From the NCBI GenBank assembly GCA_043812155.1, contig JBDRMK010000011.1:16111-80110 (forward strand): a stretch of DNA of 64,000 nt, written 5' to 3'. Under the pieces are notes generated by a model, which saw nothing but the letters and a program-made list of their open reading frames with translations, was not told the origin of the DNA and searched no databases. The translations under genes and the position numbers were made by a program. This document shows, one piece after another, positions 1 through 64,000 of this stretch. Position 1 is the stretch's first letter, and the number at the start of each line of letters is the position of its first letter. This DNA comes from Patescibacteria group bacterium (GTDB lineage: Bacteria; Patescibacteriota; Patescibacteriia; JAXHNJ01).

Positions 1-708
1 AAGCTGATGTTTCCCTGGTTCACTTTGGCATTTTTTGCTTTGCTGATATTCTTTAAAAAATATTTTTCCCAAAGGCAGGTTAACAAGACTTTCTTTTATT
101 ACCTTTGGTTTCTCGGGCTTTCTATTTGGCTGATGGTATATTACGGCAGTTTTGTGTTTTATGAGTATCTGGATAAAAGCTTGGTGGCTTATGGCATCTC
201 TTACGCCCGCTACTGGCTGCCTTTGTATGTTTTTTGCCTGCCTTTAACGGTTATTTTCCTGAAAATAATATCGGAAAAAATCTGGCCTAACCGGGCGAAA
301 TTTCTTTTTGGCCTGCTGTTCATTATTCTGATCGCCACCAGCCTATTCCAGGTTATTTTAGATCCTTATTACGGGATAAAAACAGTTAAGCAGGGATTTC
401 TTACTCAGGCTCAAGAAAAGCTTAATTTAGTTTTGAAAAACACGCCAGAAAATGCTATAATTATCGCTGGACAAAATGATAAAATATACTGGCCGGAAAG
501 GAAAGTTGCAGGTTTCAACGGCGATTTTGTGCCAGACCAGGTTTTAAGGAATTTACCGGTTCTTTACGGCCTTGCCCCGGTTTATTATGAAGAAATTTTG
601 GCCGGGGAAGTTAGTCGGTTGAATGCTCACCTCAAAGAGAACGGCTTGGTTTTTCAAAAGATCAGCGCTAGCGCCCGTTTGTATAAATTAACCGCGATAA
701 ACGATTAA
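1..708 (+). CDS. hypothetical polytopic membrane protein, 5' end probably cut by window edge (frame continues to position 1)
   Basis: ORF in frame from nt 1; several hydrophobic helices then soluble C-terminal part; no recognisable motif. Confidence 0.35.
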   Translation, partial: KLMFPWFTLAFFALLIFFKKYFSQRQVNKTFFYYLWFLGLSIWLMVYYGSFVFYEYLDKSLVAYGISYARYWLPLYVFCLPLTVIFLKIISEKIWPNRAKFLFGLLFIILIATSLFQVILDPYYGIKTVKQGFLTQAQEKLNLVLKNTPENAIIIAGQNDKIYWPERKVAGFNGDFVPDQVLRNLPVLYGLAPVYYEEILAGEVSRLNAHLKENGLVFQKISASARLYKLTAIND

Positions 709-710
709 TT

Positions 711-2240
711 ATGTCTGAAGTTGAAAAAAAGATATTGCTGGTAATAAAAATAGTTTTTATAGCTGTTCCGTTTTTAACTTTCTTTTGGATCGTCAACCAA
801 AACTACGCTTTGACCGGTTTGGTTAAGTACGTTTATCATCCGGACAAGTATCTAGCCAGCCAAATTATCACTTTGGACCAGGCCAATTTAATTCAAGGCG
901 TATTCCAGTCTGACGGGAAGATCCACTGGCAGGCGGCGGATGACAGCCTGAAATTCACCGCTAAAATTTTAAGGAATTTTGACCAGGTTAAAGTCAAAGT
1001 CGATCTTAATAACATCAGCCAGCCCGATGTCTATTTGCACGCCCAGGGCGGGGTGGAAAAAGGGGAATACCATGATCTGGTTAGTTCGCAATTCTTAGAT
1101 CAGTTGACCTGGCCGCGTCTGGGCAAGGAGAATCTGACCCTTTGGCAGCGGCCTGATCGGCAAAGCGGGGAAGAGGGAGAAAATGCGGAGGCGAAAAAAC
1201 CGGTAAAGCAATACCAGTCAATTGATGAATTCCAGGCGGATTTACCTTCGGCGGATAAAATCGGAGTTTTCGGTTTGCCGGCCGGGCAATTTTCCCAATT
1301 TCCCGGTTATCAGAATAATCAGGAAGAAAGAGAGATTAACCATTATTTTCGCGGCCAACATGCCATTTATTTTTACAAAGGCGATGAGCCATTTAGGCTT
1401 TCTTTTAAAAAGATTGATTTAAACCGCCAGGTTGGGTCGCATGTCTTGAATTTTAAGATCTATTCCGGTTCGGAATTGGTTTATAGTCGGTCAGTGCCAG
1501 CTGGCCAGGCGGGAGAGGCTCAAGAAGAAAGCGTAAGCCAGCCGGACTTGGCGCGTGGATTTTACCGCCTGTATTTTGACACCAATGAAGACGTGATCTT
1601 CGGCGATATAAAGACGAACATTAAATATTTATATTTTTATGGTCACGTGTTTCTGGCGGATGGGAAAGATTATTTAGCGGCTAATCCTTTTAAAGAATCC
1701 GTTTTGCTTACTGACAGCGCTTCTCTTACTTTAGAAACCCCGCATGATTCCGGAATAAACCAGAATATTACCATCGGCCGCAACCAGAGCGTGGTTTATA
1801 AAACCGTCTCGGTAAAAGAAAAAAAACATACTTACACTGCTGATAAATTAAAAGGGGAGAATTATCTTACAATTCCCAAAACCGATATCCTGGTGACTGG
1901 CGGAAATTTCGTATTCCCTGGTTTTGATTTTGTAACCGGTCTTATCATGCCTTTGGAAGGCAAGCTGGCGGAGAATAAAATTGAAGATTTGGATTATATT
2001 GTGGCCGCTTATGCCCCCAAAGAAAGCCAAGGCCTTATTTCGTATGAGAAAGAATACGCGTTCAAGGATCTTTTCCAGAAAGACAAAAAAATATATTTTA
2101 ACATTTATTCCCCAGGACTTTACGCCGGAAAATTACAGCTGGAAATAAAGAAAATTGAAATGACGTTTACCGGTCAAGCATTAACGCCGGCCAAAATCTG
2201 GGAAAAAGCCAAATTATTTATTAACAATACATTCAAGTAA
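711..2240 (+). CDS. hypothetical protein with N-terminal transmembrane anchor
   Basis: 509-aa ORF, single N-terminal hydrophobic helix, start overlaps upstream stop region (TAATTATG). Confidence 0.4.
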   Translation: MSEVEKKILLVIKIVFIAVPFLTFFWIVNQNYALTGLVKYVYHPDKYLASQIITLDQANLIQGVFQSDGKIHWQAADDSLKFTAKILRNFDQVKVKVDLNNISQPDVYLHAQGGVEKGEYHDLVSSQFLDQLTWPRLGKENLTLWQRPDRQSGEEGENAEAKKPVKQYQSIDEFQADLPSADKIGVFGLPAGQFSQFPGYQNNQEEREINHYFRGQHAIYFYKGDEPFRLSFKKIDLNRQVGSHVLNFKIYSGSELVYSRSVPAGQAGEAQEESVSQPDLARGFYRLYFDTNEDVIFGDIKTNIKYLYFYGHVFLADGKDYLAANPFKESVLLTDSASLTLETPHDSGINQNITIGRNQSVVYKTVSVKEKKHTYTADKLKGENYLTIPKTDILVTGGNFVFPGFDFVTGLIMPLEGKLAENKIEDLDYIVAAYAPKESQGLISYEKEYAFKDLFQKDKKIYFNIYSPGLYAGKLQLEIKKIEMTFTGQALTPAKIWEKAKLFINNTFK

Positions 2241-2245
2241 TATAT

Positions 2246-2677
2246 ATGGCAGAAATTCAAGAAAAAACTCCCTGGTATAAAAAAGAAATCATCCGGCAGA
2301 TTGTAAGCCTGGCATTTGAAGTCTCTTTGGTTTCCTATCTGTTTTTTTACCTGGTGGAAACTTTATCCGCTTCTTTTATCAGCCGTTTTTACAGCCTTAA
2401 TTATCATTTGATCTTGGTTATTATTTTCGGCGTCTTGACGGTTATATTTACATCTGACAAAGGAGAGGAGATTGCTCAGTTAAAAACGAAACCTAAAATC
2501 AGAGATTACGCGTTTATTATCATTTTAGCGTTAATAAGCGCCGGGATTATCTGGTTCAAAACCAAGGAATTGGGCCGACTATCCCTGGCGATCGCCGCTT
2601 TATCCGGCTTGATAATTTTTTCCCTCTCGCTATTATTGATGTTTGATAAAGATGAGGATAATGAAATAGATAAATAA
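2246..2677 (+). CDS. hypothetical membrane protein
   Basis: 143 aa, 3-4 hydrophobic helices, acidic C-terminus. Confidence 0.35.
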   Translation: MAEIQEKTPWYKKEIIRQIVSLAFEVSLVSYLFFYLVETLSASFISRFYSLNYHLILVIIFGVLTVIFTSDKGEEIAQLKTKPKIRDYAFIIILALISAGIIWFKTKELGRLSLAIAALSGLIIFSLSLLLMFDKDEDNEIDK

Positions 2678-2688
2678 TTTTAATTATT

Positions 2689-3153
2689 ATGATTCATGGC
2701 GTTCAAACCAAAAAATTAAAAGTCATTCCTGATAATCGGGGGTTGCTTATGGAAATGATGCGTTCGGACGACCCGTTTTTTCAGCAATTCGGCCAGGTTT
2801 ATTTATCAGTGGTGAAACCGGGCTATGCCAAAGCCTGGCATTACCACAAAGTTCAGACCGACCATTTTGTTATTGTCAAAGGCAACGCTAAAGTGGCTTT
2901 ATACGACGGCCGGAAAGATTCACCGACCTATAAAGAAATCAATGATTTTGAGATCGGCGAAAAAAACCCGGCCCTGATCGTTATTCCTAACGGCGTCTAT
3001 CACGGTTATACCGCTTTGGGCAATGAACCGGCTTATCTGGTCAATACGCCGACTGAACCCTATAATTACCAGGAGCCTGACGAGCAGCGCGCTTCTTTTG
3101 ACGATCCGACGATTGGATACAACTGGGGAGTATTGGACGGAGATCATGTTTGA
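2689..3153 (+). CDS. rfbC: dTDP-4-dehydrorhamnose 3,5-epimerase-like cupin (short RmlC form)
   Basis: N-terminal ..IPDNRGLLMEM.. and ..WHYHK..DGRKDSPTY.. match RmlC cupin hallmarks (DxRGxF, GLHxQ, DlRxgSPTfG). Confidence 0.6.
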   Translation: MIHGVQTKKLKVIPDNRGLLMEMMRSDDPFFQQFGQVYLSVVKPGYAKAWHYHKVQTDHFVIVKGNAKVALYDGRKDSPTYKEINDFEIGEKNPALIVIPNGVYHGYTALGNEPAYLVNTPTEPYNYQEPDEQRASFDDPTIGYNWGVLDGDHV

Positions 3154-3159
3154 TTAAGA

Positions 3160-3290
3160 CGAAGAAATTCGTCTATTGTGATACGTTGTCGCTGCCCGTA
3201 CCGTTTTAAGTCTGACGTAGTACGGCCGTACGACGAAAGCCGTATTACGTCATGGGCGTCGAAACCGAAAAACGTAAGACAAATTTTTTT
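3160..3290 (+). promoter_or_regulatory. structured leader upstream of kinase-ahcY operon: nested palindromes (AGACGAAgaaaTTCGTCT, GTACGGCCGTAC, GACGTA...TACGTC)
   Basis: multiple mutually compatible inverted repeats seen directly in sequence; function unknown. Confidence 0.25.
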
Positions 3291-3333
3291 TTCAACATCT
3301 TAATATCTTAATCTCTTAAATATCTCAAATAGC

Positions 3334-4266
3334 ATGAAAATCGCCGTTTCAGGTACACTCGCTTACGACCGGATCATGAATTTTCCGGGTTTTTTTAAAG
3401 ATCATATACTGCCAGACAAAATTCACATGTTAAATGTTTGTTTTAGTGTAAGAAATTTTCGGGAGTGCTTTGGCGGAACGGCTGGTAATATCGCATATAA
3501 TCTAAAGTTACTGGGAGAAGAACCGCTTATTTTTTCCCAAGTAGGATCGGATTTTTTTAAGTACCGGCAATGGCTTCAGAAAAACAAAATATTCAGCTCG
3601 AATTTAAAAGTTTATCAAAATGAATTGACGGCTTCGGCTTATATTATTACCGATCAGACGGATAATCAGATTACGGGTTTTCATTCCGGGGCCGTAGAAA
3701 AAAGGTCATTTTTTGATTCAAAATTATTTAAAAAGGCCGGTTATTCAATAGTTGCTCCCGGGAATAATGACGACATGAGGAAAAATATTAATCTTTGCCA
3801 ACGTTTTAAAATACCGTATATTTTTGATTTTGGCCAGCAAATTACCCGAATAAAAAAAGAGCTGCTTTTAGTCGGAATGCTGAACTCTAAAGTGGTTATT
3901 GCCAATGATTATGAAATAGAATTAATGCTTAAAAAAACCGGGCTGACAAAAAAGAAAATCCTTGATAAAATAGATTTACTCGTGACGACTTTAGGGCCAA
4001 AGGGTTCTCTGTTTGAAACGAAAACAAAGAAGATTAAGATCCCGATTGCCAAGCCGAAAAACACCTGCGATCCGACCGGGGCCGGGGACGCCTTCAGGGC
4101 CGGGCTGATCAAAGGTTTGATCATGAATTATCCTTTGGAAAAAGTCGGCCGCTTGGCCGCCTTGGTCAGCGTTTACACCGTGGAAAAATACGGCACCCAG
4201 ACCCATTATTTTACCTGGCAAGATCTACAAAAAAGATATTATAAAAATTTTAAGGAAAAATTATGA
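3334..4266 (+). CDS. PfkB-family carbohydrate/nucleoside kinase, probably adenosine kinase given coupling to ahcY
   Basis: C-terminal DPTGAGDAF motif of ribokinase/PfkB family; stop overlaps ahcY start (ATGA). Confidence 0.6.
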
Positions 4267-5519
4267 AGTACGATGTCAAATCAATAAAAATGGCGGACAA
4301 AGGCGAACTGCGAATTGAATTCGCGGAAAAGCAGATGGATGTCTTGCGCGAGATCAAAGAAAGGTTTAAAAAAGAAAAACCCTTGAAAGGCTTGAAGATC
4401 GGCGCTTGCCTGCACGTGACCACGGAAACCGCCAATCTGATGCGGACCCTGAAAGCCGGGGGAGCCAAAGTGGTTCTATGCGCTTCCAATCCCTTGTCCA
4501 CTCAAAATGACGTGGCGGCTGCTTTGGTTAAATATTCAAATATTCCCACTTATGCCATTAAGGGCGAAAATCGTCAGAAGTATTACAAGCATTTGAACGC
4601 GGTTTTGGATTTTAAGCCAAATATTACTTTGGATGACGGCGCAGATTTAGTTTCCACTCTACACGCAGAACGACCGAAACAGCTAAGCCAAATTCGGGCT
4701 TCCATGGAAGAAACCACCACCGGCGTGATTCGCCTACGCAGCATGGAGAAGGACAAGGTTTTAAAAATTCCCGTGGTCGCGGTGAATGACGCCAAAACCA
4801 AGCATTTTTTTGACAACCGCTATGGCACCGGTCAAAGCACCATGGACGGCATAATTCGCGCCACCAATATTTTATTGGCCGGCCGGAATGTCATTATTGC
4901 CGGTTACGGCTGGTGCGGCCGGGGAGCGGCCATGCGCGCGGAAGGCTTGGGCGCCCATGTCATTGTTACGGAAGTTGATCCTCTAAAAGCGATTGAAGCG
5001 GTGATGGACGGCTACCGCGTTATGCCGATGATAGAAGCGGCCAAGATCGGCGATATCTTTGTCACCTTAACCGGCGATATCAATGTTTTAAGGCCGGAGC
5101 ATTTCAAGGTGATGAAAAACGAGGCCGTGGTTTGCAACTCGGGCCATTTTGACGTGGAAATAGATTTAAAAGGCTTGGCGAAAATGGCCAAGAGTGTCCG
5201 CCAGACCCGGGAATTTGTCCAGGAATATACCATTGGTAAAAATCAAAGGATAAATATTTTGGCCGGCGGCCGTCTGATCAACTTATCCGCGGCCGAAGGC
5301 CATCCGGCCTCGGTCATGGATATGAGTTTTGCCAACCAGGCTTTGTGCAGCGAATGGGTCGCTAAAAACTACAAGAAGTTAAAAAAACAAGTTTATAGCG
5401 TGCCGGAAGTAATTGACGAATCTGTGGCCGCCATGAAGCTAAAAACCATGGGGGTTAAAATTGATAAATTGACCGAAGAGCAGAAGAAGTATTTGGCGTC
5501 GTGGGAAGTGGGGACGTAG
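4263..5519 (+). CDS. ahcY: adenosylhomocysteinase
   Basis: full-length match to AhcY pattern incl. NAD-binding GYGWCGRG and ..HFDVEID.. Confidence 0.9.
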
Positions 5520-5652
5520 GTTTGGTCATGGGGTTTAGGGTGTGGCGGCTAGTACGGTCTTAGGGTTTGGGTTTTTAGGTAAAATTACAAATCTCAAGCA
5601 CCAAATTCCAAATAAATTCCAAATATCAAATTCGAAATACAAAACTCTTAAA

Positions 5653-5706
5653 CTCAATCGCTCAATCGCTTAATATCTCAACATCTCAACATCTTAACAT
5701 CTCAAC
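5653..5706 (+). repeat. tandem octamer microsatellite leader (CTCAATCG x2, ATCTCAAC x4) immediately upstream of rmlB start
   Basis: direct reading of sequence. Confidence 0.6.
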
Positions 5707-5715
5707 AACTAACAC

Positions 5716-6783
5716 ATGAAATTACTCATTACCGGCGGCGCCGGATTTATCGGCTCAAACTTCATCCATTACTGGTTGAAAAATCATCCTGGTGATAAAA
5801 TCATCAACCTGGATAAATTAACCTATTGCGGAAATTTGGATAATCTTAAAGATATTGAAAATGATCCTAATTATGAATTTCATAAGTTTGATATTACTTG
5901 CACCGATCCTTTAGGAAAAGAACCTGGTGGTTTTAACAGAGATATATTTGATAATCAGTTAGTGAAGTGGGTGAACGAATGCGATTACATTGTAAATTTT
6001 GCCGCTGAATCGCATGTAGATAGGTCAATCCAGGGTTATGCCCGTGATTTTGTTTTAACTAACGTTTGGGGCACTCATATAATGCTGGAGGCCGCGGTTA
6101 AAGCCGGAGGCAAGCGTTTCCACCATATCTCCACAGACGAGGTCTTTGGAGCCCTAAATTTGGCCTCTAGGCAGAAGTTTACCGAGAACACGTGTTATGA
6201 CCCTCGGAGCCCATATTCCGCCTCAAAAGCGGCTTCTGACCACTTAGTTCGGGCCTATGGGGTTTCTTTTGGCTTGCCTATAACCATTACCAATACTTCC
6301 AATAATTACGGTCCCTATCAGTATCCGGAAAAGCTTTTACCTTTGGCGATTACAAATTTAATCCAGGGCAAAAAAGTGCCGATTTACGGCGACGGGCTTT
6401 ATGTCCGCGACTGGCTTTATGTTGAGGATCACTGCCGGGCCATTGATCTGGTTTTACAGAAAGGGAAATTGGGAGAAACCTATTGCATCGGGGGAATGAC
6501 CGAAGACGTTAATAATCTGGAGTTGGTTAAAAAAGTACTTAAGATAATGAAAAAAGATAAAAGCAGTCTTACTTATGTTAAAGACCGGGCCGGCCACGAC
6601 CGCCGCTACGCCGTGGATTGGTCTAAAGCGAAAAAGGAATTGGGCTATAAACCAGAATTTAAACTGGATGAATATTTAGAAAAAACCATTCAATGGTATC
6701 AGACCAATGAAGACTGGTGGAAAAAAATAATCTCCGGCCATCATTTCAAAGGTTGGGAAGAAAAACAATACAAAAAACGATAG
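5716..6783 (+). CDS. rfbB: dTDP-glucose 4,6-dehydratase
   Basis: MKLLITGGAGFIGSNF.. N-terminus, YxxxK SDR catalytic region, length 355 aa typical for RmlB. Confidence 0.85.
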   Translation: MKLLITGGAGFIGSNFIHYWLKNHPGDKIINLDKLTYCGNLDNLKDIENDPNYEFHKFDITCTDPLGKEPGGFNRDIFDNQLVKWVNECDYIVNFAAESHVDRSIQGYARDFVLTNVWGTHIMLEAAVKAGGKRFHHISTDEVFGALNLASRQKFTENTCYDPRSPYSASKAASDHLVRAYGVSFGLPITITNTSNNYGPYQYPEKLLPLAITNLIQGKKVPIYGDGLYVRDWLYVEDHCRAIDLVLQKGKLGETYCIGGMTEDVNNLELVKKVLKIMKKDKSSLTYVKDRAGHDRRYAVDWSKAKKELGYKPEFKLDEYLEKTIQWYQTNEDWWKKIISGHHFKGWEEKQYKKR

Positions 6784-6804
6784 TTTTTATAAATTTATAA
6801 ATCA

Positions 6805-7007
6805 GGTGGAGATGGGGATCTCCACCTACGCGTAGATTAAAAAACGTATTCAAGCATCGCGTAGGCGGGAATCCCTATTCCTGCCGCACCGCAAAACCGC
6901 TGGAGGTGGAGATGGGGATCTCCGCCTACGCGTAAAAAACATATTCATTAGTGCGGAGCGTAAAGACGTCTTTAACCACCGCGTAGGCGGGAATCCCTAT
7001 TCCCGCC
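6805..7007 (+). repeat. REP doublet: two tandem copies of a ~85-100 bp unit each carrying palindromes GGTGGAGATGGGGATCTCCACC and GCGGGAATCCCTATTCCCGC
   Basis: copy 1 6805-6890, copy 2 6905-7007; perfect/near-perfect palindromes seen in sequence. Confidence 0.75.
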
Positions 7008-7017
7008 ATATATCGGT

Positions 7018-7524
7018 ATGACTCTTAGAAAAATATATTTACAGGAACAATGCTATTTTTTGACCACCAATGTTTTGAATAAGCTGTGGGTTTTTGGCCA
7101 CTTTAAAAATACTATTTATGTTCCGGCAATTCAGTTATGCGATGTCATTATTAATGATTTAAATTTCTACCGCCAAAAATTTCAGTTTCAATTGCACGGA
7201 TATGTTATAATGCCAAATCATTTACATCTAATATTAACAATTGGCAGTATAGGAAATGTCTCCGAAATAATGCGGGATTTTAAAGGTCATACTAGCTACG
7301 AAATAAACAAATTATTAAAAAATAAGAGTGGATTCTGGCAAGAAGATTTTTATGAACATACTATAAGAAACGAGCAAGATTTCGCCGAAAAAATGAATTA
7401 TATCCATAATAATCCAGTTAAATCTAATTTCGTAAAAAATCCGGCCGATTTCAAGTATTCAAGTTTTAGAAATTATTATTTGAATGATGATTCCGTGATC
7501 AAAATTGATAAAATTGTTAAATAA
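7018..7524 (+). CDS. REP-associated tyrosine transposase (RAYT) / IS200-like Y1 HUH transposase
   Basis: HUH motif in ..GYVIMPNHLHLIL.., later catalytic Tyr region (..HTSYEIN..), flanked on both sides by the same REP palindromes. Confidence 0.7.
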   Translation: MTLRKIYLQEQCYFLTTNVLNKLWVFGHFKNTIYVPAIQLCDVIINDLNFYRQKFQFQLHGYVIMPNHLHLILTIGSIGNVSEIMRDFKGHTSYEINKLLKNKSGFWQEDFYEHTIRNEQDFAEKMNYIHNNPVKSNFVKNPADFKYSSFRNYYLNDDSVIKIDKIVK

Positions 7525-7528
7525 ATGA

Positions 7529-7608
7529 GGTGGAGATAGGGATCTCCACCTACGCGTAGATTAAAAAACGTATTCAAGCATCGCGTAGGCGGGAATCCCT
7601 ATTCCCGC
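7529..7608 (+). repeat. third REP copy downstream of RAYT gene
   Basis: GGTGGAGATAGGGATCTCCACC ... GCGGGAATCCCTATTCCCGC. Confidence 0.75.
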
Positions 7609-7629
7609 CGCAAGTTAGTTTGAAAATCA

Positions 7630-7650
7630 GGTCGGATTCAGAATCCGACC
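7630..7650 (+). terminator. 10-bp perfect hairpin GGTCGGATTCaGAATCCGACC (no clear U-run)
   Basis: seen in sequence. Confidence 0.3.
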
Positions 7651-7666
7651 TTCTCCGAACAATAAT

Positions 7667-8269
7667 ATGTATAAAGGCAAAAAATATTCTCTTCCCGTCA
7701 TAAAATCTTTGATGAAAAAGATTGCCAAAGAGAATTTGATTCCCGAAGAAGTTAAAGTGGCCTGGGTTCACTCAAAAGTCGTTTACAATTTTGCCGATCG
7801 TATCGCCGGGGTCGCCGCCAAAAACGGATATAAAATAAACAGGCCATATTTGAAATCAGCCTGTTTTGTTCATGACATCGGCCGGATGATCACCGGAAGT
7901 AAAGGTTCAAGGGTATTAGAAAAGCCGGTTTACCACGGGTTAAGAGGTTACCGGATCTTAAAGAAGAGCCGGTATCCGGAATGCTTTGCTAGGATCTGTC
8001 TTGTCCATTTGAACGGAACAGGACTTGATAGTATTACCAATCGAAAATATGGTATATTTAAAAACAGAAATACTCTGGCGAAATCGGTTGAAGAAAAGAT
8101 AATCGCTTACGCAGACGCCCGGACCAGTTTCAATAAACAAAAAAAGAAACCGGAAATTAAACCGTTTATCTGGGCGTACAATAGGTTTAATAAATATCCA
8201 AGAGTGGGGAAGCGGTTAAAAGAAAACCATAATTTCATCCAAAAGATTACCAAAGGCCAAATTAAATGA
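7667..8269 (+). CDS. HD-domain phosphohydrolase
   Basis: ..FVHDIGR.. HD motif plus upstream His. Confidence 0.6.
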   Translation: MYKGKKYSLPVIKSLMKKIAKENLIPEEVKVAWVHSKVVYNFADRIAGVAAKNGYKINRPYLKSACFVHDIGRMITGSKGSRVLEKPVYHGLRGYRILKKSRYPECFARICLVHLNGTGLDSITNRKYGIFKNRNTLAKSVEEKIIAYADARTSFNKQKKKPEIKPFIWAYNRFNKYPRVGKRLKENHNFIQKITKGQIK

Positions 8270-9093
8270 AAATATTAATTTTAGGGGCGAAAGGGATGCT
8301 GGGCACGGATCTAATGCAGGTTTTTTCCGATCATCAGCCAACCGGCCTTGATCTGCCGGATTTGGATATTACGGATAATCTGGCTTTAGAGAAAAAATTG
8401 AAAGAATTAAGACCGGAACTGGTTATTAACGCCGCCGCCTACACTAAAGTGGATGACTGCGAGGAAAATATTGAATTAGCCTATAATGTCAACGGAAGAG
8501 CGCCCGGGTATCTGGCGAAATACTGCCGGCAGATCGGGGCCAAACTCGTCCATTACAGCACGGATTATGTTTTTAATGGCCAGAAAAAAAAGGGCTATCG
8601 CGAAGATGATACGGTGAGCCCATTGAATATGTACGGTAAAACGAAAATGATGGGAGAAAAAGTGGTCTTTGACCAGATCGACGAGCATTATATTTTGCGG
8701 ACGGCTTGGCTCTACGGCCAGAACGGCCCGAATTTTGTGAAGACAATGATCGACTTATCGGAAAAACAGCCGGAATTAAAAGTAGTTAATGACCAGTTCG
8801 GCAGTCCGACCTATACTTTGGATTTAGCCAAAAAGACCAAAGAGATCATTGAGGATAAAAAAATTAAATTCGGCACTTATCATCTCACCAATTCCGGCAC
8901 CTGCTCCTGGTACGAATTCGCGATAAAGATTTTTGAGATTTTAGGCAAAGACGTTAAAATTACGCCGGTGACTACCGAAGAATTCCCCAGACCCGCTAAA
9001 CGGCCGAAATATTCCATTTTAAAAAATACCAAGCTTGAGCCTTTAAGATCTTGGGAAGAGGCGCTTAAAGAATATTTATCTCATGAAAAATAA
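8266..9093 (+). CDS. rfbD: dTDP-4-dehydrorhamnose reductase
   Basis: MKILILGAKGMLG.. Rossmann N-terminus, ..YSTDYVFNG.. RmlD hallmark; ATGA overlap with upstream gene. Confidence 0.8.
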   Translation: MKILILGAKGMLGTDLMQVFSDHQPTGLDLPDLDITDNLALEKKLKELRPELVINAAAYTKVDDCEENIELAYNVNGRAPGYLAKYCRQIGAKLVHYSTDYVFNGQKKKGYREDDTVSPLNMYGKTKMMGEKVVFDQIDEHYILRTAWLYGQNGPNFVKTMIDLSEKQPELKVVNDQFGSPTYTLDLAKKTKEIIEDKKIKFGTYHLTNSGTCSWYEFAIKIFEILGKDVKITPVTTEEFPRPAKRPKYSILKNTKLEPLRSWEEALKEYLSHEK

Positions 9094-9532
9094 TCTTTTC
9101 AAAATAGCCGTCGGCGCTCTAATTTTGAAAGGTGATAAAATCCTGCTTCACCACCGCACGGATTACGACATGTGGGATTTGCCTTCGGGAGGGATGGAGG
9201 CGAGTGAAACAATTTATGAGGCTCTTGTAAGAGAAGTTAAGGAAGAAACCGGTTTAAAGGTAAAGCCGTTGAGACTGGCAGGCGTTTATCATAATTTTGG
9301 AAGAAAAGTCATTAATTTCATGTTCTTAGTAAAAGTATTATCGGGGAAATTAACCCTTAATGCCGAGGCAAATCAGTTCTGCTACTTCCATTATAAAAAA
9401 TTGCCGGCGAATTTTCCCCAAAAACAAAAAGAAAGAATATTGCTGTATTTTAAGGATAAAAAAACAGTCACCGTCAAAACTCAAAAAAGTGAAAACAGTA
9501 TTAAAAAATTAGGTTTAAAAAAATTAGGATAA
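9083..9532 (+). CDS. NUDIX hydrolase
   Basis: Nudix box GGMEASETIYEALVREVKEETGL. Confidence 0.75.
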   Translation: MKNNLFKIAVGALILKGDKILLHHRTDYDMWDLPSGGMEASETIYEALVREVKEETGLKVKPLRLAGVYHNFGRKVINFMFLVKVLSGKLTLNAEANQFCYFHYKKLPANFPQKQKERILLYFKDKKTVTVKTQKSENSIKKLGLKKLG

Positions 9533-9550
9533 TTTAAGGAAAATAAATCT

Positions 9551-10735
9551 ATGTTCGATTTTAAAGAGTCGTTACAAAAAGAAATCGGCGAGATCAAGGC
9601 CAATAACCTTTATAAGCAGGAAAGGTTCATTGAAGGCCCCCAAGGAGCGGAGATAGAAGTGGGAGGCAAAAAGGTTTTGAACTTCTGCGCTAATAATTAT
9701 TTAGGGCTGGCGAATAATCCGAAAGTGGTTAAAGCCGCCGAAGCCGCTTTGAAAAAGTGGGGCTATGGCTTGTCCTCGGTCCGTTTTATCTGCGGCACCC
9801 AAACTATCCACAAAGAGCTGGAAAAGAAAATTTCGGAATTCTTAGGCACGGAAGACACGATTGTCTATGCTTCCTGCTTTGACGCCAACGGCGGGCTTTT
9901 TGAAACCATCCTTAAAGCCGATGACGCGGTCATTTCTGATGAATTAAACCATGCGAGCATTATTGACGGGGTCAGGCTCTGCAAAGCCCAGCGTTTTGTC
10001 TTCAAGCATATGGATTATCCGGATTTGGAAGCCAAGCTCAAAGAATGCCAAAATATGAGGCGCCGGCTGGTAGTGACGGATGGCGTATTCAGCATGGACG
10101 GCGACATCGCCGATTTAAAATCAATGGCCGACTTGTGTGATAAATATAAAGCCTTATTAGTGGTTGATGATTCCCATGCCACGGGTTTTACCGGCGAAAA
10201 CGGCAAAGGCACTCATGAGCATAATAACGTAATGGGCCAGGTGGATATTATAACTTCCACTTTAGGCAAGGCACTCGGAGGCGCCACCGGCGGTTTTACT
10301 TCCGGGAGAAAAGAAATCGTGGATTATCTGCGCCAGCGCTCCCGGCCTTATCTATTTTCCAATTCTTTGGCGCCGATGATCACGGCTACTTCCATTGCGG
10401 TGATTGATATGTTGAGCGAGAACAAACAGGCTTTAACGACCTTAAAAGAAAATACCGCCTATTACCGGGAGAAGATGACCGCCGCGGGTTTTGACATCCG
10501 TAAAGGCACCCATCCAATTTGTCCAGTCATGCTTTATGATGCCGGTTTGGCCCAGAATATGGCCAAGGAATTGCTAACCGAAGGCATATACGTCATTGGT
10601 TTCTTCTTTCCGGTTGTTCCTCAAGGCAAGGCCAGAATCCGCGTTCAGATTTCCGCCGCCCATACCAAGGCGCATTTGGACAAGGCGATTGAGGCGTTTA
10701 TCAAAGTGGGGAAGAAACTTGGCGCAATAAAATAA
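9551..10735 (+). CDS. kbl: glycine C-acetyltransferase (2-amino-3-ketobutyrate CoA ligase)
   Basis: class II aminotransferase/AONS family, full-length Kbl-like incl. PLP Lys region ..STLGKALGG.. Confidence 0.8.
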
Positions 10736-11223
10736 TGATAAAATTTCTCATTACCGGCGGCACGATTGATGATTTGGAATATCAGTCTTTGAAAGACGAG
10801 CCAAAATATCACAATAGTCTAATTCCGGAGGTTTTGAAAAAAAATCATCCGGACTTAGATTACGTAGTTGATATTATCATGCAGAAAGACAGCAAATTTT
10901 TTGCGGAAAAAGATCGGCAATTAGTTGCCCGCAAATGTTTAGAGGCGAAAGAAGATAAAATAATTATTACCCATGGTACGGCCACGATGGTGAAAACAGC
11001 GGAATATCTTGGAAATCAGAGGATTAATAAGACTATAGTTTTAGTGGGAGCTTTTATCCCGGTTAATAAAGAAGGGACAGATGCTTTGTTAAATCTGAAA
11101 ACAGCGATTAAGGGAGCGCAGAAATTAACAAACGGCGTTTATGTGGCTATGAATGGCCAAATATTTAACTGGAATAACGTCAGAAAAAATCCGGAGAAAA
11201 GGGTATTTGAAACCATAAAATAA
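10735..11223 (+). CDS. asparaginase/glutaminase-family N-terminal-domain-only protein
   Basis: ..ITGGTID.. catalytic Thr motif, ..ITHGTATM.., ..VLVGAFIP.., ..DALLNL..; no C-terminal domain (162 aa). Confidence 0.5.
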   Translation: MIKFLITGGTIDDLEYQSLKDEPKYHNSLIPEVLKKNHPDLDYVVDIIMQKDSKFFAEKDRQLVARKCLEAKEDKIIITHGTATMVKTAEYLGNQRINKTIVLVGAFIPVNKEGTDALLNLKTAIKGAQKLTNGVYVAMNGQIFNWNNVRKNPEKRVFETIK

Positions 11224-11275
11224 AGGGATTGCCGTGTTTATTAAAGTGGGGAAGAAGCTGGGAGCGATTAAGTAG
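11224..11275 (+). pseudogene. relic duplicate of the kbl 3' end (encodes ..[15 protein letters not shown] versus kbl ..[15 protein letters not shown])
   Basis: ~75% nt identity to 10686-10735, differences mostly synonymous. Confidence 0.5.
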
Positions 11276-11282
11276 ATTAAAT

Positions 11283-11450
11283 CCTAAATCCGAAATCCGA
11301 ATTTCTAAACAAATAATAAATTCCAAATCCTAAATCATAAACTGGTTTGGGGAATTGGAATTTTGAGCTTCTCCTTCAGAGGCGGATCCGCCTTGGGCGG
11401 AGAATTAGTTTAGGATTTAGATATTTGTGCTTCGAATTTAAAAGCCGTTC
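11283..11450 (+). repeat. AT-rich low-complexity element with GC-rich palindromic core CAGAGGCGGATCCGCCTTGGGCGGAGAA (family also at 36700-36890)
   Basis: 34-nt identical core in both copies; flanking AAATCCTAAAT / ATTTAGGATTT inverted words. Confidence 0.45.
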
Positions 11451-11705
11451 GGCAAAACCCGGGCGGTTTTGGGCAAAAGAAAAAAGGGAGAGTTTTAAGT
11501 CCTCTCCCTAGCGCGACAGAATACTTTCCAGGCCGAGCAGATATATTATTTATGTCAACGCGTTAAAAAATTTAGTAGTTTACTTTAAGTGTTAAGCATG
11601 TGTTGGAGGTCTCCGCCTACGCTCTTCATTTTATTCAGAGCTTCGGCGGACAGGCGGGGGAAAATTTAGCAGATAAAATAAGTTTTCAGAAAAACGCGGG
11701 GGTCC

Positions 11706-11782
11706 GGGGGTTTTGCTTCGAGCTTCCGTAAGGGCCTTAAGTATTTACTATAGACTTCCTTGGGCGAGTCAAAACCCCCGGA
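11706..11782 (+). repeat. 12-bp perfect inverted repeat CCGGGGGTTTTG ... CAAAACCCCCGG enclosing ~53 nt; adjacent hairpin CAACTTTTGgttaCAAAAGTTG
   Basis: seen in sequence. Confidence 0.4.
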
Positions 11783-11867
11783 ACTTTTGCAACTTTTGGT
11801 TACAAAAGTTGAAATACATCGGTACAGACAAAAAATAGAGTAGGGGATAATCAAAAAAGACTGTCTA

Positions 11868-11910
11868 CCCTTCGAGGCTCCGGCTTCGCCTCCGCACCTC
11901 AGGGTGACAG
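11868..11910 (+). repeat. hairpin repeat family (inverted copy at 40637-40670)
   Basis: reverse complement matches TGTCACCCTGAGGTGCG...GCCTCGAAGGGT. Confidence 0.4.
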
Positions 11911-12043
11911 TTAGGTAAAAATCGAGTTTTGAGTTTAAATATTTGAACTTTGAATTTGTTTTGGATTTAGGATTTAGTGCTTTGGATTTTCTGATAACAA
12001 AAGATCCCCTTTATTTAGGGAATCTCTTTGTCTATATATAAAA

Positions 12044-12994
12044 TTACCCCAATTTTTTCTTTAATTCAGTAATCATAACATTCGTCATCTTGGCCAAGTC
12101 ATATTCGTGCTGCCAGCCCCAGTCAGACCTGGCGGCAGAGTCGTCAATTGATTTCGGCCAGGAATCGGCGATCGCTTGCCGGAAATCCGGCTCGTAAGTG
12201 ACTTTAAAATCAGGATAGTGTTTTTTAATTTCCTCATAAACTTCCTTAGGCGTGAAACTGATCGCGGCCAGGTTGTAGCTGGTTCTTTCCTTGATATTTT
12301 CCTTTGGCGCTTCCATCAGGTCAATCGTGGCTTTGACCGCATCATCCATGTACATCATAGGCAGCCTTGAGTCTTCTTTAAGAAAGCACTGGTAATCATT
12401 TCCTTTGACCGCTTCGTAATAAATAGCGACCGCGTAATCCGTGGTGCCGCCGCCGGGTTCGGTTTTCCAGGAAATGATGCCGGGATATCTTAAACTGCGG
12501 ACATCCAGCCCCTTTTTTAGAAAATAATACTGGCAGAGAAGCTCGCCCGCCACTTTATTTACCCCATACATAGTTGTTGGCTCTAAAATGGTTTTTTGCG
12601 GCGTATTGTCGCGGGGAGTGGTCGGACCGAAAGCGGCGATTGAGGAAGGCCAGAAAAGTTTTTCAATCTTATTTTTTTCCGCCAGATCCAGAACGTTCTT
12701 CAAACCTTCAACATTGACCTTCCAGGCCAATTCCGGATTCTGCTCGCCTTTGGCGGATAGAATGCCGGCTAAGTGATAAATAACATTTATATTTTCCTCA
12801 TTGATTATTCTGGCTATGGCTTCGCGGTCAGTGGCGTCTAAAACCATATTTTGCCCGCCGGGGAAAAGACGATCCAACAAGGTCTCGTTAAGGTCAGAGG
12901 CGATGATATTTTCTTGGCCGAATTTTTTTTGCAAAGTGGGCACTAATTCAGAGCCGATCTGGCCGGCGGCGCCGGTAACGAGAATTTTTTTCAT
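12044..12994 (-). CDS. tdh: NAD-dependent epimerase/dehydratase-fold L-threonine 3-dehydrogenase (SDR-type TDH)
   Basis: MKKILVTGAAGQIGSEL.. N-terminus typical of SDR-type TDH; partner enzyme kbl 1.3 kb away. Confidence 0.55.
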   Translation of the reverse strand: MKKILVTGAAGQIGSELVPTLQKKFGQENIIASDLNETLLDRLFPGGQNMVLDATDREAIARIINEENINVIYHLAGILSAKGEQNPELAWKVNVEGLKNVLDLAEKNKIEKLFWPSSIAAFGPTTPRDNTPQKTILEPTTMYGVNKVAGELLCQYYFLKKGLDVRSLRYPGIISWKTEPGGGTTDYAVAIYYEAVKGNDYQCFLKEDSRLPMMYMDDAVKATIDLMEAPKENIKERTSYNLAAISFTPKEVYEEIKKHYPDFKVTYEPDFRQAIADSWPKSIDDSAARSDWGWQHEYDLAKMTNVMITELKKKLG

Positions 12995-13121
12995 AGTTTT
13001 TTATTAACGATATTAACCTTGTTATTATAGCAATAATATATTCATTTTTCAATGATATATTGACTTATCAGGCCTTATAAAATAGAATTACTAAGTAATA
13101 ATAATTTCACAAAAAAAACAT

Positions 13122-13844
13122 ATGAAAGGCGTTATTTTAGCCGGAGGGACAGGCTCAAGGCTTAATCCTTTAACCAAAGTCACAAACAAGCATTTATTGC
13201 CGGTTTATAACCAGCCGATGATTTACTATCCTTTAAAGACTTTAAGCGAAGCCGGCTTGAACGAAATAATGATCGTCTCCGGACCGGGGCACGCCGGACA
13301 TTTTTTAAATCTCCTGGGTTCCGGCCGGGAATTCGGGGTCAAGCTTACCTATGAAATTCAGGAAGAAGCCGGGGGCATTGCCCAGGCTTTAAGGCTCGCC
13401 CAGGATTTCGCGGATAACGAAAAAATCGCCGTGATCTTAGGGGATAATATTTTTGAAGATAAATTTGCCGCGGAAATAAAAGGTTTCACCGAAGGGGACG
13501 GGGGAGCGATGGTTTTTTTGAAAGAAGTAAGCGATCCGGAAAGATTTGGCGTGGCCACCATTCAAGGGAATAAGATCATAAAAATTGTGGAGAAACCAAA
13601 AACTCCGGAAAGCCGTTATGCGGTCACTGGCCTTTATCTCTATGATAATGAAGTGTTTAAGGTGATCAAAACTTTAAAACCCTCGGCCCGGGGGGAGCTG
13701 GAAATAACGGATGTGAATAATTATTACATTAATAACGGCTTGATGAAATACACTATCGTCCAGAATTCCTGGACGGACGCGGGGACTTTTGATTCGTTGC
13801 AACGGGCGACAAATTTAGTGGCGGAACGGGAAAAACAAAAATAG
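13122..13844 (+). CDS. rfbA: glucose-1-phosphate thymidylyltransferase (short form)
   Basis: MKGVILAGGTGSRLNPLTKVTNKHLLPVYNQPMIYYPL.. RmlA N-terminus. Confidence 0.75.
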   Translation: MKGVILAGGTGSRLNPLTKVTNKHLLPVYNQPMIYYPLKTLSEAGLNEIMIVSGPGHAGHFLNLLGSGREFGVKLTYEIQEEAGGIAQALRLAQDFADNEKIAVILGDNIFEDKFAAEIKGFTEGDGGAMVFLKEVSDPERFGVATIQGNKIIKIVEKPKTPESRYAVTGLYLYDNEVFKVIKTLKPSARGELEITDVNNYYINNGLMKYTIVQNSWTDAGTFDSLQRATNLVAEREKQK

Positions 13845-13848
13845 AATA

Positions 13849-15180
13849 TTACAGGATAATCAAATTAATTAGGTCGTCAGATTTATTCTGGCCGTTTTGT
13901 ATTAATAAAGTGATCTCTTTGGCTGAAGGAAGATTTAGTATTTCGGCTTTTTCCGAGTAGAGCAAATTACTATTAATCGTTCCTCTTAGGTCGCATTCAA
14001 TGGCTTTGATAGATTGGTCAGAATTATATATTATATATTCGCTGTTGGGATACCAATAAACTTGGTCAATATTTTTACTTTGGCGGGTGATTAAATTTTC
14101 CTCATCCTTGGTCAGATCATAGGTAAAAATTTCATGCTCATTATTGTAGAGCAGTTTTTTTTGGTTTGGCGAAAGAAGAGACTGACTGATCGCGTGATTA
14201 AAGCAAGTATTTTGATTTTCCTGATTGACCGAAAAAATGCAAAAAGATTGGTTGTCTTTGACGATGAATAGATTCTCGCTTTCCAGGGTTAAAAAATTGT
14301 GGGTGATGTCATTGTATATATTTATGAATCGTTCTTCATTTTTTGCCAAATCCAGCCGGATTAGTTCGGTCGTTTTTTCTTCCGATGTAAGGTAATAGAG
14401 ATAATTATTTTTAACAATAAAATCACGGGCTGGTTTTTGGTTAAGGGCCTGGATTTTTTTATTATAGGGATCGATCCGGTAAATTAAGTCACCCGAAAGC
14501 CCGTATATATTGGAATGACTGACTATCAAATTATTAAAAATTTGGATGGTGAAAGAAGAAAATTTTGTCTTAACGCCTTTAATAAGATCGAAAAGCATTA
14601 AGTCATTTTTCCCCTGTTCTAAAATCCTAGCTACCAAAAATTTATTTTCACCCCAATTTAGGTCAATAATTTCCTCTTCGATATTTTCCTCGATGATTTT
14701 TATTGTTTTGTTTACAGGGTTTATTATTTTTAATGATTTTATGCCATTGCTTTCGGTAATAACCGCTATTTGTGAAGATGAAGTCGAGCTTTTAGCGAAA
14801 AGTATTTTTTCTGATATTAATAAATCTTTTTTAGGGTTATTTTTAAAAAGAACCACTTGGTCGGCAAAAGTCGTGTAATGGGCGAAAATATTCAGTTTTT
14901 TTTGCCAAGACTGGTAGCCTGTTTTTTTTAAAGTTAACAAATATTCCCCCGGTTTTAGGTTGGACAGGCGGGTCGGCGTCCTTTTTTTAGTCAGTAATCC
15001 GTCAAGATAGATATCAGCGTTTTCCGGCTTTGAGGAAACGTAAAAAAGTCCTGTTTTTACGATTTTACGCTCAAAAAGCTTAAAATTATAGCCTAAGGCC
15101 CGAAAAATGATCAGCGGGCCGGCCACCAAAAATATGAGGATAAGGCTTAAGTAGAAGAGGCGACGTTTTTTCGGGCTCAT
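13849..15180 (-). CDS. membrane-anchored PEGA-domain protein with repeat-rich C-terminal region
   Basis: N-terminal TM, PEGA-like ..ADIYLDGLLTKKRTPTRLSNLKPGEYLLTLKKTGYQSW.. Confidence 0.5.
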   Translation of the reverse strand: MSPKKRRLFYLSLILIFLVAGPLIIFRALGYNFKLFERKIVKTGLFYVSSKPENADIYLDGLLTKKRTPTRLSNLKPGEYLLTLKKTGYQSWQKKLNIFAHYTTFADQVVLFKNNPKKDLLISEKILFAKSSTSSSQIAVITESNGIKSLKIINPVNKTIKIIEENIEEEIIDLNWGENKFLVARILEQGKNDLMLFDLIKGVKTKFSSFTIQIFNNLIVSHSNIYGLSGDLIYRIDPYNKKIQALNQKPARDFIVKNNYLYYLTSEEKTTELIRLDLAKNEERFINIYNDITHNFLTLESENLFIVKDNQSFCIFSVNQENQNTCFNHAISQSLLSPNQKKLLYNNEHEIFTYDLTKDEENLITRQSKNIDQVYWYPNSEYIIYNSDQSIKAIECDLRGTINSNLLYSEKAEILNLPSAKEITLLIQNGQNKSDDLINLIIL

Positions 15181-15320
15181 TTTGACTTTATATTATTTTT
15201 CCGATAAACTAGATGTTATTAGTCCCCTTAATCCCATATGAGCAATATGGGGACACCGCTGTTATTTTAACAGAAATAAGAGAACGGGCAAGTAATGGTC
15301 GGGCAAAAATAATATCATAT

Positions 15321-16577
15321 ATGCCGGAAATTTATAAAAAAAATTCATCGCCAAAAGTCGTTTACGGCATTATTCTGATAGTGGCCGTGATTTTTGGTTT
15401 TTTCGGCGGGGTATATTTTGGTTTAAAGATTAATAATCAAGCTGACACTAACGCCAGTTTGCAGACGGTGATTTCCCAGTTAAGCGGTCAAAACACGGGC
15501 ATAGATTTTTCTTTGTTTAAAAAGGTTTGGGATGATGTGCGGACTTTTTATATCAGACAGCCGGTGGATGAGAAGAAACTGTTTTACGGGGCCCTGACCG
15601 GGTTGGTGGCTTCCTTAGATGATCCCTATTCTAATTTTTTAGATCCGGAAACGACCAAGGCTTTTAACAGCGAATTTTCCGGCAGTTTTGAAGGCATCGG
15701 AGCGGAGATCGGGATTAAAAACGATCAGCTTGTGATTATTGCCCCCCTGCCTGGCTCTCCCGCCGAAAAAGCGGGATTAAAATCAAAAGACCAGATTTTA
15801 CAAATTGACGGCCAAGAAACGAACAGTTTTTCCCTTGATTACGCCACTTCGTTGATCCGGGGAAAAAAAGGAACGGAAGTTACGCTCCTGATTTTATCCG
15901 AAGGTGACACGGAGGCCAGGGAGGTGGCCATTACGCGGGACGAAATAAAAGTGAATAGCGTGCGTCAATCGGTAAAAAACGCCGGAGAAAATGGCCGCTA
16001 TAAATTAGGTTATATTGAGTTGATGACTTTTGGCGATGACACGGAAAAAGAATTCAAAAATGCGGCTAATCTATTGGTTGGCCAAGGCATTAATGGTATA
16101 ATATTAGATCTAAGAAATAATTCCGGCGGATATTTGGAAACGGCCGTTACGGTCGCCTCCCAATTTATTGATAAAGGAGCGATAGTCAATGAAGAATTTT
16201 CCGATCAAACTAAAAAATCATACGAGGCCCAAGGTTTCGCTCCGCTGGCTGATTACCCGGTGGTCGTTCTTATCAATGGAGGGACGGCTTCCGCCGCCGA
16301 AATTGTGGCGGGGGCGTTAAGAGATTATGAAAAAGCGGTCTTGGTGGGGGAAACATCTTTTGGTAAGGGTTCTGTCCAGGAATACCAGCAATTATCCGAC
16401 GGCTCTTCCCTAAAAATTACGACGGCCAAATGGCTGACGCCTAAAGGTCAGTCATTGAACGAAGAAGGCATTGAGCCGGATTATGCGGTCGAATTAAGCG
16501 CGGATGATTTTAATAACGACAAAGATCCTCAACTGGATAAAGCGCTGGAGATTCTGGCGGACAAGCTGAATAAATAA
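15321..16577 (+). CDS. ctpA: carboxyl-terminal processing peptidase (S41) with PDZ domain; ORF-track start 15213 likely too far upstream
   Basis: PDZ ..IAPLPGSPAEKAGLKSKDQILQIDG.., S41 ..LDLRNNSGGYL.. and ..GETSFGKG..; signal-anchor after Met at 15321. Confidence 0.8.
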   Translation: MPEIYKKNSSPKVVYGIILIVAVIFGFFGGVYFGLKINNQADTNASLQTVISQLSGQNTGIDFSLFKKVWDDVRTFYIRQPVDEKKLFYGALTGLVASLDDPYSNFLDPETTKAFNSEFSGSFEGIGAEIGIKNDQLVIIAPLPGSPAEKAGLKSKDQILQIDGQETNSFSLDYATSLIRGKKGTEVTLLILSEGDTEAREVAITRDEIKVNSVRQSVKNAGENGRYKLGYIELMTFGDDTEKEFKNAANLLVGQGINGIILDLRNNSGGYLETAVTVASQFIDKGAIVNEEFSDQTKKSYEAQGFAPLADYPVVVLINGGTASAAEIVAGALRDYEKAVLVGETSFGKGSVQEYQQLSDGSSLKITTAKWLTPKGQSLNEEGIEPDYAVELSADDFNNDKDPQLDKALEILADKLNK

Positions 16578-16581
16578 TTTT

Positions 16582-16857
16582 ATGGCGTTAAGAGCGGACA
16601 TTATTCTTAAAGGAAGGGTCCAAGGGGTGAATTTGCGGGCGATGATAAAAATAATGGCTTTAAGCTTGAATCTCAAGGGTTATGTAAAAAATGAGGATAA
16701 CGGCACAGTCCATATAGTTATCGAAGGCGGGAAAGACGACATTGATTCCTTTTTCCGCTTGTTAAAGAATTACCGAGGCCCCGGGAAAGTAGAAGAAATA
16801 AATGATAATTGGTCAGAAGAACAGCCGGAATTTAGTGATTTTACTATTAAATATTAA
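16582..16857 (+). CDS. acyP: acylphosphatase
   Basis: ..GRVQGVNLRA.. acylphosphatase signature, 91 aa. Confidence 0.65.
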   Translation: MALRADIILKGRVQGVNLRAMIKIMALSLNLKGYVKNEDNGTVHIVIEGGKDDIDSFFRLLKNYRGPGKVEEINDNWSEEQPEFSDFTIKY

Positions 16858-16866
16858 TATTTAATT

Positions 16867-17313
16867 ATGAAAGTAATACTCCTAAAAAATATCGATAAGA
16901 TCGGGGATCAGGGGGAGATTAAGGAGGTTTCTTCAGGCTTTGCCAGAAATTTTTTATTAGCCAAAGGCTGGGCGGAAAAAGCGACCCCGGAGAAAATTGA
17001 TTTGGCCAAAGCCAGGGCTAAAAAACAGGATGTTAGAAAAGAACACCGGGATAAAAAACAAAGTGAAGTGATCCGAAAACTTAAAGAAAAGCCCCTTGTA
17101 TTTTTAAAGAAAGCCAATGAAGCCGGCCATCTTTTCGCCGGTTTGCATGAAAATGAGATACTTGATAAAATTAAGCAAGAGACAGGTGTTAGCTTGAAAA
17201 AAGAAAATATAAAGATTTCGGAAAGTTTGAAAAAATTGGGAAAAGCCTCCATTAAGATCATCCTTGCCAAAGATACCAGCTTTGACTTGTCTATAAATAT
17301 TGAAAAAGAATGA
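16867..17313 (+). CDS. rplI: 50S ribosomal protein L9
   Basis: MKVILLKNIDKIGDQGEIKEVSSGFARNFLLAKGWA.. L9 N-domain. Confidence 0.85.
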   Translation: MKVILLKNIDKIGDQGEIKEVSSGFARNFLLAKGWAEKATPEKIDLAKARAKKQDVRKEHRDKKQSEVIRKLKEKPLVFLKKANEAGHLFAGLHENEILDKIKQETGVSLKKENIKISESLKKLGKASIKIILAKDTSFDLSINIEKE

Positions 17314-18942
17314 AAAAAAAAGTCAGTAAAATTCATTTTTGTGATGGGAGGAGTCCTTTCCGGGCTAGGGAAAGGGATCGCGGTTTCCTCCATTGCCATG
17401 CTTTTAAAAAGCAAAGGCTACAAAACTACCGCCATAAAAATTGACCCTTATGTTAACGTTGATGCCGGCACCATGAATCCGACCGAGCATGGCGAGGTTT
17501 TTGTGACCAAAGACGGCCTGGAGACCGATCAGGACCTGGGCAATTACGAGCGTTTTATCGGAGAAGAGCTGACAAGGGCCAATTACATGACGACCGGTTC
17601 GGTTTATCTTTCGGTTATCCAGCGGGAAAGGAATTTAGGCTATAACGGAAAATGCGTGGAGGTAGTGCCTCATATCCCTGATGAAGTGGTTCGCCGGATC
17701 ATGGTCTTGGCCCGGCAGTCAAAAGCCGAGATAATTCTGATCGAGATCGGGGGAACGGTCGGCGAATACCAGAATATATTATTTTTGGAGGCGGGCCGGA
17801 TGCTGCAACTGCGTTATCCCGGCTGCGTTCAGTTCGTTCTGGTCAGTTATTTGCCGATCCCGAATAAGATCGGTGAAATGAAAACAAAACCGACCCAATA
17901 CGCGGTCAGGACCTTGAATGCTTCCGGAATTCAGCCGGATTTTATTTTATGCCGGGCGGAAAAACCCCTGGATCAGCCGCGCAAGGAAAAGATTTCCTAT
18001 AACTGCAGCATGAAGCCGGATGATATTATCTCGGCGACGGACGTGGATTCCATTTACGAAGTGCCCTTGAATTTTGAAAAAGAGAAATTAGCCAATAAAA
18101 TTTTAAAAAAATTCAGCCTGAAGGAAAAAACAAGCGATCTTAAAGAGTGGAAAAAAATGTTTTACCGGTCAAAAAACGCCAAAAAGACCGTAAAAATCGG
18201 GATTGTCGGCAAATATTTCGGCATCGGCAGTTTTGTCCTGGCGGATTCCTATATTTCAGTGATCGAGGCCTTAAGGCATGGCGCCTGGCAAAACCAGGCC
18301 CGGCCGGTTTTATCCTGGATTAACGCCGAAGAATTCGAAAAAAATCCGGAAAAAATAAAAGAGCTTAAAGACTATGACGGTATTGTCGTTCCCCAGGGCT
18401 GGGGCGGCCGGGGGTCGGAAGGCAAGATCAGGGCGATCAAATTCGTTCGGGAGAATAAAATTCCCTATTTAGGCCTGTGCTACGGGATGCAGATGGCGGT
18501 GATTGAGTTCGCCCGCGGGGTGGCCAAATTGAAAAAAGCCAATTCATTGGAAGTCGATCCTAAAACCCCTTATCCCGTTATTCATATCATGCCTGACCAG
18601 GCGGAATATTTAAAGAAAAAACAATACGGCGGCACGATCCGTCTGGGCAACTGGCCTTGCAAGCTGGTTTCCGGCACTAAAGTTTCCCAAGCTTATCAGG
18701 GCCAAAGAATAGTTTCGGAAAGGCACCGCCACCGCTACGAGTTTAATAACGTTTATCGCCAGAAATTCGAAAAATTAGGCTTGATCATTTCCGGGACTTC
18801 TCCGGACGGCAAGCTGGTGGAGGCGGTAGAATTGAAAAACCATCCTTTCTTCGTGGGCGTGCAGTTTCATCCGGAGTATAAATCCACGCCTTTAAATCCC
18901 CACCCACTTTTTCAGGCATTTGTTAAAGCTTGTTTAAAATAA
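17310..18942 (+). CDS. pyrG: CTP synthase; true N-terminus (MKKSVKFIFV..) reachable only by removing one A from the A9 tract 17313-17321; ORF track starts at GTG 17341
   Basis: GGVLSGLGKGI P-loop, glutamine amidotransferase C-domain (..GLCYGMQ.., ..HRHRYE..); ATG at 17310 overlaps rplI stop (ATGA). Confidence 0.85.
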
Positions 18943-18943
18943 A

Positions 18944-18988
18944 ATCACCCCAAATATTTATCAAGGGTTATAGATGGGTGATTTTTTC
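18944..18988. terminator. bidirectional rho-independent terminator between convergent pyrG and rpmA
   Basis: ATCACCC...GGGTGAT stem followed by T6. Confidence 0.6.
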
Positions 18989-18994
18989 GTTTGG

Positions 18995-19273
18995 TCAGTC
19001 AGGAATTACGGAAACTAATTTTACGGCCTCTAATTTTCCGTTGAATTTTTTCAGTTTCTTTTTCGTAAAAGCGACTTTTCCCGTTACTTTTGCGTAAAGC
19101 GAATCATCATTTGCCCGGGCGACGTTCTTGCCCGGCCTGAATTTTGTGCCGCGTTGGCGGATGATAATATTTCCCGGGGAAGCTTTGGCGCCGTCATGAA
19201 TCTTTACGCCCAGTCTTTGGCCGGCGGAATCCCGGCCTAAGGCGGTTGAGCCGCCCGCTTTCTTATGAGCCAT
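18995..19273 (-). CDS. rpmA: 50S ribosomal protein L27
   Basis: [24 protein letters not shown].. L27 signature. Confidence 0.85.
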
Positions 19274-19385
19274 ATTTTAGTAAATTAATTAATTGATTTT
19301 TCTTCATTCTAAAGCATTATGGACTTATTGTCAAGATTGGTTATTTTATCTATAATTAATCCGCTTATCATCATTATTATTAATT

Positions 19386-20573
19386 ATGAAAAAAGTATAT
19401 TTTGATCATGCCGCCACTACGTCTGTAGATCCTAGGGTTTTAAAAGTAATGCTCCCATACTTTAGTCGAAAGTTTGGCAATCCTTCCTCTGTTCATAACT
19501 TTGGCCAAGAAGCGGCTCAGGCGGTTGAAGAATCAAGGGTTAAAGTGGCCGGATTTTTAGGCGCTGATGCTTCCGAGGTATTTTTTACGTCCGGGGCGAC
19601 GGAAAGCGATAATTTGGCTATTTTCGGCTTGGCCAAGGCCATGAAAAGAAAAGGCGGCCGCCGAATTATCACCTCTGTACTGGAGCATCCGGCGGTTAAA
19701 GATACCTGTCAGGCTTTAAAAAAAGATGGTTTTGAGGTAATTGAACTGTCGGTGGATCCCCATGGAATCATTAAAATTGAAGAATTAATAAAAGCGGTCA
19801 CTCCTGAGACATTTTTAGTGACCATTATGTATGTTAATAATGAGATCGGCAGTGTCCAGCCGATCGCGGAAATTGGCCGTTATCTCGCTTTAATAAATAA
19901 GGAACGAACGGCCAAAGACCTAAATACAATATATTTTCATACAGACGCCGTTCAAGCGGTTAACTTGTTTGATTGTCAAGTCGATTATTTAAAAGTTGAC
20001 CTTCTGTCTTTGTCAGGCCATAAAATTTACGGACCCAAAGGAGTCGGCGCATTATACGTAAGAAAGGGGACGCCTCTTTCGCCGATTCAATACGGCGGCC
20101 ACCAGGAGCGGAGTTTAAGGCCGGGGACAATCAATACCCCTTTGATCGTCGGCTTGGGAAAAGCGATAGAATTGGCGGGTCGGAGTCAAAAAATTGATTA
20201 TTTAAAATTAAAGAAATTGAGCGACCAAATTATTAATTTCGTCTTAAAAAATATACCCCGCGTGAAATTAAACGGTAATTTAAAGAAAAAATCGCCCGCT
20301 CACATTGACTTCACTTTTGATAACGTGGAAGGAGAAAGTCTGCTGCTGTTACTTGATCAAAAGGGAATAGCGGTTTCCACGGGATCGGCCTGCGCTTCCG
20401 GCTCGCTTGAACCTTCCTACGTCTTAAGAGCCTTAGGTTTGCCCCCGGAAAAGTGTCACGGCAGCGTCAGAATAAGCCTGGGACGAAATAATTCGGTAAA
20501 TGAAGTAAAATATTTTATAAAGGTATTACCCGAGCTTATAAAAAAAATAAGGGCCAGGTCGCCCTTAAAGTAA
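19386..20573 (+). CDS. iscS: cysteine desulfurase (class V aminotransferase)
   Basis: ..SLSGHKIYGPKGVGALYV.. PLP-Lys region and ..STGSACASGSLEPSYVLRALG.. active-site Cys loop. Confidence 0.85.
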   Translation: MKKVYFDHAATTSVDPRVLKVMLPYFSRKFGNPSSVHNFGQEAAQAVEESRVKVAGFLGADASEVFFTSGATESDNLAIFGLAKAMKRKGGRRIITSVLEHPAVKDTCQALKKDGFEVIELSVDPHGIIKIEELIKAVTPETFLVTIMYVNNEIGSVQPIAEIGRYLALINKERTAKDLNTIYFHTDAVQAVNLFDCQVDYLKVDLLSLSGHKIYGPKGVGALYVRKGTPLSPIQYGGHQERSLRPGTINTPLIVGLGKAIELAGRSQKIDYLKLKKLSDQIINFVLKNIPRVKLNGNLKKKSPAHIDFTFDNVEGESLLLLLDQKGIAVSTGSACASGSLEPSYVLRALGLPPEKCHGSVRISLGRNNSVNEVKYFIKVLPELIKKIRARSPLK

Positions 20574-20599
20574 AATATTTAAATTATCGCCCCGTTTTT

Positions 20600-20905
20600 T
20601 TAGAAAGGGTTATTCAGTTTATCGATATTTTCACCGGGCTGTTTTTTGTTTTCATCTCGTTTAATAACTTGATCATAGGCCGTTTGGTCGATTTTTTGTT
20701 CGCGGGAAACTATCTTTGAAGGGTCAATATCATTATTATTTATTTGCAAAAAGACAAAGATTAAGTCAAAAATTATGACTAAGCAAAACACGCAAACAAT
20801 TAACAAATAATAATATTTATTTAGGAAATTTGTTAGTTTGGTCGTGTTAAGAATAAATTTTTTCATAAATTTATTGCCAATACGTTTTGGCTTGGAGGGT
20901 GGCAT
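20600..20905 (-). CDS. hypothetical small membrane protein (start possibly at internal Met ~20866)
   Basis: single TM helix; overlaps end of upstream pilO-like ORF. Confidence 0.3.
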   Translation of the reverse strand: MPPSKPKRIGNKFMKKFILNTTKLTNFLNKYYYLLIVCVFCLVIIFDLIFVFLQINNNDIDPSKIVSREQKIDQTAYDQVIKRDENKKQPGENIDKLNNPF

Positions 20906-21386
20906 TTACCATAGCACCCGCGGTCGAAACGGAAAAATTAATTGAGATAATTTTAATATAGTAATCCAGGGATTCCAGGCCCTTCAAATAGCTTAGAATC
21001 CGCAGATAATCGCCGTTTAGCTGGATATTTATTTTTGTTTCGGCCGTATTATTTGGGCTTGGAGCCTCAAGATTATAATTTTGGATAAGGCTGTTCTGTT
21101 GGGCCAAGTCTTCAATATTTTTAAAGAAATTCAATTGATTGGCCGAGGAGAGGGTCATTTTTTCTAAATCATTCTTTTTTTCGAGAATTATTTCATAATC
21201 TTTCTGGATCTTGGAAATATTCTCCGACTTGTTTTTCATTATTTCAAGAGTGATTTTTTGCTCGTCAATCTCATTTTTTACCCCGGTAACCTGATTAATT
21301 AATGGGAATATGACAAATATTATCAAGGCAAAAATACAAATAATTAAGGTTGAGACAAAGATTAATATTTTTTCCCGAAATGGCAT
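20871..21386 (-). CDS. PilO-like pilus assembly protein
   Basis: N-terminal TM then coiled-coil; position downstream of pilM/pilN. Confidence 0.45.
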   Translation of the reverse strand: MPFREKILIFVSTLIICIFALIIFVIFPLINQVTGVKNEIDEQKITLEIMKNKSENISKIQKDYEIILEKKNDLEKMTLSSANQLNFFKNIEDLAQQNSLIQNYNLEAPSPNNTAETKINIQLNGDYLRILSYLKGLESLDYYIKIISINFSVSTAGAMVNATLQAKTYWQ

Positions 21387-21388
21387 AT

Positions 21389-21943
21389 TTATAATTTGTA
21401 ATTATCCAAGACTATTTTTGCCGTAATAACGAAATCAATATCTTCTTTTTTAATCAAATTTGAAATAGGTGAATTAAGATCGCTTATAATTTTTGTATTT
21501 TCAAGATTGGCTTTAAGGACAAGAAAATCATCTCTTTGGTCGGCATGGCCGTTTATCTGTATTTCTTTACTTTCCTGATTTAATGAAAGCTGATTAAGTA
21601 AAATATTGGCGGGGATAAGGGCAGTGAAGTCGGTCAGATAGTTTGACCACTTGACGTAATCTGATTGTATGTCGGCCAATAAAATTATATTTTTGTTAAT
21701 TTCTTGAATAGCGTTATTTAGGGAAGTACCCTGATTGGATGGGAGGTTGGCCGTAGCCTGGCTGACTTCATCTTTAATGCTGTCCAGCTTGTGGTTAAGA
21801 TATAATTTTGTCCCGTAAAACAACAATAAATTGATAATTAGAAAAATAGCGCAAAAATAAGAGATATATCTGAACGCGAATAAAGTTTTCTTTTCTTTAA
21901 GCTTTTTCTTTTTTTCTGGGGAAAGAAGGTTTAATGACATCAT
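21389..21943 (-). CDS. PilN-like fimbrial assembly protein
   Basis: N-terminal TM after short cytoplasmic tail, coiled-coil; downstream of pilM with overlap. Confidence 0.45.
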   Translation of the reverse strand: MMSLNLLSPEKKKKLKEKKTLFAFRYISYFCAIFLIINLLLFYGTKLYLNHKLDSIKDEVSQATANLPSNQGTSLNNAIQEINKNIILLADIQSDYVKWSNYLTDFTALIPANILLNQLSLNQESKEIQINGHADQRDDFLVLKANLENTKIISDLNSPISNLIKKEDIDFVITAKIVLDNYKL

Positions 21944-23006
21944 TTTTAATTATATTTTTTAGGCCCAGGCCGATGGCGGTGGTGAAAGAGCAGGCCTGAT
22001 CCGCCAGAATTTTTACTTTCGACTGTTTTAGATTGATATCGACTAATGGATTAATTTTTTCCACGGGTAAGTTAAGCTTTTTTTTCAAAAATTCGTCAAG
22101 ATTCTTGAGCAAAGCCCCGGAGCCGGAAAGAACTATTTTTTTAAATTTCTCGCTGTTCGGGAAGATATTAAGATAGAAATTTTCTGTTTCCCGCACTTTT
22201 TCCGCTAATTCGTTGAAAAGCGGGGTAATAATTTTGATAATTTGACCTTTGCCTTTTTTCGCCGCCAGTCCGCAGATTATTTTCGCTTTTTCCGCGTCGG
22301 CCGGGCTCATTTGAAGTTCCCGGGAAATTTTTTGCGTTAGATCTTTGCCGCAAAAAGCGAGAGTGGAGGAAAATTGGATGCCATGATTATCATAGACGAT
22401 TAAATTGGTATGATCACCCCCCAAATCAATGATCAAAAACGGCGAGAGTATGTTGGTTTCGTTGCTTAAAATACTGCGGGTAATGGCCATAGACTCGGTT
22501 TCAAAGGAAACAGGAAGCAATTTCGCTTCTTCAAGCAAATGAGTGTAAGAATCAACAATATTCTTGGGCGCCGCGGCAATTAGGACTTTAAGACATTTTT
22601 CCGAGGTTTTAGCTTCATTAATGATTTGCCAATCAAGATACATTTCGTCTAAGGACATCGGAATATGCTGGGCCGCTTCCCATTTTATGGCTTCGTTAAG
22701 ATCGGGACTTTTCGTTTCGGGCAGCTGGATCAGCTTGATAAAGGTTTTTCTTTCCGGCAATACGCAGTTAACATAGGTTGTGCTTACTTTATGGCCAGCC
22801 GTATTTTTTATCAGCCGGGTAATTTGATTTTTTAACTTTATTTCATCCTTAATTTCCCCGTCAAAAACCACTCCTTCGGGTATGGCTAATTCGTTGAGGG
22901 AGTTGATAATAATATCTTTGCCTCTATATTTTAACTGGGCTAAGCGGATATCAGAATCGGAAATATCAAGGCCAAAAATGTTTTTAAAAGGGTTAGTATT
23001 GAACAT
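21897..23006 (-). CDS. pilM: type IV pilus assembly protein PilM (actin-like ATPase fold)
   Basis: ..IFGLDISDSDIRLAQL.. and ..LIIDLGGDHTNL.. actin-fold phosphate motifs. Confidence 0.75.
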   Translation of the reverse strand: MFNTNPFKNIFGLDISDSDIRLAQLKYRGKDIIINSLNELAIPEGVVFDGEIKDEIKLKNQITRLIKNTAGHKVSTTYVNCVLPERKTFIKLIQLPETKSPDLNEAIKWEAAQHIPMSLDEMYLDWQIINEAKTSEKCLKVLIAAAPKNIVDSYTHLLEEAKLLPVSFETESMAITRSILSNETNILSPFLIIDLGGDHTNLIVYDNHGIQFSSTLAFCGKDLTQKISRELQMSPADAEKAKIICGLAAKKGKGQIIKIITPLFNELAEKVRETENFYLNIFPNSEKFKKIVLSGSGALLKNLDEFLKKKLNLPVEKINPLVDINLKQSKVKILADQACSFTTAIGLGLKNIIKNDVIKPSFPRKKEKA

Positions 23007-23014
23007 TTGATTAT

Positions 23015-24982
23015 TTATAATTCCTGCCAGGTGCCTTTTTTAATGGCCCAGCTGGCTCCCGGACCGGAAATAAACTTAGCATTGGCCAGCCCGCTTTCGT
23101 AAGTAACTGTGGCATTTTCTCCCATAATCAATCGGTGAGCGGTGGCTTCAAAAACACCGGCATTGTTGTTTAATTTTATGGCGCCGGCCGAGGCATAAAA
23201 AATAACAGCCGTAGCGTTGTTGTCAACGTCAATCGCCGGATCGATATCGGTAATTTTCGTGCTAGTAGAGAGAAACATTATATAGCTGTCTTTACCAATT
23301 TCCGGTGGGGGTTCAGTGGTATTGCAGGCCGGGGAAGGATCAGCGGTATAACCAGACCCGCAGAAAAAGACATTATTAGAAACATTTATTTCCCCGTCAT
23401 TAATTATTAGACCGCTTTGTGAGCCATAACCAGCGTCCAGATAAACTTTTGAATTATTGTCTAGATCAATTTTACCAGTGACATAGACAGTGCCTGTCAG
23501 TTTAAGCTCCGCATTATTGATAACTTTTAAATCACCTTCAATTTTTATCGGACCCAAAGCCGCGTCATCGCCCTCCCCGTCTAAAGTTAGACCGGCGGCA
23601 ATGCAGGTTCCCGGAGAAACGCACTCATCATCGCTTGTACACTTGGTATCGTTGTTATTCGAGCAGACTTTATAAGTCCCTCCGGCTATAGCTTCATTTT
23701 TCCAGTCACCAATATTAATTGTTGAGATCGGCATATCCATCAGGCCGCCAGGTTCTTCTTGAATACAGGCGGCATTAGGGCCCGGCAGGCACGTAGTACC
23801 GTTTGCTTTCGTGTTTGTGTCAACCACCCAGTAATGGGCCTCCTGGCCGATGGTGGCATTTTTTATTTCATAGGCATAGGCTTTCTCGTTGATGGTCGTG
23901 CCGTCAATATAGGTGGTATTGGTGGCTAAAAATATTTTGAAATTAATGTCTCCGCTTATTTTTGTCCAAGAGGGATTGGGTAATTGATTCCAATCCGCGC
24001 TGTATTTAGCCATGCCATTGCCATAGCCTTCATCAGTACTTGATTTAGAAGAGATCCAGTGTCTTAGATAGTTTATAGGAGAGGCATCAGAGGGGGCAAT
24101 TACTATCCAGTAATCTTCGCCGCTATTTAGAAGGGCAGGGGTTTGCATCGCGACGTTTATCCAACCAAACTGGGTCATGGAGGCAAGAGAGGGATTTAAG
24201 GTTCCTTCGGCGATAACATTGTCTTTATCCGGGATGTCGTCTGCTTTTTGGGCGCCGGCCTTATTGCCCAGTATTTTAACTTTAGTGCCAGTCGGACATT
24301 TATTGACATTATTGCCTTCGCAGACTTTCTTCAGTCTTAAACTGACCATGGTGATATTATTAGTACCAGGAGAAATAAAACTTTGAGCAAGATCAGTTTC
24401 AGTCGCGTTGTGGCCGAATTTCTCTTCTGCGTCTTTTAAAATGTCATTAACCAGTGAAACTGCCGAGCCAGTGGCAACAGTGGCGGTATTATGAATTACT
24501 CCAGGACCGGTGATACTGCCGTTGGAGTAGATATTGCCAACGATTTCAGAATTATTTTTCATTATCAAACCGCCCTCGCCCACTTGGACACCATAGTGAA
24601 AAGCGACATCAGTAGTGGTAAGTTCGAGCTGGACTCTGATTTTTTTTTCGGTTTTTGGATTGGCTAATGAGGGATAATATCCAGTTGACTCAATGGTGGC
24701 GATATTGCCTTGCTTAGCGACGGTGGTAACAATGGTTCCCGCGGCCTGCGCTCCCTCGGTCCAATTGATAATTTCTCCTAAGTAAGTTGATTCTTCATTC
24801 ATTTTTTCGATTGCTCGGTCTATTCCCGCCTCAGCCACATTAAAGGCAATTTTTTGCTGGTATCTTTTCTGGATGAGATAATTATTACCGAGTATTAAAC
24901 TTACCAGAACCGCGACTAATAAAACAATAACGCTTAAAAATAAAGTAGAAATAACTAGGATCTGCCCTTTTTGTTTTTTCAT
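23015..24982 (-). CDS. large pilus-associated protein: PilX-N-like hydrophobic N-terminus plus parallel beta-helix-like repeats
   Basis: MKKQKGQILVISTLFLSVIVLLVAV.., G/N/T-rich repeats (..GDLKVINNAELKLTGTVYVTGKIDLDNNSKVYLDAG..); located between pilins and pilM. Confidence 0.45.
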   Translation of the reverse strand: MKKQKGQILVISTLFLSVIVLLVAVLVSLILGNNYLIQKRYQQKIAFNVAEAGIDRAIEKMNEESTYLGEIINWTEGAQAAGTIVTTVAKQGNIATIESTGYYPSLANPKTEKKIRVQLELTTTDVAFHYGVQVGEGGLIMKNNSEIVGNIYSNGSITGPGVIHNTATVATGSAVSLVNDILKDAEEKFGHNATETDLAQSFISPGTNNITMVSLRLKKVCEGNNVNKCPTGTKVKILGNKAGAQKADDIPDKDNVIAEGTLNPSLASMTQFGWINVAMQTPALLNSGEDYWIVIAPSDASPINYLRHWISSKSSTDEGYGNGMAKYSADWNQLPNPSWTKISGDINFKIFLATNTTYIDGTTINEKAYAYEIKNATIGQEAHYWVVDTNTKANGTTCLPGPNAACIQEEPGGLMDMPISTINIGDWKNEAIAGGTYKVCSNNNDTKCTSDDECVSPGTCIAAGLTLDGEGDDAALGPIKIEGDLKVINNAELKLTGTVYVTGKIDLDNNSKVYLDAGYGSQSGLIINDGEINVSNNVFFCGSGYTADPSPACNTTEPPPEIGKDSYIMFLSTSTKITDIDPAIDVDNNATAVIFYASAGAIKLNNNAGVFEATAHRLIMGENATVTYESGLANAKFISGPGASWAIKKGTWQEL

Positions 24983-24983
24983 A

Positions 24984-25544
24984 TTAATTATTCCTTAGAT
25001 AGGCGCTGGATTGGGAGATAATTTCCTTTTCCAGGCCTTTGTAGGTTTTTGAAAGGATTAAAGTGATGTAAACAATTTTGGCATGAGTTGGATCAACTTT
25101 ATTATAACGAAAAATAATTTTTTTAACAAAATTGGCGATGACCTTTGTTTCGTCCGTCCGTCCTACACTTGCCGGATCGACGTCAGTCAGCATTTTTAGA
25201 GTTGTTCCGTCCAGATAAAAAACAAAATAATCGTATTTATCCGCCACCGGATTATTATTGGTGTCAATCGCATTTACTTTTAAAACCAGCTGCGAAGGGC
25301 CGGAACTGTAGATATCGTAATCAGTGACATTTAAACCAAGATTAGCGGCTTGGGTAATTTCACGCATGGCCGTGGCTCCTTCCTGCTGTAAATTAAGGTA
25401 AATTTGCTGTTGGGAAACCACGCCGTAAGCCGTGATAATAATGGCCGTCGTGACCGTGGTTAAAATGATGAAAATCGTAATAATAATCAAAGTTTCCATC
25501 AAAGTGACGCCGTTTTGCTTTTTTCTATTTAAGATGGACCCCAT
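24984..25544 (-). CDS. type IV pilin-like protein (prepilin N-terminus)
   Basis: class III signal: ..NGVTLMETLIIITIFIIL.. (G^VTLxE). Confidence 0.65.
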   Translation of the reverse strand: MGSILNRKKQNGVTLMETLIIITIFIILTTVTTAIIITAYGVVSQQQIYLNLQQEGATAMREITQAANLGLNVTDYDIYSSGPSQLVLKVNAIDTNNNPVADKYDYFVFYLDGTTLKMLTDVDPASVGRTDETKVIANFVKKIIFRYNKVDPTHAKIVYITLILSKTYKGLEKEIISQSSAYLRNN

Positions 25545-26481
25545 ATTTGCTGATCAAAGTTGTTAAGCTAACCTGGCGGGTTCGGTTGTTATCCTGCCAT
25601 TGAATTTTAGCGATAATTTCTTTGACATCAGCTGAGCCGCCGTAATCCTGGATAGTAAGCTTTGTTTGGCCGGATGGGAGATCATTTAAGCCCAGTCTTT
25701 CCCAGCCGTCGGCTGTTTGGCCAAGCGGTCCTAGAGAAAAATCCCCGTTGGTCACAAGAGTGCTGTTAATTTTAATATCGTCAAAATAGGCATGGACACC
25801 ATTAAAGCCTAAAAGGGCAATTTTGCCTGAAGTAAAACTAGAGTCAGTGACGGTAGTTAATAACACTGTGTTTCGGTAGATTTTTAAGGTATTGGCGCTG
25901 GTCTCTAATTTATACGTGTACCAGATATCAAAAGCCGTGGCCGGAGCGGAAGTATATAGGGTAGTTTCCGCACCTTCAACTTTTTTAACTAGAGTTAAGC
26001 TGTTGGGTGAAAAAGAAAGCCGATAATTATTATTTTTATCCTGGTAGCGGAAAAAGAAACCGGTTTGCCAGCCGGCGGGACTGTCGGCTCTGACTTTAAT
26101 ATTTGTTTCTAAAATAAAATTATCATCGTCGCCCAAGGGCAGCAAAGCCAGACCAGTGATCCCCGAAACGACCCCGGGTGATTTTAATTCATAAATATAA
26201 TTCGTGCTGTCGTCAGCCACTTGCCAGGTTCCAAGGTTGTAAGCGATATTTAAAAAATCGGCGTCAGTACGGTTGGTCAGCTTGTCAAAAGAAAAATGCC
26301 TTAAAGATTCGATTTCCTCCTGGGCGAGCTCATAGGCATGAATCATATTTTTGCAGGAAGTGGAAACTTTTAAAAAATACGATATATTGGAAAAAATTAT
26401 AACAAGTGTCGAAACGACTAAAATAGAAATTAAGGCTTCAATCAGACCGACGCCATTTTTGTTTTTTAAGAATTTAATCAT
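25525..26481 (-). CDS. pilin-like protein with C-terminal LamG/concanavalin-like jelly-roll domain
   Basis: prepilin motif ..NGVGLIEALISILVV..; C-terminal region resembles LamG-like lectin fold (..GKIALLGFNGVHAYFDDIKI..). Confidence 0.55.
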   Translation of the reverse strand: MIKFLKNKNGVGLIEALISILVVSTLVIIFSNISYFLKVSTSCKNMIHAYELAQEEIESLRHFSFDKLTNRTDADFLNIAYNLGTWQVADDSTNYIYELKSPGVVSGITGLALLPLGDDDNFILETNIKVRADSPAGWQTGFFFRYQDKNNNYRLSFSPNSLTLVKKVEGAETTLYTSAPATAFDIWYTYKLETSANTLKIYRNTVLLTTVTDSSFTSGKIALLGFNGVHAYFDDIKINSTLVTNGDFSLGPLGQTADGWERLGLNDLPSGQTKLTIQDYGGSADVKEIIAKIQWQDNNRTRQVSLTTLISKYGVHLK

Positions 26482-26483
26482 TA

Positions 26484-27701
26484 TTATATCGCTTCCGAAA
26501 GGGAGTAAATAGGTAAAATAATGGCGGCGACCAGTAAAGCCACTGCGGCGCCTAAAACAAGCATGATGATAGGTTCAATAATAGTGGAAAGATTGCTCAT
26601 TGTTTGATCGACTTCCTCTTCGTAAAAACTGGCTAATTCTTCCGAGATAGTGTCCAAAGTGCCGCTTTCCTCGCCGACGGCGATCATCTGTAAGATCACC
26701 GGGGTAAAAAGATTAGGGTAAACTTCCAGGCATTTTTGAACCGTAGCGCCGGTTTTTAATTTTTCCGCCGCTTCTTTCATGGCGTTTTGGTAATGAACAT
26801 TGCCCAAGGTTTTTCCGATAATTTCGAACGCTTTGACGATTGGTATATCCGTGGCTAAAAGGGAATTAAGGCTGCGGCTGAAACGGGCCAGGTTGACTTT
26901 TTTAATGATCGGGCCGAAAATCGGCAATTTTAGAACTAATTTATGGTAGGTAAATTTTCCTTTATTAGTTTTTAATAAACGTCGCAACCCGAAGATTAAA
27001 AGAACCAAACCCAAGAAAACCCAGAGGCCTTGTTTGATGATTAAATCGCTGAGAGACATTAAAAGGCGGGTAATAAGGGGGAGTTCGGCGCCCGCTTCTT
27101 TAAAGACGCTGGAAAGCTGGGGGATGACATAAACCATCATGGCAATACCGATGCCGACCATGGCGATGACAATAATAACAGGATAGGTCATGGCTCCTTT
27201 TATTTTCGCGATAAGCGCGTGATCTTTTCGCATTTGCGTCGCTAAGCTTTTCAAGACTTCATCCAGCTTGCCCGAGGCTTCGCCGGCGGCGATCATATTT
27301 ACGAATAATTCCGAAAAATATTTTTTGTGCTTTTCCAGCGCCCGGGAAAGAGTAACGCCGCTTTCCACCTCTTTTTTTAGATCAAGAATAATATTTTTTA
27401 ACTTTTTTGAGCTGGTCTGCTCCGCTAAGACGCCTAAGGCTCGGCCGATGGAAAAACCCGTCCGCATCATCACTTCCAGATTTTTCACGAAAAATATTTT
27501 TTGGGTGACCGGAATACTCTGAAAACGCTGTAAAAGTGAAGAAATATCCAAAGAAGATTTTTTCTTTCTAGCCGCATGACTCGTTAGGGTAAGATTTTGC
27601 GTTTTTAATTGCTGAGCCAGATCATCTTCATTAACGGCGGATAAACTGCCTTTGATGATTTTGCCTTCTTGATTGCGAGCGGTGTATTCAAAATTTGTCA
27701 T
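26484..27701 (-). CDS. pilC: type IV pilus inner-membrane platform protein PilC (GspF family)
   Basis: two GspF repeats, 3 TM segments, 405 aa. Confidence 0.85.
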   Translation of the reverse strand: MTNFEYTARNQEGKIIKGSLSAVNEDDLAQQLKTQNLTLTSHAARKKKSSLDISSLLQRFQSIPVTQKIFFVKNLEVMMRTGFSIGRALGVLAEQTSSKKLKNIILDLKKEVESGVTLSRALEKHKKYFSELFVNMIAAGEASGKLDEVLKSLATQMRKDHALIAKIKGAMTYPVIIVIAMVGIGIAMMVYVIPQLSSVFKEAGAELPLITRLLMSLSDLIIKQGLWVFLGLVLLIFGLRRLLKTNKGKFTYHKLVLKLPIFGPIIKKVNLARFSRSLNSLLATDIPIVKAFEIIGKTLGNVHYQNAMKEAAEKLKTGATVQKCLEVYPNLFTPVILQMIAVGEESGTLDTISEELASFYEEEVDQTMSNLSTIIEPIIMLVLGAAVALLVAAIILPIYSLSEAI

Positions 27702-27704
27702 ATA

Positions 27705-29436
27705 TTATTCCTGAGTGGCTCTTAAGATTTCTTCAATTGAAGTGATACCCATTTTGGCTTTAATAAAGCCGCCTTCCGTCATGGTGATCATTCCCTCTTT
27801 AACCGCTGTTTTTTGAATTTCCTCGGACGAAGCCCCTTCTAAAATTAGCTTGGTTATATTTTCCGTGTTTTCCAGAATTTCATAAACGCCTATTCTTCCC
27901 TTATATCCCTCCCCGTTACATTTTTTACAGCCTTTGCCCCGGTAGAATAAAATGGTGTCTAAAGGCTGCTTGGCGGAAATAATCGCCCCCTCTCTTTCCA
28001 GGCCATTTAAAATGGACTGGAAATTGACTTGTTTTTCTAATTCTTCAATATTTTTTTTTGGTTAAGGAATAGCTTTGAATGCAGCCCAGGCAAATTTTTC
28101 TTACTAGTCTCTGAGCGACGATAATATTTGAAGTTGAGGCGATCAGGAAAGAGGGGACGCCCATTTCCTCAAGACGAGGCAGGGCGGTGGCGGCATCGTT
28201 AGTATGCAGGGTAGATAAAACCAAATGTCCGGTCATAGCGGCATGAATAGCGATTTCCGCTGTTTCCTTGTCCCGGATTTCACCGACCATAATGATATTG
28301 GGATCCTGTCTTAGCAAGGAGCGCAGACCGGTGGCAAAAGAAAAACCGATTCGAGGATTAACCTGGCTTTGATTGACGCGCGGCATGCGGTATTCAATTG
28401 GGTCTTCTACGGTTGAGATATTGACTTTTGGAGAGTTTAATATATTTACAATACTGTAAAGAGTGGTTGTTTTACCGGAACCGGTAGGTCCGGTCACTAA
28501 GATGACGCCATGCGGTTTTTTTAGATTTCTTTTTATTATTTCCAGCTGCTTATTAATAAAACCAAGCTGCTCTAGGGTGGAGATTTGGGCGGATTCCCGA
28601 AGCAATCTCAAAACGATTTTTTCGCCGTCAAAGACCGGCAGAATAGACACACGGAAAGATACTTTTTGAGTTTCCATGGTGATCTTAAAGCGTCCGTCCT
28701 GGGGCATGCGATGCTCGTCAATTTTCAAGTTAGATAGAATTTTTATCCTGGCGACGACTCCTGTCTGGACGTTTTTTGGCAAGGTCATTACGTCGCGTAA
28801 AATGCCGTCAATGCGGTAGCGGATTACGGTCTCTTTTTCCGTGGGCTCTATATGGATATCGGAGGCGCTCTCAAAGATGGCGTATTCAAGAATGGTGTCC
28901 ACGATTCTGACCACCGGGAGATCTTCCGCCAATTTTTTTAAATCAGTTTCGTCGGAGGGAATTTTTTCCTCTTTGCCATGAGTGATATCCTTGAATTCAG
29001 CCTTTAAACCCTTGTGGTATTGCTTTAAGGCGGACTTGATGTTTTCCGGGGTAGTAACGTAAATAACCGGCTTCAGTCCGGTTTTTTTCTCAATAAACTC
29101 AAAAATCTGCAGGTCATCAGGCTCCAGAGTGGCCAGCTTGATTTCTTTCTCCGTTTTATCAAAAGCAAAAACCCCGTGAACCTGGACAATGGGTTCTGGG
29201 ATAAGATCGAGAATGTCTTTTCGGATGACCTGGTCCTTAATGTCCATGAACGGCAGTTTCAGGTAGCGGGCCAGAGTTTCATAAACAATAGTTTCCGAGA
29301 CGAGGTTTTTCTCGATCAAATACTGATAAATTTTTTTTCCTTCTTCCTTTGCTTGAGCTGAGGCTTGGTTAAGCTTTTCCTCTCCAATTATCTTTTCTGT
29401 GATCAGTAATTTTTTTAACTCTTCCTCCTTAATCAT
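27705..29436 (-). CDS. pilB: type IV pilus assembly ATPase PilB (GspE family), interrupted by frameshift in A9 tract (plus-strand T9 28051-28059); C-terminal 113 aa (27705-28045) in another frame
   Basis: Walker A ..VTGPTGSGKTT.., Asp/His boxes, ..CLGC..; downstream frame encodes ..GKGCKKCNGEGYKGRIGVYEIL..GMITMTEGGFIKAKMGITSIEEI.. Confidence 0.8.
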
Positions 29437-29497
29437 TTTTTGTGTTTAGTTTTAAAATATACCCCTATATTATATCATATTATAACTCTTTAGTCAA

Positions 29498-31363
29498 TCA
29501 AAATTTATATACGTAAATTGAGTAGCCAATTCTGGCTATGGGGGTGTAGTATTTCAACCAGTTATAGTTTAAAGTGGGGTCAAAAAGGACATTGGCGCTG
29601 ATGACATAGTAGCCTTTTTTTATTCCCGATTCTTCAATCTCTTGGTTGTTGGGCATTCTTAACTCGCCTTTAAGATAATAATGAGTGACCAGGCTCCTAA
29701 AAATATAGGAATAAAAATTGTCAATTTTATTTTTTTCCAGAAAATATTTTAAACGCTTAACATCCTGACTCCAGTCTAAATTTGAATCGGAAAGGATGTT
29801 ATGTCCATTGCTTGATCCTCCGACGGCTTCATTGAAATAGGAAAGATAATAGGGAAAATTATAAAAGCAAATTAATAAATATGTGGTGCCAACAATAACC
29901 GGGATAAAAACATATATTATATTTATCCGGGACTTTTTAAAGATATAATTGAAAGTCCAGGCGGAAATCATGAAAACAAAAGGGTAAATGGGAAATATGT
30001 GACGAACGCCCAGATTAATGTGACTGGTCAGACTCCAAAAAAAGTAGATAAAGGGCGGTACTGAAATAACAAAATAATCAAACGGTATTCCCTCAAAAGT
30101 CTTTCTGAATGATTTTAGACGCCATATTTTTTTTATTAGATAAAATAAAATGAGAAAAATACCGATAAAAAATAAAATAAGGGTGGGAAGAGGCGTTTTT
30201 ACCAGGAAAGCGACAATAAAGTAATACCACCAGCCCTGGTTGCTGGCTTTACCCAAAAGAAAAGAACCATGGCCAAAAGCGTTATGACTGAGAACGCTGA
30301 ATAAGCCCCGCCAATAGGTGTAAGCAGGTACCGGAATTTTTTCCGCAAAACGATAGAGAATTTTCCCGATTGGTTGGTCAGGGCCGCCGTATTTTATCAA
30401 GGGTCGCGTAAAAAATGGTTGGTCTTTTTCCGCGCCGTCTTTAATTACTTCTTCTCTTTCCTGATATAGCCTGACTACCCGAGGATCATCTAACGGTTTT
30501 TTGAATTCAAAAGCGTAAAAAATAAGAGTCAAACACGCCGTTACTAGGAAGTAGACTAGAATAACTTTAAATATTTTCTTAAAGCTTAATTGATTGGCGG
30601 GTCGGCCAAAAAAACGATAAAAGATATATAAAATTAATAAGATAGGTATCAGGATGGCGGCGGAGTATTTGACTAACATGGCGAGAGCGAAAGAAAAAGC
30701 GGCCAAAAACAGGTTTTTTCCGTTTGGTTTTTTTATATAATGTCCGAAATAGTATATACTTAAAAAGAAGAACAAAGTGAGCGGCACATCCGTGGTAACG
30801 AGATGGCTATGAGCGAGGAAATTCGGCGATAAGGCGAATAAAAAAAGAGCAAAAATCCCCGGCCAAGGCCGGCCAAGCAATTCTTTCACCCATTTATAAA
30901 TATAGTAGCCCAGGATTATTCCCAAGATGATGGGAAAAAGTCTGGCCAAGAATATGATTGAATCCGCCGGTTTTGTGTTATGATATAGGAATTGACGGCC
31001 GAAGTCCCATTCGTTATAATTGGCCCAAGATTGATCATTTATGGGAAGATCAAGTCCGTAAAAAAGAAGAGGCACGGCGGACAGAAGCTTGAATAATGGG
31101 GGATGCTCGGGGTTTATCCTAAAGTCGCCGGTTAGCCAGTAGCTGTAGCCGGCCGAGATATGCACGCCTTCATCGATGGTTTGAGAGTCAGTCGCGGCTA
31201 AATACAGATTTATACCCAGAAAAAACGCCAACAATACTATCACGCAAATAATTTCTAATTTTTTTGACATGTCGATTTTGGAAAAATTAAAAAACTTTAA
31301 TAGAGGGGTTATTTTTAAGAATAAGCATTTTCTCTGGAATTTAGTCGTGAGCGTTTTTTTCAA
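29498..31363 (-). CDS. GT-C fold glycosyltransferase (PMT/ArnT-like, family 39-like), polytopic membrane protein; true start may be Met at 31270
   Basis: >10 TM helices, first periplasmic loop with ..DEGVH.. and ..NPEHPPLFK.. Confidence 0.5.
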   Translation of the reverse strand: MKKTLTTKFQRKCLFLKITPLLKFFNFSKIDMSKKLEIICVIVLLAFFLGINLYLAATDSQTIDEGVHISAGYSYWLTGDFRINPEHPPLFKLLSAVPLLFYGLDLPINDQSWANYNEWDFGRQFLYHNTKPADSIIFLARLFPIILGIILGYYIYKWVKELLGRPWPGIFALFLFALSPNFLAHSHLVTTDVPLTLFFFLSIYYFGHYIKKPNGKNLFLAAFSFALAMLVKYSAAILIPILLILYIFYRFFGRPANQLSFKKIFKVILVYFLVTACLTLIFYAFEFKKPLDDPRVVRLYQEREEVIKDGAEKDQPFFTRPLIKYGGPDQPIGKILYRFAEKIPVPAYTYWRGLFSVLSHNAFGHGSFLLGKASNQGWWYYFIVAFLVKTPLPTLILFFIGIFLILFYLIKKIWRLKSFRKTFEGIPFDYFVISVPPFIYFFWSLTSHINLGVRHIFPIYPFVFMISAWTFNYIFKKSRINIIYVFIPVIVGTTYLLICFYNFPYYLSYFNEAVGGSSNGHNILSDSNLDWSQDVKRLKYFLEKNKIDNFYSYIFRSLVTHYYLKGELRMPNNQEIEESGIKKGYYVISANVLFDPTLNYNWLKYYTPIARIGYSIYVYKF

Positions 31364-31643
31364 TATCGCGATTTGGGTCTTTCTCTATATAAATATCAAG
31401 CCGCAAAATGATCCGATTATCCTTCATTATAACATTTATTTCGGCATCGACCTAATAGGTTTGTGGTATAAAATTTACCTTATGCCGATTTTTGGTTTAT
31501 CTTGTCTCTTTATTAATTTTCTTCTTTCCGTTATAATTTATAACAAGGAAAAGCTCCTGAGCTACTTTTTTATATATATTTCAAGTTTAATCCAGATTAT
31601 TCTGCTGACAGCTTCAGTATTAATAATATTTCAGAATTTATAA
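31269..31643 (+). CDS. hypothetical small membrane protein (doubtful; 5' end overlaps divergent GT-C ORF)
   Basis: 3 hydrophobic helices; no motif. Confidence 0.25.
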   Translation: MSILEKLKNFNRGVIFKNKHFLWNLVVSVFFNIAIWVFLYINIKPQNDPIILHYNIYFGIDLIGLWYKIYLMPIFGLSCLFINFLLSVIIYNKEKLLSYFFIYISSLIQIILLTASVLIIFQNL

Positions 31644-31648
31644 TCTAA

Positions 31649-32695
31649 ATGCTAGATTCAAATTTTAACATCATAAAAATTTTCGTCCTGACCACGGTAT
31701 CTTTTGTCGTCACTGTTCTTTGGACGCCTCTTCTGACTCATTACCTTTATAAATACAAACTGGGCAAGCAAATCAGAAATGAAGAGGGGACGCCCATTTA
31801 TGCCAAGATTCACGCCGCTAAATCAGGCACTCCTACTATGGGCGGTTTGCTTATCTGGCTGACCACTTTGTTCTTAATTTTCTTTTTTTGGTTTCTTTCA
31901 CGAATCACGAATATTGAATTTATTGATAAACTGAATTTTCTTTCCCGGCCGCAGACTTTTTTGCCGCTAGTTTCGTTGGTCGCGGCCGCCTTTATCGGTT
32001 TGATTGACGATATTATTGATGTGAAAAGCAAAAATGGCCGGGGCGGCATGCGGGTCAGGGAAAGATTGGTTATTTTTACGATAATTGCCGCGGTCGGCGC
32101 GCTTTGGTTTTATTTTAAATTGGATTGGACGACGATCCATATTCCCTTTGTCGGCAATTTTGATATCGGCGCCTGGTATATTCCGATCTTTATTTTTATT
32201 ATCGTTTCCACCGCTTTTTCCGTGAATGAAGCGGACGGCCTGGATGGCTTGGCGGGCGGCATATTATTAGCCTCTTTTGTCGCTTTTGGCGCCATTGCCT
32301 TGTCTCAAGGCCGGGTTGAACTGGCCTCTTTTTGCGGGGTGATCGCTGGCGCTTTGTTTGCTTTTTTATGGTTTAATATCCCGCCGGCCAGATTTTTCAT
32401 GGGTGATACCGGATCCATGTCTTTAGGCGTTACTTTGGGAATTGTGGCGATGCTGACCAATACGGCTTTGCTCTTGCCGATTATTTCTTTTTTACTGGTC
32501 GTGGAATCTTTATCCGTGATCTTACAGATTTTGTCCAAAAAAATCCGAAAGAAGAAAATTTTTCTTTCCGCCCCCATCCATCATCATCTTGAAGCGATCG
32601 GCTGGCCGGAAGGCAAGATCGTGATGCGGTTCTGGATTATTTCCGCGGTTACGGCCGTGATAGGAATTGTATTATATTTAGTGGATAAGGCTTAG
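31649..32695 (+). CDS. mraY: phospho-N-acetylmuramoyl-pentapeptide transferase
   Basis: ..HAAKSGTPTMGG.., ..NEADGLDGLAGG.., ..FMGDTGSMSLG.. Confidence 0.9.
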   Translation: MLDSNFNIIKIFVLTTVSFVVTVLWTPLLTHYLYKYKLGKQIRNEEGTPIYAKIHAAKSGTPTMGGLLIWLTTLFLIFFFWFLSRITNIEFIDKLNFLSRPQTFLPLVSLVAAAFIGLIDDIIDVKSKNGRGGMRVRERLVIFTIIAAVGALWFYFKLDWTTIHIPFVGNFDIGAWYIPIFIFIIVSTAFSVNEADGLDGLAGGILLASFVAFGAIALSQGRVELASFCGVIAGALFAFLWFNIPPARFFMGDTGSMSLGVTLGIVAMLTNTALLLPIISFLLVVESLSVILQILSKKIRKKKIFLSAPIHHHLEAIGWPEGKIVMRFWIISAVTAVIGIVLYLVDKA

Positions 32696-32723
32696 GCGTA
32701 ATTATTTTTAATTGATATAAAAT

Positions 32724-32978
32724 ATGAAGAAATTAATTATCTCGCAATTTATTTTACTGCTTGCTGGCGTGATTTTTGCCTGGATCAATTTCACAATTGA
32801 GTTGGTAGATTGGCTAAATAAAAGAGTCTGTACCACCGGCTGCAGCGTAGGATTGAAAAACCCCTTTCTTACCCCCTGTTTTTATGGTGCTATCTGTTTT
32901 GCCGTCGCTTTTGTCTTGAGCGCCGTAATTTTGAAAAAATTTCTTAAAGCGAATAAGGAAACACAGAAGCCTGTTTAA
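32724..32978 (+). CDS. small two-TM membrane protein with conserved cysteines
   Basis: 84 aa, CTTGCS..PCFYGAIC between hydrophobic helices. Confidence 0.35.
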   Translation: MKKLIISQFILLLAGVIFAWINFTIELVDWLNKRVCTTGCSVGLKNPFLTPCFYGAICFAVAFVLSAVILKKFLKANKETQKPV

Positions 32979-33009
32979 GGAATAAATACATTTAAGAAGG
33001 GCCGTTCAA

Positions 33010-33037
33010 AAATAGAGCGGCTCTTTTTTAATAAAAA
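33010..33037. terminator. hairpin GAGCGGCTC followed by T6
   Basis: seen in sequence. Confidence 0.35.
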
Positions 33038-33093
33038 AATGAGCGAACCTTGGAAAGGTCCGCTCGGGAAAGATCGAAAACGATAGGTAGGCG

Positions 33094-33384
33094 CTATCTC
33101 AGGAAGATGACGCGATACAGGTACCCATCCGGTGGCTTCTGGTGAAGCGTGAAATAAACGGCTTTTACCGTGTCTTTCAGCTCCGAGGGGATGTGCCGTT
33201 TGATTTCGGCCATCGTCAAGTTGCGCGGTACGGTAATATTGATAGTTCTCAGCGCTGTCAGATCGTATCTGGCAGCCGGCTTTTTCGGTTTACCCGTGGC
33301 GCCTACTTCAAACCAGTAGCCGTCGGAGTTTTCCGAAACCGGTCCTTGCCTGCCTATAAGAAAAGGGGCGACTCTGATCAGCAT
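33094..33384 (-). CDS. hypothetical protein in GC-rich island 1 (strong SD GAGGAG 5 nt upstream)
   Basis: 96-aa ORF, local GC ~50% vs ~40% background, canonical SD unlike native genes. Confidence 0.4.
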   Translation of the reverse strand: MLIRVAPFLIGRQGPVSENSDGYWFEVGATGKPKKPAARYDLTALRTINITVPRNLTMAEIKRHIPSELKDTVKAVYFTLHQKPPDGYLYRVIFLR

Positions 33385-33540
33385 AGCTACTCCTCTCTGT
33401 TTGAGAAACTAATACCTATCTCACGCTTGCCAAATTCTTGATTTATTATATTATCACTTATTATTGATTTGTCAACACCGTTAAAAATTATATATATATT
33501 AACAACAAAAATGTTTATGCAAGCCTTATTTTTATTGCGG

Positions 33541-33569
33541 TTGACAAAAACGCGTGTATGGCTTAAATT
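33541..33569 (+). promoter_or_regulatory. sigma70-like promoter TTGACA-17-TAAATT for island gene 33621
   Basis: consensus -35, 17-nt spacer. Confidence 0.4.
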
Positions 33570-33620
33570 ATTTATTATAAATGAGACGTAATTCGTTCTT
33601 TTTTACCAGGAGGTCGGCAG

Positions 33621-34052
33621 ATGAAGATAATATTTGTCATTGCCTTGAGCGTTCTTTTCGTGTTTGCGATGGCCGTTCCGGTTTTGGCGCAGGATATCAA
33701 TTCTCCTGATGTTCGTCAGGCGATTATAAAGCGTCTTTTGAATGACGGTTTTTATCTGGGGAATCCGGGTTTTTCCGACGGTTTGCGGTATATCGAATAT
33801 TTGCCGGATAATCGAATGATTATCTGGGGGTTAGGTGATTTTCGTTACAGCGCGGATAAATCAATTCTTCCTTTGGATGAGCTCACTCCGACCTTTATTG
33901 ATTTATCAGACCCGGCCCTGCGCGTGACCGTGGGCAATGACAACCGTTATCTCGGCCAGCTGATGGATTCTTGCCTGGCCACCGGATATTCGGAAAAATA
34001 CCTGAAAGGTGACACTTTTTGGCAACTTGAAGGCCAGCGCAAAAAGCCGTAA
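33621..34052 (+). CDS. secreted hypothetical protein (signal peptide MKIIFVIALSVLFVFAMAVPVLAQD) in GC-rich island 1
   Basis: SD AGGAGG 8 nt upstream, signal peptide, elevated GC. Confidence 0.5.
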   Translation: MKIIFVIALSVLFVFAMAVPVLAQDINSPDVRQAIIKRLLNDGFYLGNPGFSDGLRYIEYLPDNRMIIWGLGDFRYSADKSILPLDELTPTFIDLSDPALRVTVGNDNRYLGQLMDSCLATGYSEKYLKGDTFWQLEGQRKKP

Positions 34053-34078
34053 TCACGGCCAGACAAAGTGATATCATA

Positions 34079-34107
34079 AGCCCTGTCGTCTGATGGGGCT
34101 TTTTTTA
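34079..34107 (+). terminator. rho-independent terminator AGCCCtgtcgtctgatGGGGCTTTTTTT
   Basis: stem plus T7. Confidence 0.6.
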
Positions 34108-34177
34108 ATCTTGACCTTGCCCTTCGCGAAGAGTGAAGTTGGAAAAAACCGGATTTTTTGTTATAATAACGTTAATT

Positions 34178-35569
34178 ATGTTAGATTTTCATAACCTAAA
34201 AAACAAAAAAGTCCTGGTCATGGGTCTGGGCCTGCACGGCGGGGGCGTTTCCGTGGTAAAATGGCTGGTTAAACAGGGGGCGAAAGTCACGGCCACGGAT
34301 TTAAAAACGAAAAAAGACCTTCTACCGTCTTTAGCCAAACTAAAGGCTTTTAAGGTAAAATATGTATTAGGCAGACATAATGTAGAAGATTTTAAAAAGG
34401 CGGATTTAATAATTCAAAATCCCGGCGTGCCGGCTGACTCGAAATATTTAACTATCGCGAAAAAGGCGGGCGTGCCCATTGAAAATGAGGCGACTCTTTT
34501 CTTCAGGCTTTGCCCGGCCCGCATATTGGCTGTTTCCGGCACCAAAGGCAAAAGTTCTTTGGTTTCTTTGCTTTTTCATGTTCTTAAAGGAAAATATAAA
34601 GATACGGTCATGGCCGGCAATATCCGCGACGTTCTGATGCTTGATGTGTTGCCAAAAATAAAAAAGACGACCAAGGTTATTCTTGAATTATCATCTTTTC
34701 AGCTGGAAGGCCTTGAACATTTAAAAAAAAGTCCGCATGCCGCTTTTTTTACCAACATCATGCGGGATCACCTGAACCGCTATGGAACGATGAATAAGTA
34801 TATTGACGCTAAATTAAATCTTATTAGATTTCAAAATAAAAACGATTTTGCCATATTAAACGCCGATAATGTCTATACCCGTCATTTTAACAAAAATACC
34901 AAGGCTAAGATTTTTTGGTTTTCTTTAAAGAAGAAAATAAAACAAGGCGCTTATATAGAAAATAATTGGGCGATTTTCACGGGTGGTAAGAAAAAAGAAA
35001 AGATTTTTTCGTTTGATAAAATTCACCTAGCGGCGGATTACCAGCGGGAACAGTTTCTGGCGGCGGCCATCGCCGGTAAATTGTTCGGCTTGTCAAATAA
35101 AATGATTTATAAAGGCTTAACTAGTTACAAGGGTTTGCACGATCGTTTAGAGTTTTTGGGGGAAATTAAAGGAATCAAGTATTTTAATGATACGGCCGCC
35201 ACCATGCCGGACGCGGCGATTTCCGCCTTAAAAGCATTAGGAAATTTAAAACAGAAAAATATCGTGCTGTTGGCCGGCGGGGCGAATAAGAATTTGATTT
35301 TTCAGGAATTTTGTCGGCTTATTCCCAAATATTGTAAAGGCGTCGTTTTATTTAAAGGTAACGCCAGCGATATTATATCGAGAAAATTAGGACAAAAAGT
35401 AAAGTGGAAAATCGTCAGGAGTATGAAAGAAGCGGTCGGTTTAGCCGAAAAGCGAGCGGCAAAAGGCGATATTATATTGCTTTCACCCGGAGCGGCCAGT
35501 TTTGGCCTATTCAAGCATGAGTTTGACCGCGGCGAGCAGTTTAAAAAATGCGTAAATTTTAAAAAATGA
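34178..35569 (+). CDS. murD: UDP-N-acetylmuramoylalanine--D-glutamate ligase (start taken at MLDFHNLKNKKVLVMGLG)
   Basis: ..KVLVMGLGLHGGG.. N-terminus, ..AVSGTKGKSS.. P-loop, Mur ligase C-domain. Confidence 0.85.
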   Translation: MLDFHNLKNKKVLVMGLGLHGGGVSVVKWLVKQGAKVTATDLKTKKDLLPSLAKLKAFKVKYVLGRHNVEDFKKADLIIQNPGVPADSKYLTIAKKAGVPIENEATLFFRLCPARILAVSGTKGKSSLVSLLFHVLKGKYKDTVMAGNIRDVLMLDVLPKIKKTTKVILELSSFQLEGLEHLKKSPHAAFFTNIMRDHLNRYGTMNKYIDAKLNLIRFQNKNDFAILNADNVYTRHFNKNTKAKIFWFSLKKKIKQGAYIENNWAIFTGGKKKEKIFSFDKIHLAADYQREQFLAAAIAGKLFGLSNKMIYKGLTSYKGLHDRLEFLGEIKGIKYFNDTAATMPDAAISALKALGNLKQKNIVLLAGGANKNLIFQEFCRLIPKYCKGVVLFKGNASDIISRKLGQKVKWKIVRSMKEAVGLAEKRAAKGDIILLSPGAASFGLFKHEFDRGEQFKKCVNFKK

Positions 35570-36687
35570 GGTATAAAGGCGGACACCAGCCGGATTATTT
35601 TTTGATCACTATCATCGCTCTGATCGTGATTTTCGGCTTGGTCATGCTTTCTTCGGCCAGTTCGGTCACTGCTTTCCAGAAATTCAGCGACGCCAATTAT
35701 TATCTGAAAAAACAGCTGATCAGTTTTGTCATCGGTTTATTCGCGTTCTTTTTCATGTCGAAGATTGATTACCGCTATTGGAAAAAATTCGCCTTTCCTC
35801 TGATGATTGTCACCATCATCTTGTTAATTTCAGTATTTATCCCTGGCATCGGCACCGGACTCTTAGGGGCCAAGCGCTGGGTCACTTTAGGCCCGATTTT
35901 TTTTCAACCATCTGAGATCGTCAAGGTGACATTTCTGCTTTATTTGGCCACCTGGCTGGAAAAAAGAGGGGAAGGGATAAAAGACGTTTCCACGGGTTTT
36001 ATGCCCTTTGCCATTATCTTGGTCATTATTACGATTCTTGTCATGTCTCAGCCTGATCTCGGGACAATGCTGGTTATCGCGATTATCGCTGTCAGCTCGT
36101 ATCTAGTGGCCGGTGCACCCTTGTTGCATATTTTTTGGCTGGGTTTGGGCGCGGCCGGCACCATCGCTTTGCTGATCAAAATCGCTCCTTATCGGATGCA
36201 GCGATTCACCGTTTTTTTAAACCCGGAATTAGATCCTCAGGGCATTGGCTATCATATTAACCAGGCCCTTTTGGCGATCGGCTCCGGCGGTCTTTTAGGT
36301 TTGGGATTGGGTCATTCCCGGCAAAAATTCAATTATTTGCCCCAAGCCTCTTCCGACTCTATTTTTGCCATCATTGCTGAAGAGCTGGGTTTCATATTTG
36401 TCGTTATTCTGATCGGTTTATTTTTAGTTTTTATGTTCCGCGGCTTAAAGATCGCCCGCAGCGCCCCGGATCACTATGGCAAGATCCTGGCCGCCGGTAT
36501 TACCGCCTGGTTTACTTTTCAAGCCTTCATCAATATCGGCGCCATGATCAATGTTTTACCTTTAACCGGCATTCCTTTGCCTTTTATCAGCGCCGGCGGC
36601 ACTGGTTTGGTGGTCTCTTTGGCCGCCATCGGCATTTTAGTCAATATTTCCCGGCAGACGAAAGAAGAGAGAAGTTTTTGGAGATAA
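35566..36687 (+). CDS. ftsW: SEDS-family cell division protein FtsW
   Basis: 10 TM helices, SEDS motifs; position between murD and murG; ATGA overlap with murD. Confidence 0.8.
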   Translation: MRYKGGHQPDYFLITIIALIVIFGLVMLSSASSVTAFQKFSDANYYLKKQLISFVIGLFAFFFMSKIDYRYWKKFAFPLMIVTIILLISVFIPGIGTGLLGAKRWVTLGPIFFQPSEIVKVTFLLYLATWLEKRGEGIKDVSTGFMPFAIILVIITILVMSQPDLGTMLVIAIIAVSSYLVAGAPLLHIFWLGLGAAGTIALLIKIAPYRMQRFTVFLNPELDPQGIGYHINQALLAIGSGGLLGLGLGHSRQKFNYLPQASSDSIFAIIAEELGFIFVVILIGLFLVFMFRGLKIARSAPDHYGKILAAGITAWFTFQAFINIGAMINVLPLTGIPLPFISAGGTGLVVSLAAIGILVNISRQTKEERSFWR

Positions 36688-36699
36688 CGCCTTTATTAT

Positions 36700-36890
36700 A
36701 AATCCTCCGCCAGAGGCGGATCCGCCTTGGGCGGAGAAATCCTAAATTCTAAACAATATCTAATGTTCCAAATCACAAATATATTTTTATAGAAACGTTT
36801 AGAGTTTGGAAAATTCGAATTTTGAATTTGTTTTGGATTTTGTGCTTTGTGCTTTGAATTTATTATTGTTTATACGATAAAGTTTATAAG
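36700..36890 (+). repeat. second copy of AT-rich element with core CAGAGGCGGATCCGCCTTGGGCGGAGAA and TGTGCTTT tandem words
   Basis: core 36711-36738 identical to 11377-11404. Confidence 0.45.
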
Positions 36891-36899
36891 TATTAATTC

Positions 36900-37982
36900 A
36901 TGAGCAACAAATTAAAAATAGTCCTAACAGGCGGCGGCACGGCCGGTTCGGTCATGCCTCTCCTTGCTATCTATGAGGGTTTTAAAAACAGAAATATCCC
37001 GGCGGAGTTTTTATTCGTGGGAACGGAAAAGGGAATGGAAAAAGAATTAGTGAAGACTTATGACATTAATTTTAAAAGTATTTCCGCCGGCAAGCTAAGG
37101 CGGTATTTATCTTTGAAAAATATAACGGATGCCTTAAAAGTAGCGGAAGGTTTTTTTGCCGCCAGGAACATATTAAAACAATTTAAGCCGCAGGCGGTCG
37201 TTTCCGCCGGCGGCTTCGTGGCCGTGCCGGTGATCTGGGCCGCCTATTCCTTAAAGATACCTTGCCTTATCCATCAGCAGGATTTTGAAAAAGGTTTGGC
37301 CAATAAATTGACCCAAAAACCGGCGACTAAGATTACCGTCACTTTTGAAAAATCTTTGCTGGAATTCCCTCGAAAGAAAGTTGTCTTAATCGGTAATCCA
37401 GTTCGACCGGAAATTTTAAGAGGTATCAAGGAAAAGGCTATTAAAATTTTCAGTCTGAAAAAAAATCTGCCTACCCTTTTAATTTTAGGCGGCGGCACCG
37501 GCGCTTTAAAAATCAATCAAGAAATAAATAAAATATTAATTGATTTAGTCGGTTTTTGCCAGATTATCCATTTAACCGGTCAAGGAAAGGGAGTGACGGA
37601 CTTTGAGCATGAAAATTATCATCCTTACGAATTACTGACCGATAAAATGAAGGAAGCATTAGCCGTCGCCGATCTGGTCATTTCCCGGGCCGGGCTTTCC
37701 ACCTTGACGGAATTAGCCGCGTTAGCCAAGCCGGCGATTATTATTCCTATTTTTAAATCGCACCAGGAAAAAAATGCCGCCTATTTTGAAAAAGAACACG
37801 CTGTTTTAGTCATCCGCGAGAATATTCTGCATCACGAGCTTTTATTAACGACTATCAAAGGATTATTATCAAATCCAAATAAATTAAATGAATTGGGGCA
37901 GAATATTAAGAAATTAGACCGGCCTGAAGCTTTGGATAAAATTATTGAAATAATATTAGAAATAAAAAAGCCACCATTTTAG
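36900..37982 (+). CDS. murG: undecaprenyldiphospho-muramoylpentapeptide beta-N-acetylglucosaminyltransferase
   Basis: ..KIVLTGGGTAGSVMP.. GT28 N-terminus, C-terminal ..GGGTGAL.. Confidence 0.85.
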   Translation: MSNKLKIVLTGGGTAGSVMPLLAIYEGFKNRNIPAEFLFVGTEKGMEKELVKTYDINFKSISAGKLRRYLSLKNITDALKVAEGFFAARNILKQFKPQAVVSAGGFVAVPVIWAAYSLKIPCLIHQQDFEKGLANKLTQKPATKITVTFEKSLLEFPRKKVVLIGNPVRPEILRGIKEKAIKIFSLKKNLPTLLILGGGTGALKINQEINKILIDLVGFCQIIHLTGQGKGVTDFEHENYHPYELLTDKMKEALAVADLVISRAGLSTLTELAALAKPAIIIPIFKSHQEKNAAYFEKEHAVLVIRENILHHELLLTTIKGLLSNPNKLNELGQNIKKLDRPEALDKIIEIILEIKKPPF

Positions 37983-37992
37983 GGGTGGCTAT
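37964..37992 (-). terminator. hairpin GCCACC..GGTGGC with U-run on minus strand, downstream of 38008-38343 gene
   Basis: seen in sequence. Confidence 0.4.
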
Positions 37993-38007
37993 GGCTTGTT
38001 TTGGTTC

Positions 38008-38343
38008 TTAGGCCAAAAATATCACCCAGGGAACGAGTAGTCCCAGAAGAAAACAGGTAACAAATCTTGGCCATGATCTTGAAATGGCGGAGAAAAAATG
38101 TTCCTGCAGCAGGTAGTAAATAACCAGAGCCGCGCATAGGGAAAAAGTTGGCAATAATGCCACGCTCAGGTTATCATTGGAAAATGCCTCCAGGAGTGGC
38201 TTATAAAGAAAGCGACGCATAATGATTATGCTTATGGCCGTTCCCGCTATGATCATAAGCCAATGGCAAGAAAGTCTGTACACTATGTTTTCCCCGACAT
38301 AGATAACAACTAAAAGCAGAAATATGGGGATAACGATTGGCAT
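38008..38343 (-). CDS. hypothetical small membrane protein
   Basis: 111 aa, 3 hydrophobic helices. Confidence 0.35.
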   Translation of the reverse strand: MPIVIPIFLLLVVIYVGENIVYRLSCHWLMIIAGTAISIIIMRRFLYKPLLEAFSNDNLSVALLPTFSLCAALVIYYLLQEHFFSAISRSWPRFVTCFLLGLLVPWVIFLA

Positions 38344-38423
38344 AATTCTCTTCCTCCCTTGCTTATGGTGTAAAAGATCAAATATTTAATTAACAGCTTA
38401 ATATAGTATTATATATAAGTCAA

Positions 38424-39815
38424 ATGGATATCAATAGATCTAAAAAAATTCATTTTGTGGGCATCTGCGGTATCGGCCTTTCCGGGTTAGCCACTATTTG
38501 TTTAGAAATTGGCAAAATAGTCAGCGGATCGGATATTTCCGAATCAATCGTAACCGAAGGATTGCGGAAAGCCGGCGCGAAAATTATCATCGGCAAACAA
38601 AAAGAAAGCAATGTGCCGGATGATATTGATCTATTAGTCTATTCCAATGCCGTGCCAAAAGACAATCCGGAAAGAAAGAAAGCCGTTAAAATGGGAGTGG
38701 ATCAATTAAGCTATCCGCAAGCTTTAGGTCAGCTCACCCGCGACAAGAAATTGATCTGCATTTCCGGCACTCACGGCAAAACCACGACCACAGCCATGGC
38801 GGTTTCGGTCTTCAAAGCGGCCGGTTTTGACGCTTCATTTATCGTCGGCTCTTATCTGCAAGAAATCGGCGGCAATGCCCATTGGGGTCAAAGCGAATAT
38901 TTTATCATTGAAGCCGATGAATACAGCCGGGCCATGCTGAATTATTTTCCAGATTATCTTATTTTGACCAATATTGAGGCCGATCATTTGGACACTTATA
39001 AAAATATCAATGACATAAAAGATACATTCAGAAAATATTTAAGCAATCTAAGCGGTTCAGGCGCTTTAGTCGCCAACATTGAGGACAAGAACATAAAAGA
39101 AATTTCAAGCGCTTGCCAGGCGAAAATATTATATTACGGCCTGAAGCATGGCGATATCAAGCCGGCCTGGCTTGCTTCCGCGAAAAAAGGCTGTTCATTC
39201 GGCCTTGGCAAGATACAAATTAACTTATCCGTACCGGGCTTGCATAACGTATCCAACGCTTTAGGGGTGTTCGCCTTGGCCAAGTCTTTGGGTATTGAAG
39301 AAAAATTAATAAAAAAGGGTTTGGAGGATTTTAAAGGGACCTGGCGCCGTTTTGAACATATCGGCGATTTCAATAATCTGCCCGTAATTTCCGACTACGC
39401 CCATCATCCCACCGAGATCAGGGCTTTACTGTCCGCGGCCAGACAAGTGTATCCGAAAAAAAGAATCGTCATTATTTTCCAACCCCACCAGCATAACCGC
39501 ACCAAAAATTTATTCAAGGAATTTACCAAATGCTTTGATCAGGCGGATCTGATTATTCTTAATGAGATTTTTGACGTGGCCGGAAGGGAAGGCGGCGACG
39601 ATCAGGATGTTTCTTCGCAAGATCTGGTCAGAGAGATTAAAAAAAGGAACCGCTGGCGCTTATTTTTTGAAAAGTTTAAAAAGGAGGTTTATTACGCCAA
39701 GGATTTGAAAGAGTCCGAAGAGATGATCCGGAAGATGGCAAAAAGAAAAGACGTGTTACTGATCGCCGGCGCGGGCGAGATTTATAAAGTGGGGAAAAAG
39801 CTTACAAATAGTTAA
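38424..39815 (+). CDS. murC: UDP-N-acetylmuramate--L-alanine ligase
   Basis: ..IHFVGICGIGLSGLA.., ..ISGTHGKTTTTAM.. Confidence 0.85.
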   Translation: MDINRSKKIHFVGICGIGLSGLATICLEIGKIVSGSDISESIVTEGLRKAGAKIIIGKQKESNVPDDIDLLVYSNAVPKDNPERKKAVKMGVDQLSYPQALGQLTRDKKLICISGTHGKTTTTAMAVSVFKAAGFDASFIVGSYLQEIGGNAHWGQSEYFIIEADEYSRAMLNYFPDYLILTNIEADHLDTYKNINDIKDTFRKYLSNLSGSGALVANIEDKNIKEISSACQAKILYYGLKHGDIKPAWLASAKKGCSFGLGKIQINLSVPGLHNVSNALGVFALAKSLGIEEKLIKKGLEDFKGTWRRFEHIGDFNNLPVISDYAHHPTEIRALLSAARQVYPKKRIVIIFQPHQHNRTKNLFKEFTKCFDQADLIILNEIFDVAGREGGDDQDVSSQDLVREIKKRNRWRLFFEKFKKEVYYAKDLKESEEMIRKMAKRKDVLLIAGAGEIYKVGKKLTNS

Positions 39816-39821
39816 CTGTCA

Positions 39822-39840
39822 TTCCGGACTTGGTCCGGAA
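39822..39840 (+). terminator. perfect 8-bp hairpin TTCCGGACttgGTCCGGAA followed by second hairpin TCTCAT..ATGAGA
   Basis: seen in sequence, no U-run. Confidence 0.3.
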
Positions 39841-39912
39841 TCTCATATATGATAATGAGATCCTGAGACCACGCCAGAGGCGGGCAGGCAAGTTCAGGAT
39901 GACAAATAAAAA

Positions 39913-40647
39913 ATGACGAATAAAAGAAAAATATATATCGGCACTTCCGGCTGGCAGTATAAACACTGGTACGAGGTTTTTTATCCGGAAGACGTTAAGT
40001 CTGATGGCTTGCTCCAATATTACAGCCAGCATTTTAAGAGCGTGGAATTAAACGCTTCTTTTTATCATTTGCCGAAACCGGAAGTTTTTCAAGGCTGGTA
40101 CAAAAAAACTCCGAATGACTTTCTTTTTAGCGTCAAAGCCAGTCGTTATATCACCCATATTAAAAAATTAAGAGACTTTGAAGAGGGCGGGACGCGATTT
40201 ATTGAGGCCGCCAAGGAATTAAAAGAAAAGCTGGGCCCTATCCTTTTCCAATTGCCGCCTTTTTTAAAAGCGAATAAAGAAGTTCTAGAAACGGCTATAA
40301 AAATATTGCCAAAAGATTATAAATACGCTTTTGAATTCCGGCATGGAAGCTGGTTTACACCGGAGATTTATGATATTCTGAAAAAGCATAATGTCGCTTT
40401 AGTGATGGCGGATTCCCCAAATTTTCCTTTGAAAAAAGAAATCACCGCCGACTTTATTTATCTTCGCTTTCATGGTTCAAAAAGTCTGTACGGTTCAAAA
40501 TATACGGAAGAAGAATTAAACTCCTGGGCCAAAGACATTATGGCTTGGCAAAAGCAGGGGATGGATATATACGCTTATTTCAACAATGACGCGGAAGGGT
40601 ATGCGGTGGAAAACGCAAAGCAGTTAGAAAATTTATTGTCACCCTGA
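39913..40647 (+). CDS. DUF72 (YecE/UPF0759) family protein
   Basis: ..IYIGTSGWQYKHWYEVFYP.. family signature. Confidence 0.75.
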   Translation: MTNKRKIYIGTSGWQYKHWYEVFYPEDVKSDGLLQYYSQHFKSVELNASFYHLPKPEVFQGWYKKTPNDFLFSVKASRYITHIKKLRDFEEGGTRFIEAAKELKEKLGPILFQLPPFLKANKEVLETAIKILPKDYKYAFEFRHGSWFTPEIYDILKKHNVALVMADSPNFPLKKEITADFIYLRFHGSKSLYGSKYTEEELNSWAKDIMAWQKQGMDIYAYFNNDAEGYAVENAKQLENLLSP

Positions 40648-40670
40648 GGTGCGCAGCCTCGAAGGGTGAC
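40637..40670 (+). repeat. palindromic repeat TGTCACCCTGAGGTGCGCAGCCTCGAAGGGTGAC overlapping DUF72 stop codon
   Basis: stem GTCACCCT/AGGGTGAC; inverted copy at 11868-11910. Confidence 0.45.
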
Positions 40671-40813
40671 CTATTAAGAAAATTACTGCTATACTTCGAG
40701 GTCATTCGCTGCCGCTCATGACACCTCATTATGACAGTTTGCGGGGAAGGGCGGTGGAAAATGCACGGAAGATGATTGAGATATTGAGCTATTAAAATAT
40801 TAAATTTTTATTC

Positions 40814-40842
40814 TTGACGACTAAATACATATCCATTAAGAT
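40814..40842 (+). promoter_or_regulatory. sigma70-like promoter TTGACG-17-TAAGAT for island 2
   Basis: seen in sequence. Confidence 0.4.
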
Positions 40843-40889
40843 AACGGAATAATCAGAATTTTGCACCTTATCAACGCGGGAGGAAAATC

Positions 40890-41135
40890 ATGGCTATTGA
40901 GGATGTTAAATGGGCGATATGGATGGCTGCTGCAATGGCGAGAGGCAAAGAATATAATGGCAAATTCCATCCTCCTTGGCAGGTAACGCCTCGTCATATG
41001 CAGTTGGGTTGTGATTACGATTTTGCTGCCCTTCTCAGCGCTCAGGGTTATAAGGAATTGAAGGCTTTCAAGGCACGCGTGGCCAAAATAAAAGAAAGAC
41101 ACGTGCGGGAAAGGTTGACCGAAAGCGGCAAATAG
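40890..41135 (+). CDS. hypothetical small protein, island 2 gene 1 (SD GGAGG)
   Basis: 81 aa; strong SD; GC ~50%. Confidence 0.4.
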   Translation: MAIEDVKWAIWMAAAMARGKEYNGKFHPPWQVTPRHMQLGCDYDFAALLSAQGYKELKAFKARVAKIKERHVRERLTESGK

Positions 41136-41150
41136 CTCTGGAGGTCGGAG

Positions 41151-41336
41151 ATGTCCAAATTCGTCTGGTCGGCACCCGAGAACACATTTTTTGACCATTT
41201 TGATGAAAATGGTAACCGTCTATTTTCCGAATCACGAATTTTCGGCCGACAGGACAGACGGATTTCAGCCGGTGAATGGAGAAAATTTCTCAAAAGGCTT
41301 CAAACCCTGAAAGCGAGAATAGCCAAGAGGCGTTAA
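41151..41336 (+). CDS. hypothetical small protein, island 2 gene 2 (SD GGAGG)
   Basis: 61 aa; strong SD. Confidence 0.35.
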   Translation: MSKFVWSAPENTFFDHFDENGNRLFSESRIFGRQDRRISAGEWRKFLKRLQTLKARIAKRR

Positions 41337-41368
41337 AATCTGTATTCATTCAACAGTAGGAGGGAACT

Positions 41369-41548
41369 ATGCCCATTATTGAAACGTCATCAGGCGAAAA
41401 ATTGATTGTCTTCCAAGGCGAGTCGCGGAGAACAGAACTTATTTGCGACGAGGCATTACAGGATGCTTTGCGCGGCGAACATGGCGATTACGCTCCTTTC
41501 AAAGAATTCCTGCGAAGAATGCGGAGGTTAAGACTGTCTCAGACTTGA
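41369..41548 (+). CDS. hypothetical small protein, island 2 gene 3 (SD AGGAGG); below ORF-track length cutoff
   Basis: 59 aa MPIIETSSGEKLIVFQGESRR..; strong SD; followed by terminator. Confidence 0.35.
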   Translation: MPIIETSSGEKLIVFQGESRRTELICDEALQDALRGEHGDYAPFKEFLRRMRRLRLSQT

Positions 41549-41586
41549 GATGGCCGAAAAACCAGATTGTTCATCATTCGTTAATC

Positions 41587-41610
41587 GAGCGCTTCGGCGC
41601 TCTTTTTTTA
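41587..41610 (+). terminator. rho-independent terminator GAGCGCttcgGCGCTCTTTTTTT
   Basis: 6-bp GC stem, tetraloop, T8. Confidence 0.7.
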
Positions 41611-41628
41611 TTCCAAAATTTTGTTATA

Positions 41629-42507
41629 ATGATTTTAATGAGCAATATATCAAATGTACAACAAAACATTCCTCTTGCCCCTTACACTACCTTTAAAATC
41701 GGCGGGCCGGCGAAGTTTTTTGCGGTAGTTAAAAATGAAGGGGAAATAATTGAAAGCTTGAAATGGACTAAAGAAAACAAGCAGCCATATTTTATTCTCG
41801 GACACGGAGCCAATATTTTGGTAAGCGATAAGGGGTTTGACGGATTGGTGATTAAAAATGAGATGAGGAGATTAGAGATTAGGGATGAGGAGGTGACAGC
41901 TGACTCCGGCGTAGTGCTTTCAGAGTTGATTGGAAAATGCGCGAGTATGGGTTTGAGCGGCCTGGAATTTTTGGCCGGCGTGCCTTCCACTCTCGGCGGC
42001 GCGATTTTTGGAAACGCGGGGGCGCCGGAAAAAGCGATTGGTAATTTTGTGGTGAGCGCAAGAATTTTGGATAAAGGGTTTAAAGTAAAAGTGCTTAGCA
42101 AGAGTGAATGCGGATTTGGCTATCGCCAGAGTGTTTTTCAAAGTAACGAACTTATTGTTTTGTCGGCCGCTTTAAAAATGGAAAAAGGCAACACCGAAAA
42201 AATCATAGAAAGCATAAAAAATTTGATGCTTAAGAAAAAGGAAACGCAGGACTTGGAGAATCCTTCCGCCGGCTGCGTGTTTAAAAATGCCGATGGATAT
42301 TCCGCCGGCCAGCTGATTGATGAGCTGGGCCTTAAGGGTAAAAAGATCGGGCAGGCGCAAGTTTCGGAGAAGCACGCCAATTACATTATCAATTTAGGCG
42401 GAGCCACCGCAGACCACGTGGTCCAGCTGATAAGTTTTATTAAACAGCAAGTGCGGGATAAAAAAGGCGTGCAACTCCAGGAAGAAATAAAATACATCGG
42501 ATTTTAA
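41629..42507 (+). CDS. murB: UDP-N-acetylenolpyruvoylglucosamine reductase; ORF-track start 41443 rejected (runs through terminator)
   Basis: ..LAPYTTFKIGGPAKFF.. FAD-binding N-terminus; TATAAT at 41625-41630 immediately upstream. Confidence 0.85.
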   Translation: MILMSNISNVQQNIPLAPYTTFKIGGPAKFFAVVKNEGEIIESLKWTKENKQPYFILGHGANILVSDKGFDGLVIKNEMRRLEIRDEEVTADSGVVLSELIGKCASMGLSGLEFLAGVPSTLGGAIFGNAGAPEKAIGNFVVSARILDKGFKVKVLSKSECGFGYRQSVFQSNELIVLSAALKMEKGNTEKIIESIKNLMLKKKETQDLENPSAGCVFKNADGYSAGQLIDELGLKGKKIGQAQVSEKHANYIINLGGATADHVVQLISFIKQQVRDKKGVQLQEEIKYIGF

Positions 42508-42534
42508 AAGTCGAGACACTTCGGTGCGATTCAG

Positions 42535-42573
42535 TGTCAACCCTTCGGCGCGGCTCAGGGTTGACATTTTTTT
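42535..42573 (+). terminator. rho-independent terminator TGTCAACCCttcggcgcggctcAGGGTTGACATTTTTTT
   Basis: 9-bp stem plus T7. Confidence 0.65.
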
Positions 42574-42825
42574 ATAATTGATTTTTTTACTAAAATAAGC
42601 TAAAATAAAAAAGAACTGATTGAAATAAATAGTTGAAACTTATTAGAAATTTTTTTTAAAAAAGTTTTATTATTTCATTTTTTTGGCTCTACGTACTGAA
42701 AAATATAAAATTACATAAATAATAAAAAAAATTATTTAAATTCTAAAAATAATATTTAAAACAATAAAATTGAAATATTTTTGCCAAAATAAGTTATCCA
42801 CAGGATAAATCGAGGAATTAATAAT

Positions 42826-44430
42826 ATGCCAATCTTAGGTGTCCGTTACGGACAAAAAGTCTTGGTCAGCGAGCAGGAAAGCAAGCCAAACGGCAGTCCG
42901 GCTTCTAAAAATGAGGAGAAAAAAGAGGCGGCAGCTAAGCCTGATGAGAAAAAAAATGAAATAAAAGGCAAGGAAGCGCCTTTGGCGAAAAAGAACGGCG
43001 AGGTAAAAAAAGAGGTGAAGGAAGTTGACGGCCGAAATTTGCCGAATGAAAAGAACTTCGCTTCTTTGCGAAAATTCAAAAAGTTCTGGAAGCTCGGGAT
43101 TCAGGAGCTGAATACCGAGTACTTTGATATAAACCAGGACGGGATACTGACCGTGAAAGAGGGGAATAATCAGTATAATATCAAGCAGCTGGTGGATAAA
43201 TACGGCTCGCCGGTGGAAATATACTTTCCTTTTATCCTTGAGGAAAGACTGACCAGCATCATCGATCTGTTTAATTTTTACATCAAATACTTCAAGTATC
43301 GCGGAAAATTCTTTTATCATTATCCGATGAAGGTCAATCAGAACAAGGAGATCATCCTGCCGATCGTCAGCGAAGGCGCCAACCTGGAGGCCAGCTCATA
43401 CAATGAATTATACCTGGTAAAAAAACTCTGGGAGCAGGGGAGCTTTCACGAAAAAATCCGCGTCATTTGCAACGGGCCGAAAACGGAAAAATATCTGGCT
43501 TTAATAGAGGAGTTAAGAAGCAATAATCTATCCATCATCCCGATCATTGAAGACGATAAGGAGCTGGAATTTCTGCAAAAATACAAAGGTGACGTCGGCA
43601 TCCGAGTGGATTTAAGGACGAAGGTGCATTCCTATTGGGATAAGAAGATTAATCGTTACGGTTTTTCCGAGGAAGAGATAAAAAAAATTGGAAAAGTCAG
43701 AAACTTAAAGATTCTTCATTATCATTTAGGTTCGCAGATAGAATATTTAGACGATATTTTTAATTCCGTTAAAAAGGGGATGGAGGTATACGTTCAACTG
43801 AAAAAGAAAAATCCAAGCCTAGACACTTTAGATATCGGCGGCGGACTGCCCATCCCATACGAACGGAAAAAACATTACAGCATTGATAGCCTGGTGAGGA
43901 GAATTATCCGTCATCTTGATTCGGTCGCGGACCAGAAAAAAATACCGCCGCCGGACATCATTTGCGAATGGGGCCGCTTTGTCGCCGCGCCGGCGCAGAT
44001 GACTATTTTTAAAATTTTGTCTTCAAAGCCGATTCCCAAAGGCAACGCCAAAGCCTGGTATGTCATCGACGGGAGTTTTATGAATGATTTAATGGATACT
44101 TGGGCCATCCACCAGTGCTGGCATGTTCTGCCGGTCAATCATCTGAACGCCAGCAAACTCAGCCGTTGCTGGCTGGCGGGCTTGAGCTGCGATACCGATG
44201 ATAAATATATCGCTCATGGCCATTATGTTTTATTGCCGAAATTATCCAATTTGGCGGAAGGAGAGAGTCTCTATGTCGCTTTTCTTGACACCGGCGCCTA
44301 TCAGAACGCGTTGGCTTCACACCATTGTCTTCTTTCCTGGCCGGCCAGGCTCTTGGCGCAGAACGGCGAAGTAAGGCAGATCCGCCGTCATGAAACACCG
44401 GATGACGTGGGAAAAATATACGGCTGGTAA
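42826..44430 (+). CDS. speA: biosynthetic arginine decarboxylase (PLP, fold type III) with ~100-aa K/E-rich N-terminal extension
   Basis: ..YPMKVNQ.., ..LEASSYNEL.., ..HYHLGSQ.., ..DIGGGLPIPY.. SpeA hallmarks. Confidence 0.7.
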   Translation: MPILGVRYGQKVLVSEQESKPNGSPASKNEEKKEAAAKPDEKKNEIKGKEAPLAKKNGEVKKEVKEVDGRNLPNEKNFASLRKFKKFWKLGIQELNTEYFDINQDGILTVKEGNNQYNIKQLVDKYGSPVEIYFPFILEERLTSIIDLFNFYIKYFKYRGKFFYHYPMKVNQNKEIILPIVSEGANLEASSYNELYLVKKLWEQGSFHEKIRVICNGPKTEKYLALIEELRSNNLSIIPIIEDDKELEFLQKYKGDVGIRVDLRTKVHSYWDKKINRYGFSEEEIKKIGKVRNLKILHYHLGSQIEYLDDIFNSVKKGMEVYVQLKKKNPSLDTLDIGGGLPIPYERKKHYSIDSLVRRIIRHLDSVADQKKIPPPDIICEWGRFVAAPAQMTIFKILSSKPIPKGNAKAWYVIDGSFMNDLMDTWAIHQCWHVLPVNHLNASKLSRCWLAGLSCDTDDKYIAHGHYVLLPKLSNLAEGESLYVAFLDTGAYQNALASHHCLLSWPARLLAQNGEVRQIRRHETPDDVGKIYGW

Positions 44431-44444
44431 TTAATATACTATTT

Positions 44445-45581
44445 ATGGTTAATGCCGAAAAAAAGAAAATATTAGGCGGCAAGCACGAGGCCAGAAACGG
44501 TTTTGCCGACGGTTTTATGCCTTTGGAATCCCTGGATCTCTCAAAAATAAAGGACGCGGACGAAATGCTGCAGGCAATGAGCAAGACTTCTTTTGCCGGC
44601 CGGGGCTTGGGCGAAGCGGCTGATGTTTTATATGAAATGATCACCGATCCCGATTGTTTCGTGGTGGCCACTTTTTCCGGGGCGATGACGGTGGCCAAAA
44701 TGAGTTTAGTGATCTGCGATATGATAGATTATGGTTTAATTAATGCAGTGGTTTCCACCGGTGCCTTGATGGCCCATGGTTTGGTGGAAACGACCGGCCA
44801 GACCCATTTTAAGTATAATTTTGAGTATAACGATGATGACCTGGGTTTTGCCGGTTATGACCGCGTATATGACACCCTGGAATTGGAAACGAATCTGGAT
44901 AATCTGGAAAATATTGTCCGCCAGGTTTTTACAAGTCTGTCCCCGGAAGAAAAAGTCAGCAGCCGCGTATTAAACGAAAAACTTGGTGAATATCTGATTA
45001 AGAAATCCAAGCAGCGGGGAATCGTTAAATCTGCCCGTGAGAAAAATGTTCCGATCTATATCCCGGCTTTTTCTGATTCTGAGTTGGGTCTTGATTTTGC
45101 CTTGTTCAACCGCCGGCAGAAAATTGACGGCAAAAAAACCTTGACCTTTGATCCTTTTCTTGATCTGGAACATTTCGCGGAAACGATCTTAAAACAGAAA
45201 AAAATCGGCATCTTTACCATCGGCGGCGGCGTGCCGCGCAATTGGGCCCAGCAAGTCGCCCCTTATCTTGATCTGATCCGTTACCGTATCGTCACGAATT
45301 CCGACCCGAAAAGATATTATGCTGATAAAAAAGACCCGTACATCAAAGAATACACTTACGGAGTAAGGATCTGCCCGGAGCCGGTTAATTGGGGCGGACT
45401 TTCCGGCTGCACTTATTCCGAAGGGGTTTCCTGGGGAAAATTCAAGGACCCGCGCAAAGGCGGGAAATTCGCCGAAGTCTTATGCGATGCCACCGCCGTC
45501 TGGCCTCTACTTGTAAAAGGAACTTTGGAAAGATTGAAAAAGAATAAGATAAAGATCAGCAAAAAAATTGAATACGCCTAA
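44445..45581 (+). CDS. deoxyhypusine synthase-like / homospermidine synthase-like enzyme
   Basis: ..VSTGALMAHG.., ..GGGVPRNW.., and ..VSWGKF.. containing the DHS catalytic Lys motif SWGK. Confidence 0.6.
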   Translation: MVNAEKKKILGGKHEARNGFADGFMPLESLDLSKIKDADEMLQAMSKTSFAGRGLGEAADVLYEMITDPDCFVVATFSGAMTVAKMSLVICDMIDYGLINAVVSTGALMAHGLVETTGQTHFKYNFEYNDDDLGFAGYDRVYDTLELETNLDNLENIVRQVFTSLSPEEKVSSRVLNEKLGEYLIKKSKQRGIVKSAREKNVPIYIPAFSDSELGLDFALFNRRQKIDGKKTLTFDPFLDLEHFAETILKQKKIGIFTIGGGVPRNWAQQVAPYLDLIRYRIVTNSDPKRYYADKKDPYIKEYTYGVRICPEPVNWGGLSGCTYSEGVSWGKFKDPRKGGKFAEVLCDATAVWPLLVKGTLERLKKNKIKISKKIEYA

Positions 45582-46470
45582 AATATTTATGAAAAAACTA
45601 TACGAATTATATCCTTATAACTTCGGCCAGGTTTATGGCCAAAGTTTGGAAAAAGCAAAAATTTGCGTTATTCCGGTTCCTTATGAAGCCACGCTTTCTT
45701 ACCAGGCCGGCGCCGGAAGGGGTCCGGCTGCCATTATTGAAGCTTCGCGCCATCTTGATGAAATGTGGGATTCTTTGAAAGAAGGGGAGCTTTCTGGTTT
45801 TAAAACTTCGGATGTTTATACTTTTGATGAGGTTATTTTATCAAAAAATTCCGTCATAGAGGCTTTAAAATGTTTGGAGCAGTTTATCAGCGAAGAAGTG
45901 GTAAAGAAAGAAAAATTTCCCTTAGTATTAGGCGGCGAGCATTCACTGACTTTTCCGGCCGTTAAAGCGTTAAAAAGAAAATACAAAGATCTGTCCGTTC
46001 TTCATTTTGACGCGCATACTGATCTGCTTAACAGCTTTGAAGATTCAAAGTATAATCACGCCTGCGTTATGCGGAGAATTCATGAGTTAAATATAAAAAC
46101 CGTGTCCATCGGGATTCGCAATATAAATTACGCGGTCACAGATTATCTTAAAAAGAGGAGGTCAAAGAACGTATATTATATGCCGGAAATTCCCGGCTTA
46201 GAAAAGATATTAAAGGCATTGTCAAAAAACGTTTATCTCACTTTTGATCTTGACGCTTTTGATCCATCCATCATGCCTTCGGTCGGCACGCCGGAACCGG
46301 GCGGTCTTTTCTGGTGGCCGACCATTGAATTGCTGAATAAAATCATCCCAAAAGTGAATCTAGTCGGCGCGGACGTCATGGAATTAAAACCGATTCCGGG
46401 CCTGGAAGCCCCGAATTTTCTGGCCGCCAAACTCGTCTATCATATCATTAGAGCCAAATTAACTTCGTAA
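45568..46470 (+). CDS. speB: agmatinase (ureohydrolase family)
   Basis: ..LHFDAHTDL.., ..SVGTPEPGGL.. arginase-family Mn-binding motifs. Confidence 0.8.
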   Translation: MNTPKIFMKKLYELYPYNFGQVYGQSLEKAKICVIPVPYEATLSYQAGAGRGPAAIIEASRHLDEMWDSLKEGELSGFKTSDVYTFDEVILSKNSVIEALKCLEQFISEEVVKKEKFPLVLGGEHSLTFPAVKALKRKYKDLSVLHFDAHTDLLNSFEDSKYNHACVMRRIHELNIKTVSIGIRNINYAVTDYLKKRRSKNVYYMPEIPGLEKILKALSKNVYLTFDLDAFDPSIMPSVGTPEPGGLFWWPTIELLNKIIPKVNLVGADVMELKPIPGLEAPNFLAAKLVYHIIRAKLTS

Positions 46471-46850
46471 TGCTAACATTAAAAGAAAAAAAGAAAATAA
46501 AAGAATTTCACGGTCATATCGGGCCGTGGGTGGTCACTGGTTTTACTTTAGGAAAGCTGGCCAAAAAATATATAAAAGGCTTGAAAACAATAAATATCTT
46601 AAATCCTTTGTTTCCGCCGAAATCATGTTTGATTGATGGCTTACAGCTTTCTTCGGGACTGACCATCGGCCGCGGCGAAGTCAGATTAAAAAAAAGCCCT
46701 CAGTTAGTTATTACTTTTATTGGTCAGATTGACGAGATAAAAATCGTATTAAAAAGTGAAATGGTAAGAATAATTCAGGGTTTCGAGCATAATAATCTTA
46801 AAAAACTCTCATATTATATCGGCAACACTTATATAAAATTTTTTGAGTGA
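46470..46850 (+). CDS. FmdE/FwdE-family domain protein
   Basis: ..EFHGHIGPWVVTGFTLGK.. resembles FmdE N-terminal HGH motif; TAATG coupling to speB. Confidence 0.4.
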   Translation: MLTLKEKKKIKEFHGHIGPWVVTGFTLGKLAKKYIKGLKTINILNPLFPPKSCLIDGLQLSSGLTIGRGEVRLKKSPQLVITFIGQIDEIKIVLKSEMVRIIQGFEHNNLKKLSYYIGNTYIKFFE

Positions 46851-46877
46851 TAGATTTACTAATTAACGATTATAAAT

Positions 46878-47414
46878 ATGCATATGAACGAACAAACAAA
46901 TATATTAGAAAGAGCAATCATAAAAGTAACTGTTTTAAAGCAAATCATGTTCATCGTGATTTTTACCGCCTTAAGCGTCGCTCTGCCCTGGTTTTGCCAC
47001 CAGTTTAATTTGGCCGGTCCGATTTTTTTACCGATGCACTTTTTTGTTCTGATGGCCGGTCTGCTTTTCGGCTGGCGAGTGGGCCTTATCACGGGTTTGC
47101 TGACCCCCCTGGCAAGTTATGCCTTTTCCGGTATGCCGATTGTCGCAATTTTACCCGTTATCATTCTGGAAGTGATGGCCTACGGTTTTTTCGCCGGATG
47201 GTTGCGGGAAAAAAAAATGGATCTATGGCTGACCTTAATTCTGGCCTTGGTATTCGGAAAAACAGTTTTGTTTTTCAGCGCCTGGATATTTATGCCGGTA
47301 AACCCAGCGAATTACCTTTTTACCGCCGTAAAAACCGGCTTGCCGGGAATTCTCATTCAATTGGCCTTGCTGCCTTTCTTGGTTAAAACCGTGCAAAAAT
47401 ATTTCGCCAAATAA
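46878..47414 (+). CDS. hypothetical polytopic membrane protein (possible transporter substrate-binding component)
   Basis: 5 TM helices, 178 aa. Confidence 0.3.
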   Translation: MHMNEQTNILERAIIKVTVLKQIMFIVIFTALSVALPWFCHQFNLAGPIFLPMHFFVLMAGLLFGWRVGLITGLLTPLASYAFSGMPIVAILPVIILEVMAYGFFAGWLREKKMDLWLTLILALVFGKTVLFFSAWIFMPVNPANYLFTAVKTGLPGILIQLALLPFLVKTVQKYFAK

Positions 47415-47475
47415 GTATAAGGAAGGGGGGCCAGCTAAACTGGCCTCTTTTCTTATTTTTTGCTACAATAAGCCC

Positions 47476-47898
47476 ATGAAAATCGTAATTAAAGAGAAGT
47501 TTACAGATTTGCTATTTTTAAAATTTATTTCCTTAAAAGATACTTTTTGGGTGATTCATCGTAATAAGAGCATTTATCGGTCAAAAAAAAGGGGAATCGC
47601 GGGATTAGTAATTTTATTAAAACAAAAGAAGAGTATAAAAAGAAAAATAGTTTTTGACAAAGTCGTCGGCCGGGCAGCCGCTTTGCTCCTTGTTTACGCC
47701 GGCGTTTCCGAAGTTCACACTGGACTGATAAGCGAAGAAGCCGTAAAAGTTTTTAAGAAATATAAAATATACCATCAATACGGCAAATTGATAAAAAGAG
47801 TACTTAATCGGGATAAATCGGATGTCTGCCCCTTTGAGAAGATAGCGCAAGGGAAAACTCCGGCCCAGTTTTATAAAATAGTTAAAAACAAATTCTAA
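47476..47898 (+). CDS. hypothetical protein
   Basis: 140 aa, basic; no confident motif. Confidence 0.3.
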
Positions 47899-47900
47899 AT

Positions 47901-50576
47901 ATGTCATTTATCGGGAAAATTTTCGGAGACGGCAATAAGCGGGTTTTAGACAAACTATTGCCGATTTTAGATCAGGTTAATAAATTCGAAGAGAGCGTTA
48001 AAACCTGGCCGGACGCGAAATTCATCCAAAAGACCAATGATTATAAGAGAATACTGGATAAAACTCCGGAAAAGCTGGATGAAATTTTGCCGGAGGCTTT
48101 TGCCATGGTCAGGGAAGCGGCCAAGCGGGCTTTAGGCCAGCGGCATTTTGACATGCAGATTTTAGGCGGCTTGGTCTTGCATCAGGGCAAAATCGCGGAA
48201 ATGAAAACCGGTGAAGGCAAAACTTTAGTCGCTACCGCGCCCCTGTATTTAAACGCTTTGACCGGACAAGGCTGTCATTTAGTCACGGTCAATGATTATT
48301 TGGCTAAGCGCGACTGCGGCTGGATGGGCCCTGTTTATCATTTATTGGGAATAAGTGTGGCTGCCATTGTTCACGAAGAAGCTTTTATCTATGACCCTGA
48401 TTTTGAAAATAAAGAGGCGATCGATCCCAAAGTAAAGCATTTAAAGCCGATTTCCCGGCGGGACGCTTACGCTGCAGATATCACTTACGGCACGAACAAT
48501 GAATTCGGGTTTGATTACCTGCGCGACAACATGGTTCCGGATCTTCCGTATATGGTTCAGCGCGAGCTTAATTACGCCATTGTTGACGAAGTGGACAGTA
48601 TTCTGATTGATGAAGCGCGCACCCCTTTGATCATTTCCGCGCCGGCGGAAGAATCAACTGAAATGTATTATAAATTCAGCCAGCTTATTCCGGAGCTTTC
48701 CGAAGGAACGGATTATAATATTGACGAGAAAATGCGGGCGGCCACTTTGACTGAAGAGGGGATGAATAAAATGGAAAAAAAGCTCGGCCTTTCCAATATT
48801 TACGAAGCGGGCGGTATTGAACTGGTCCATCACATGGAGCAGGCCCTAAAAGCGCACGCTTTGTTTAAAAGAGACCGCGATTACGTGGTAAAAGAAGGAG
48901 AAATCATAATTGTAGATGAATTTACAGGCCGTTTGATGTTCGGCCGCCGCTATTCCGAGGGCTTGCACCAGGCGATTGAAGCTAAGGAAAACGTGGAAAT
49001 TAAGAAGGAAAGCCAGACTTTAGCCACTATTTCTTTTCAAAATTACTTTCGCATATATAAAAAACTGGCCGGCATGACCGGCACGGCCGCCACTGAAGCG
49101 GAGGAATTTCATAAAATATATAATCTCGAGGTTATTGTCGTGCCCACTAACAAGCCGATGATAAGGAAAGACTCAAATGACAGCATCTATAAATCGGAAA
49201 AAGGCAAATTTGTGGCTATTGTCCGGGAGATCAAGCGCCGGCATGAGATTGGCCAGCCGGTTTTGGTCGGAACTATTTCTATTGAAAAAAATGAGCTGCT
49301 GGCGGAATTGCTGGAGCGTGAAGGCATCCCTCATAATGTCCTAAACGCCAAACAGCACGAAAAAGAAGCCCAGTTTATCGCCCAGGCCGGAAAATTAGGG
49401 GCGGTCACCGTGGCGACTAATATGGCCGGCCGCGGCGTGGACATAGTCTTGGGCGGCAATCCGTTTGATGAGGAAGAAGCAAAAAAAGTGAAAGAGATCG
49501 GCGGGCTCCATGTCTTGGGCACGGAAAGGCACGAATCAAGGCGGATTGACAACCAGTTGCGCGGCCGGACTGGCCGCCAGGGCGATCCCGGTTCTTCCCA
49601 GTTTTTTATTTCTCTGGAAGACGATCTGATGCGCATCTTCGGTTCGGGCCGGATGAAGTCATTTATGGATCGTTTGGGCGTGCCCGATGATATGCCCATT
49701 GAAAACAAGATGATTTCCCGTTCCATTGAATCAGCCCAGAAAAAAGTGGAAGGCAATAACTTTGATATCCGTAAGCACCTTGTGGAATATGACGATGTCA
49801 TGAATAAACACCGCGAAGTGATATATAAGAAGCGCCGCGAGATGCTGGAGACAAAAGTTGAGGACTTGAGAAAAACCATATTAAAAATGGTGGAAGATGA
49901 AGTGGAGCAAGTCGTTTCATTTCATACTTCTTCCGAAGATGAGCGGACTTGGAATCTGGATGAAATTTATGAAGTGGTGGATACGATTTTTCCTGTTCCG
50001 CTTTCCACTCGGGTAAAGCTTGAGGATATTCGCCAGAAAGCCGGTGACAAGGCGGCCGACGCCCGCTCGCGCACGGCGATCATTAAATATCTGCTGGAAT
50101 TATCGAATAAAGCTTATGATCATATGGTTGAACACATCAATGATGCAAACTTCATGCACCAGATAGAAAGAGGAATTATTTTGCGGACGATTGACAGTTT
50201 ATGGATCGAGCACCTGGACCAGATGAATTATCTGCGGACTGGCATCGGTCTGCGCGGTTACGGCCAGCAGGATCCGCTGGTGGAATATAAAAAAGAAGCT
50301 TTTCAGATGTTTACTCAGCTGATGAACAATATCAACGCCCAGATTGTTTACAGTATTTTTAAAATCACTTTAGCCCAGAAGATGGCGCCTTCGCCAATGC
50401 AGCGTGATAATATTTCAGTGACGGCTCCGGCCAAAGTCAGTGTTGAAAAAAATACAAATGTTTTGCCTGATAATATAAAAACAGTCGCCAAAGAAACGAC
50501 CGGCAACAAAGTCGGACGTAATGATCCTTGTCCATGTGGTTCAGGTAAAAAGTATAAGCGATGCCACGGCGCTTGA
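47901..50576 (+). CDS. secA: preprotein translocase ATPase SecA
   Basis: full-length SecA incl. ..[12 protein letters not shown].. Walker A and C-terminal zinc finger [14 protein letters not shown]. Confidence 0.95.
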
Positions 50577-50582
50577 CATTGC

Positions 50583-51221
50583 TTGAAATTCCGTCGCTCG
50601 CTCCATATAAAAAAAGTTTTCATACGGGGCTCGCTAGGAATTATAAAAAGTGCTGTGGAAAATGAAAAAATCACAGAAAAAAATTTGATATATTTTATAA
50701 CCGGAAATAAGAATAAACTCAAAGAAGTAAAATTGATTCTGCCAGGCGTGGAGCAATTAGATATTGACTTGCCGGAAATTCAAGAGATTGAAGGGAAGAA
50801 AATAATAGAAAATAAATTATCAGAGGCCTTTAATCACGCGAATGGAGAATTTATAGTGGAAGACACTTCCCTATATTTAAATTGTCTTAAGGGATTACCC
50901 GGACCTTATATTAAATGGTTTTTAAGAACTATCGGTCGAGATGGTTTGGCGGAAATAGCGGAAAAATATGGTGATGACCGAGCCGAAGCAAAAACAATTA
51001 TTGGTTACGCTAAAAACCGCAAAGAAATATATTTTTTTGAAGGGGCCGTAAAAGGAAGAATCGTTAGGCCAAGAGGGGAATCCGATTTCGGCTGGGACCC
51101 GATATTTTTACCGGACGGTCATGATATAACATTCGCCGAAATGAGCCGCGAAGAAAAGACCGAAATAAGCATGAGAAGAAAAGCGCTGAATAAGCTTGAT
51201 GAATTTCTGCGAAAGCAATAA
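50583..51221 (+). CDS. rdgB: non-canonical purine NTP pyrophosphatase (Ham1/RdgB/ITPase)
   Basis: ..IYFITGNKNKLKE.., ..FGWDPIF.. ; N-terminal ~25 aa may be over-extension. Confidence 0.75.
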   Translation: MKFRRSLHIKKVFIRGSLGIIKSAVENEKITEKNLIYFITGNKNKLKEVKLILPGVEQLDIDLPEIQEIEGKKIIENKLSEAFNHANGEFIVEDTSLYLNCLKGLPGPYIKWFLRTIGRDGLAEIAEKYGDDRAEAKTIIGYAKNRKEIYFFEGAVKGRIVRPRGESDFGWDPIFLPDGHDITFAEMSREEKTEISMRRKALNKLDEFLRKQ

Positions 51222-51416
51222 AATACAATCCATTAAGAATAAAAACCGCTTTTTATCCGGAAGACGGGGCGTTGTATTAAAGATATATTTTTGATCGAAA
51301 CAGTAAGGCAAAAGATATTCCGGCCCATTTTTGTCTTGACAAACCCCGAAAAATGTGCTAATATTAAGATATAGTTCCTTACATCAGGAAAAACAAAAAT
51401 CAAAAACACAAAAAAG

Positions 51417-51477
51417 GCCAGAGGCCTTTATTTACCTCTGGTATAAAAAATACCAAAAAGTAATACGGCCTCTGGCC
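51417..51477. repeat. inverted repeat GGCCAGAGGCC ... GGCCTCTGGCC with internal hairpin TGGTAtaaaaaaTACCA
   Basis: seen in sequence; could act as bidirectional terminator. Confidence 0.4.
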
Positions 51478-51517
51478 CTCACCTTGTGTCATTTTCCTGA
51501 TTTAAAACAAAAACAAA

Positions 51518-52942
51518 ATGGCTAAAAATAAATATCAAATCAGTTTTTGGTATATCATAATCCTATTTTTCGGGGTTATTTTTTTTGCTCCAAAAATTTC
51601 TTTAGCCGTCAATACTATTGTTCCGGAAGTAAAAATCTTCAGTGATAGTCAGCAGGTCAAGAGCTTTTACGGTTTTGACCTGGGTTTCCGCGGCGGCGTG
51701 AGAGTGGCGTCTGGCGATGTGGACGGCGATAACGTGGATGAAATAATCGTCGGAGCAGGCGCAGGCGGGGGACCGAATGTTCAGATCTTCAAGGGAGACG
51801 GAAAAAAGATAAAAAGTTTTTTGGCATATGACAGGAATTTTAGAAAAGGGATTAAAGTGGCGGCCTGTGATATTGATAATGATAATGTTGACGAAATAAT
51901 TACAGCTCCCGGTCAGGGGGGCGGGCCGAACGTGAAAATTTTTAAAGCCGACGGTACTCAGCTTCTCAGTTTTATGGCTTATGGTTCAAGCTTTCGCGGC
52001 GGCGTCAATGTGGCTTGTGGGGATATAATCGGCGACAGCCAGCCAGAAATCGTGACCGGGCCTGGAATCGGTGGCGGACCTCAGGTAAGAGTTTTTAACG
52101 CGTCCGGACAAAGTTTAAATTTAGATATCTGGCCCTTTGAATTTAAGCATCAGGGTGGAGTCAATGTGGCGGTCGGAAATTTTACGGGCGATTTTAAAAT
52201 GGAAATCGCGGTAACGGTTCAGAAATTGGGCAAACCGGTGATTGAAGTTTATGATAATTTAAAAAATAAGATCGCTGGCTTTTACGCTTTTAACTCAGAT
52301 TTTCACGGGGGAGTAAATTTGGCGGCCGGGGATTTGGACGTTGATGGTTTCGACGAAATTATCGCCGCGGCGGGTGATTCCGGCGGGCCCCAAGTCATTA
52401 TTTTTAAATATAACGGAAAAAAATTACCCGGAAGCTTTTTCCCTTACCCTAAGGATTTTAAGGGCGGAGTTTTTCCGGCGGCGGGTGACGTCAATGGTGA
52501 CTTAAAAATTGAAGTAGTGACCGGTCCGGGTTTTATGCCGGATACGCGTTATTCCTACTACCAAAAATATTTGGATGTGAATTTAACCGAACAAAAATTG
52601 TCGCTGTACGAAAATGGGGTAGTCTTGGGCGTTTATACGATTTCTTCAGGTAAACCCGGAATGGATACTCCGCAAGGAATTTTCAAGGTTATGAGTAAAA
52701 GTCCTAACGCTTATTCAAAAAAATACGCTTTATACATGCCGTATTGGATGCAGTTCACCGGGCAAGGCCACGGTCTTCATGGTTTGCCCTATTGGAAATT
52801 AAGAGGAGGCGGAGTGATTAAAGAAGGCGTCAATCATTTGGGCATCCGCGTTTCCCATGGCTGCGTCCGACTTTCTTGGGAAGCGGCGGAAAAGGTTTAC
52901 AATGAAGTGGAAATCGGTACACCGGTCATTGTTCATAGCTAA
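51518..52942 (+). CDS. secreted FG-GAP-repeat beta-propeller fused to C-terminal L,D-transpeptidase (YkuD) domain
   Basis: signal peptide; ~7 repeats ..FRGGVxVAxGDxDGDxVDEIIxxxGxGGGPxVxIF..; C-terminal ..HGLHGLP..GIRVSHGCVRLS.. Confidence 0.7.
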   Translation: MAKNKYQISFWYIIILFFGVIFFAPKISLAVNTIVPEVKIFSDSQQVKSFYGFDLGFRGGVRVASGDVDGDNVDEIIVGAGAGGGPNVQIFKGDGKKIKSFLAYDRNFRKGIKVAACDIDNDNVDEIITAPGQGGGPNVKIFKADGTQLLSFMAYGSSFRGGVNVACGDIIGDSQPEIVTGPGIGGGPQVRVFNASGQSLNLDIWPFEFKHQGGVNVAVGNFTGDFKMEIAVTVQKLGKPVIEVYDNLKNKIAGFYAFNSDFHGGVNLAAGDLDVDGFDEIIAAAGDSGGPQVIIFKYNGKKLPGSFFPYPKDFKGGVFPAAGDVNGDLKIEVVTGPGFMPDTRYSYYQKYLDVNLTEQKLSLYENGVVLGVYTISSGKPGMDTPQGIFKVMSKSPNAYSKKYALYMPYWMQFTGQGHGLHGLPYWKLRGGGVIKEGVNHLGIRVSHGCVRLSWEAAEKVYNEVEIGTPVIVHS

Positions 52943-52967
52943 ATAGCTGATCCATATATTTATAATA

Positions 52968-52990
52968 AACGCTTTTTAGCGTTATTTTTA
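52968..52990 (+). terminator. rho-independent terminator AACGCTttttAGCGTTATTTTTA
   Basis: 6-bp stem plus U-run. Confidence 0.55.
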
Positions 52991-52995
52991 TATCC

Positions 52996-53024
52996 TTGAC
53001 TTTGCATTCTTATCACAGTATATT
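52996..53024 (+). promoter_or_regulatory. sigma70-like promoter TTGACT-17-TATATT driving heliorhodopsin gene
   Basis: seen in sequence, 22 nt upstream of start. Confidence 0.5.
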
Positions 53025-53045
53025 TTAAATGAAAGGAAAACATTT

Positions 53046-53831
53046 ATGGAACAGCCATTAATATCGAATGAAGAGAAAAAATTTAAAAATTTGCGGATTT
53101 TTAACTTAGTTATGGCCATTTTCCACGCGGTTCAAGGGGTATTAATGCTGGTATTAAGCTCAAGTTTTGCCTTGCCTGTGACTACCGCTTTTGTGAAATT
53201 CAGCCCGGCTTCTGGCAAACTAGAGCCATTTTTAAATACCGCCTTTAATCTTAAGATTGGACCGCTGGTCGCCGCATTTCTTTTTCTTTCCGCCCTAGCC
53301 CATTTATCCGTTTCCACTTTTTTATATCGCTGGTATGTGGATAATTTGAAGAAAGGCATGAATTTAGCTCGCTGGATCGAGTATTCTTTCAGCGCTTCCT
53401 TGATGATCGTCGTAATTTCCATGCTGGTCGGTATTTATGATGGAGTAAGTCTTATACTTTTATTCTTTTTGAATATGATGATGATCCTATTCGGCTGGAT
53501 AATGGAGTTGCATAATCAAACGACCAGCAAGACCAATTGGACCTCGTTCATTTTCGGCTGCCTGGCCGGCGCCATCCCTTGGGTGGCGGTGGGGTTGTAT
53601 TTATTCGGTTCCGGTTCGCCCGGCGCAAAACCGCCGACGTTCGTCTATTGGATATTTTTCTCTATTTTTCTCTTTTTCAATGTCTTTGCCATTAATATGG
53701 TTTTGCAGTATAAAAAAACCGGGAAGTGGCGTGATTATCTACACGGAGAGAAGGTTTATATTATATTAAGTCTGGTCGCCAAATCACTGCTGGCCTGGCA
53801 GGTTTGGGCCGGAACATTAAGACCAGTATAA
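53046..53831 (+). CDS. heliorhodopsin (7-TM retinal protein, inverted topology family)
   Basis: near-collinear match to heliorhodopsin hallmarks: ..RIFNLVMAIFHAVQGVLMLVLSSSFALP.., ..RWIEYSFSASLMIVVIS.., ..MILFGWIMEL.., ..FGCLAGAIPW.., ..VLQYKKTGKWRDYLHGEKVYIILSLVAKSLLAWQVWAGTL.. (Schiff-base Lys in SLVAKS). Confidence 0.85.
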   Translation: MEQPLISNEEKKFKNLRIFNLVMAIFHAVQGVLMLVLSSSFALPVTTAFVKFSPASGKLEPFLNTAFNLKIGPLVAAFLFLSALAHLSVSTFLYRWYVDNLKKGMNLARWIEYSFSASLMIVVISMLVGIYDGVSLILLFFLNMMMILFGWIMELHNQTTSKTNWTSFIFGCLAGAIPWVAVGLYLFGSGSPGAKPPTFVYWIFFSIFLFFNVFAINMVLQYKKTGKWRDYLHGEKVYIILSLVAKSLLAWQVWAGTLRPV

Positions 53832-53836
53832 AAAAT

Positions 53837-54475
53837 ATGAAGAAAAAATACATTACAATCATTATTGTAATAGTGGCTATCGGCGGATTTTTATTACTTG
53901 CTCGGGTGATAACCGGCGAAGACGTTTGGCTGTGCGTTAACGGAAGCTGGCAAAAACATGGCCAGCCTTCTTCTCAAATGCCGACCAGCGGTTGTGGCAA
54001 TGAACAGATTGAGGAAAATATTAATACAAATTCAGGTATCTCTAGTTTTGAAGAATGTATAGAGGCGGGTAATCTTATTCAGGAAAGCTATCCGCGCCGT
54101 TGCACCGCAGACGACGGGGCGTCCTTTACAGAAGATATCGGCAACGAATTAGATAAGCAGGACATAATTAAAATAACCTCACCTCGGCCGAATGAAAAGA
54201 TTGCCAGCCCGCTGGTTATCATTGGCGAAGCCAAAGGGACGTGGTATTTTGAAGGGATATTTTCCATAAAACTATTTGACGAAGATAACAATATTATCGC
54301 CACGGCTAATGCTCAAAGCCAGGAAGATTGGATGTCCGAGGATTTTGTCAGTTATAAAGCGACATTGGAGTTTACTGCTCCTTCCGAGGGGAAAGGATCG
54401 CTCATTTTAGAGAAAAGCAATCCTTCGGGCTTGAATCAAAATGCGGATCAGTTAGTTGTGCCGATTACATTCTAG
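53837..54475 (+). CDS. membrane-anchored extracytoplasmic protein: Cys-rich module plus Gmad2-type Ig-like domain; likely co-transcribed with heliorhodopsin
   Basis: N-terminal TM (MKKKYITIIIVIVAIGGFLLL), 6 Cys, C-terminal ..ITSPRPNEKIASPLVIIGEAKGTWYFEGIF.. Gmad2-like; 5-bp gap after upstream stop. Confidence 0.5.
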   Translation: MKKKYITIIIVIVAIGGFLLLARVITGEDVWLCVNGSWQKHGQPSSQMPTSGCGNEQIEENINTNSGISSFEECIEAGNLIQESYPRRCTADDGASFTEDIGNELDKQDIIKITSPRPNEKIASPLVIIGEAKGTWYFEGIFSIKLFDEDNNIIATANAQSQEDWMSEDFVSYKATLEFTAPSEGKGSLILEKSNPSGLNQNADQLVVPITF

Positions 54476-54571
54476 TATTATTTAATTAGATAAGGGGCGG
54501 ATAATTTATTAGTAATTAAGGGAAATAGACTGTTTTGGTCCCATTTTTCTCGGATGGTTCCATATTTTATA

Positions 54572-54600
54572 TTGTCAAAATTAATAATATGCCTTATAAT
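54572..54600 (+). promoter_or_regulatory. sigma70-like promoter TTGTCA-17-TATAAT upstream of secD
   Basis: seen in sequence. Confidence 0.45.
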
Positions 54601-54611
54601 AAATACTAATT

Positions 54612-56294
54612 ATGTCCATTCGCAGAAAAGTCTGGCTCACCTTTATTGGAATTATTATCCTGGCTGTTTTGGCCGGGTTTGTTGATTATCCTAAAGGCCC
54701 GAATATCAGAATTGGCTCATATTTTAAGGAAATTAAAGTTCATTTAGGCCTGGATCTATCCGGCGGAACCAGCTTGGTTTATCAAGCGGATACTTCCAAT
54801 ATTCCCGAAGGCGATAAGGCTTCCGCTCTGGAGGGGGTAAGAGATGTTATTGAAAGAAGAGTCAATACTTTCGGAGTGTCTGAACCGGTTATCCAAACCA
54901 ATAAGTCCGGCGAAAATTGGCGGGTGGTAGTTGAATTGCCGGGAGTGACAGATATTAAAGAAGCGATCCAAAGAATCGGAGAAACGCCTCTTTTGGAATT
55001 TAAAGAAGAAGCGCCGCCGGTCGTTTTAACCGACGAACAAAATAAAGAAATAGCGGATTATAATATCCAGGCCAAAAAGAAGGCGGAGGAAGTATTGGCC
55101 CTCGCTTTAAAAAGCGGCGCCGATTTTAGCGCTCTCGCCAGCGAATACAGTGAGGATCCGGGCAGTAAGGATCAGGGCGGGGATTTGGGCTTTTTTAACG
55201 AAGGGGATATGGTGGCGGAATTTAATGATGTTTCTTTTAATAAAGCTCAAAAAGGAGTAGTTTATCCGGAGCTAGTGGAGACAGTATATGGTTACCATAT
55301 TATTTTAAAAACTGACGAAAAGGAAACAGACGGCGTAAAAGAGGCGCGAGCTTCGCATATCCTAATTTTGAAAAAAAGCGAGGCTGATTATCAGACTGGG
55401 GGAGCATATGTTGATACCGGCCTTTCCGGCCAGCAATTAAAAAGAGCTTACGTGGAATTTGATAATCAAACAGGCGTTCCGACCGTGGGTTTGGAATTTA
55501 ATGATGAAGGCAAGAATTTATTTGCGGATATCACAGAGAGAAATATCGGGAAAATCGTCGCCATTTATCTGGATGGTTCCCCGATTTCTTTGCCTACGGT
55601 GAATGATAAAATCGCGGACGGACGGGCGGTTATCAGTGGAACATTTAGTTTAGATGAAGCCAAGACTCTGGCTCAGCGTCTGAATTCCGGCGCCTTGCCC
55701 GTTCCCATAACTTTGATCAGTCAGCAGAATATTGGCGCGACATTAGGCAAGATCTCGGTCCAGAAAAGCTTATTCGCCGGTCTGATCGGCCTTTTAGCCG
55801 TGGCTGTTTTTATGATATTTTTTTACCGCTTACCCGGCTTGCTTTCCGTATTAGCGCTTTTAAATTACACATTAATTGTCTTAGCGATTTTTAAACTTTG
55901 GCCGGTCACGATGACTTTGGCTGGAGTGGCGGGTTTTATCCTTTCTATCGGCATCGCGGTGGATGCCAATATTTTGATTTTTGAGCGCATTAAGGAAGAA
56001 TTACGCAGCGGAAAGCCTTTGGATTTAGCGGTGGAAGAAGGTTTTAAGCGGGCCTGGCTCTCAATAAGAGATTCCAATGTTTCTTCAATTATCACCTGCA
56101 TAATTCTGGCCTGGTTTGGCACCAGCCTTATTAAAGGATTTGCTATTACTTTAGCCATCGGTATTTTGGTTTCCATGTTTTCGGCGATCACTGTCTCCCG
56201 GACTTTTTTAAGATTAATCGTCGGGCCGCGGCTTTCTAAGCATTTGGCCTGGTTTGGAGTTAAACCCGATAATTCTTGGGAAAAAAATGTTTAA
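54612..56294 (+). CDS. secD: protein translocase subunit SecD carrying an inserted parvulin-type PPIase domain (approx. nt 55014-55317)
   Basis: SecD N-TM, P1 head (..IVAIYLDGSPISLPTV..GRAVISGTFS..), RND-like 6 TM C-terminus; insert ..ALKSGADFSALASEYSEDPGSKDQGGDLGFF..VYGYHIILKTD.. = parvulin signature. Confidence 0.85.
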   Translation: MSIRRKVWLTFIGIIILAVLAGFVDYPKGPNIRIGSYFKEIKVHLGLDLSGGTSLVYQADTSNIPEGDKASALEGVRDVIERRVNTFGVSEPVIQTNKSGENWRVVVELPGVTDIKEAIQRIGETPLLEFKEEAPPVVLTDEQNKEIADYNIQAKKKAEEVLALALKSGADFSALASEYSEDPGSKDQGGDLGFFNEGDMVAEFNDVSFNKAQKGVVYPELVETVYGYHIILKTDEKETDGVKEARASHILILKKSEADYQTGGAYVDTGLSGQQLKRAYVEFDNQTGVPTVGLEFNDEGKNLFADITERNIGKIVAIYLDGSPISLPTVNDKIADGRAVISGTFSLDEAKTLAQRLNSGALPVPITLISQQNIGATLGKISVQKSLFAGLIGLLAVAVFMIFFYRLPGLLSVLALLNYTLIVLAIFKLWPVTMTLAGVAGFILSIGIAVDANILIFERIKEELRSGKPLDLAVEEGFKRAWLSIRDSNVSSIITCIILAWFGTSLIKGFAITLAIGILVSMFSAITVSRTFLRLIVGPRLSKHLAWFGVKPDNSWEKNV

Positions 56295-57177
56295 TATTAT
56301 TCAAAAAAGAAATTTTTGGTTTTCATTTTCCGGAGTCCTTATAATTATCGCCCTCACCTTTATTTTTATGGGCGGACTTAAGTTTGGCATCGATTTTACC
56401 GGCGGTGCTCTCTTGCAAGTGGAGTTTACCGGAGAAAGGCCGACCGTGGCTAGCGTCCAAGAAAATCTGGCTAAACTGGATATCGGCACCATCCAGATCC
56501 AAAATGCCGGCGAAAAGGATATGGTTTTTAAAATGAAAGGCATAACTAATGATCAGAGAATGTCCGTAATTGAAAATATACAGAATCTTAGTCCGGTTCA
56601 GGAAAAGACATTTGACGCTATTGGACCAATTATCGGCCAAGAACTGAAACAAAAAGCGATATACGCCATTATTCTCGTTATCGTTGGTATTATTGTTTAC
56701 CTGAGTTGGGCCTTTCGTAAGATTTCTTCTTATCGTGTTTCCAGCTGGGTGTTTGGATTGAACGCCGTTATTGCCTTAATCCACGACATTCTTATTACCA
56801 CCGGTTTTTTTGCCGTCTTAGGCTATTTCTTTAAAGTTGAAATTGACAGCCTTTTTGTCACTGCGTTGCTCACCATTTTAGGTTTTTCAGTCCATGATAC
56901 CATTGTCGTTTTTGACCGGATAAGAGAGGGGATAAAGCGCGACTATTCCTCTTCCTTTGAAATAATTATTAACCGCAGTATTAATGAAACGATAATTCGT
57001 TCCCTTAATACGACCATAACGACCTTGCTTGTTTTAGTCGCTTTATTTCTTTTTGGCGGCGAATCAATTAAATATTTTATTTTGGCTTTAATATTCGGTA
57101 TTATTATCGGGACATACTCTTCTATTTTTATTGCTTCCCCCTTGCTTTTAGTTTGGAATCGTTTTAAAAGGCGTTAA
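56287..57177 (+). CDS. secF: protein translocase subunit SecF (start at MFNIIQK, overlapping secD stop)
   Basis: ..GIDFTGG.. and 6-TM SecF architecture. Confidence 0.85.
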   Translation: MFNIIQKRNFWFSFSGVLIIIALTFIFMGGLKFGIDFTGGALLQVEFTGERPTVASVQENLAKLDIGTIQIQNAGEKDMVFKMKGITNDQRMSVIENIQNLSPVQEKTFDAIGPIIGQELKQKAIYAIILVIVGIIVYLSWAFRKISSYRVSSWVFGLNAVIALIHDILITTGFFAVLGYFFKVEIDSLFVTALLTILGFSVHDTIVVFDRIREGIKRDYSSSFEIIINRSINETIIRSLNTTITTLLVLVALFLFGGESIKYFILALIFGIIIGTYSSIFIASPLLLVWNRFKRR

Positions 57178-57201
57178 TTATTAAACAATAAATCATTAAA
57201 A

Positions 57202-57226
57202 TTGCCAAACGGCAAGTTTTGTTTTG
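57202..57226 (+). terminator. hairpin TTGCCaaacGGCAA followed by U-rich tract
   Basis: seen in sequence. Confidence 0.4.
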
Positions 57227-57238
57227 TAATTATAATCT

Positions 57239-57267
57239 TGACAATATGGCAAAAGTATGCTATATTA
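57239..57267 (+). promoter_or_regulatory. sigma70-like promoter TTGACA-17-TATATT
   Basis: seen in sequence. Confidence 0.45.
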
Positions 57268-57328
57268 TAGATAGATATGGCTAAATAAAGGAATAAATAA
57301 TATGAATATTTATTAAATTATCAATATT

Positions 57329-58447
57329 ATGAGCGAAGAAATTTCAATCTTAGATAAAATTATCACTTCCAAGCAAGCCATGGATATATCTTCTTTTAAT
57401 CCCTCGGATATGGTCTCGCGCTTGTTAAAGCTTGTTTCTGAGAAAGAGGAAGATATTTTGCGCCGACGTTATGGCTTGAACGGTAAAAATGAAGAAACAT
57501 TAGAGCAGATCGGTAAATCATACCAGGTAACGCGGGAAAGAATCAGGCAAATTGAAAATACGGCGGTCTCAAGCATTAAAAATAATAAAGATTTTGACCT
57601 GATATCCCACTCCGTTGAGAGTATTATTACTAATATTTTTCATCAATATGGCGGCATTATGGAGGAAGAATTTTTTTATAATAAGCTTTTGAGCTTGAGC
57701 GGAGAATCAACGGCAAATAAAAATTCGGTAAATTTTTTAATCTCACGTCTTTTAAGCCAAAAATATAAAAAAATTATCTTGCCAGAGTGGCATGATTCCT
57801 GGCAGTTAAGATCCCAAAGTTTGGATATACTGGAAGAAACCAAAGCGGTATTTCTTAAAATATTACAGGAAAAGGCCAAGCCGCTTTACATCGACGAAGT
57901 TATTAAGATATTTAGGGAATCGGACGTTTTTGCCAAGCACCAATCATTTTTAAATGACGACGTTATCACTTCGTATTTAAAAGTGATAAGAGAGGTGTCT
58001 TTGAATCCTTATGATGAGTATGGTCTGGAAACCTGGGGCACGATAAAACCGAAAAGGATAAACGATAAGATATATTTAGTTTTAAAAAAACACGGTCAGC
58101 CTCTTCATTTTACTAAAATCGCCGAGATGATAAATAAGGCGGGTTTTGATCATAAAAAAGCCTATCCGCCCACCGTCCACAATGAATTAATTTTGAATAA
58201 GCAATATGTTCTAGTCGGCCGGGGCATTTACGCCCTTAAAGAATGGGGTTACAAATCCGGGGTCGTGGCTGATGTGCTGGAAGAGATTTTACGTTCGGAG
58301 GGCCAGCCTCTCAGCCGGGAGCAGCTGATTAATAAAGTTTTAGAAAAAAGAATGGTTAAGAAAAACACGATATTATTGGCTTTAACCGATAAAAGCAGGT
58401 TCCAAAAATCATCCGATGACTTATATACTTTGAATATAAATAAGTAA
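57329..58447 (+). CDS. DNA-binding protein with N-terminal sigma-70 region-4-like HTH and C-terminal HARE-HTH-like winged helix
   Basis: ..LEQIGKSYQVTRERIRQIENTAV.. (sigma70 r4-like); ..GQPLHFTKIAEMI..YVLVGRGIYALKEWGY.. (HARE-HTH-like). Confidence 0.45.
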   Translation: MSEEISILDKIITSKQAMDISSFNPSDMVSRLLKLVSEKEEDILRRRYGLNGKNEETLEQIGKSYQVTRERIRQIENTAVSSIKNNKDFDLISHSVESIITNIFHQYGGIMEEEFFYNKLLSLSGESTANKNSVNFLISRLLSQKYKKIILPEWHDSWQLRSQSLDILEETKAVFLKILQEKAKPLYIDEVIKIFRESDVFAKHQSFLNDDVITSYLKVIREVSLNPYDEYGLETWGTIKPKRINDKIYLVLKKHGQPLHFTKIAEMINKAGFDHKKAYPPTVHNELILNKQYVLVGRGIYALKEWGYKSGVVADVLEEILRSEGQPLSREQLINKVLEKRMVKKNTILLALTDKSRFQKSSDDLYTLNINK

Positions 58448-58459
58448 ACGTTAATTTTA

Positions 58460-59887
58460 ATGGATATAGTTTTTAATATTACCGGAGCCGGCTACACTGA
58501 TTCTTACTTTGCCCCTTTGGTGGCCATGTGGGTTTTGATAGTTAAAGGGGGTTGGGTTGTTTTGTTATTTGCCATTATTCTCGGTCTCTGGTGGGCTTGG
58601 ATCACCTGGCGCAAGAATCTTTATGACGCATCCATAAAAAACATTATTCTGGCCATTGATGTCCCAAAAGAAAATGAGCAAACCCCCAAAGCCGTGGAAA
58701 ATATATTTTCTCATCTGCACGGCGTCAGAAAAGGCGGCAATCTCCTGGAAAAAATATTAAAAGGGTATAACCAGCAGGGTTTCAGCCTGGAAATAATCAG
58801 TATCGGCGGTTATATCCAGTTTTTGATCAGGACGCCGGAAGTTCATCGTGATCTGGTGGAAGCGGCTATCTACGCCCAATATCCTAATGCCGAGATCACG
58901 GAAGTGGAAGACTACACCCAGCGTTACAAAGTCCGGTTTCCCAACGATGAATATGATATATACGGTTGCCATTATAAACTGGAAAAAAATGACGTATATC
59001 CCATAAGAACCTATGTTGCTTTTGAAGATTCCTCGACCAAGGAAGTCTTTAAAGATCCTATGGCCTCTTTGCTGGAAATTTTGAGCCGGGTCAGAGAAGG
59101 AGAGGAGATTTGGCTGCAATTTGTGATCGCTCCCCAATCAAGCGGTAAATGGCGGGAAAAGGGGATCCGGGTGATCAGGAAATTAATAGGGGCAAAAACT
59201 GAAAAAAAAGGCAAAGATGCCCTTTGGCTGCCGCGCAACATTGTTCACGGCGTGAGCGAGTCTTTTACCGCTTCCATTGTTCCGCCGTCTGATATGGCCG
59301 CGGATGAAGAGTCCAAGCAAATTCTAAAATGGCCGACCATGATTCAGCATTTGCCCGCCTGGGAAAAAAACGTGGTGGAAGCGGTCGGCATTAAAATCTC
59401 AAAAATTACTTTTGTGACTAAGATGCGTCTTGTATATTTGGCAAGAAAAGATATTTTTAAACGCAAGCGCTTAATTCCGGCTATTGAGGGGGCTTTAAAG
59501 CAATACAATACCCTTGACCTTAATGGTCTTAGAAGGGATAAGAAATCGGAAACAAAAGTTGTTTACCCTCCTTTTAAATCAATTGTTGAGTGGCGCCAAA
59601 ATAACCGTAAAAGAAGGATTTTATGGGGCTATATATACAGGAGCGGCGTTCGGGGACGCAGCCCCTTTGTCTTGAATATAGAAGAGCTGGCCACTCTTTA
59701 TCATTTCCCCATTATGACCGTGAAAGCGCCGATGGTTAAAAAAACTGAGGCAAAAAAAGCGGAACCGCCGGTTGCTTTGCCTTTAGAGCAAGTTTTTCCC
59801 TTAAGAAAGAAAGGGGAAGGCGGTGAAAATCTTAACGAAGTTTTGGAAAAGAAGGCCGTTTTTCCCGAAAATTTACCATTTGCTTAA
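58460..59887 (+). CDS. membrane protein (two N-terminal TM helices) preceding coupling-protein-like ATPase
   Basis: ..FAPLVAMWVLIVKGGWVVLLFAIILGLWWAWITW.. then 400-aa soluble domain without recognised motif. Confidence 0.35.
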   Translation: MDIVFNITGAGYTDSYFAPLVAMWVLIVKGGWVVLLFAIILGLWWAWITWRKNLYDASIKNIILAIDVPKENEQTPKAVENIFSHLHGVRKGGNLLEKILKGYNQQGFSLEIISIGGYIQFLIRTPEVHRDLVEAAIYAQYPNAEITEVEDYTQRYKVRFPNDEYDIYGCHYKLEKNDVYPIRTYVAFEDSSTKEVFKDPMASLLEILSRVREGEEIWLQFVIAPQSSGKWREKGIRVIRKLIGAKTEKKGKDALWLPRNIVHGVSESFTASIVPPSDMAADEESKQILKWPTMIQHLPAWEKNVVEAVGIKISKITFVTKMRLVYLARKDIFKRKRLIPAIEGALKQYNTLDLNGLRRDKKSETKVVYPPFKSIVEWRQNNRKRRILWGYIYRSGVRGRSPFVLNIEELATLYHFPIMTVKAPMVKKTEAKKAEPPVALPLEQVFPLRKKGEGGENLNEVLEKKAVFPENLPFA

Positions 59888-59894
59888 TTTAAAT

Positions 59895-61541
59895 ATGGCT
59901 TTCCCTCAAAATCCAATTGATGATGTTACGCCCTTTGGCCTGACAAATTTCCGCAATTTGCGGCGTAAGTTTGGTATTAAGGTAGATGACCGCCGAAGAC
60001 ATATGTATCTCATCGGAAAAACCGGCATGGGTAAATCCACCACCATTGAAAATATGATCATTGATGATATCAGAAAGGGGAAAGGAGTCGCCCTCATTGA
60101 TCCTTTAGGCGATTTGGTGGAAAAAGTTATTGAATTTATTCCGAGTTACCGGGTGAATGACGTGGTATATTTTAATCCTTCAGATTTAAATTATCCCATT
60201 GCTTTTAATGTCTTAGAGTCGGTTGATCCGACTCATCATCATCTGGTCACTTCCGGCCTGATTGCTGTTTTTAAGAAAATTTGGGTTGACTCCTGGGGCC
60301 CGAGACTGGAATACGTCTTGCGTAATACAATTTTAGCCCTGTTGGAATATCCGGGGAGCACCCTGCTCGGGGTCACCCGTCTTTTGGTTGATAAAAATTT
60401 CCGCGCTAAAGTCATCAGTCGTTTGACCGATCCTATTGTCAAAGCTTTTTGGGTAGATGAATATTCCGCCTATTCCAACCAATTTAGAACGGAAGCGATT
60501 TCGCCTATTCAAAATAAGGTCGGCCAATTTCTTTCCAGTTCAGTTATCAGGAATATCGTCGGTCAGTCAAAAAGCACCATTGATATGCGTGAAATAATGG
60601 ACAACGGTAAGATTCTTCTTCTTAATTTAGCAAAAGGCAGGATTGGCGAGGATAATTCTTCACTTTTAGGTGCGATGATGGTGACAAAAATTCAATTGGC
60701 GGGCATGAGCCGGGTGGATATACCTGAAGAACAGCGAAATGATTTTTATCTTTACGTTGATGAATTTCAAAATTTCGCCACCGAGAGTTTTGGGACGATT
60801 CTTTCTGAAGCGAGAAAATACCGCCTAAATTTAACCTTGGCTCACCAATACATTGAACAGCTGGATGAAAAAGTGGCGGCGGCGGTTTTCGGCAACGTCG
60901 GCACGATCGTATGTTTTCGGGTCGGAGCGGCCGACGCCGAATTTTTAGTCAAAGAATTCGACCCGGTTTTTTCCGAAACCGACCTGGTTAATTTAACCAA
61001 GTTTGAAGTTTACTTAAAATTAATGATTGACGGCGTTTCCTCCGAACCTTTTTCCGCTCTGACCTTGCCCCCTTTAACCGACGTGGAAGGCAATAAAGAG
61101 AAAATTATCAATGTGTCGCGGGAAAGATATTCCATACCCAGAGAAGAAATAGAGGAAAAAATCCTCCGCTGGAGCGGTATGTCGGAAATGTATAAAGAAA
61201 CCGCCCAGCAGGAAAATATTGTCGCGGAAAGAAGACTGAGTAATACCCGCGAATACCGGCCTGAAGAAAAAGAAACTAGGCCAAAAATCGATTTCCGCAA
61301 GGAAAAAATTTTACCGGTGGAATCCATCAAACCGAGCGAAGAGATCTCTTTAAACGAGGCTTTAAAGCGGGAGCCGATCCCATTTGGCCGGCGAAGAAGC
61401 CAGGAAAAAAGAATTGAAAGAACCAATGATCAAAGTCGCCCTGAGAAAAAATCCTTTCCAACGCCAAATTATACCGTCCCTGCTTTAAAACCCCATCAGC
61501 AGACTCTTAAACCCGGCCAAGTTATAAGGCTGGACCGATAA
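59895..61541 (+). CDS. TraD/TraG/VirD4 (type IV coupling protein)-like P-loop ATPase lacking own TM anchor; long charged disordered C-terminal tail
   Basis: Walker A ..IGKTGMGKST.., Walker B ..FYLYVDEFQNF.., TraG-D_C-like ..SEARKYRLNLTLAHQYIEQL..; start chosen at MAFPQNPIDD after upstream stop. Confidence 0.55.
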   Translation: MAFPQNPIDDVTPFGLTNFRNLRRKFGIKVDDRRRHMYLIGKTGMGKSTTIENMIIDDIRKGKGVALIDPLGDLVEKVIEFIPSYRVNDVVYFNPSDLNYPIAFNVLESVDPTHHHLVTSGLIAVFKKIWVDSWGPRLEYVLRNTILALLEYPGSTLLGVTRLLVDKNFRAKVISRLTDPIVKAFWVDEYSAYSNQFRTEAISPIQNKVGQFLSSSVIRNIVGQSKSTIDMREIMDNGKILLLNLAKGRIGEDNSSLLGAMMVTKIQLAGMSRVDIPEEQRNDFYLYVDEFQNFATESFGTILSEARKYRLNLTLAHQYIEQLDEKVAAAVFGNVGTIVCFRVGAADAEFLVKEFDPVFSETDLVNLTKFEVYLKLMIDGVSSEPFSALTLPPLTDVEGNKEKIINVSRERYSIPREEIEEKILRWSGMSEMYKETAQQENIVAERRLSNTREYRPEEKETRPKIDFRKEKILPVESIKPSEEISLNEALKREPIPFGRRRSQEKRIERTNDQSRPEKKSFPTPNYTVPALKPHQQTLKPGQVIRLDR

Positions 61542-61559
61542 TAATTAAGCGGTTTAAAT

Positions 61560-61859
61560 TTGAAATCATACAAAGCCGTTATTTCCGTAATTCTATATTT
61601 TTTCTTTACTTACACTCTTTTTGCCTTTATTGTCTCACCTGTTCTTGGGATAAAAAGCGACCTTTATATTAGTTTTAAAACTTCATTTGGGAGCACTCTA
61701 GTGTATTTGGTCATTATATTATTCAGAAAATTATCTTCTCAAAAGGTAAATTATGAAGTTCAGCGCGAAGTGGCAAGATATTCAAAAATATATTCTATTC
61801 TAAGCCAGTTTTTTTTATATATAATCATTATTTCCGTGGTATATAGTTTTGTCGCTTAA
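61560..61859 (+). CDS. hypothetical small membrane protein
   Basis: 99 aa, 3 TM. Confidence 0.3.
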   Translation: MKSYKAVISVILYFFFTYTLFAFIVSPVLGIKSDLYISFKTSFGSTLVYLVIILFRKLSSQKVNYEVQREVARYSKIYSILSQFFLYIIIISVVYSFVA

Positions 61860-61912
61860 TTTACGAAATATAGCATATGCTATATAATAAAATAAAGAAT
61901 AACGGCTAACCT

Positions 61913-62983
61913 ATGAAAATTTCTGAATTTAAAGAATGTAGAGAGCTTAATCTGAAATTTTTCGAATGTCCCTCCTCTCTTTTTTTATTAAACGGTATTA
62001 TTACCGTTATTTTAATCATATCCACTTTTATAATCACCCGTAAATTTTATTCGGAAGAGATCGCTTTTTTGTGCATCGTCTTTATTACGGTTGTGATGAT
62101 GGTTATTTCATACTTTGTCCATGCAGGTACTTCAAAAGTCGCCACCTCCAAAAAAAGATTGCAGGAAAGCAACGGTCAATTACGCGACACCCTTTTAAAA
62201 CTCAAAGAGGCGGAAAAAAGGCAGCAGGAGTTCACTCATATGATGGTTCATGATTTACGCTCACCCCTAAATGGGATACGCATGGTTTCGGAAATGGTGA
62301 TATCTGATTTAAAGAAAAAAGGATTGGCGGATTTATCAGAACCGTTGTCTTTAATAAATCAAAATGCGGTCAGTATGCTGACCGACGTCAATGATATACT
62401 TGATGTCGCGAAAATCGAAGCCGGCATGTTTAAACTTGATAAAAAAAAGGGAGATTTAATAAAATTGACTCAGAATATAATCCAGTATTTTATGCCAATG
62501 GCAGAAGGGAAAAATCTTATTTTGGAATTGAAGGGGGCGGATGCCCTGCCGGCCTTAAAATTTGACAAAGGGGCGATACGGCAGGTTTTTGAGAATCTGA
62601 TTTCTAATTCATTGAAATTTACCCCCGCTGGAGGCCGCATTACTGTACAGCTTTTAAAGCATCAAAAAAACACGGATATAAACGAGGAAGCGAAAAAACA
62701 GGGGATCAGCTGGCATTTAAAAGGCGGCGATATAAAATTAAACAGTCAGCCTGATTCTGTAGTCGTATCGGTCACGGATAACGGCGAAGGCATTTCACTG
62801 CCTAATTTATCCCGTCTTTTTAATAAGTTCGAATCAATGAAAATGTCGAGTAAGACCGGAGAGAAAGGGACGGGTTTAGGTTTGGTCATCGTTAAAGGGA
62901 TGATTGAAGCCCATGGAGGCGTGGTCGGGGTGGCAGCGAAAGAAGGCGTGGGCACGACTTTTTACTTTAATATACCTGTATAA
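61913..62983 (+). CDS. sensor histidine kinase (2 TM, HisKA + HATPase_c)
   Basis: H-box ..FTHMMVHDLRSPLNGI.., G2 box ..GTGLGLVIVKGMIEAHGG.. Confidence 0.8.
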   Translation: MKISEFKECRELNLKFFECPSSLFLLNGIITVILIISTFIITRKFYSEEIAFLCIVFITVVMMVISYFVHAGTSKVATSKKRLQESNGQLRDTLLKLKEAEKRQQEFTHMMVHDLRSPLNGIRMVSEMVISDLKKKGLADLSEPLSLINQNAVSMLTDVNDILDVAKIEAGMFKLDKKKGDLIKLTQNIIQYFMPMAEGKNLILELKGADALPALKFDKGAIRQVFENLISNSLKFTPAGGRITVQLLKHQKNTDINEEAKKQGISWHLKGGDIKLNSQPDSVVVSVTDNGEGISLPNLSRLFNKFESMKMSSKTGEKGTGLGLVIVKGMIEAHGGVVGVAAKEGVGTTFYFNIPV

Positions 62984-63001
62984 TTATTAAATATAAATAT
63001 T

Positions 63002-63382
63002 ATGAACACTAAAAAAATTTTAATCATCGAGGACGAAGCAGCGATTCTATATTCCCTAAAAGCGCGGTTAACAGTTGAGGGAATTAATACTTTGACCGCT
63101 TCTTCAGCGGAAGAAGGTTTTGAAATATTAAAAAAAGAAAAACCCGACGTCATACTTTTGGATATTATTTTGCCGCAGATGGATGGATTGTCTTTTATGA
63201 AGCAATTAAAAAACGACAAATCTTACCAGGATATCCCGATTATAATAATGTCAAATTTAAACAAAAAGGATAAAATTGAAAAAAGCCTTAAATTAGGCGC
63301 AAAAGATTATATCGTTAAATCGGAGTTTAATCTCGAATCATTAATTAACAAGATTAAAGATGTCATTACCCATGTCTCTTAA
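63002..63382 (+). CDS. single-domain response regulator (receiver only)
   Basis: ..KILIIEDEAA.., phospho-acceptor Asp in ..VILLDIILPQMDG.., Lys in ..KDYIVK.. Confidence 0.8.
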   Translation: MNTKKILIIEDEAAILYSLKARLTVEGINTLTASSAEEGFEILKKEKPDVILLDIILPQMDGLSFMKQLKNDKSYQDIPIIIMSNLNKKDKIEKSLKLGAKDYIVKSEFNLESLINKIKDVITHVS

Positions 63383-63761
63383 TAATAAGCGAATTTTGGT
63401 TATTGAGGACGACCCGGCAGAACTTTTTGCCATGAAAAAAATGATCCAGGAGGCTGGTTATGAGATTTTGACCGCCTCTGACGGCCAGACCGGATTGAAT
63501 CTCATTAAAAAGGAAAAACCTGATTTAGTCTTTCTGGATATTATCTTGCCCAAGATAAACGGCTTCGATATTTTAGAGCTGGTAAAAAAAGACCCCCAGG
63601 TCATGAAAATACCTATTATCGTTTTGACCAACCTAAACGACGAAGAGACAGCCATGAAATCTAGAACGCTAGGCGCGGCCGATCATTTAATAAAAATGCA
63701 GGTTTATCCCCATGATATTATCCGTAAAATAGATAAATTCTTAAATATCGATCAGGTATAA
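63372..63761 (+). CDS. second single-domain response regulator (receiver only)
   Basis: ..KRILVIEDDPAE.., ..LVFLDIILPKINGFD..; overlaps upstream gene end. Confidence 0.75.
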   Translation: MSLNNKRILVIEDDPAELFAMKKMIQEAGYEILTASDGQTGLNLIKKEKPDLVFLDIILPKINGFDILELVKKDPQVMKIPIIVLTNLNDEETAMKSRTLGAADHLIKMQVYPHDIIRKIDKFLNIDQV

Positions 63762-63889
63762 ATAATCGATTAGCAACATTCTAATGAGCAGCGTCCAAAT
63801 AATTCCTTTTAGAGAGGAATTATTTGATTTTTACCGGTAAAAATGGTATTTTTAATTGGCATTAAAAACCATAGAATTAAACAATTTAT

Positions 63890-64000
63890 TATGCGGATTG
63901 AAAAAAATCAACCAAATTCGGCTATTGAGTCAATCAGACCCAGAAAAAACCGTCTTAAAATGTTTTTAACCTTGATTCTTGCCGTTTTAATTTTAGTCGT
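63890..64000 (+). CDS. 5' part of a hypothetical membrane protein continuing beyond window
   Basis: ATG then TM-like ..MFLTLILAVLILV.. open to window end. Confidence 0.2.

Follow-up and report, generated by a model that had tools for sequence, protein, structure and literature searches.

How two small genes with strong Shine-Dalgarno (SD) sequences come to lie in the dcw cell-wall cluster of a genome that otherwise hardly uses such sequences is the question raised by about 1.1 kb of DNA from an uncultured member of the Patescibacteria (CPR), whose genome is a MAG. A sequence-only reading of the 64,000-nucleotide stretch that was analysed (the window) took the interval, positions 33040 to 34110, to be a single GC-rich island of two genes, recently acquired from an SD-using donor and inserted between mraY and murD. 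That observation is partly confirmed, and its interpretation partly supported. The picture that emerges, and which we consider probable, is one of two separate, autonomously expressed small-gene units in the dcw cluster of a small Patescibacteria clade, rather than of one recent island. The features of the locus are collected in Table 1.

Table 1. Features of the interval and its boundaries, in window coordinates.
Feature	Position	Strand	Details
84-aa two-helix membrane-protein gene	32724..32978	+	follows mraY; conserved left neighbour
Intrinsic terminator of mraY/84-aa transcription unit	32998..33029	+	14-bp hairpin and T-run; −19.1 kcal/mol, z = −5.9
Intrinsic terminator of 96-aa gene	33031..33065	-	hairpin 33065-33041, T-run 33040-33031; −17.2 kcal/mol, z = −6.0
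96-aa orphan ORF	33094..33384	-	NCBI ABIH38_01885, hypothetical protein; in variable slot
SD of 96-aa gene	33390..33395	-	GAGGAG, 5 nt from ATG; −8.6 kcal/mol
Promoter of 96-aa gene	33448..33475	-	TTGACA, 16 nt, TG-extended TAATAT
Back-to-back divergent promoter core	33468..33548	.	two −35 regions form a 21-nt inverted repeat
Promoter of 143-aa gene	33541..33569	+	TTGACA, 17 nt, TAAATT
SD of 143-aa gene	33608..33613	+	AGGAGG, GGAGG core ends 7 nt before ATG; −11.5 kcal/mol
143-aa orphan protein gene	33621..34052	+	NCBI ABIH38_01890; residues 1-23 predicted Sec signal peptide, cleavage VLA↓Q
Intrinsic terminator of 143-aa gene	34078..34108	+	hairpin 34078-34101 and T-run; −15.2 kcal/mol, z = −3.9
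murD promoter and start, right boundary	34139..34181	+	TTGGAA, 17 nt, TG-extended TATAAT; ATG 34179

Much of what had been seen in the letters stands. The minus-strand ORF of 96 aa and the 143-aa ORF with its signal peptide are both real, both are preceded by the strong SDs ascribed to them, and both belong to no family that similarity searches could find, such that each is an orphan. From consensus scans and folding, each unit appears to have its own sigma-70-type promoter and its own factor-independent terminator. The promoter of the 143-aa gene is the one already proposed; the divergent promoter of the minus-strand gene was absent from the earlier account. The two lie back to back, the arms of the inverted repeat formed by their −35 regions (33468-33488 and 33528-33548) being 81% complementary, and in relatives the corresponding core reads TTTGTCAAG...CTTGACAAA with a shorter spacer. 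Terminators do surround the interval, as three hairpin and T-run elements. Its position is another matter, since murD indeed stands downstream but the 84-aa gene intervenes after mraY. The product of that gene has no family match in Pfam, NCBIfam, PADLOC or PHROGs. On the right-hand side murD starts at ATG 34179, not at GTG 34133; three of the related loci introduced below (L001, L003 and L004) keep both this start, MLDFHNLKNKK..., and the TTTTTTGTTATAAT box. The neighbours of the interval are, in sum, mraY, murD, ftsW, murG and murC.

The island was in the first place a claim about composition. Put at about 50% GC, the interval measures 44.7%, where the window averages 41.3% (z = 1.04), a GC content that 13% of same-size windows equal or exceed; its tetranucleotide distance is likewise ordinary, with 15% of windows at least as distant. 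In codon usage the 143-aa gene resembles the native genes (81% of equal-size core-gene samples lie at least as far from the core mean), the 96-aa gene is borderline atypical (5.4%), and with the two genes pooled 27.5% of core samples are as distant. In GC, tetranucleotide and codon usage, in other words, the whole interval is no different from its background. What stands of the GC-rich mini-island is the 96-aa ORF alone, which at 52.2% GC falls in the top 1.1% of same-size windows and exceeds every other ORF of the window in GC. The 143-aa ORF, at 46.3%, lies in the native range.

Comparison with relatives bears more directly on the age of the genes. An ortholog of the 143-aa gene is found in five related loci (L001, L002, L003, L004 and L007), which with the window make six; L005 and L006 are one 608,530-bp contig in two collections, L001 being another assembly with an identical protein. 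The ortholog, 145 aa long in L001 and 144 aa in L007, stands after mraY and the 84-aa gene in both of these loci, and lies directly upstream of murD in L001, L002 and L004, with one extra gene between the two in L003. The order mraY-84aa-X-murD is thus found wherever a relative's contig reaches a neighbouring gene. Neighbouring core proteins, with murD identities not counted, are 73-90% identical to those of L001 and L007, which are therefore close relatives, and the 84-aa protein is 87% and 83% identical, respectively, to the products of 83/84-aa genes at the same place in these two loci. The signals are kept along with the gene. Its promoter hexamers are invariant in 6/6 loci, as are GGAGG and the 7-nt spacing, the spacer and leader sequence themselves being variable; its terminator is conserved in L001, L002, L004 and L007, and the terminator of the mraY/84-aa unit is present as the same element in L001 and L007. 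Since the relatives share both the location of the gene and its signals, the 143-aa gene is old and not a recent insertion; with its SD it would be ancestral to the clade, an old lineage-specific feature. The SD, kept in all six loci, is then native and hardly the footprint of an SD-using donor.

A recent transfer of the whole 1.1 kb, as one two-gene island, from an SD-using and GC-richer donor would have explained the strong SDs within an SD-poor genome, the GC content of the 96-aa ORF and the orphan status of both proteins, as well as the fact that the six small genes with strong SDs in the window are GC-richer than the core (46.7% versus 40.4%, Mann-Whitney p = 0.0008). Such a transfer nevertheless has to be judged extremely improbable in view of the conserved gene, promoter, SD and terminator in the five related loci and of the ordinary GC, tetranucleotide and pooled codon usage. 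Moreover, there is no integrase or transposase ORF between 30 and 37 kb of the window, tRNA and Rfam scans of the 64-kb window found nothing (and no rRNA), and a repeat search returned short chance repeats only, with no direct repeats bracketing the interval. The genes also travel apart, the 143-aa ortholog of L001 being without a slot gene and the 144-aa gene of L007 having a different partner. It is the combination of background composition with relatives that carry the 143-aa gene and its signals that makes these two genes, not one island. An integron cassette or IS element was also considered and set aside, there being no attC, integrase or flanking repeats.

The same relatives dispose of the concern that the junctions are a chimeric join, that is, an artefact of MAG assembly. 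Beyond the general risk attached to MAGs and a local step in GC where the 96-aa ORF lies, nothing speaks for such a join, and its probability is practically nil, since assemblies made independently from other samples keep the same gene order through these junctions: L007 has the 84-aa gene, terminators, a minus-strand ORF, divergent promoters and the 144-aa gene, while L001, L002 and L004 have the 145-aa gene, its terminator and murD.

With regard to the 143-aa product, its family has six members, the relatives being 52-62% identical to the window protein. One of the members, P0008, was added by a profile search, and scans of GTDB representatives and JGI metagenomes returned only the already known contig. 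The N-terminus (MKIIFVIALSVLFVFAMAVPVLA↓QD) shows the succession of n, h and c regions typical of a Sec signal peptide, an arrangement kept in 6/6 family members; by inspection, the predicted parts are K2, a hydrophobic stretch of residues 3-20 and V-L-A↓Q, and the predicted cleavage sites across the six are VFA↓Q, VLA↓Q, ALG↓Q and VFT↓Q, with no Cys at +1. This call was made from inspection and conservation. The protein has neither a lipobox nor a membrane anchor; its C-terminus is a basic tail conserved as G-[KRQ]-[KRM]-[KN]-[KRQ]-P. These features (signal peptide, no lipobox, no anchor, basic tail) make release to the cell envelope or exterior the likeliest fate of the product. Sequence and profile searches gave no match in Pfam, NCBIfam, PADLOC, PHROG or PDB, a hit to DUF6491 in 2/6 members (E = 0.03) being far short of the cut-off, and the AlphaFold model, built on a 5-sequence alignment, is poor (pLDDT 48.9), for which reason it was left out of the fold search. 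The gene evolves faster than its neighbours, the identities just given comparing with 83-90% for MraY and FtsW, and dN/dS between the L002 and L004 copies is 0.20. The L004 ortholog is moreover a mosaic, 93-98% identical to L002 over nt 61-300 and then, from nt 361 into the 3' flank, 92-95% identical to L001; this switch of identity bespeaks recombination at the locus.

The minus-strand gene presents a quite different picture. It occupies a slot whose contents could be compared between the window, L001, L004 and L007, the contigs of L002 and L003 ending before the slot ORF. The equivalent of the 96-aa promoter, TTGACA-17-TAAGAT, is conserved in L002, L003, L004 and L007, and L007 has a similar hairpin (GAGCGGACGGCGAAGGTCCGCTC) where the 96-aa terminator stands, in a flank that aligns with the window at 77% (blastn). 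Within this frame L007 carries a seemingly unrelated 135-aa ORF with an AGGAGG SD. L004 carries a truncated ORF at 2-118(-), behind an AGGAG SD and the same promoter, which is homologous to the N-terminal 36 residues of the 96-aa protein (Smith-Waterman score 62, where the highest of 2000 shuffles scored 43; 15/36 aligned positions identical, about 42%), even though BLASTP gave no alignment of the 96-aa protein with this 39-aa fragment. L001 is without the slot, the 84-aa terminator running straight to the TTGACA of its 145-aa gene; the relatives are unrooted, MraY putting L007 nearest the window and the 143-aa protein putting L001 nearest. On this comparison the slot appears as one of conserved promoter and terminator and of an ORF that is variable between relatives.

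It deserves consideration whether the 96-aa type of slot ORF, found in the window and L004, and the 135-aa type of L007 nonetheless descend from one ancestral gene, diverged by very fast evolution and indels with no replacement, which would make the 96-aa gene no less native than the gene beside it, given that promoter, SD position and terminator are common to the slots, that the adjoining 143-aa family likewise evolves fast, and that all three products contain a [SA]-D-G-[YH] motif followed by aromatics (NSDGYWF in the window, NADGHFY in L004, SSDGYHWY in L007). The local alignment of window and L007 proteins, with 15/1000 shuffles reaching its score, also speaks for it, if marginally. The similarity is, however, not significant under either of two gap models. 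Furthermore, the slot flanks of L007 align to the window at 77-79% while inside the ORFs there is no nucleotide similarity, the proteins differ by 39 residues in length, and tblastn of each protein against the other's locus finds nothing. Common ancestry of the slot ORFs is therefore unlikely, and exchange of the ORF within a conserved frame is the preferred reading.

A more radical alternative holds that the 96-aa ORF is no gene, its frame being open by chance within a long intergenic region and the signals around it coincidental. It is true that the protein matches only itself among 5.8 billion clustered proteins, that a 99-aa antisense ORF overlaps it, and that its single-sequence model, mostly beta-strand, is only moderate (pLDDT 67.7). 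Yet the ORF has a full set of correctly ordered signals on its own strand, in promoter, GAGGAG and terminator, its homologous N-terminus in L004 stands behind an SD of its own and the same promoter, and in the called frame GC3 exceeds GC2 (0.62 versus 0.41). In addition, the one other match, among 1.84 billion representatives, is to the repeat domain of a repeat protein on a 64%-GC non-CPR contig; at a pairwise E = 2e-6 this similarity is significant, and it is the only detectable relative outside the slot. A chance frame is accordingly very unlikely. The 96-aa gene is better described as accessory and possibly foreign, which is as much of the proposed foreign origin as stands; it is not recent, the L004 homolog being so far diverged.

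The 96-aa protein has no signal peptide and no significant match in Pfam, NCBIfam, PADLOC, PHROG or PDB, and Foldseek searches of PDB and BFVD with its model gave only sub-threshold matches, none at E ≤ 0.001. The 135-aa protein of L007 and a 187-aa protein of L003 similarly match no Pfam, NCBIfam, PADLOC or PHROG family significantly. Over the family scans as a whole, a hit to MreD (E = 0.011) fell far short of its cut-off. Two functional assignments were considered and rejected. A role of the 96-aa protein as regulator of the 143-aa gene finds no Pfam or NCBIfam family match, DNA-binding families included, and goes against a model that is mostly beta-strand and a slot partner that is absent or different in relatives. 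A toxin-antitoxin or anti-phage defence pair is similarly disfavoured, as there are no PADLOC or Pfam matches, L001 lacks one gene of the pair and L007 has a different pairing.

The scarcity of SDs in the window, on which the notion of a donor had been built, is genuine. Duplex energies computed against CACCUCCUUU have a median of 0.0 kcal/mol over the 63 ORFs of at least 80 aa, compared with −1.9 for random 17-mers, and only 4/63 reach −8 kcal/mol or lower, two of them in this interval; in L001 the 143-aa ortholog is the only strong-SD ORF of 19, at −14.0 kcal/mol. Native starts are instead 78-84% A+T and 6-10% G at positions −8 to −1, those of murD and murB lying 8-12 nt downstream of TGTTATAAT boxes. 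Elsewhere in the window, too, strong SDs belong to small orphan units between SD-less core genes: a 111-aa protein has no significant match to a Pfam, NCBIfam, PADLOC or PHROG family, and proteins of 81, 61 and 59 aa have none in Pfam, the family collection used for them. The strong SDs are better explained as going with leadered, self-contained units than as the trace of a foreign donor. About half of the Parcubacteria have been reported to be without an anti-SD motif (PMC9297842). Here GGAGG is invariant in six orthologous loci and always 7 nt away from the ATG, an indication that these genomes may still read SDs. As the 16S rRNA lies outside the window, we infer an intact anti-SD in this organism solely from that conservation.

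On this basis the working of the locus can be sketched. The 143-aa unit would be transcribed alone from a near-consensus sigma-70 promoter, with a leader of about 45-50 nt that probably lacks conserved secondary structure (structure prediction for the leader gave no pairs), its translation would begin by canonical contact between GGAGG and the anti-SD at the fixed spacing, and its transcription would stop at its own hairpin. The product, once its Sec signal peptide had been cleaved, would then be released to the envelope or exterior. The 96-aa unit would be a divergently transcribed slot with a regulatory frame common to relatives and an ORF that is swapped or missing, a change for which the likeliest route would be deletion combined with homologous recombination within the conserved flanks. 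Translation of the core genes, for its part, would start from leaders that are rich in A/U and poor in G, or else very short.

Had the locus been a newly arrived foreign island, it would have shown recent transfer to a reduced genome in a clear-cut example; this framing does not hold. What does stand is a six-member orphan family of small, predicted secreted proteins fixed in the dcw cluster of one clade, beside it a slot in which the regulatory frame is conserved and the ORF variable, and the finding that the clear strong-SD starts in 64 kb of an SD-poor genome belong to small autonomous units. For annotation, this means that in these genomes foreign origin should not be deduced from a strong SD or a local rise in GC. 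With regard to CPR biology, these units provide concrete test genes for anti-SD use by CPR ribosomes, a point that PMC9297842 left open, and candidate envelope or host-interaction proteins in episymbionts.

Several known systems resemble parts of this locus. At the level of fold, the C-terminal ~60 residues of the 96-aa model superpose weakly on the YdgH/BhsA/McbA-like (DUF1471) proteins YdgH-C, SrfN and STM0082, in sub-threshold Foldseek matches (E = 0.03-0.6, TM 0.44-0.56) that may suggest some likeness; DUF1471 proteins are, however, periplasmic, while the 96-aa protein has neither the Pfam match nor a signal peptide. Separately, a phage protein with a YdgH-like domain occurs among the weak viral matches of the same model. 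Genomic islands and integron cassettes share with the slot a content that varies between conserved flanks, but here there is no integrase, attC-like site, tRNA or direct repeat and, unlike integron cassettes, which are promoterless, the slot supplies the promoter.

In their translation signals, these genomes recall the Bacteroidia, the ribosomes of which sequester the anti-SD and in which rpsU has the one strong SD, for autoregulation (PMC7797042, PMC9976891, PMC13000453). In both, A/U-rich SD-less starts prevail genome-wide and very few genes have a strong, conserved SD; the strong-SD genes here are nevertheless small orphans and not a ribosomal protein gene, with no evident regulatory loop. 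The Parcubacteria without an anti-SD (PMC9297842) are similarly CPR with almost no SD use in core genes, but differ in view of the invariant GGAGG at 7 nt in the six loci described above.

The architecture of the units has a parallel in phage morons, independent transcription units inserted between genes that directly follow one another in related phages (PMC3594210). The units here likewise comprise an own promoter, an own factor-independent terminator and a small gene unrelated to its neighbours, and tend to be GC-richer than those neighbours; the 96-aa unit parts two elements that are directly adjacent in L001, as the 111-aa unit and the 81/61/59-aa operon part genes which abut there. They differ in standing in a bacterial chromosome, in the dcw cluster, rather than in a phage or prophage, with no phage genes near, and viral relatives were found neither in PHROGs nor in 2.9 million viral contigs (searched with the 143-aa family alignment and with the 96-aa and 81-aa proteins, the 135-aa protein of L007 and the 187-aa protein of L003). 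The 143-aa unit occurs in every relative available, so that 'more on' would be a doubtful description of it. A bolder generalisation, which we put forward tentatively and hold to be unlikely, is that strong SDs in the clade are reserved for one class of self-contained orphan-gene modules, at least one of which is an 'expression slot' whose frame is conserved and whose ORF is exchanged, lost or newly born. Such a module may consist of TTGACN, a 16-17 nt spacer, a TAAnnT-type −10, a leader of perhaps tens of nt, a GGAGG that lies 5-9 nt ahead of the start and a terminator hairpin, the whole wedged between SD-less cell-wall genes. Were this so, two translation-initiation regimes would co-exist, one for core and one for accessory genes, and the modules would be a chromosomal, non-phage counterpart of the moron, feeding orphan genes into a minimal genome.

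The interval between mraY and murD (window 33040-34110), in a metagenome-assembled genome of the Patescibacteria (CPR), holds two genes annotated by NCBI as hypothetical proteins, ABIH38_01885 (96 aa) and ABIH38_01890 (143 aa). The Shine-Dalgarno (SD) sites, promoter and terminators that a sequence-only reading had ascribed to them are real, and the regulatory anatomy is more complete than was then described (see table). Each of the three hairpins is much more stable than its shuffled controls (z-scores -3.9 to -6.0), and the divergent promoters have their -35 regions arranged face to face in a 21-nt inverted repeat (33468-33548). This repeat may simply reflect two -35/UP elements in mirror image, or it may be a binding site for a dimeric regulator. 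In related loci the divergent -35 boxes are arranged as TTTGTCAAG-N12-20-CTTGACAAA; the window has about 45 additional A/T-rich bases between them, including a (TA)n run.

Features of the mraY-murD junction and of other SD-led genes in the window
Feature	Position	Strand	Signals and remarks
PMT-type glycosyltransferase		-	first in gene order
124-aa ORF			between PMT-type gene and mraY
mraY	31649-32695
84-aa membrane protein	32724-32978
Terminator, 84-aa gene	32998-33029		hairpin
Terminator, 96-aa gene	33065-33041	-
96-aa ORF	33094-33384	-	SD GAGGAG, 5 nt before ATG; anti-SD duplex -8.6 kcal/mol
Promoter, 96-aa gene	33475-33448	-	TTGACA-16-TG-TAATAT
Promoter, 143-aa gene	33541-33569		TTGACA-17-TAAATT
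143-aa ORF	33621-34052		SD AGGAGG, GGAGG core ends 7 nt before ATG; -11.5 kcal/mol
Terminator, 143-aa gene	34078-34101
murD	ATG 34179 (true start)		own promoter, TG-extended TATAAT
ftsW, murG, murC			downstream of murD, in that order
111-aa membrane-protein ORF	38008-38343	-	between murG and murC; SD GGGAGGAAGAG; promoter-like TTGACT-17-TAAGCT; -11.5 kcal/mol
Three-gene operon	~40650-41610	+	between DUF72 gene and murB
Promoter, operon	about 40815-40843	+	TTGACG-17-TAAGAT
81-aa ORF	40890-41135	+	GGAGG 5-6 nt upstream
61-aa ORF	41151-41336	+	GGAGG 5-6 nt upstream
59-aa ORF	41369-41548	+	GGAGG 5-6 nt upstream
Terminator, operon	about 41587-41609	+	GAGCGCTTCGGCGCTC + T-run
VirD4/TrwB-type gene	59823-61541	+	-8.1 kcal/mol; start uncertain

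The base composition does not single the interval out. Its GC content, put earlier at ~50%, was overstated: it measures 44.7%, the window as a whole averaging 41.3% (z = 1.04), and among windows of its size 13% have at least this GC and 15% exceed its tetranucleotide distance. The 143-aa ORF (46.3% GC) lies within the native gene range of 29-49% and its synonymous codon usage is native-like, 81% of core samples being at least as distant. Only the 96-aa ORF stands out, with the highest GC in the window (52.2%, GC3 0.62; top 1.1% among same-size windows) and a borderline codon usage (5.4% of core samples at least as distant); pooled, the two genes are unremarkable (27.5%).

The contrast in SD use, by which nearly all native genes lack such a site, is borne out. 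Over the 63 ORFs with 80 aa or more, the median anti-SD duplex energy is 0.0 kcal/mol, random 17-mers being stronger at -1.9, and only four of the 63 reach -8 kcal/mol or below: the 143-aa, 111-aa, 96-aa and VirD4-like genes. At positions -8 to -1, core starts are 78-84% A+T with only 6-10% G, and the sequence suggests that default initiation in core genes is A/U-rich and SD-independent. A weak AAGGAA lies ~8-10 nt upstream of several core starts, e.g. 4263, 9551, 23015(-) and 53046. The ATG codons of murD and murB (41639) lie 8-12 nt past TG-extended TATAAT boxes (TTTTGTTATAAT; regions 34139-34181 and 41615-41641), and both mRNAs would have little or no leader; the starts given by the longest ORFs, GTG 34133 for murD and TTG 41443 for murB, are wrong. 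In many further core genes -10-like hexamers stand ~0-11 nt from the start. Among large genes, only the one for a homolog of VirD4/TrwB-type coupling proteins (Pfam TrwB_AAD_bind, E = 2.8e-10) is preceded by an SD-like sequence, the purine-rich GGGGAAGG ahead of a GTG start; the gene may be a sign of a conjugative or type IV secretion element.

A search of 5.8 billion clustered proteins gave five relatives of the 143-aa protein (52-62% identity), all on Patescibacteria-type contigs. In locus L001, from a 382-kb assembly (an identical protein is also found on the 608,530-bp contig JBAZMP010000001, L005 = L006), the genes run PMT, mraY, 83-aa, 145-aa, murD, ftsW, murG, murC; L007 reads PMT, mraY, 84-aa, 135-aa ORF (-), 144-aa, and in L002 and L004 the family gene lies immediately upstream of murD. 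As independent assemblies that are collinear, these loci rule out a chimeric join. Their core neighbours share 73-90% identity with those of the window (MraY 83-88%, FtsW 90%), and they are therefore close relatives. All six loci keep both promoter hexamers (TTGACA and TAAATT), a GGAGG exactly 7 nt from the ATG, and the terminator; the spacer is different in each (TCGGCAG, TGGAATA, CAAGCTG, TAGGGCA, TGCCGGT, TAGTCGG), the leader is mostly divergent, and no conserved RNA structure is predicted in it across the six. A fixed motif at a fixed distance across a free spacer is the signature of a functional SD. Of 19 ORFs in L001, the ortholog alone has a strong SD, and dN/dS between L002 and L004 is 0.20. 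Because the relatives keep the same position, signals and spacing, the gene and its SD are ancestral to the clade, and the recent acquisition proposed for this gene fails. The conserved GGAGG argues that the clade retains SD reading; according to a published survey, just 48% of Parcubacteria 16S genes have the anti-SD motif (PMC9297842).

Neither the 143-aa nor the 96-aa protein has a match in Pfam, NCBIfam, PADLOC, PHROGs or PDB sequences, and searches of the viral contig collection found no relatives of these orphan proteins. In the 143-aa protein the layout of the signal peptide is conserved, with a V-L-A|Q site; the protein lacks a lipobox and carries one conserved cysteine, the conserved motifs DGLRY, WGLGDFR, DLSDP and DSCLATGYPEK, and a basic C-terminal tail. 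It is presumably a Sec-exported, soluble or wall-associated protein. The AlphaFold model (pLDDT 48.9) is too poor for use.

The divergently transcribed slot that holds the 96-aa ORF behaves differently. L001 has no such gene: the TTGACA of the 145-aa gene comes straight after the 83-aa gene's terminator, and what the window has in addition spans about 33030-33540. A divergent TTGACA-17-TAAGAT is kept in L002, L003, L004 and L007, matching the position of the window's minus-strand promoter. L004, which ends at a contig edge, retains 39 N-terminal codons behind an AGGAG SD, identical to the 96-aa protein at 15/36 positions (score 62; shuffles 20.7 +/- 3.9, max 43, n=2000). The L007 slot contains a 135-aa ORF, its SD being AGGAGG and its terminator hairpin resembling the window's, and blastn aligns this slot to the window in the two flanks only (77-79%). 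Slot occupants are GC-rich (window 52%, L004 56%, L007 53%) against backgrounds of ~42% (45.5% on the 961-bp L004 contig). Since the promoters are kept and the ORF is absent in L001, different in L007 and homologous in L004, the regulatory frame of the slot is conserved and the ORF within it variable or missing. That the slot ORFs are a single ancestral gene, extremely diverged, remains a rival, weakly suggested by an [SA]-D-G-[YH] motif followed by aromatic residues that is common to the slot proteins, and by a marginal alignment (reached by 15/1000 shuffles) of the 96-aa and 135-aa proteins; these two have no significant similarity under two gap models. Turnover of the slot, the preferred reading, probably proceeds by homologous exchange through the conserved flanks. 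The 145-aa gene of L004 (L004 301-800 compared with L002 and L001) is a mosaic, 93-98% identical to L002 at nt 61-300 and, from nt 361 on and into the 3' flank, 92-95% identical to L001, which indicates that homologous recombination between lineages does occur at the locus, within this gene. In L003 a 187-aa orphan gene (770-1333), with its own TTGACA-17-TAATTT promoter, AAAGGAGG SD and terminator, separates the 145-aa gene from murD; since this unit intervenes there, the junction accepts additional units on either side of the conserved gene.

Apart from the query, an exhaustive HMMER search of 1.84 billion representatives with the 96-aa protein retrieved a single repeat protein. The 96-aa protein lacks a signal peptide; beta-strand predominates in its single-sequence model (pLDDT 67.7), with only sub-threshold fold matches, to YdgH/BhsA-like domains. 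The similarity of residues 22-80 to the ~96-residue repeat of an 842-aa protein (33% over 60 residues, pairwise E = 2e-6) is a lead to a beta-sandwich-type domain and also points, weakly, to an ultimately foreign origin of the gene. The 842-aa protein (P0007; L008 4001-6529) lies on a 64%-GC non-CPR contig, adjoins a pilin-like (N_methyl) gene and comprises at least seven tandem repeats, of no Pfam family and equal in length to the 96-aa protein.

When the whole window is scanned for start codons with a GGAGG-type motif 4-10 nt ahead of them, the remaining clear SD-led starts also fall in small orphan units set between core genes. The 111-aa protein has no family match, a weak MreD match (E = 0.011) falling under the cut-off, and the proteins of the three-gene operon are all orphans. 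L001 has neither unit: its murG (13053-14129) abuts murC (14131-15522), and the stop codon of its DUF72 gene overlaps the start of murB. Taken together, the six SD-led genes have a higher GC content than 58 core genes (46.7% vs 40.4%, p = 0.0008), and their synonymous codon usage is indistinguishable from core.

What stands of the sequence-only reading is thus its signals and SD contrast. There is no single, recently acquired island; the 143-aa unit is ancestral, with conserved native signals, and accessory status is limited to the 96-aa slot. The units belong to a known kind, that of lineage-specific accessory genes with predicted autonomous expression. In architecture they are similar to phage 'morons' (PMC3594210), but unlike these they are without any phage context. 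The genome-wide picture is similar to that of SD-poor lineages such as Bacteroidia, in which an occasional strong SD serves a special function (PMC7797042, PMC9976891, PMC13000453).

What the first reader, a model, noticed from the sequence alone, without database searches (positions are those of the whole stretch)
40814..41612. Second GC-rich, SD-bearing cassette of three tiny genes between the DUF72 gene and murB
Three consecutive small ORFs sit on the plus strand: 81 aa, 61 aa, and a 59-aa ORF at 41369-41548 that is missing from the ORF track. Each has a textbook SD (GGAGG/AGGAGG). They are driven by a TTGACG-17-TAAGAT promoter and closed by a strong terminator (GAGCGCttcgGCGCTC-T8). GC is ~50% versus ~40% background. 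The signature is the same as island 1, so the same foreign source or mechanism may have delivered both. The proteins have no recognisable motifs, so toxin-antitoxin, phage-derived or anti-defence functions are all possible.
Basis: seen in the sequence. Interest (0 to 1): 0.6.

Follow-up and report, generated by a model that had tools for sequence, protein, structure and literature searches.

The report
Orphan small-gene operon splitting DUF72–murB
A roughly 1-kb, self-contained operon of tiny genes has been inserted between two formerly overlapping cell-wall-cluster genes of a Patescibacteria (CPR) bacterium; two of its three genes are real and conserved in one sister lineage, but they match nothing known, so this is a lineage-restricted orphan whose function is still unknown.

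Summary
The GC contrast is overstated: 45.1% against a 41.2% window mean, about +1 SD.

The closest genome (L001) has the DUF72 stop overlapping the murB start (TCATGA). Window 40648-41637 is therefore a ~990-bp lineage-specific insertion.

One 1127-bp metagenome contig (L072) carries the same insertion at the same site. It has homologues of ORF1 (65% aa identity) and ORF3 (59%) but no ORF2. dN/dS is 0.16 for the ORF1 core and 0.40 for ORF3. The annotated plus frames give the lowest values of all six frames, and the minus-strand ORFs are not preserved. ORF1 and ORF3 are real genes; ORF2 is unsettled.

Three segments are far more conserved than neutral sequence (52%):
- the first 69 nt after DUF72, 96% identical, holding two hairpins;
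- the terminator;
- a TGtTATAAT box 7 nt before the murB ATG, probably a replacement leaderless promoter.

No family, fold, phage, plasmid or defence match was found; only these two occurrences exist among about 15 billion proteins. Core genes here lack SD sites, while all the small inserted ORFs have them. Function remains inferred: possibly small nucleic-acid-binding regulators. Interest is modest.

The parts
40638..40670 (+). Hairpin 1 (GTCACCCTGAGG-loop-CCTCGAAGGGTGAC). Its 5' arm supplies the last codons and the TGA stop of DUF72, and it marks the left edge of the insertion.
   Evidence: 13-bp stem in the MFE fold. Identical in L072 except for one loop base. A second copy lies at 11863-11908 (-) followed by a T-run.
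40648..40775 (+). Conserved non-coding block. The first 69 nt are 95.7% identical to L072 and the whole block is 91%.
   Evidence: Segment identities, compared with 52% in the neutral-like stretch 41531-41586 and pS of 0.46-0.57 in the genes. No Rfam match.
40687..40738 (+). Hairpin 2, a long imperfect stem (CUGCUAUACUUCGAGGUCAU / AUGACACCUCAUUAUGACAG). It could be an RNA structure or a palindromic operator.
   Evidence: Folds in both sequences. Both L072 substitutions inside it (40690 T>C, 40729 T>G) strengthen pairing. Inverted repeats I1 and I10.
40717..40794 (+). Candidate 25-aa ORF (MTPHYDSLRGRAVENARKMIEILSY). It is open with the same start and stop in L072. It has no SD, and its ATG sits inside hairpin 2. 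Status uncertain.
   Evidence: Six-frame comparison; 19 of 25 residues are identical.
40666..40695 (+). Promoter-like site A (GTGACC-18-TATACT, with TG before the -10), inside the conserved block.
   Evidence: In L072 the -10 becomes CATACT.
40814..40842 (+).
   Evidence: 76% identical in L072, with both hexamers weakened.
40879..40883 (+). SD of ORF1 (GGAGG, 6 nt before the ATG).
   Evidence: The stretch ATCAACGCGGGAGGAAA is identical in L072.
40890..41135 (+). ORF1, 81 aa, pI 9.7. NCBI hypothetical protein MFH1366729.1 (ABIH38_01925). The core (residues 30-80) is conserved; the N-terminus is variable.
   Evidence: 65% identity to P0002. Core dN/dS 0.155. Codon-usage score 0.175.
41140..41144 (+). 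SD of ORF2 (GGAGG, 6 nt before the ATG).
41151..41336 (+). ORF2, 61 aa, pI 11.4. Specific to this lineage, not annotated by NCBI, and of uncertain coding status.
   Evidence: Absent from L072 as a clean 200-bp indel. Not in the 15-billion-protein collection. Codon score -0.125. Chance-ORF p = 0.0065 and C-terminal similarity to ORF1 p = 0.0075.
41358..41363 (+). SD of ORF3 (AGGAGG, 5 nt before the ATG).
   Evidence: The GGAGG core is kept in L072 although the spacer around it is only 66% identical.
41369..41548 (+). ORF3, 59 aa, pI 6.6. NCBI hypothetical protein MFH1366730.1 (ABIH38_01930). Contains the conserved motif LRGEHGDYAPF.
   Evidence: 59% identity to P0003. dN/dS 0.40. AF2 predicts three strands then two helices, pLDDT 62.
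41587..41609 (+). Intrinsic terminator (GAGCGC-UUCG-GCGCUC plus T7).
   Evidence: Identical in L072, while the 56 nt before it are only 52% identical.
41622..41630 (+). Extended -10 box TGtTATAAT, 7 nt before the murB ATG at 41638. Inferred to be a replacement, leaderless promoter for murB.
   Evidence: Sequence. The segment 41587-41637 is 96% identical in L072. Nothing equivalent exists in L001, where murB overlaps DUF72.

Best explanation
Window 40648-41637 is a ~990-bp insertion specific to one Patescibacteria sub-lineage. It split an ancestral, translationally coupled DUF72-murB gene pair inside the cell-wall (dcw/mur) cluster.

It is a self-contained expression unit:
- a strongly conserved 5' non-coding region with two hairpins and promoter-like boxes;
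- two conserved small protein genes, ORF1 (basic) and ORF3 (about neutral);
- in this genome only, a third ORF (ORF2) between them;
- a strong Shine-Dalgarno site before each ORF, in a genome whose core genes lack them;
- an intrinsic terminator.

Because the terminator would cut murB off from upstream transcription, the conserved TGtTATAAT box 7 nt before the murB ATG most likely restores murB expression as a leaderless transcript.

Shown: the insertion, its conservation at the same site in a second lineage, protein-level selection on ORF1 and ORF3, conservation of the terminator and the -10 box, and orphan status.

Inferred: (1) the insertion predates the window/L072 split, because dS in the ORFs equals dS in DUF72; (2) ORF1 and ORF3 are small soluble proteins that dimerise and bind nucleic acid, each with a strand-helix-helix-like core and a basic amphipathic C-terminal helix, and act as regulators, perhaps on the conserved palindromic 5' region. 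I put step (2) at only about 0.25. No other specific function scores higher.
For: - Insertion: in L001 (MurB 74%, DUF72 78%, MurC 76% identical) the DUF72 stop overlaps the murB ATG.
- Second occurrence: L072 has the order DUF72 3' end, conserved intergenic region, ORF1 homologue, ORF3 homologue, same terminator, same -10 box.
- Coding: dN/dS is 0.155 (ORF1 core) and 0.40 (ORF3), against 0.078 for DUF72, with similar dS (1.08, 0.71, 0.88). The annotated frames are the lowest of six.
- Constraint on non-coding parts: 96% identity at 40648-40716 and at 41587-41637, against 52% at 41531-41586.
- SD contrast: 0 of 52 long ORFs have GGAGG upstream, and core-gene upstream regions are A/T-rich.
- Orphan status: an exhaustive phmmer search of 1.84 billion representatives finds only self plus P0002 and P0003. 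Profile searches add nothing.
- Protein features: pI 9.7, 11.4 and 6.6, with C-terminal 25-mers charged +4 to +9. AF2 gives ORF3 as strands followed by two helices and ORF1 as helical.
Against: - Only two sequences support every comparative claim.
- With a single outgroup that has DUF72, insertion versus deletion in L001 is formally one event each.
- Neither candidate promoter is above chance or well conserved, so the unit could be read through from DUF72.
- AF2 confidence is low (pLDDT 53 and 62), and no RHH or other DNA-binding family is detected.
- ORF3 dN/dS of 0.40 is relaxed.
- ORF2 has non-native codon usage and no homologue.
- The leaderless murB promoter is inferred from sequence only.
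Confidence: 0.6

Rival explanations
1. A small toxin-antitoxin or addiction pair: ORF3 as an RHH-like antitoxin and ORF1 as a basic toxin. It would stabilise itself at this locus.
For: Two adjacent small genes are conserved as a pair. One is basic and one near neutral. ORF3 has a strand-helix-helix-like prediction. A conserved palindrome upstream could be an operator.
Against: No toxin or antitoxin family in Pfam, NCBIfam or PADLOC. The proteins (54-81 aa) are smaller than typical type II toxins. The genes are separated by 34 nt or more, each with its own SD. TA systems are usually widespread and patchy, but this pair occurs twice among about 15 billion proteins and only at one chromosomal site.
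Confidence: 0.1
2. A remnant of a phage, plasmid or other mobile element (a moron or anti-defence genes) that kept its own expression signals.
For: It is an insertion with canonical promoter, SD and terminator signals, unlike the host's SD-less genes. Two further self-contained small-gene insertions lie in the same cluster.
Against: No PHROG hit below E = 0.06. No blastn or tblastn hit in 50,697 phage or 72,556 plasmid records. Nothing in IMG/VR. No integrase, transposase, terminal repeats or target duplication. dS equals that of the host gene, so it has been inherited vertically for a long time.
Confidence: 0.12
3. Small accessory proteins of cell-wall synthesis or cell division, recruited into the dcw cluster.
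For: The location is between DUF72 and murB, within mraY-murD-ftsW-murG-murC-murB. The site is retained in two lineages.
Against: The murC-murB junction is a generally variable spot that holds unrelated genes in other Patescibacteria. The unit is transcriptionally insulated from murB by a terminator. It has no similarity to any division protein and no membrane segment conserved in both copies.
Confidence: 0.12
4. The ORFs, or at least ORF2, are not functional genes, and the conserved thing is the non-coding RNA or DNA structure at the 5' end.
For: The 5' block is the most conserved part (96%). For ORF2: it is absent from L072, not annotated by NCBI, has a codon score of -0.125 (below the 1st percentile of real gene segments), and has no homologue.
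Against: For ORF1 and ORF3: dN/dS is well below 1 in the annotated frame only, and the SD cores are conserved. For ORF2: a perfect GGAGG 6 nt before the ATG, and a chance-ORF probability of 0.0065. Folding z-scores of the 5' block are unremarkable (-1.5 and -1.7), and there is no Rfam hit.
Confidence: 0.35

Closest known systems
Lineage-restricted orphan (ORFan) small-protein genes of Patescibacteria/CPR genomes, annotated 'hypothetical protein'
   Same: Short proteins with no family assignment, confined to one narrow clade, and annotated as hypothetical by NCBI (ABIH38_01925 and ABIH38_01930).
   Different: Here the genes form a defined, insulated operon whose insertion point, age (dS) and selective constraint can be shown. 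They also carry SD sites that the host's core genes lack.
Type II toxin-antitoxin operons with ribbon-helix-helix (CopG/Arc/MetJ-type) antitoxins
   Same: A pair of small genes. ORF3 has a predicted strand-helix-helix segment (residues 22-57), and there is a conserved palindrome upstream.
   Different: No RHH or toxin profile hit. Both proteins are very small. The genes are not overlapping. The pair is not mobile or widespread (two occurrences in total).
Phage morons: self-contained promoter-gene-terminator units inserted between conserved genes
   Same: An autonomous transcription unit (promoter-like site, SD sites, strong terminator) dropped between two genes that are contiguous in a relative.
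   Different: The host context is a chromosome's dcw cluster, not a prophage, and there is no phage similarity of any kind.
Integron gene cassettes
   Same: Small ORFs in tandem, with one unit (ORF2) present or absent as a clean module.
   Different: No attC-like imperfect inverted repeat at the ORF ends and no intI nearby. The unit has its own promoter-like sites and terminator, which integron cassettes normally lack.

Membership tests
Type II toxin-antitoxin system | Recognisable toxin and/or antitoxin domain | tested here: not met
   Pfam, NCBIfam and PADLOC scans of ORF1-3 and of P0002 and P0003 gave no TA family at E <= 1.
Type II toxin-antitoxin system | Two adjacent co-transcribed small genes conserved as a pair | tested here: met
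   ORF1 and ORF3 homologues are adjacent on L072.
Type II toxin-antitoxin system | Toxicity of one partner neutralised by the other | not testable with these tools
   Needs expression experiments.
Ribbon-helix-helix DNA-binding proteins | Sequence match to an RHH profile | tested here: not met
   No RHH family in Pfam at E <= 1. No PDB sequence hit at E <= 10.
Ribbon-helix-helix DNA-binding proteins | N-terminal strand followed by two helices, forming a dimer | tested here: inconclusive
   The AF2 monomer of ORF3 gives E22-26, H28-35, H42-57, but pLDDT is 62. Foldseek found no significant match. The dimer was not modelled.
Phage-derived gene (moron or anti-defence) | Homologues in phage genomes or phage protein families | tested here: not met
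   PHROGs best E = 0.066. Phage blastn and tblastn found nothing. IMG/VR scans found nothing. BFVD Foldseek best E = 0.34.
Phage-derived gene (moron or anti-defence) | Prophage or mobile-element context (integrase, att sites, neighbouring phage genes) | tested here: not met
   The neighbours are murC, DUF72, murB and a decarboxylase. No terminal repeats or target duplication.
Known anti-phage defence system | Match to a PADLOC model | tested here: not met
   No hit at E <= 1.
Integron gene cassette | attC recombination site after each ORF and an integron integrase nearby | tested here: not met
   The inverted-repeat scan shows no attC-like structure at the ORF ends. There is no integrase ORF in the flanks.
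Known structured RNA (riboswitch, leader or sRNA) for the conserved 5' block | Match to an Rfam covariance model | tested here: not met
   No hit at E <= 1 in 40000-42200 and none at gathering score in the whole window.

The most novel reading that the evidence does not exclude
The cassette is one of at least three self-contained, SD-bearing small-gene units (33.1 kb, 38.0 kb, 40.6 kb) that interrupt the dcw cluster of this lineage but not of its nearest relative. They could reflect an undescribed route by which SD-poor CPR genomes gain small genes. One possibility is a hairpin-ended micro-cassette: the left-end hairpin recurs at 11.9 kb. Another is gene birth around canonical signals. In that reading ORF1 and ORF3 would be a new family of small DNA- or RNA-binding proteins acting on the ultra-conserved two-hairpin 5' element and so gating expression around murB.
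Probability: 0.1. Interest if true: 0.65.

Novelty: new member of a known kind. Interest (0 to 1): 0.3.

Why it matters
The value is mainly for annotation and evolution. The locus gives a clean, datable case of an orphan small-protein operon entering an essential, tightly coupled gene pair in a reduced CPR genome, with apparent compensation: a terminator followed by a new leaderless murB promoter. It also shows SD-led genes coexisting with SD-less core genes, which bears on how translation starts in Patescibacteria. It defines two tiny new protein families and a 69-nt non-coding element that is 96% conserved, all of which could be tested experimentally. It does not reveal a new mechanism or settle an open question.

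Tried and rejected
- Concatenated 201-aa query in the word-indexed protein search: found nothing, not even itself. The exhaustive search later showed that self and two relatives do exist, so that negative was a limit of the tool.
- The look-up of encoding contigs on window proteins: not on record.
- Two metagenome scans and two viral scans with peptide patterns, plus one viral scan with a 35-nt pattern from the conserved intergenic region: nothing.
- Phage and plasmid blastn and tblastn: nothing.
- Pfam, PHROGs, NCBIfam and PADLOC: only noise. An EF-hand-like match in ORF2 (E = 0.017, below the cut-off) fails the canonical loop positions on inspection.
- PDB sequence profiles and Foldseek against PDB and BFVD on low-confidence AF2 models: no hit at E <= 0.001.
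- Paralogy among the three ORFs: hhalign probabilities are 3% or less. Smith-Waterman shuffle p-values are 0.0075 (ORF1 vs ORF2, C-termini), 0.05 and 0.07. This is suggestive only.
- Minus-strand ORFs as the real genes: rejected.
- ORF1-TAG-ORF2 as one split or read-through gene (they share a frame): rejected, because the ORF1 homologue in L072 ends at the same place.
- UGA recoding: rejected, because DUF72 ends at TGA in L001 too.
- IS200/IS605-like element with matching end hairpins: rejected, because the left hairpin and the terminator hairpin are unrelated.
- nhmmer of the intergenic region against 72 loci and the window: only the hairpin copy at 11.9 kb.

Full report
**Observation.**
- Three plus-strand ORFs lie at 40890-41135 (81 aa), 41151-41336 (61 aa) and 41369-41548 (59 aa).
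- Each is preceded by GGAGG or AGGAGG, 5-6 nt from an ATG.
- A TTGACG-17-TAAGAT match lies at 40814-40842. A 6-bp GC-rich hairpin with a UUCG loop and a T-run lies at 41587-41609.
- Pfam confirms DUF72 (39913-40647, E = 1e-76) upstream and MurB downstream. The real murB start is the ATG at 41638.
- The compositional claim is overstated. The interval is 45.1% GC against a window mean of 41.2% (sd 3.7%). 14% of equal-sized windows are as GC-rich or richer, and the neighbours murB and murC are 43-44%.
- The promoter match scores 9 of 12, and such matches are no more frequent here than in shuffled sequence.

**Organism and insertion.** A MurB-guided scan of species-representative genomes places the window in Patescibacteria. 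The best hit is a 'Patescibacteria group bacterium' MAG (L001, MurB 74% identical). The next are Jacksonbacteria, Kerfeldbacteria and Komeilibacteria at 46-50%.
- The window is collinear with L001 across mraY-murD-ftsW-murG-murC-DUF72-murB.
- In L001 the DUF72 stop and the murB start overlap (TCATGA). The 990 bp at window 40648-41637 therefore have no counterpart there.
- In more distant relatives murC abuts murB directly or is separated from it by unrelated genes, so this junction is generally variable.
- The last DUF72 codons in the window (TCA CCC TGA) belong to a hairpin that recurs elsewhere in the genome. This and the exact ATGA overlap in L001 favour insertion here over deletion in L001. 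With one informative outgroup this is still an inference.

**Relatives.**
- A concatenated query in the word-indexed protein search found nothing.
- An exhaustive phmmer search against 1.84 billion representatives found three proteins: ORF1 itself; P0002, 66% identical to ORF1 residues 21-80; and P0003, 58% identical to ORF3.
- ORF1 and ORF3 are NCBI hypothetical proteins MFH1366729.1 and MFH1366730.1, with consecutive locus tags ABIH38_01925 and ABIH38_01930. ORF2 was not annotated and is not in the collection.
- P0002 and P0003 lie together on one 1127-bp JGI contig, L072.
- L072 aligns end to end with the window: DUF72 3' end, intergenic region, ORF1 homologue, ORF3 homologue, the same terminator, and the same sequence up to the murB ATG.
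- ORF2 is missing from L072 as a clean 200-bp gap.
- Profile searches with the two-sequence alignments added no members. The family is known from exactly two places.

**Are they genes?** I compared the window with L072.

| Region | dN/dS | dS |
|---|---|---|
| DUF72 | 0.078 | 0.88 |
| ORF1 core | 0.155 | 1.08 |
| ORF3 | 0.40 | 0.71 |

- The annotated frame gives the lowest ratio of the six frames in both ORFs. The other frames range from 0.24 to 2.2, and the lowest of them is the antisense frame that shares wobble positions.
They also score like non-coding sequence on codon usage.
- ORF1 and ORF3 are therefore protein-coding and under purifying selection. Their dS matches that of the host gene, which indicates vertical co-inheritance since the two lineages split.
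- ORF2 is unresolved. For it: a perfect SD, and a chance-ORF probability of 0.0065. Against it: a codon score of -0.125 (real gene segments 0.27 +/- 0.12), absence from L072, and no homologue.
- The ORF2 C-terminus (KRLQTLKARIAK) resembles that of ORF1 (KELKAFKARVAK; shuffle p = 0.0075), so it may be a diverged partial duplicate. hhalign does not support paralogy among the three ORFs.

**Non-coding constraint.** Neutral-like sequence between the two copies is about 52% identical (41531-41586). Synonymous sites differ at 46-57%.

| Segment | Identity to L072 |
|---|---|
| 40648-40716 (first 69 nt after DUF72) | 95.7% |
| 40648-40775 (whole block) | 91% |
| 40843-40889 (5' UTR and SD) | 86% |
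| 41587-41637 (terminator to murB ATG) | 96% |

- The 5' block folds into two adjacent hairpins, at 40638-40670 and about 40687-40738. The only substitution in hairpin 1 is in its loop. The two substitutions in hairpin 2 (T>C at 40690, T>G at 40729) both improve pairing in L072.
- Folding z-scores are unremarkable (-1.5 and -1.7) and Rfam finds nothing.
- A 25-aa ORF (40717-40794) stays open with the same ends in both copies. Its ATG lies inside hairpin 2 and it has no SD, so I list it only as a candidate.
- Two promoter-like sites exist, at 40666-40695 inside the conserved block and at 40814-40842. Neither keeps its key positions in L072, so the true transcription start is unknown.
- Hairpin 1 has a second, longer copy at 11863-11908 on the minus strand, there followed by a T-run.

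**Consequence for murB.** The insertion ends with a terminator that is identical in both copies. Directly after it comes TGtTATAAT (41622-41630), 7 nt before the murB ATG, which has no SD.
- An extended -10 box at that distance predicts a leaderless or near-leaderless murB mRNA. This rests on established knowledge of bacterial extended -10 promoters and is inference here.
- Several first-in-operon genes in this window have a TATAAT-like box 4-7 nt before their ATG, for example mraY at 31649.
- The simplest reading is that murB was once translationally coupled to DUF72 and is now driven by its own promoter, kept under selection.

**Translation signals.**
- None of 52 ORFs of at least 150 aa has GGAGG upstream of its first start, and core-gene upstream regions are A/T-rich.
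- At real gene starts I found 5-mer SD cores only at 33621 and 42826, and at five small ORFs that lie in insertions relative to L001: 33094-33384(-), 38008-38343(-) and the three ORFs here.
- The SD cores of ORF1 and ORF3 are conserved in L072 while their surroundings drift, so they appear to be used.
- A published survey reports that the anti-SD motif is missing from about half of Parcubacteria 16S rRNAs (PMC9297842). The 16S rRNA of this organism is not in the window, so I could not check it.

**Function.**
- All family and structure searches were negative: Pfam, PHROGs, NCBIfam, PADLOC, PDB sequence profiles, and Foldseek against PDB and BFVD.
- AF2 models are of low confidence. ORF1 has pLDDT 53 and is all-helical, with a long C-terminal helix. 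ORF3 has pLDDT 62, with three short strands then two helices.
- The proteins are hydrophilic, and all three end in a strongly basic amphipathic helix. pI is 9.7, 11.4 and 6.6.
- The segment of ORF3 from residue 22 to 57 (strand, helix, helix) and the collinear part of ORF1 are compatible with a ribbon-helix-helix-like unit, but no profile supports that.
- My best functional guess is small dimeric nucleic-acid-binding regulators, possibly acting on the conserved palindromic 5' region. I give it about 0.25.
- The toxin-antitoxin, phage or mobile remnant, and cell-wall accessory readings each get about 0.1.

**Comparison with 'island 1'.**
It has TTGACA-16-TAATAT, a GAGGAG SD, a 96-aa ORF at 52% GC and a terminator.
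- A second unit at 37969-38423 (minus strand) encodes a 111-aa membrane ORF with a GGAGG SD and a terminator.
- Both are absent from L001. They share the self-contained architecture with the cassette but no sequence similarity with it.

**Verdict.** This is a real, lineage-restricted, insulated operon of orphan small proteins, inserted into a formerly coupled DUF72-murB pair. Two genes are validated by selection and one is doubtful. The 5' non-coding element is unusually conserved, and a compensatory murB promoter is likely. It is a well-documented example of a known phenomenon (orphan small-gene gain) rather than a new kind of system, and its function remains unknown.

Noticed in passing
window 33041-33475 (minus strand): A self-contained one-gene unit: TTGACA-16-TAATAT promoter with TG, GAGGAG SD, a 96-aa ORF (33094-33384, 52% GC, no Pfam or PHROG hit) and a terminator.
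   Followed up: partly
window 37969-38423 (minus strand): A 111-aa predicted membrane ORF (38008-38343) with a GGAGG SD and its own terminator, inserted between murG and murC relative to L001. No family hit.
   Followed up: partly
window 11230-12040: An 820-bp stretch without convincing ORFs but with several long GC-rich hairpins. One of them is a second copy of the cassette's left-end hairpin (11863-11908, minus strand, followed by a T-run). Rfam finds nothing significant, so these may be unannotated RNAs or terminators.
   Followed up: partly
whole window (gene starts): Core genes have A/T-rich upstream regions without Shine-Dalgarno motifs. Several first genes have a TATAAT-like box 4-7 nt before the ATG (for example 31649, 21943 on the minus strand, and 47476), which suggests widespread leaderless or SD-independent initiation.
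   Followed up: partly
window 41133-41153: ORF1 and ORF2 are in the same reading frame, separated only by TAG plus five codons. The ORF1 homologue in L072 stops at the same place, so this is not a split gene.
   Followed up: yes
window 42508-42825, and L001 10872-12935: A very AT-rich spacer (22-25% GC) follows murB. At this point L001 carries about 1.6 kb of extra sequence. A further block, window 44433-47886 vs L001 14407-15794, also differs in content.
   Followed up: no
L005 9033-9896; L006 9402-9998; L010 9411-10007; L015 9398-9994: In other Patescibacteria the murC-murB junction holds unrelated genes: a conserved 198-aa protein in three genomes and a 287-aa lipoprotein-like ORF on the opposite strand in one. 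This junction appears to be a recurrent insertion spot.
   Followed up: no
window 40890-40976 vs L072 635-670: The N-terminal ~30 residues of ORF1, including a hydrophobic WAIWMAAAMA stretch, are not conserved. The L072 homologue is 18 residues shorter there.
   Followed up: partly

Follow-up and report, generated by a model that had tools for sequence, protein, structure and literature searches.

A Patescibacteria heliorhodopsin gene followed by a Gmad2-domain gene: a pairing found in one narrow clade

Introduction

Does the heliorhodopsin (HeR) gene of a Patescibacteria (CPR) genome form a conserved two-gene module with the Gmad2-domain gene that follows it? Such a module was proposed in a preliminary description of this locus, which lies in a 64-kb window (the whole stretch of DNA analysed, in which all positions below are numbered). 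If true, it would open a new way to study what heliorhodopsins, whose function is still poorly understood, do in CPR bacteria that depend on hosts and are auxotrophic for retinal. The features of the locus are collected in Table 1.

Table 1. Position and nature of the features recognised around the heliorhodopsin gene
Feature	Position	Strand	Details
Intrinsic-terminator-like hairpin (AACGCT-TTTT-AGCGTT) with T-run	52968..52990 (hairpin 52968-52983)	+	Sequence scan and fold
Sigma-70-like promoter (predicted)	52996..53024	+	-35 TTGACT (52996-53001), 17-nt spacer, -10 TATATT (53019-53024)
SD-like box GAAAGGAAAA	53031..53040	+	AGGA core ends 8 nt ahead of the ATG
Heliorhodopsin gene	53046..53831	+	261 aa; ATG start, TAA stop
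Gmad2 gene	53837..54475	+	212 aa; ATG 5 bp past the HeR TAA

Identity and key residues of the heliorhodopsin

The identification as a heliorhodopsin had been based on five hallmark motifs, all of which are found in the 261-aa translation, and it is borne out by profile searches. The protein matches Pfam PF18761 (E=3.2e-100, 334.9 bits against a cutoff of 26.7, profile positions 1-242 of 242) and the NCBIfam HeR equivalog NF038020 (346.9 bits against a cutoff of 100, positions 1-244 of 244), in both cases over the full length and above the curated cutoff. Solved structures matched include those of TaHeR (6is6, E=9e-86, 57% identity), the heliorhodopsin of the Thermoplasmatales archaeon SG8-52-1 (PDB 6is6, 7u55 and 7clj), and of 48C12 (6su3, E=2e-60, 45% identity), the founding member of the family (PDB 6su3 and 6uh3). 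An identical protein is on record at NCBI as "heliorhodopsin HeR [Patescibacteria group bacterium]", and Patescibacteria are the source of most of the source-named entries among the best 120 homologues. In comparisons with relatives the dN/dS of HeR is 0.04-0.07 and that of SecD likewise 0.04-0.07, with synonymous sites close to saturation (dS above 1) in these estimates; HeR and its neighbour SecD are under equally strong purifying selection. The protein is thus an ordinary, previously annotated heliorhodopsin, with a gene context that is variable, as already described for the family.

The conserved Lys, Glu and His residues of the preliminary description are all in place when the protein is aligned with 48C12 (window/48C12: H27/H23, S82/S76, H86/H80, N106/N101, R109/R104, E112/E107, S242/S237 and K246/K241). 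The functional residues comprise Lys246 as the Schiff-base lysine, Glu112 as the counterion, and His27, His86, Ser82, Asn106 and Ser242. Glu112 is the single counterion of TM3, and together with the Schiff-base surroundings (H27, H86, S82 and N106) it is identical to its 48C12 counterpart. In TM7, S242-L-V-A-K246 aligns with S237...K241 of 48C12 and with the TaHeR equivalents, which gives the SxxxK motif of heliorhodopsins, as opposed to the DxxxK found at this position in type-1 rhodopsins. With the helices positioned by homology to TaHeR, the Lys and Arg residues on the inferred cytoplasmic side (N-terminus, TM2-3, TM4-5 and TM6-7 loops) amount to 4+4+1+5 = 14, against 2+0+1+1 = 4 on the opposite, outer side. 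These loop charges fit the predicted inverted topology, with the N-terminus in the cytoplasm, as had been anticipated, and the C-terminus outside.

Transcription and translation signals

The terminator-like hairpin upstream of HeR closes an FG-GAP/YkuD L,D-transpeptidase gene (51518-52942), and its fold has a centroid energy of -6.8 kcal/mol. The promoter-like site that follows scores 10 of 12 and is for this reason near-consensus, so that of the terminator and consensus promoter originally described both elements stand and only the word consensus does not. Promoter-like matches in this AT-rich region number 19, against 15 +/- 4.4 in shuffled sequences, a count which alone is not above the shuffles. 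The hairpin with its T-run, the -35 and the -10 nevertheless occur at aligned positions in three related contigs (L081, L082 and L084), where the -35 reads CTTGnC/T and the -10 is A/T-rich; the hairpin stems differ among the relatives (ACCC/GGGT, CACC/GGTG, CACCC/GGGTG) while self-complementarity is retained. The GAAAGGAAAA box is kept in the same three contigs and in a further relative, L001. SD-like tetramers precede 9 of 48 genes in the window, compared with a background of 10%. The view of an SD-less genome thus roughly holds for the window, although not for the HeR gene, which is one of the nine. Taken together, these signals indicate that the HeR gene is provided with a predicted terminator, promoter and ribosome-binding arrangement of its own, which is conserved in relatives.

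The downstream Gmad2 gene

The product of the downstream gene matches the Pfam Gmad2 family (PF10648, E=5e-12, 46.4 bits against a cutoff of 25.7) over residues 111-192, and an identical 212-aa protein is already at NCBI as a Gmad2 domain protein. It begins with MKKK followed by a single TM helix (residues 6-24), which predicts type-II membrane anchoring and an extracytoplasmic location, with a cytoplasmic part of only about 5 residues. The membrane-anchored, Ig-like neighbour of the earlier account is thereby confirmed, but to call it Cys-rich was an overstatement, since it has just four cysteines (33, 53, 74 and 89) in 212 aa; according to the family alignment these fall into two small modules of two Cys each (W-x-C...C, residues 31-53; FEEC...C, residues 71-89). 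The C-terminal Gmad2 domain (111-211) is modelled by AlphaFold2 as an Ig-like beta-sandwich of seven strands (pLDDT 92.3). A Foldseek search of the PDB with this model returned nothing but generic Ig-like sandwiches, among them GbpA domains, Caf1M, the sulfite oxidase C-terminal domain, CopC/PcoC and TapA, and no match had an E-value better than 4e-3. An assignment of function from structure was therefore rejected in spite of the confident model, and no functional inference was drawn. We know of no established biochemical function for the Gmad2 domain family.

The 5-bp gap between HeR and Gmad2 shows no hairpin, whether in the sequence itself, in a terminator scan or in a fold. Because the gap is so short and no terminator lies in it, the Gmad2 gene is very probably on the same transcript as HeR, as had been suggested. 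Beyond the Gmad2 gene, a scan of 54476-54611 detected no terminator site and 54470-54560 shows no significant structure (z = 0.68), and transcription may read through into secD; secD also has a strong promoter-like site of its own (TTGTCA-17-TATAAT, 11 of 12).

Distribution of the HeR-Gmad2 pairing

When the synteny of relatives was surveyed, HeR-Gmad2 adjacency proved to be confined to the immediate clade, represented by four contigs (L081, L082, L084 and L085) whose HeR is 87-90% identical to that of the window. In this clade ykuD-HeR-Gmad2-secD-secF is syntenic as a whole block and the HeR-Gmad2 junction is kept at 3-5 bp; in L084 another gene has been inserted between Gmad2 and secD, with the HeR-Gmad2 junction intact. 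In the next relative, L001 (HeR 82% identical), the order ykuD-HeR-secD-secF is kept and Gmad2 is absent, HeR being followed by secD after 88 bp. Across the clade Gmad2 is 62-73% identical and HeR 87-90%, with dN of 0.19-0.27 and 0.08-0.09, respectively, which corresponds to an evolution of Gmad2 two to three times faster than that of HeR.

None of 80 species-representative HeR loci has an adjacent Gmad2 gene, and a Gmad2 gene within 6 kb of HeR was found in just two of them (L014 and L066), on the opposite strand and 2.6 and 5.4 kb off. Conversely, HeR is found in none of 80 Gmad2-family metagenome loci, about 52 of which extend 800 bp or more upstream of the match, nor near four more distant full-length Gmad2 homologues (L087-L090). 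One of these four homologues lies in JBMOKY010000001.1, which carries both genes, approximately 180 kb apart. Gmad2 is not listed in published surveys of HeR neighbours (PMC8612252, PMC11109279), and a literature search returned no paper with both heliorhodopsin and Gmad2 terms. It follows that the proposed conserved two-gene module does not hold, by the yardstick that its proposal had itself set (conservation next to HeR in relatives): since the pairing is limited to one narrow clade, HeR-Gmad2 is not a conserved module that explains HeR function. What is predicted here is a same-strand gene under the HeR promoter, with a junction shared by four related contigs; recurrence in independent lineages beyond inherited synteny was not found in the loci surveyed. 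The Gmad2 protein belongs to a family of membrane-anchored surface proteins that is widespread in Patescibacteria and usually encoded elsewhere in the genome. This negative synteny result spares effort on a false lead.

Other heliorhodopsin neighbours and retinal supply

No universally conserved HeR neighbour was found among the 80 loci. The largest recurring group consists of ABC transporters, found in 16 loci without a fixed position; in 8 loci an unannotated lipoprotein of some 180 aa is encoded upstream of HeR, response regulators lie nearby in 5 and Pyr_excise proteins in 4. Tight downstream neighbours in other loci are heterogeneous. The idea that heliorhodopsins are generally trailed by an anchored exported protein, as a non-homologous analogue of Gmad2, was rejected, because proteins with a single N-terminal anchor are not enriched there: they account for 2 of the 15 genes tightly downstream of HeR, and for 16.5% of ORFs in the background. 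Likewise rejected was an independent link to HeR of the N-terminal W-x-C-x2-G-x-W-x-K-H-G-x-P...C module; this occurs in 2 of the 80 loci as a stand-alone small ORF, adjacent to HeR in neither (about 700 bp downstream with one gene between in L034, and about 3.4 kb upstream in L067). The neighbour classes reported to recur are glutamine synthetase (GS), NAD+ synthetase, photolyase, MerR, TerC, ABC transporter, SDR, alpha/beta hydrolase, DUF2177 and DUF2238 (PMC11109279), and Patescibacteria are among several phyla in which histidine kinases and response regulators lie within 10 kb of HeRs (Bulzu et al. 2021, PMC8612252).

Pfam scans of about 55 of the roughly 64 ORFs detected no SQS_PSY, lycopene cyclase, Blh/BCD or RPE65-type genes in the 64-kb window, in agreement with the reported lack of carotenoid and retinal genes nearby; the CPR-like character of the genome context was equally borne out. 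Rfam searches gave nothing credible (whole window at gathering thresholds; 40600-42900 by E-value scan), and ARAGORN found no tRNAs in the window. Heliorhodopsins have been reported from many CPR classes, where SLVAK is one of the most frequent TM7 motifs (PMC9166423), and organisms that lack a retinal pathway make use of them (PMC9296517). The source organism of TaHeR is one of these, and external retinal is described as entering the TaHeR apoprotein through an opening (PMC9296517); rhodopsin-bearing Saccharibacteria have no blh and take up external retinal, and retinal scavenging has been proposed for them (Jaffe et al. 2022, PMC9296517). That CPR bacteria auxotrophic for retinal possess heliorhodopsins, and that the gene neighbourhoods of these vary, has been published before.

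Explanations of the gene pairing

We consider it probable that the gene encodes a functional Patescibacteria heliorhodopsin and that the position of Gmad2 reflects a lineage-specific gene-order event and not a dedicated photoreceptor partner. By analogy with characterised heliorhodopsins, all-trans retinal would be bound at Lys246 with Glu112 as counterion, the photocycle would be slow and ions would not be pumped, and the protein may sense light and in response modulate other proteins. The chromophore would most likely be scavenged from the environment or a host, as has been proposed for TaHeR and the Saccharibacteria rhodopsins, because a retinal pathway is absent from the window and, to our knowledge, CPR bacteria generally lack one. 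The placement of Gmad2 behind HeR would represent a single lineage-specific event, inherited by one narrow clade. Being TaHeR-like, well conserved and preceded by clean regulatory signals, this heliorhodopsin is one further candidate for expression studies, of limited practical value.

It is unlikely that Gmad2 is a true lineage-specific partner of HeR in a genus-level clade, through which light would act on a function of the cell surface, for instance the remodelling of the envelope or attachment to a host. The TM helix or the ectodomain would then contact HeR at the membrane or at its outer face, where the ECL1 beta-hairpin and the extracellular C-terminus are located. The same-strand arrangement with a 5-bp gap and no intervening terminator agrees with such a partnership, as does the prediction that both products are membrane proteins, and characterised HeRs are reported to act by binding the products of neighbouring genes (PMC9529153, PMC9769723, PMC11109279). 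In addition, the 3-5 bp junction of the four clade members has survived dS above 1 and the gene insertion of L084, an observation that runs against the gene-order explanation and for which selection on a HeR-Gmad2 operon is a possible reason. Some HeR partners with experimental support (glutamine synthetase, photolyase and the ABC transporter) were also first spotted as operon neighbours in limited taxa, so that a narrow distribution alone does not exclude interaction. The pairing has nevertheless a single evolutionary origin, with the surrounding block co-inherited whole; it is missing from the syntenic L001 and from all 80 other HeR loci and all 80 other Gmad2 loci, both genes exist far apart in JBMOKY010000001.1, and Gmad2 diverges much faster than HeR. 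Glutamine synthetase and photolyase, both reported HeR partners, are soluble cytoplasmic enzymes. Gmad2 offers about 5 cytoplasmic residues, whereas intracellular loops take part in the contacts that have been discussed for OcHeR and OmrDE (PMC11109279). That, in one Patescibacteria genus, HeR recruited the Gmad2 Ig-like protein, exposed at the surface, to be its partner on the extracellular side is more doubtful still; such outward signalling, if true, would make this the first HeR to pass light information to the cell surface, for example for attachment to a retinal-supplying host.

Two further proposals look past Gmad2 to other genes of the window. HeR could be a sensory rhodopsin that passes its signal to a two-component system, made up of a histidine kinase and two single-domain response regulators whose genes lie 8-10 kb downstream (61913-63761), a proposal whose low probability falls between those of the two preceding ones. 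The window does encode a HisKA/HATPase_c kinase as well as Response_reg proteins, four loci (L013, L037, L041 and L068) have a homologous stand-alone receiver at 75-371 bp from HeR, and, as mentioned, histidine kinases and response regulators within 10 kb of HeRs are on record for Patescibacteria and other phyla (PMC8612252). Here, though, 8 kb and five unrelated genes intervene (secD, secF, a sigma-like factor, a DUF8128-type protein and a TraG/VirD4-like ATPase), genes for response regulators are common, and no experimental coupling of a HeR to a kinase was found in the HeR literature examined. The least probable of all is an association of HeR with the flanking FG-GAP/YkuD L,D-transpeptidase and SecD(PPIase)-SecF, by which HeR would light-modulate envelope biogenesis or protein export. 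The order ykuD-HeR-secD-secF is shared by the window, L081, L084 and also L001, yet local synteny is expected among close relatives without functional linkage. Beyond the clade, a SecD homologue lies within 6 kb only in L034 (28% identity, about 3.8 kb away) and YkuD homologues occur in just 4 other loci, none adjacent; secD moreover has its own strong promoter-like site, and a terminator-like hairpin ends ykuD ahead of the HeR promoter.

Comparison with known systems

TaHeR is the best solved match of the window protein (57% identity over 251 aligned residues), and the two share the His, His, Glu, Ser and Lys functional residues, the SLVAK motif of TM7 and a C-terminal GTLRP. They differ in host, which is archaeal for TaHeR and bacterial (Patescibacteria) for the window HeR, and in the extracellular TM5-TM6 loop, 4-5 residues longer in the latter. 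Relative to 48C12 (45% identity), H23, S76, H80, N101, R104, E107, Y108, S237 and K241 are identical. Several pocket positions are unlike 48C12 and as in TaHeR (S112 to Ala, W163 to Ile and Q213 to Met), and colour tuning or details of the photocycle may therefore differ from those of 48C12. The Gmad2 protein shares with PF10648 (GerMN-associated Ig-like domain) a domain above the Pfam cutoff; some homologues bear a Germane/GerMN domain (PF10646), in place of which the window protein has a TM anchor and its two two-Cys modules.

The partner operons AbHeR-glutamine synthetase, TfHeR-photolyase and OcHeR-OmrDE ABC transporter have, as here, a same-strand downstream gene and a predicted shared promoter, a pattern which is reported to have led to the discovery of those partners (PMC9529153, PMC9769723, PMC11109279). 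Gmad2 differs from the published partners in that it is not a listed recurrent class, is almost wholly extracytoplasmic and is HeR-adjacent in one narrow clade only. With the CPR/Patescibacteria HeRs and the Saccharibacteria type-1 rhodopsins (Chiriac et al. 2022; Jaffe et al. 2022; Bulzu et al. 2021) the window HeR has in common the host group and its reduced genomes, and with the published CPR HeRs the SLVAK motif and variable ('promiscuous') gene neighbourhoods; it does not differ fundamentally from them.

Identity, constraint and regulatory signals of the heliorhodopsin gene

The 261-aa product contains all five sequence motifs that the preliminary description had quoted as hallmarks of heliorhodopsins (HeRs), and is matched end to end by the Pfam Heliorhodopsin profile (E=3.2e-100) and also by the NCBIfam HeR equivalog (347 bits, cutoff 100). 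TaHeR (6is6; 57% identity, E=9e-86) and 48C12 (6su3; 45% identity, E=2e-60) are its best relatives with solved structures. Alignment with 48C12 equates Lys246 with K241, Glu112 with E107, His27 with H23 and His86 with H80, and further identities are found at Ser82 (S76), Asn106 (N101), Arg109 (R104), Tyr113 (Y108) and Ser242 (S237). The cytoplasmic N-terminus that had been anticipated is consistent with the loop charges (14 Lys and Arg on the inferred cytoplasmic side versus 4 on the other), which fit a predicted inverted, N-terminus-in orientation. The dN/dS ratio against related contigs, computed with synonymous sites near saturation, is 0.04-0.07, a range shared by the neighbouring SecD gene, which indicates a strongly constrained gene and no relic. 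About 7,900 homologues were retrieved at E <= 1e-20, the named top matches being mostly from Patescibacteria, and HeRs have been described in CPR bacteria, SLVAK being one of the commonest TM7 motifs (PMC9166423). The identification is correct, but the exact protein had been annotated so beforehand ("MAG: heliorhodopsin HeR [Patescibacteria group bacterium]", on a 103,868-bp contig), and the case is already known.

Candidates for the terminator and the promoter claimed to precede the gene were both located. Promoter-like matches in this AT-rich DNA numbered 19, versus 15 +/- 4.4 in shuffled sequence, so that the scan alone is little proof of a promoter. In the aligned intergenic regions of four related contigs the hairpin occupies an equivalent position, its stem sequences varying with self-complementarity kept (AACGCT/AGCGTT, ACCC/GGGT, CACC/GGTG, CACCC/GGGTG), and the T-run, a CTTG-type -35, an A/T-rich -10 and a GAAAGG box are also aligned. 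The comparison thereby lends reasonable support to a putative set of terminator, promoter and RBS that serves HeR specifically.

Coordinates of the features in the window and in related loci (L001, closest genome; L081, L082, L084 and L085, related metagenome contigs; other L numbers, HeR loci of the genome-collection scan)
Feature	Position	Strand	Remarks
Hairpin and T-run	52968-52990	+	upstream of HeR ORF
Promoter-like pair TTGACT-17-TATATT	52996-53024	+	after hairpin
GAAAGGAAAA box	between promoter-like pair and HeR ATG	+	AGGA core ends 8 nt before ATG
HeR ORF	53046-53831	+	ATG to TAA, 261 aa
Gmad2 gene	53837-54475	+	212 aa; Pfam Gmad2 domain at residues 111-192, E=5e-12
HeR-Gmad2 pair	L081		HeR 87% identical; gap 3 bp
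HeR-Gmad2 pair	L082		HeR 90% identical; gap 4 bp
HeR-Gmad2 pair	L084		HeR 87%, Gmad2 66% identical; gap 4 bp
HeR-Gmad2 pair	L085		HeR 88%, Gmad2 73% identical; gap 3 bp
136-aa gene	L001 5476-5886	+	no Pfam match; between ykuD and HeR
SecD with PPIase domain	54612-56294; L001 6875-8557; L081 3462-5144; L084 5856-7538	+ (window)	architecture kept in relatives
HisKA/HATPase_c histidine kinase	61913-62983	+	Pfam
Single-domain response regulator	63002-63382	+	Pfam Response_reg
Second receiver-like ORF	63360-63761	+	homology to stand-alone receivers found near HeR elsewhere
IS200-like Y1 transposase	7018-7524	+	Pfam Y1_Tnp, E=1e-11
Annotated murB ORF	41443-42507		
Region without convincing gene	40648-41700		roughly 1 kb
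Polyamine and deoxyhypusine cluster	42826-46470	+	
Stand-alone two-Cys module ORF	L034 7506-7694; L067 about 2400-2564		
Pyr_excise gene near HeR	L002 6781-7116; L064 3697-4077; L006 4380-4796; L018 7278-7607		
Lipoprotein gene, ~180 aa	L016 1737-2291; L025 5298-5870; L027 5337-5879; L041 5413-5973; L045 5029-5586; three more loci		

The downstream Gmad2 gene

The second gene does begin 5 bp past the HeR stop codon, and its product has both the N-terminal anchor and the Gmad2 domain ascribed to it; the single TM helix (residues 6-24, after MKKK) points to a predicted type-II anchor that would leave most of the protein on the outer side of the membrane. Its four cysteines lie in two small modules. 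NCBI already has an entry for the exact protein, under Gmad2 domain protein, and an alignment of 60 homologues defines a well-conserved Patescibacteria family with the consensus FEECxxAGxPVxESYPRQC...FTEDIGNELEK followed by the Ig-like domain, an additional N-terminal W-x-C...C module being present in a subset only. The TM helix together with this module (W-x-C-x2-G-x-W-x-KHG-x-P...C) is found in other Patescibacteria by itself too, in an ORF of about 60 aa, which makes it a small mobile extracytoplasmic two-Cys module. AlphaFold2 gave a confident model (pLDDT 92.3), whose structural neighbours in the PDB are all generic Ig-like sandwiches, so that a specific function cannot be assigned.

What had given the case its appeal, a HeR-Gmad2 module conserved across genomes, is unsupported, since adjacency is confined to a narrow, roughly genus-level clade; conservation of the neighbour in relatives had been set beforehand as a test. 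A genome-collection scan yielded 80 species-representative HeR loci, mostly from Patescibacteria with some from Actinomycetota and Thermoplasmata (56-82% identical); with a family HMM built from 105 homologues, none of these loci showed a Gmad2 ORF next to HeR, and two showed one on the other strand, at distances of 2.6 and 5.4 kb. Among the genomes L001 comes closest (HeR 82%), and its synteny with the window extends over SecA, FG-GAP/YkuD, HeR, SecD, SecF, a sigma-like factor, a DUF8128-type protein and a TraG-like ATPase; there, secD follows HeR directly after 88 bp, with no Gmad2 gene between. L001 also has an unrelated 136-aa gene, which by eye looks STAS/anti-sigma-antagonist-like, at a position upstream of HeR that is held in the window by the terminator and promoter spacer only. 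From the Gmad2 side, a metagenome scan with the family alignment gave 80 further loci (39-59% identity), about 52 of them extending for 800 bp or more upstream of the match, and none contained HeR. Four more distant full-length homologues (47-56% identity) have unrelated contexts, and JBMOKY010000001.1 carries both genes about 180 kb apart. The ykuD-HeR-Gmad2-secD-secF block is common to all of the four related contigs that are long enough. Taken together, these surveys, L001 and the related contigs indicate that the adjacency is one evolutionary event, inherited with its flanks by one narrow clade.

Other features of the window

Pfam annotation of about 55 of roughly 64 ORFs recovered rhamnose and nucleotide-sugar genes, a type IV pilus cluster, mur/ftsW cell-wall genes, SecA and SecDF, a polyamine and deoxyhypusine cluster, and a histidine kinase with two response regulators, which we take to be the content expected of a CPR genome; the nearest homologues of HeR, Gmad2 and flanking genes belong to Patescibacteria MAGs. 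As had been stated, no carotenoid or retinal biosynthesis gene is nearby (no match among the scanned ORFs). The SD-less character holds for most genes (an SD-like tetramer in 9 of 48), though not for HeR, which has one. Neither tRNA genes nor Rfam families at gathering score were found in the 64 kb. In the annotated murB ORF the first Pfam domain begins about 90 codons in from the start, which leaves a stretch with no convincing gene and no Rfam match. The transposase gene lies inside the nucleotide-sugar cluster. The polyamine cluster encodes a PLP-dependent Orn/Arg decarboxylase, an arginase/agmatinase-family protein and a homologue of deoxyhypusine synthase (Pfam DS, E=2.7e-74), the last of which we regard as unusual for a reduced bacterial genome. 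SecD (560 aa) harbors a parvulin-type PPIase domain (Rotamase_3, E=3e-23, residues 146-236) that lies within the extracytoplasmic P1 region, flanked by SecD_1st (75-133) and SecDF_P1_head (269-364); a search of the literature turned up no such fusion, its PPIase-SecDF associations all being non-covalent (PpiD/YfgM, SurA, Mycoplasma Mpn444).

Proposed function and comparison with other heliorhodopsin loci

The data show that this protein belongs to the HeR family, that its chromophore site is intact and that its gene is under strong purifying selection, with putative regulatory signals of its own. By analogy with characterised HeRs, Lys246 would bind retinal and Glu112 would be the counterion, the photocycle would be slow and non-pumping, and the protein would act by modulating other proteins. 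Rhodopsin-bearing Saccharibacteria lack blh, and external retinal scavenging has been proposed for them and also for HeR-using organisms; for TaHeR, uptake through an opening in the apoprotein has been proposed (PMC9296517). Because TaHeR is the closest solved relative, retinal would probably be obtained from outside.

Most probably the Gmad2 gene is carried along as a passenger when HeR is transcribed. That its product acts as a lineage-specific HeR partner on the extracellular side would suit its predicted anchoring and the 3-5 bp gaps; given a Gmad2 divergence 2-3x faster than that of HeR and the two surveys, we consider this quite improbable. No paper containing both "heliorhodopsin" and "Gmad2" was found, and Gmad2 is absent from the published recurrent HeR neighbour classes (PMC8612252, PMC11109279). 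The kinase and two receivers, 8-10 kb downstream of HeR, offer a weaker alternative link: in L013, L037, L041 and L068, HeR has homologous stand-alone receivers at distances of 75-371 bp, and the set is consistent with two-component genes reported near HeRs (PMC8612252). The conserved ykuD/secDF flanks are another weaker alternative.

Clustering of neighbours in the 80 HeR loci revealed no universal partner, and the tight same-strand downstream genes are diverse; by recognised motifs, we presume them to include peroxiredoxin-like, MFS-type transporter, VIT-like, UppP, MscL and flavin-reductase-like proteins. Single-anchor exported proteins show no enrichment among these downstream genes (2/15 versus a 16.5% background). 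The close neighbour found most often, in 8 of the 80 loci, is a family of unannotated lipoproteins, about 180 aa long, with a lipobox Cys and no Pfam match; they are encoded on the same strand just 5' of HeR, often at 18-125 bp. In two loci a Pfam-confirmed Pyr_excise UV-endonuclease (pyrimidine-dimer DNA glycosylase, E=3.5e-25) lies directly 3' of HeR, with gaps of 12 and 28 bp, and in two more it lies within 1.2 kb. Published recurrent neighbours comprise glutaredoxin/GSHPx, GS, photolyase, ABC transporter, alpha/beta hydrolase, MerR and TerC, among others (PMC8612252, PMC11109279). The mixed neighbourhoods agree with the published "photosensory promiscuity", and the Pyr_excise association, a link to light and UV damage, is reminiscent of the published pairing of HeR with photolyase.
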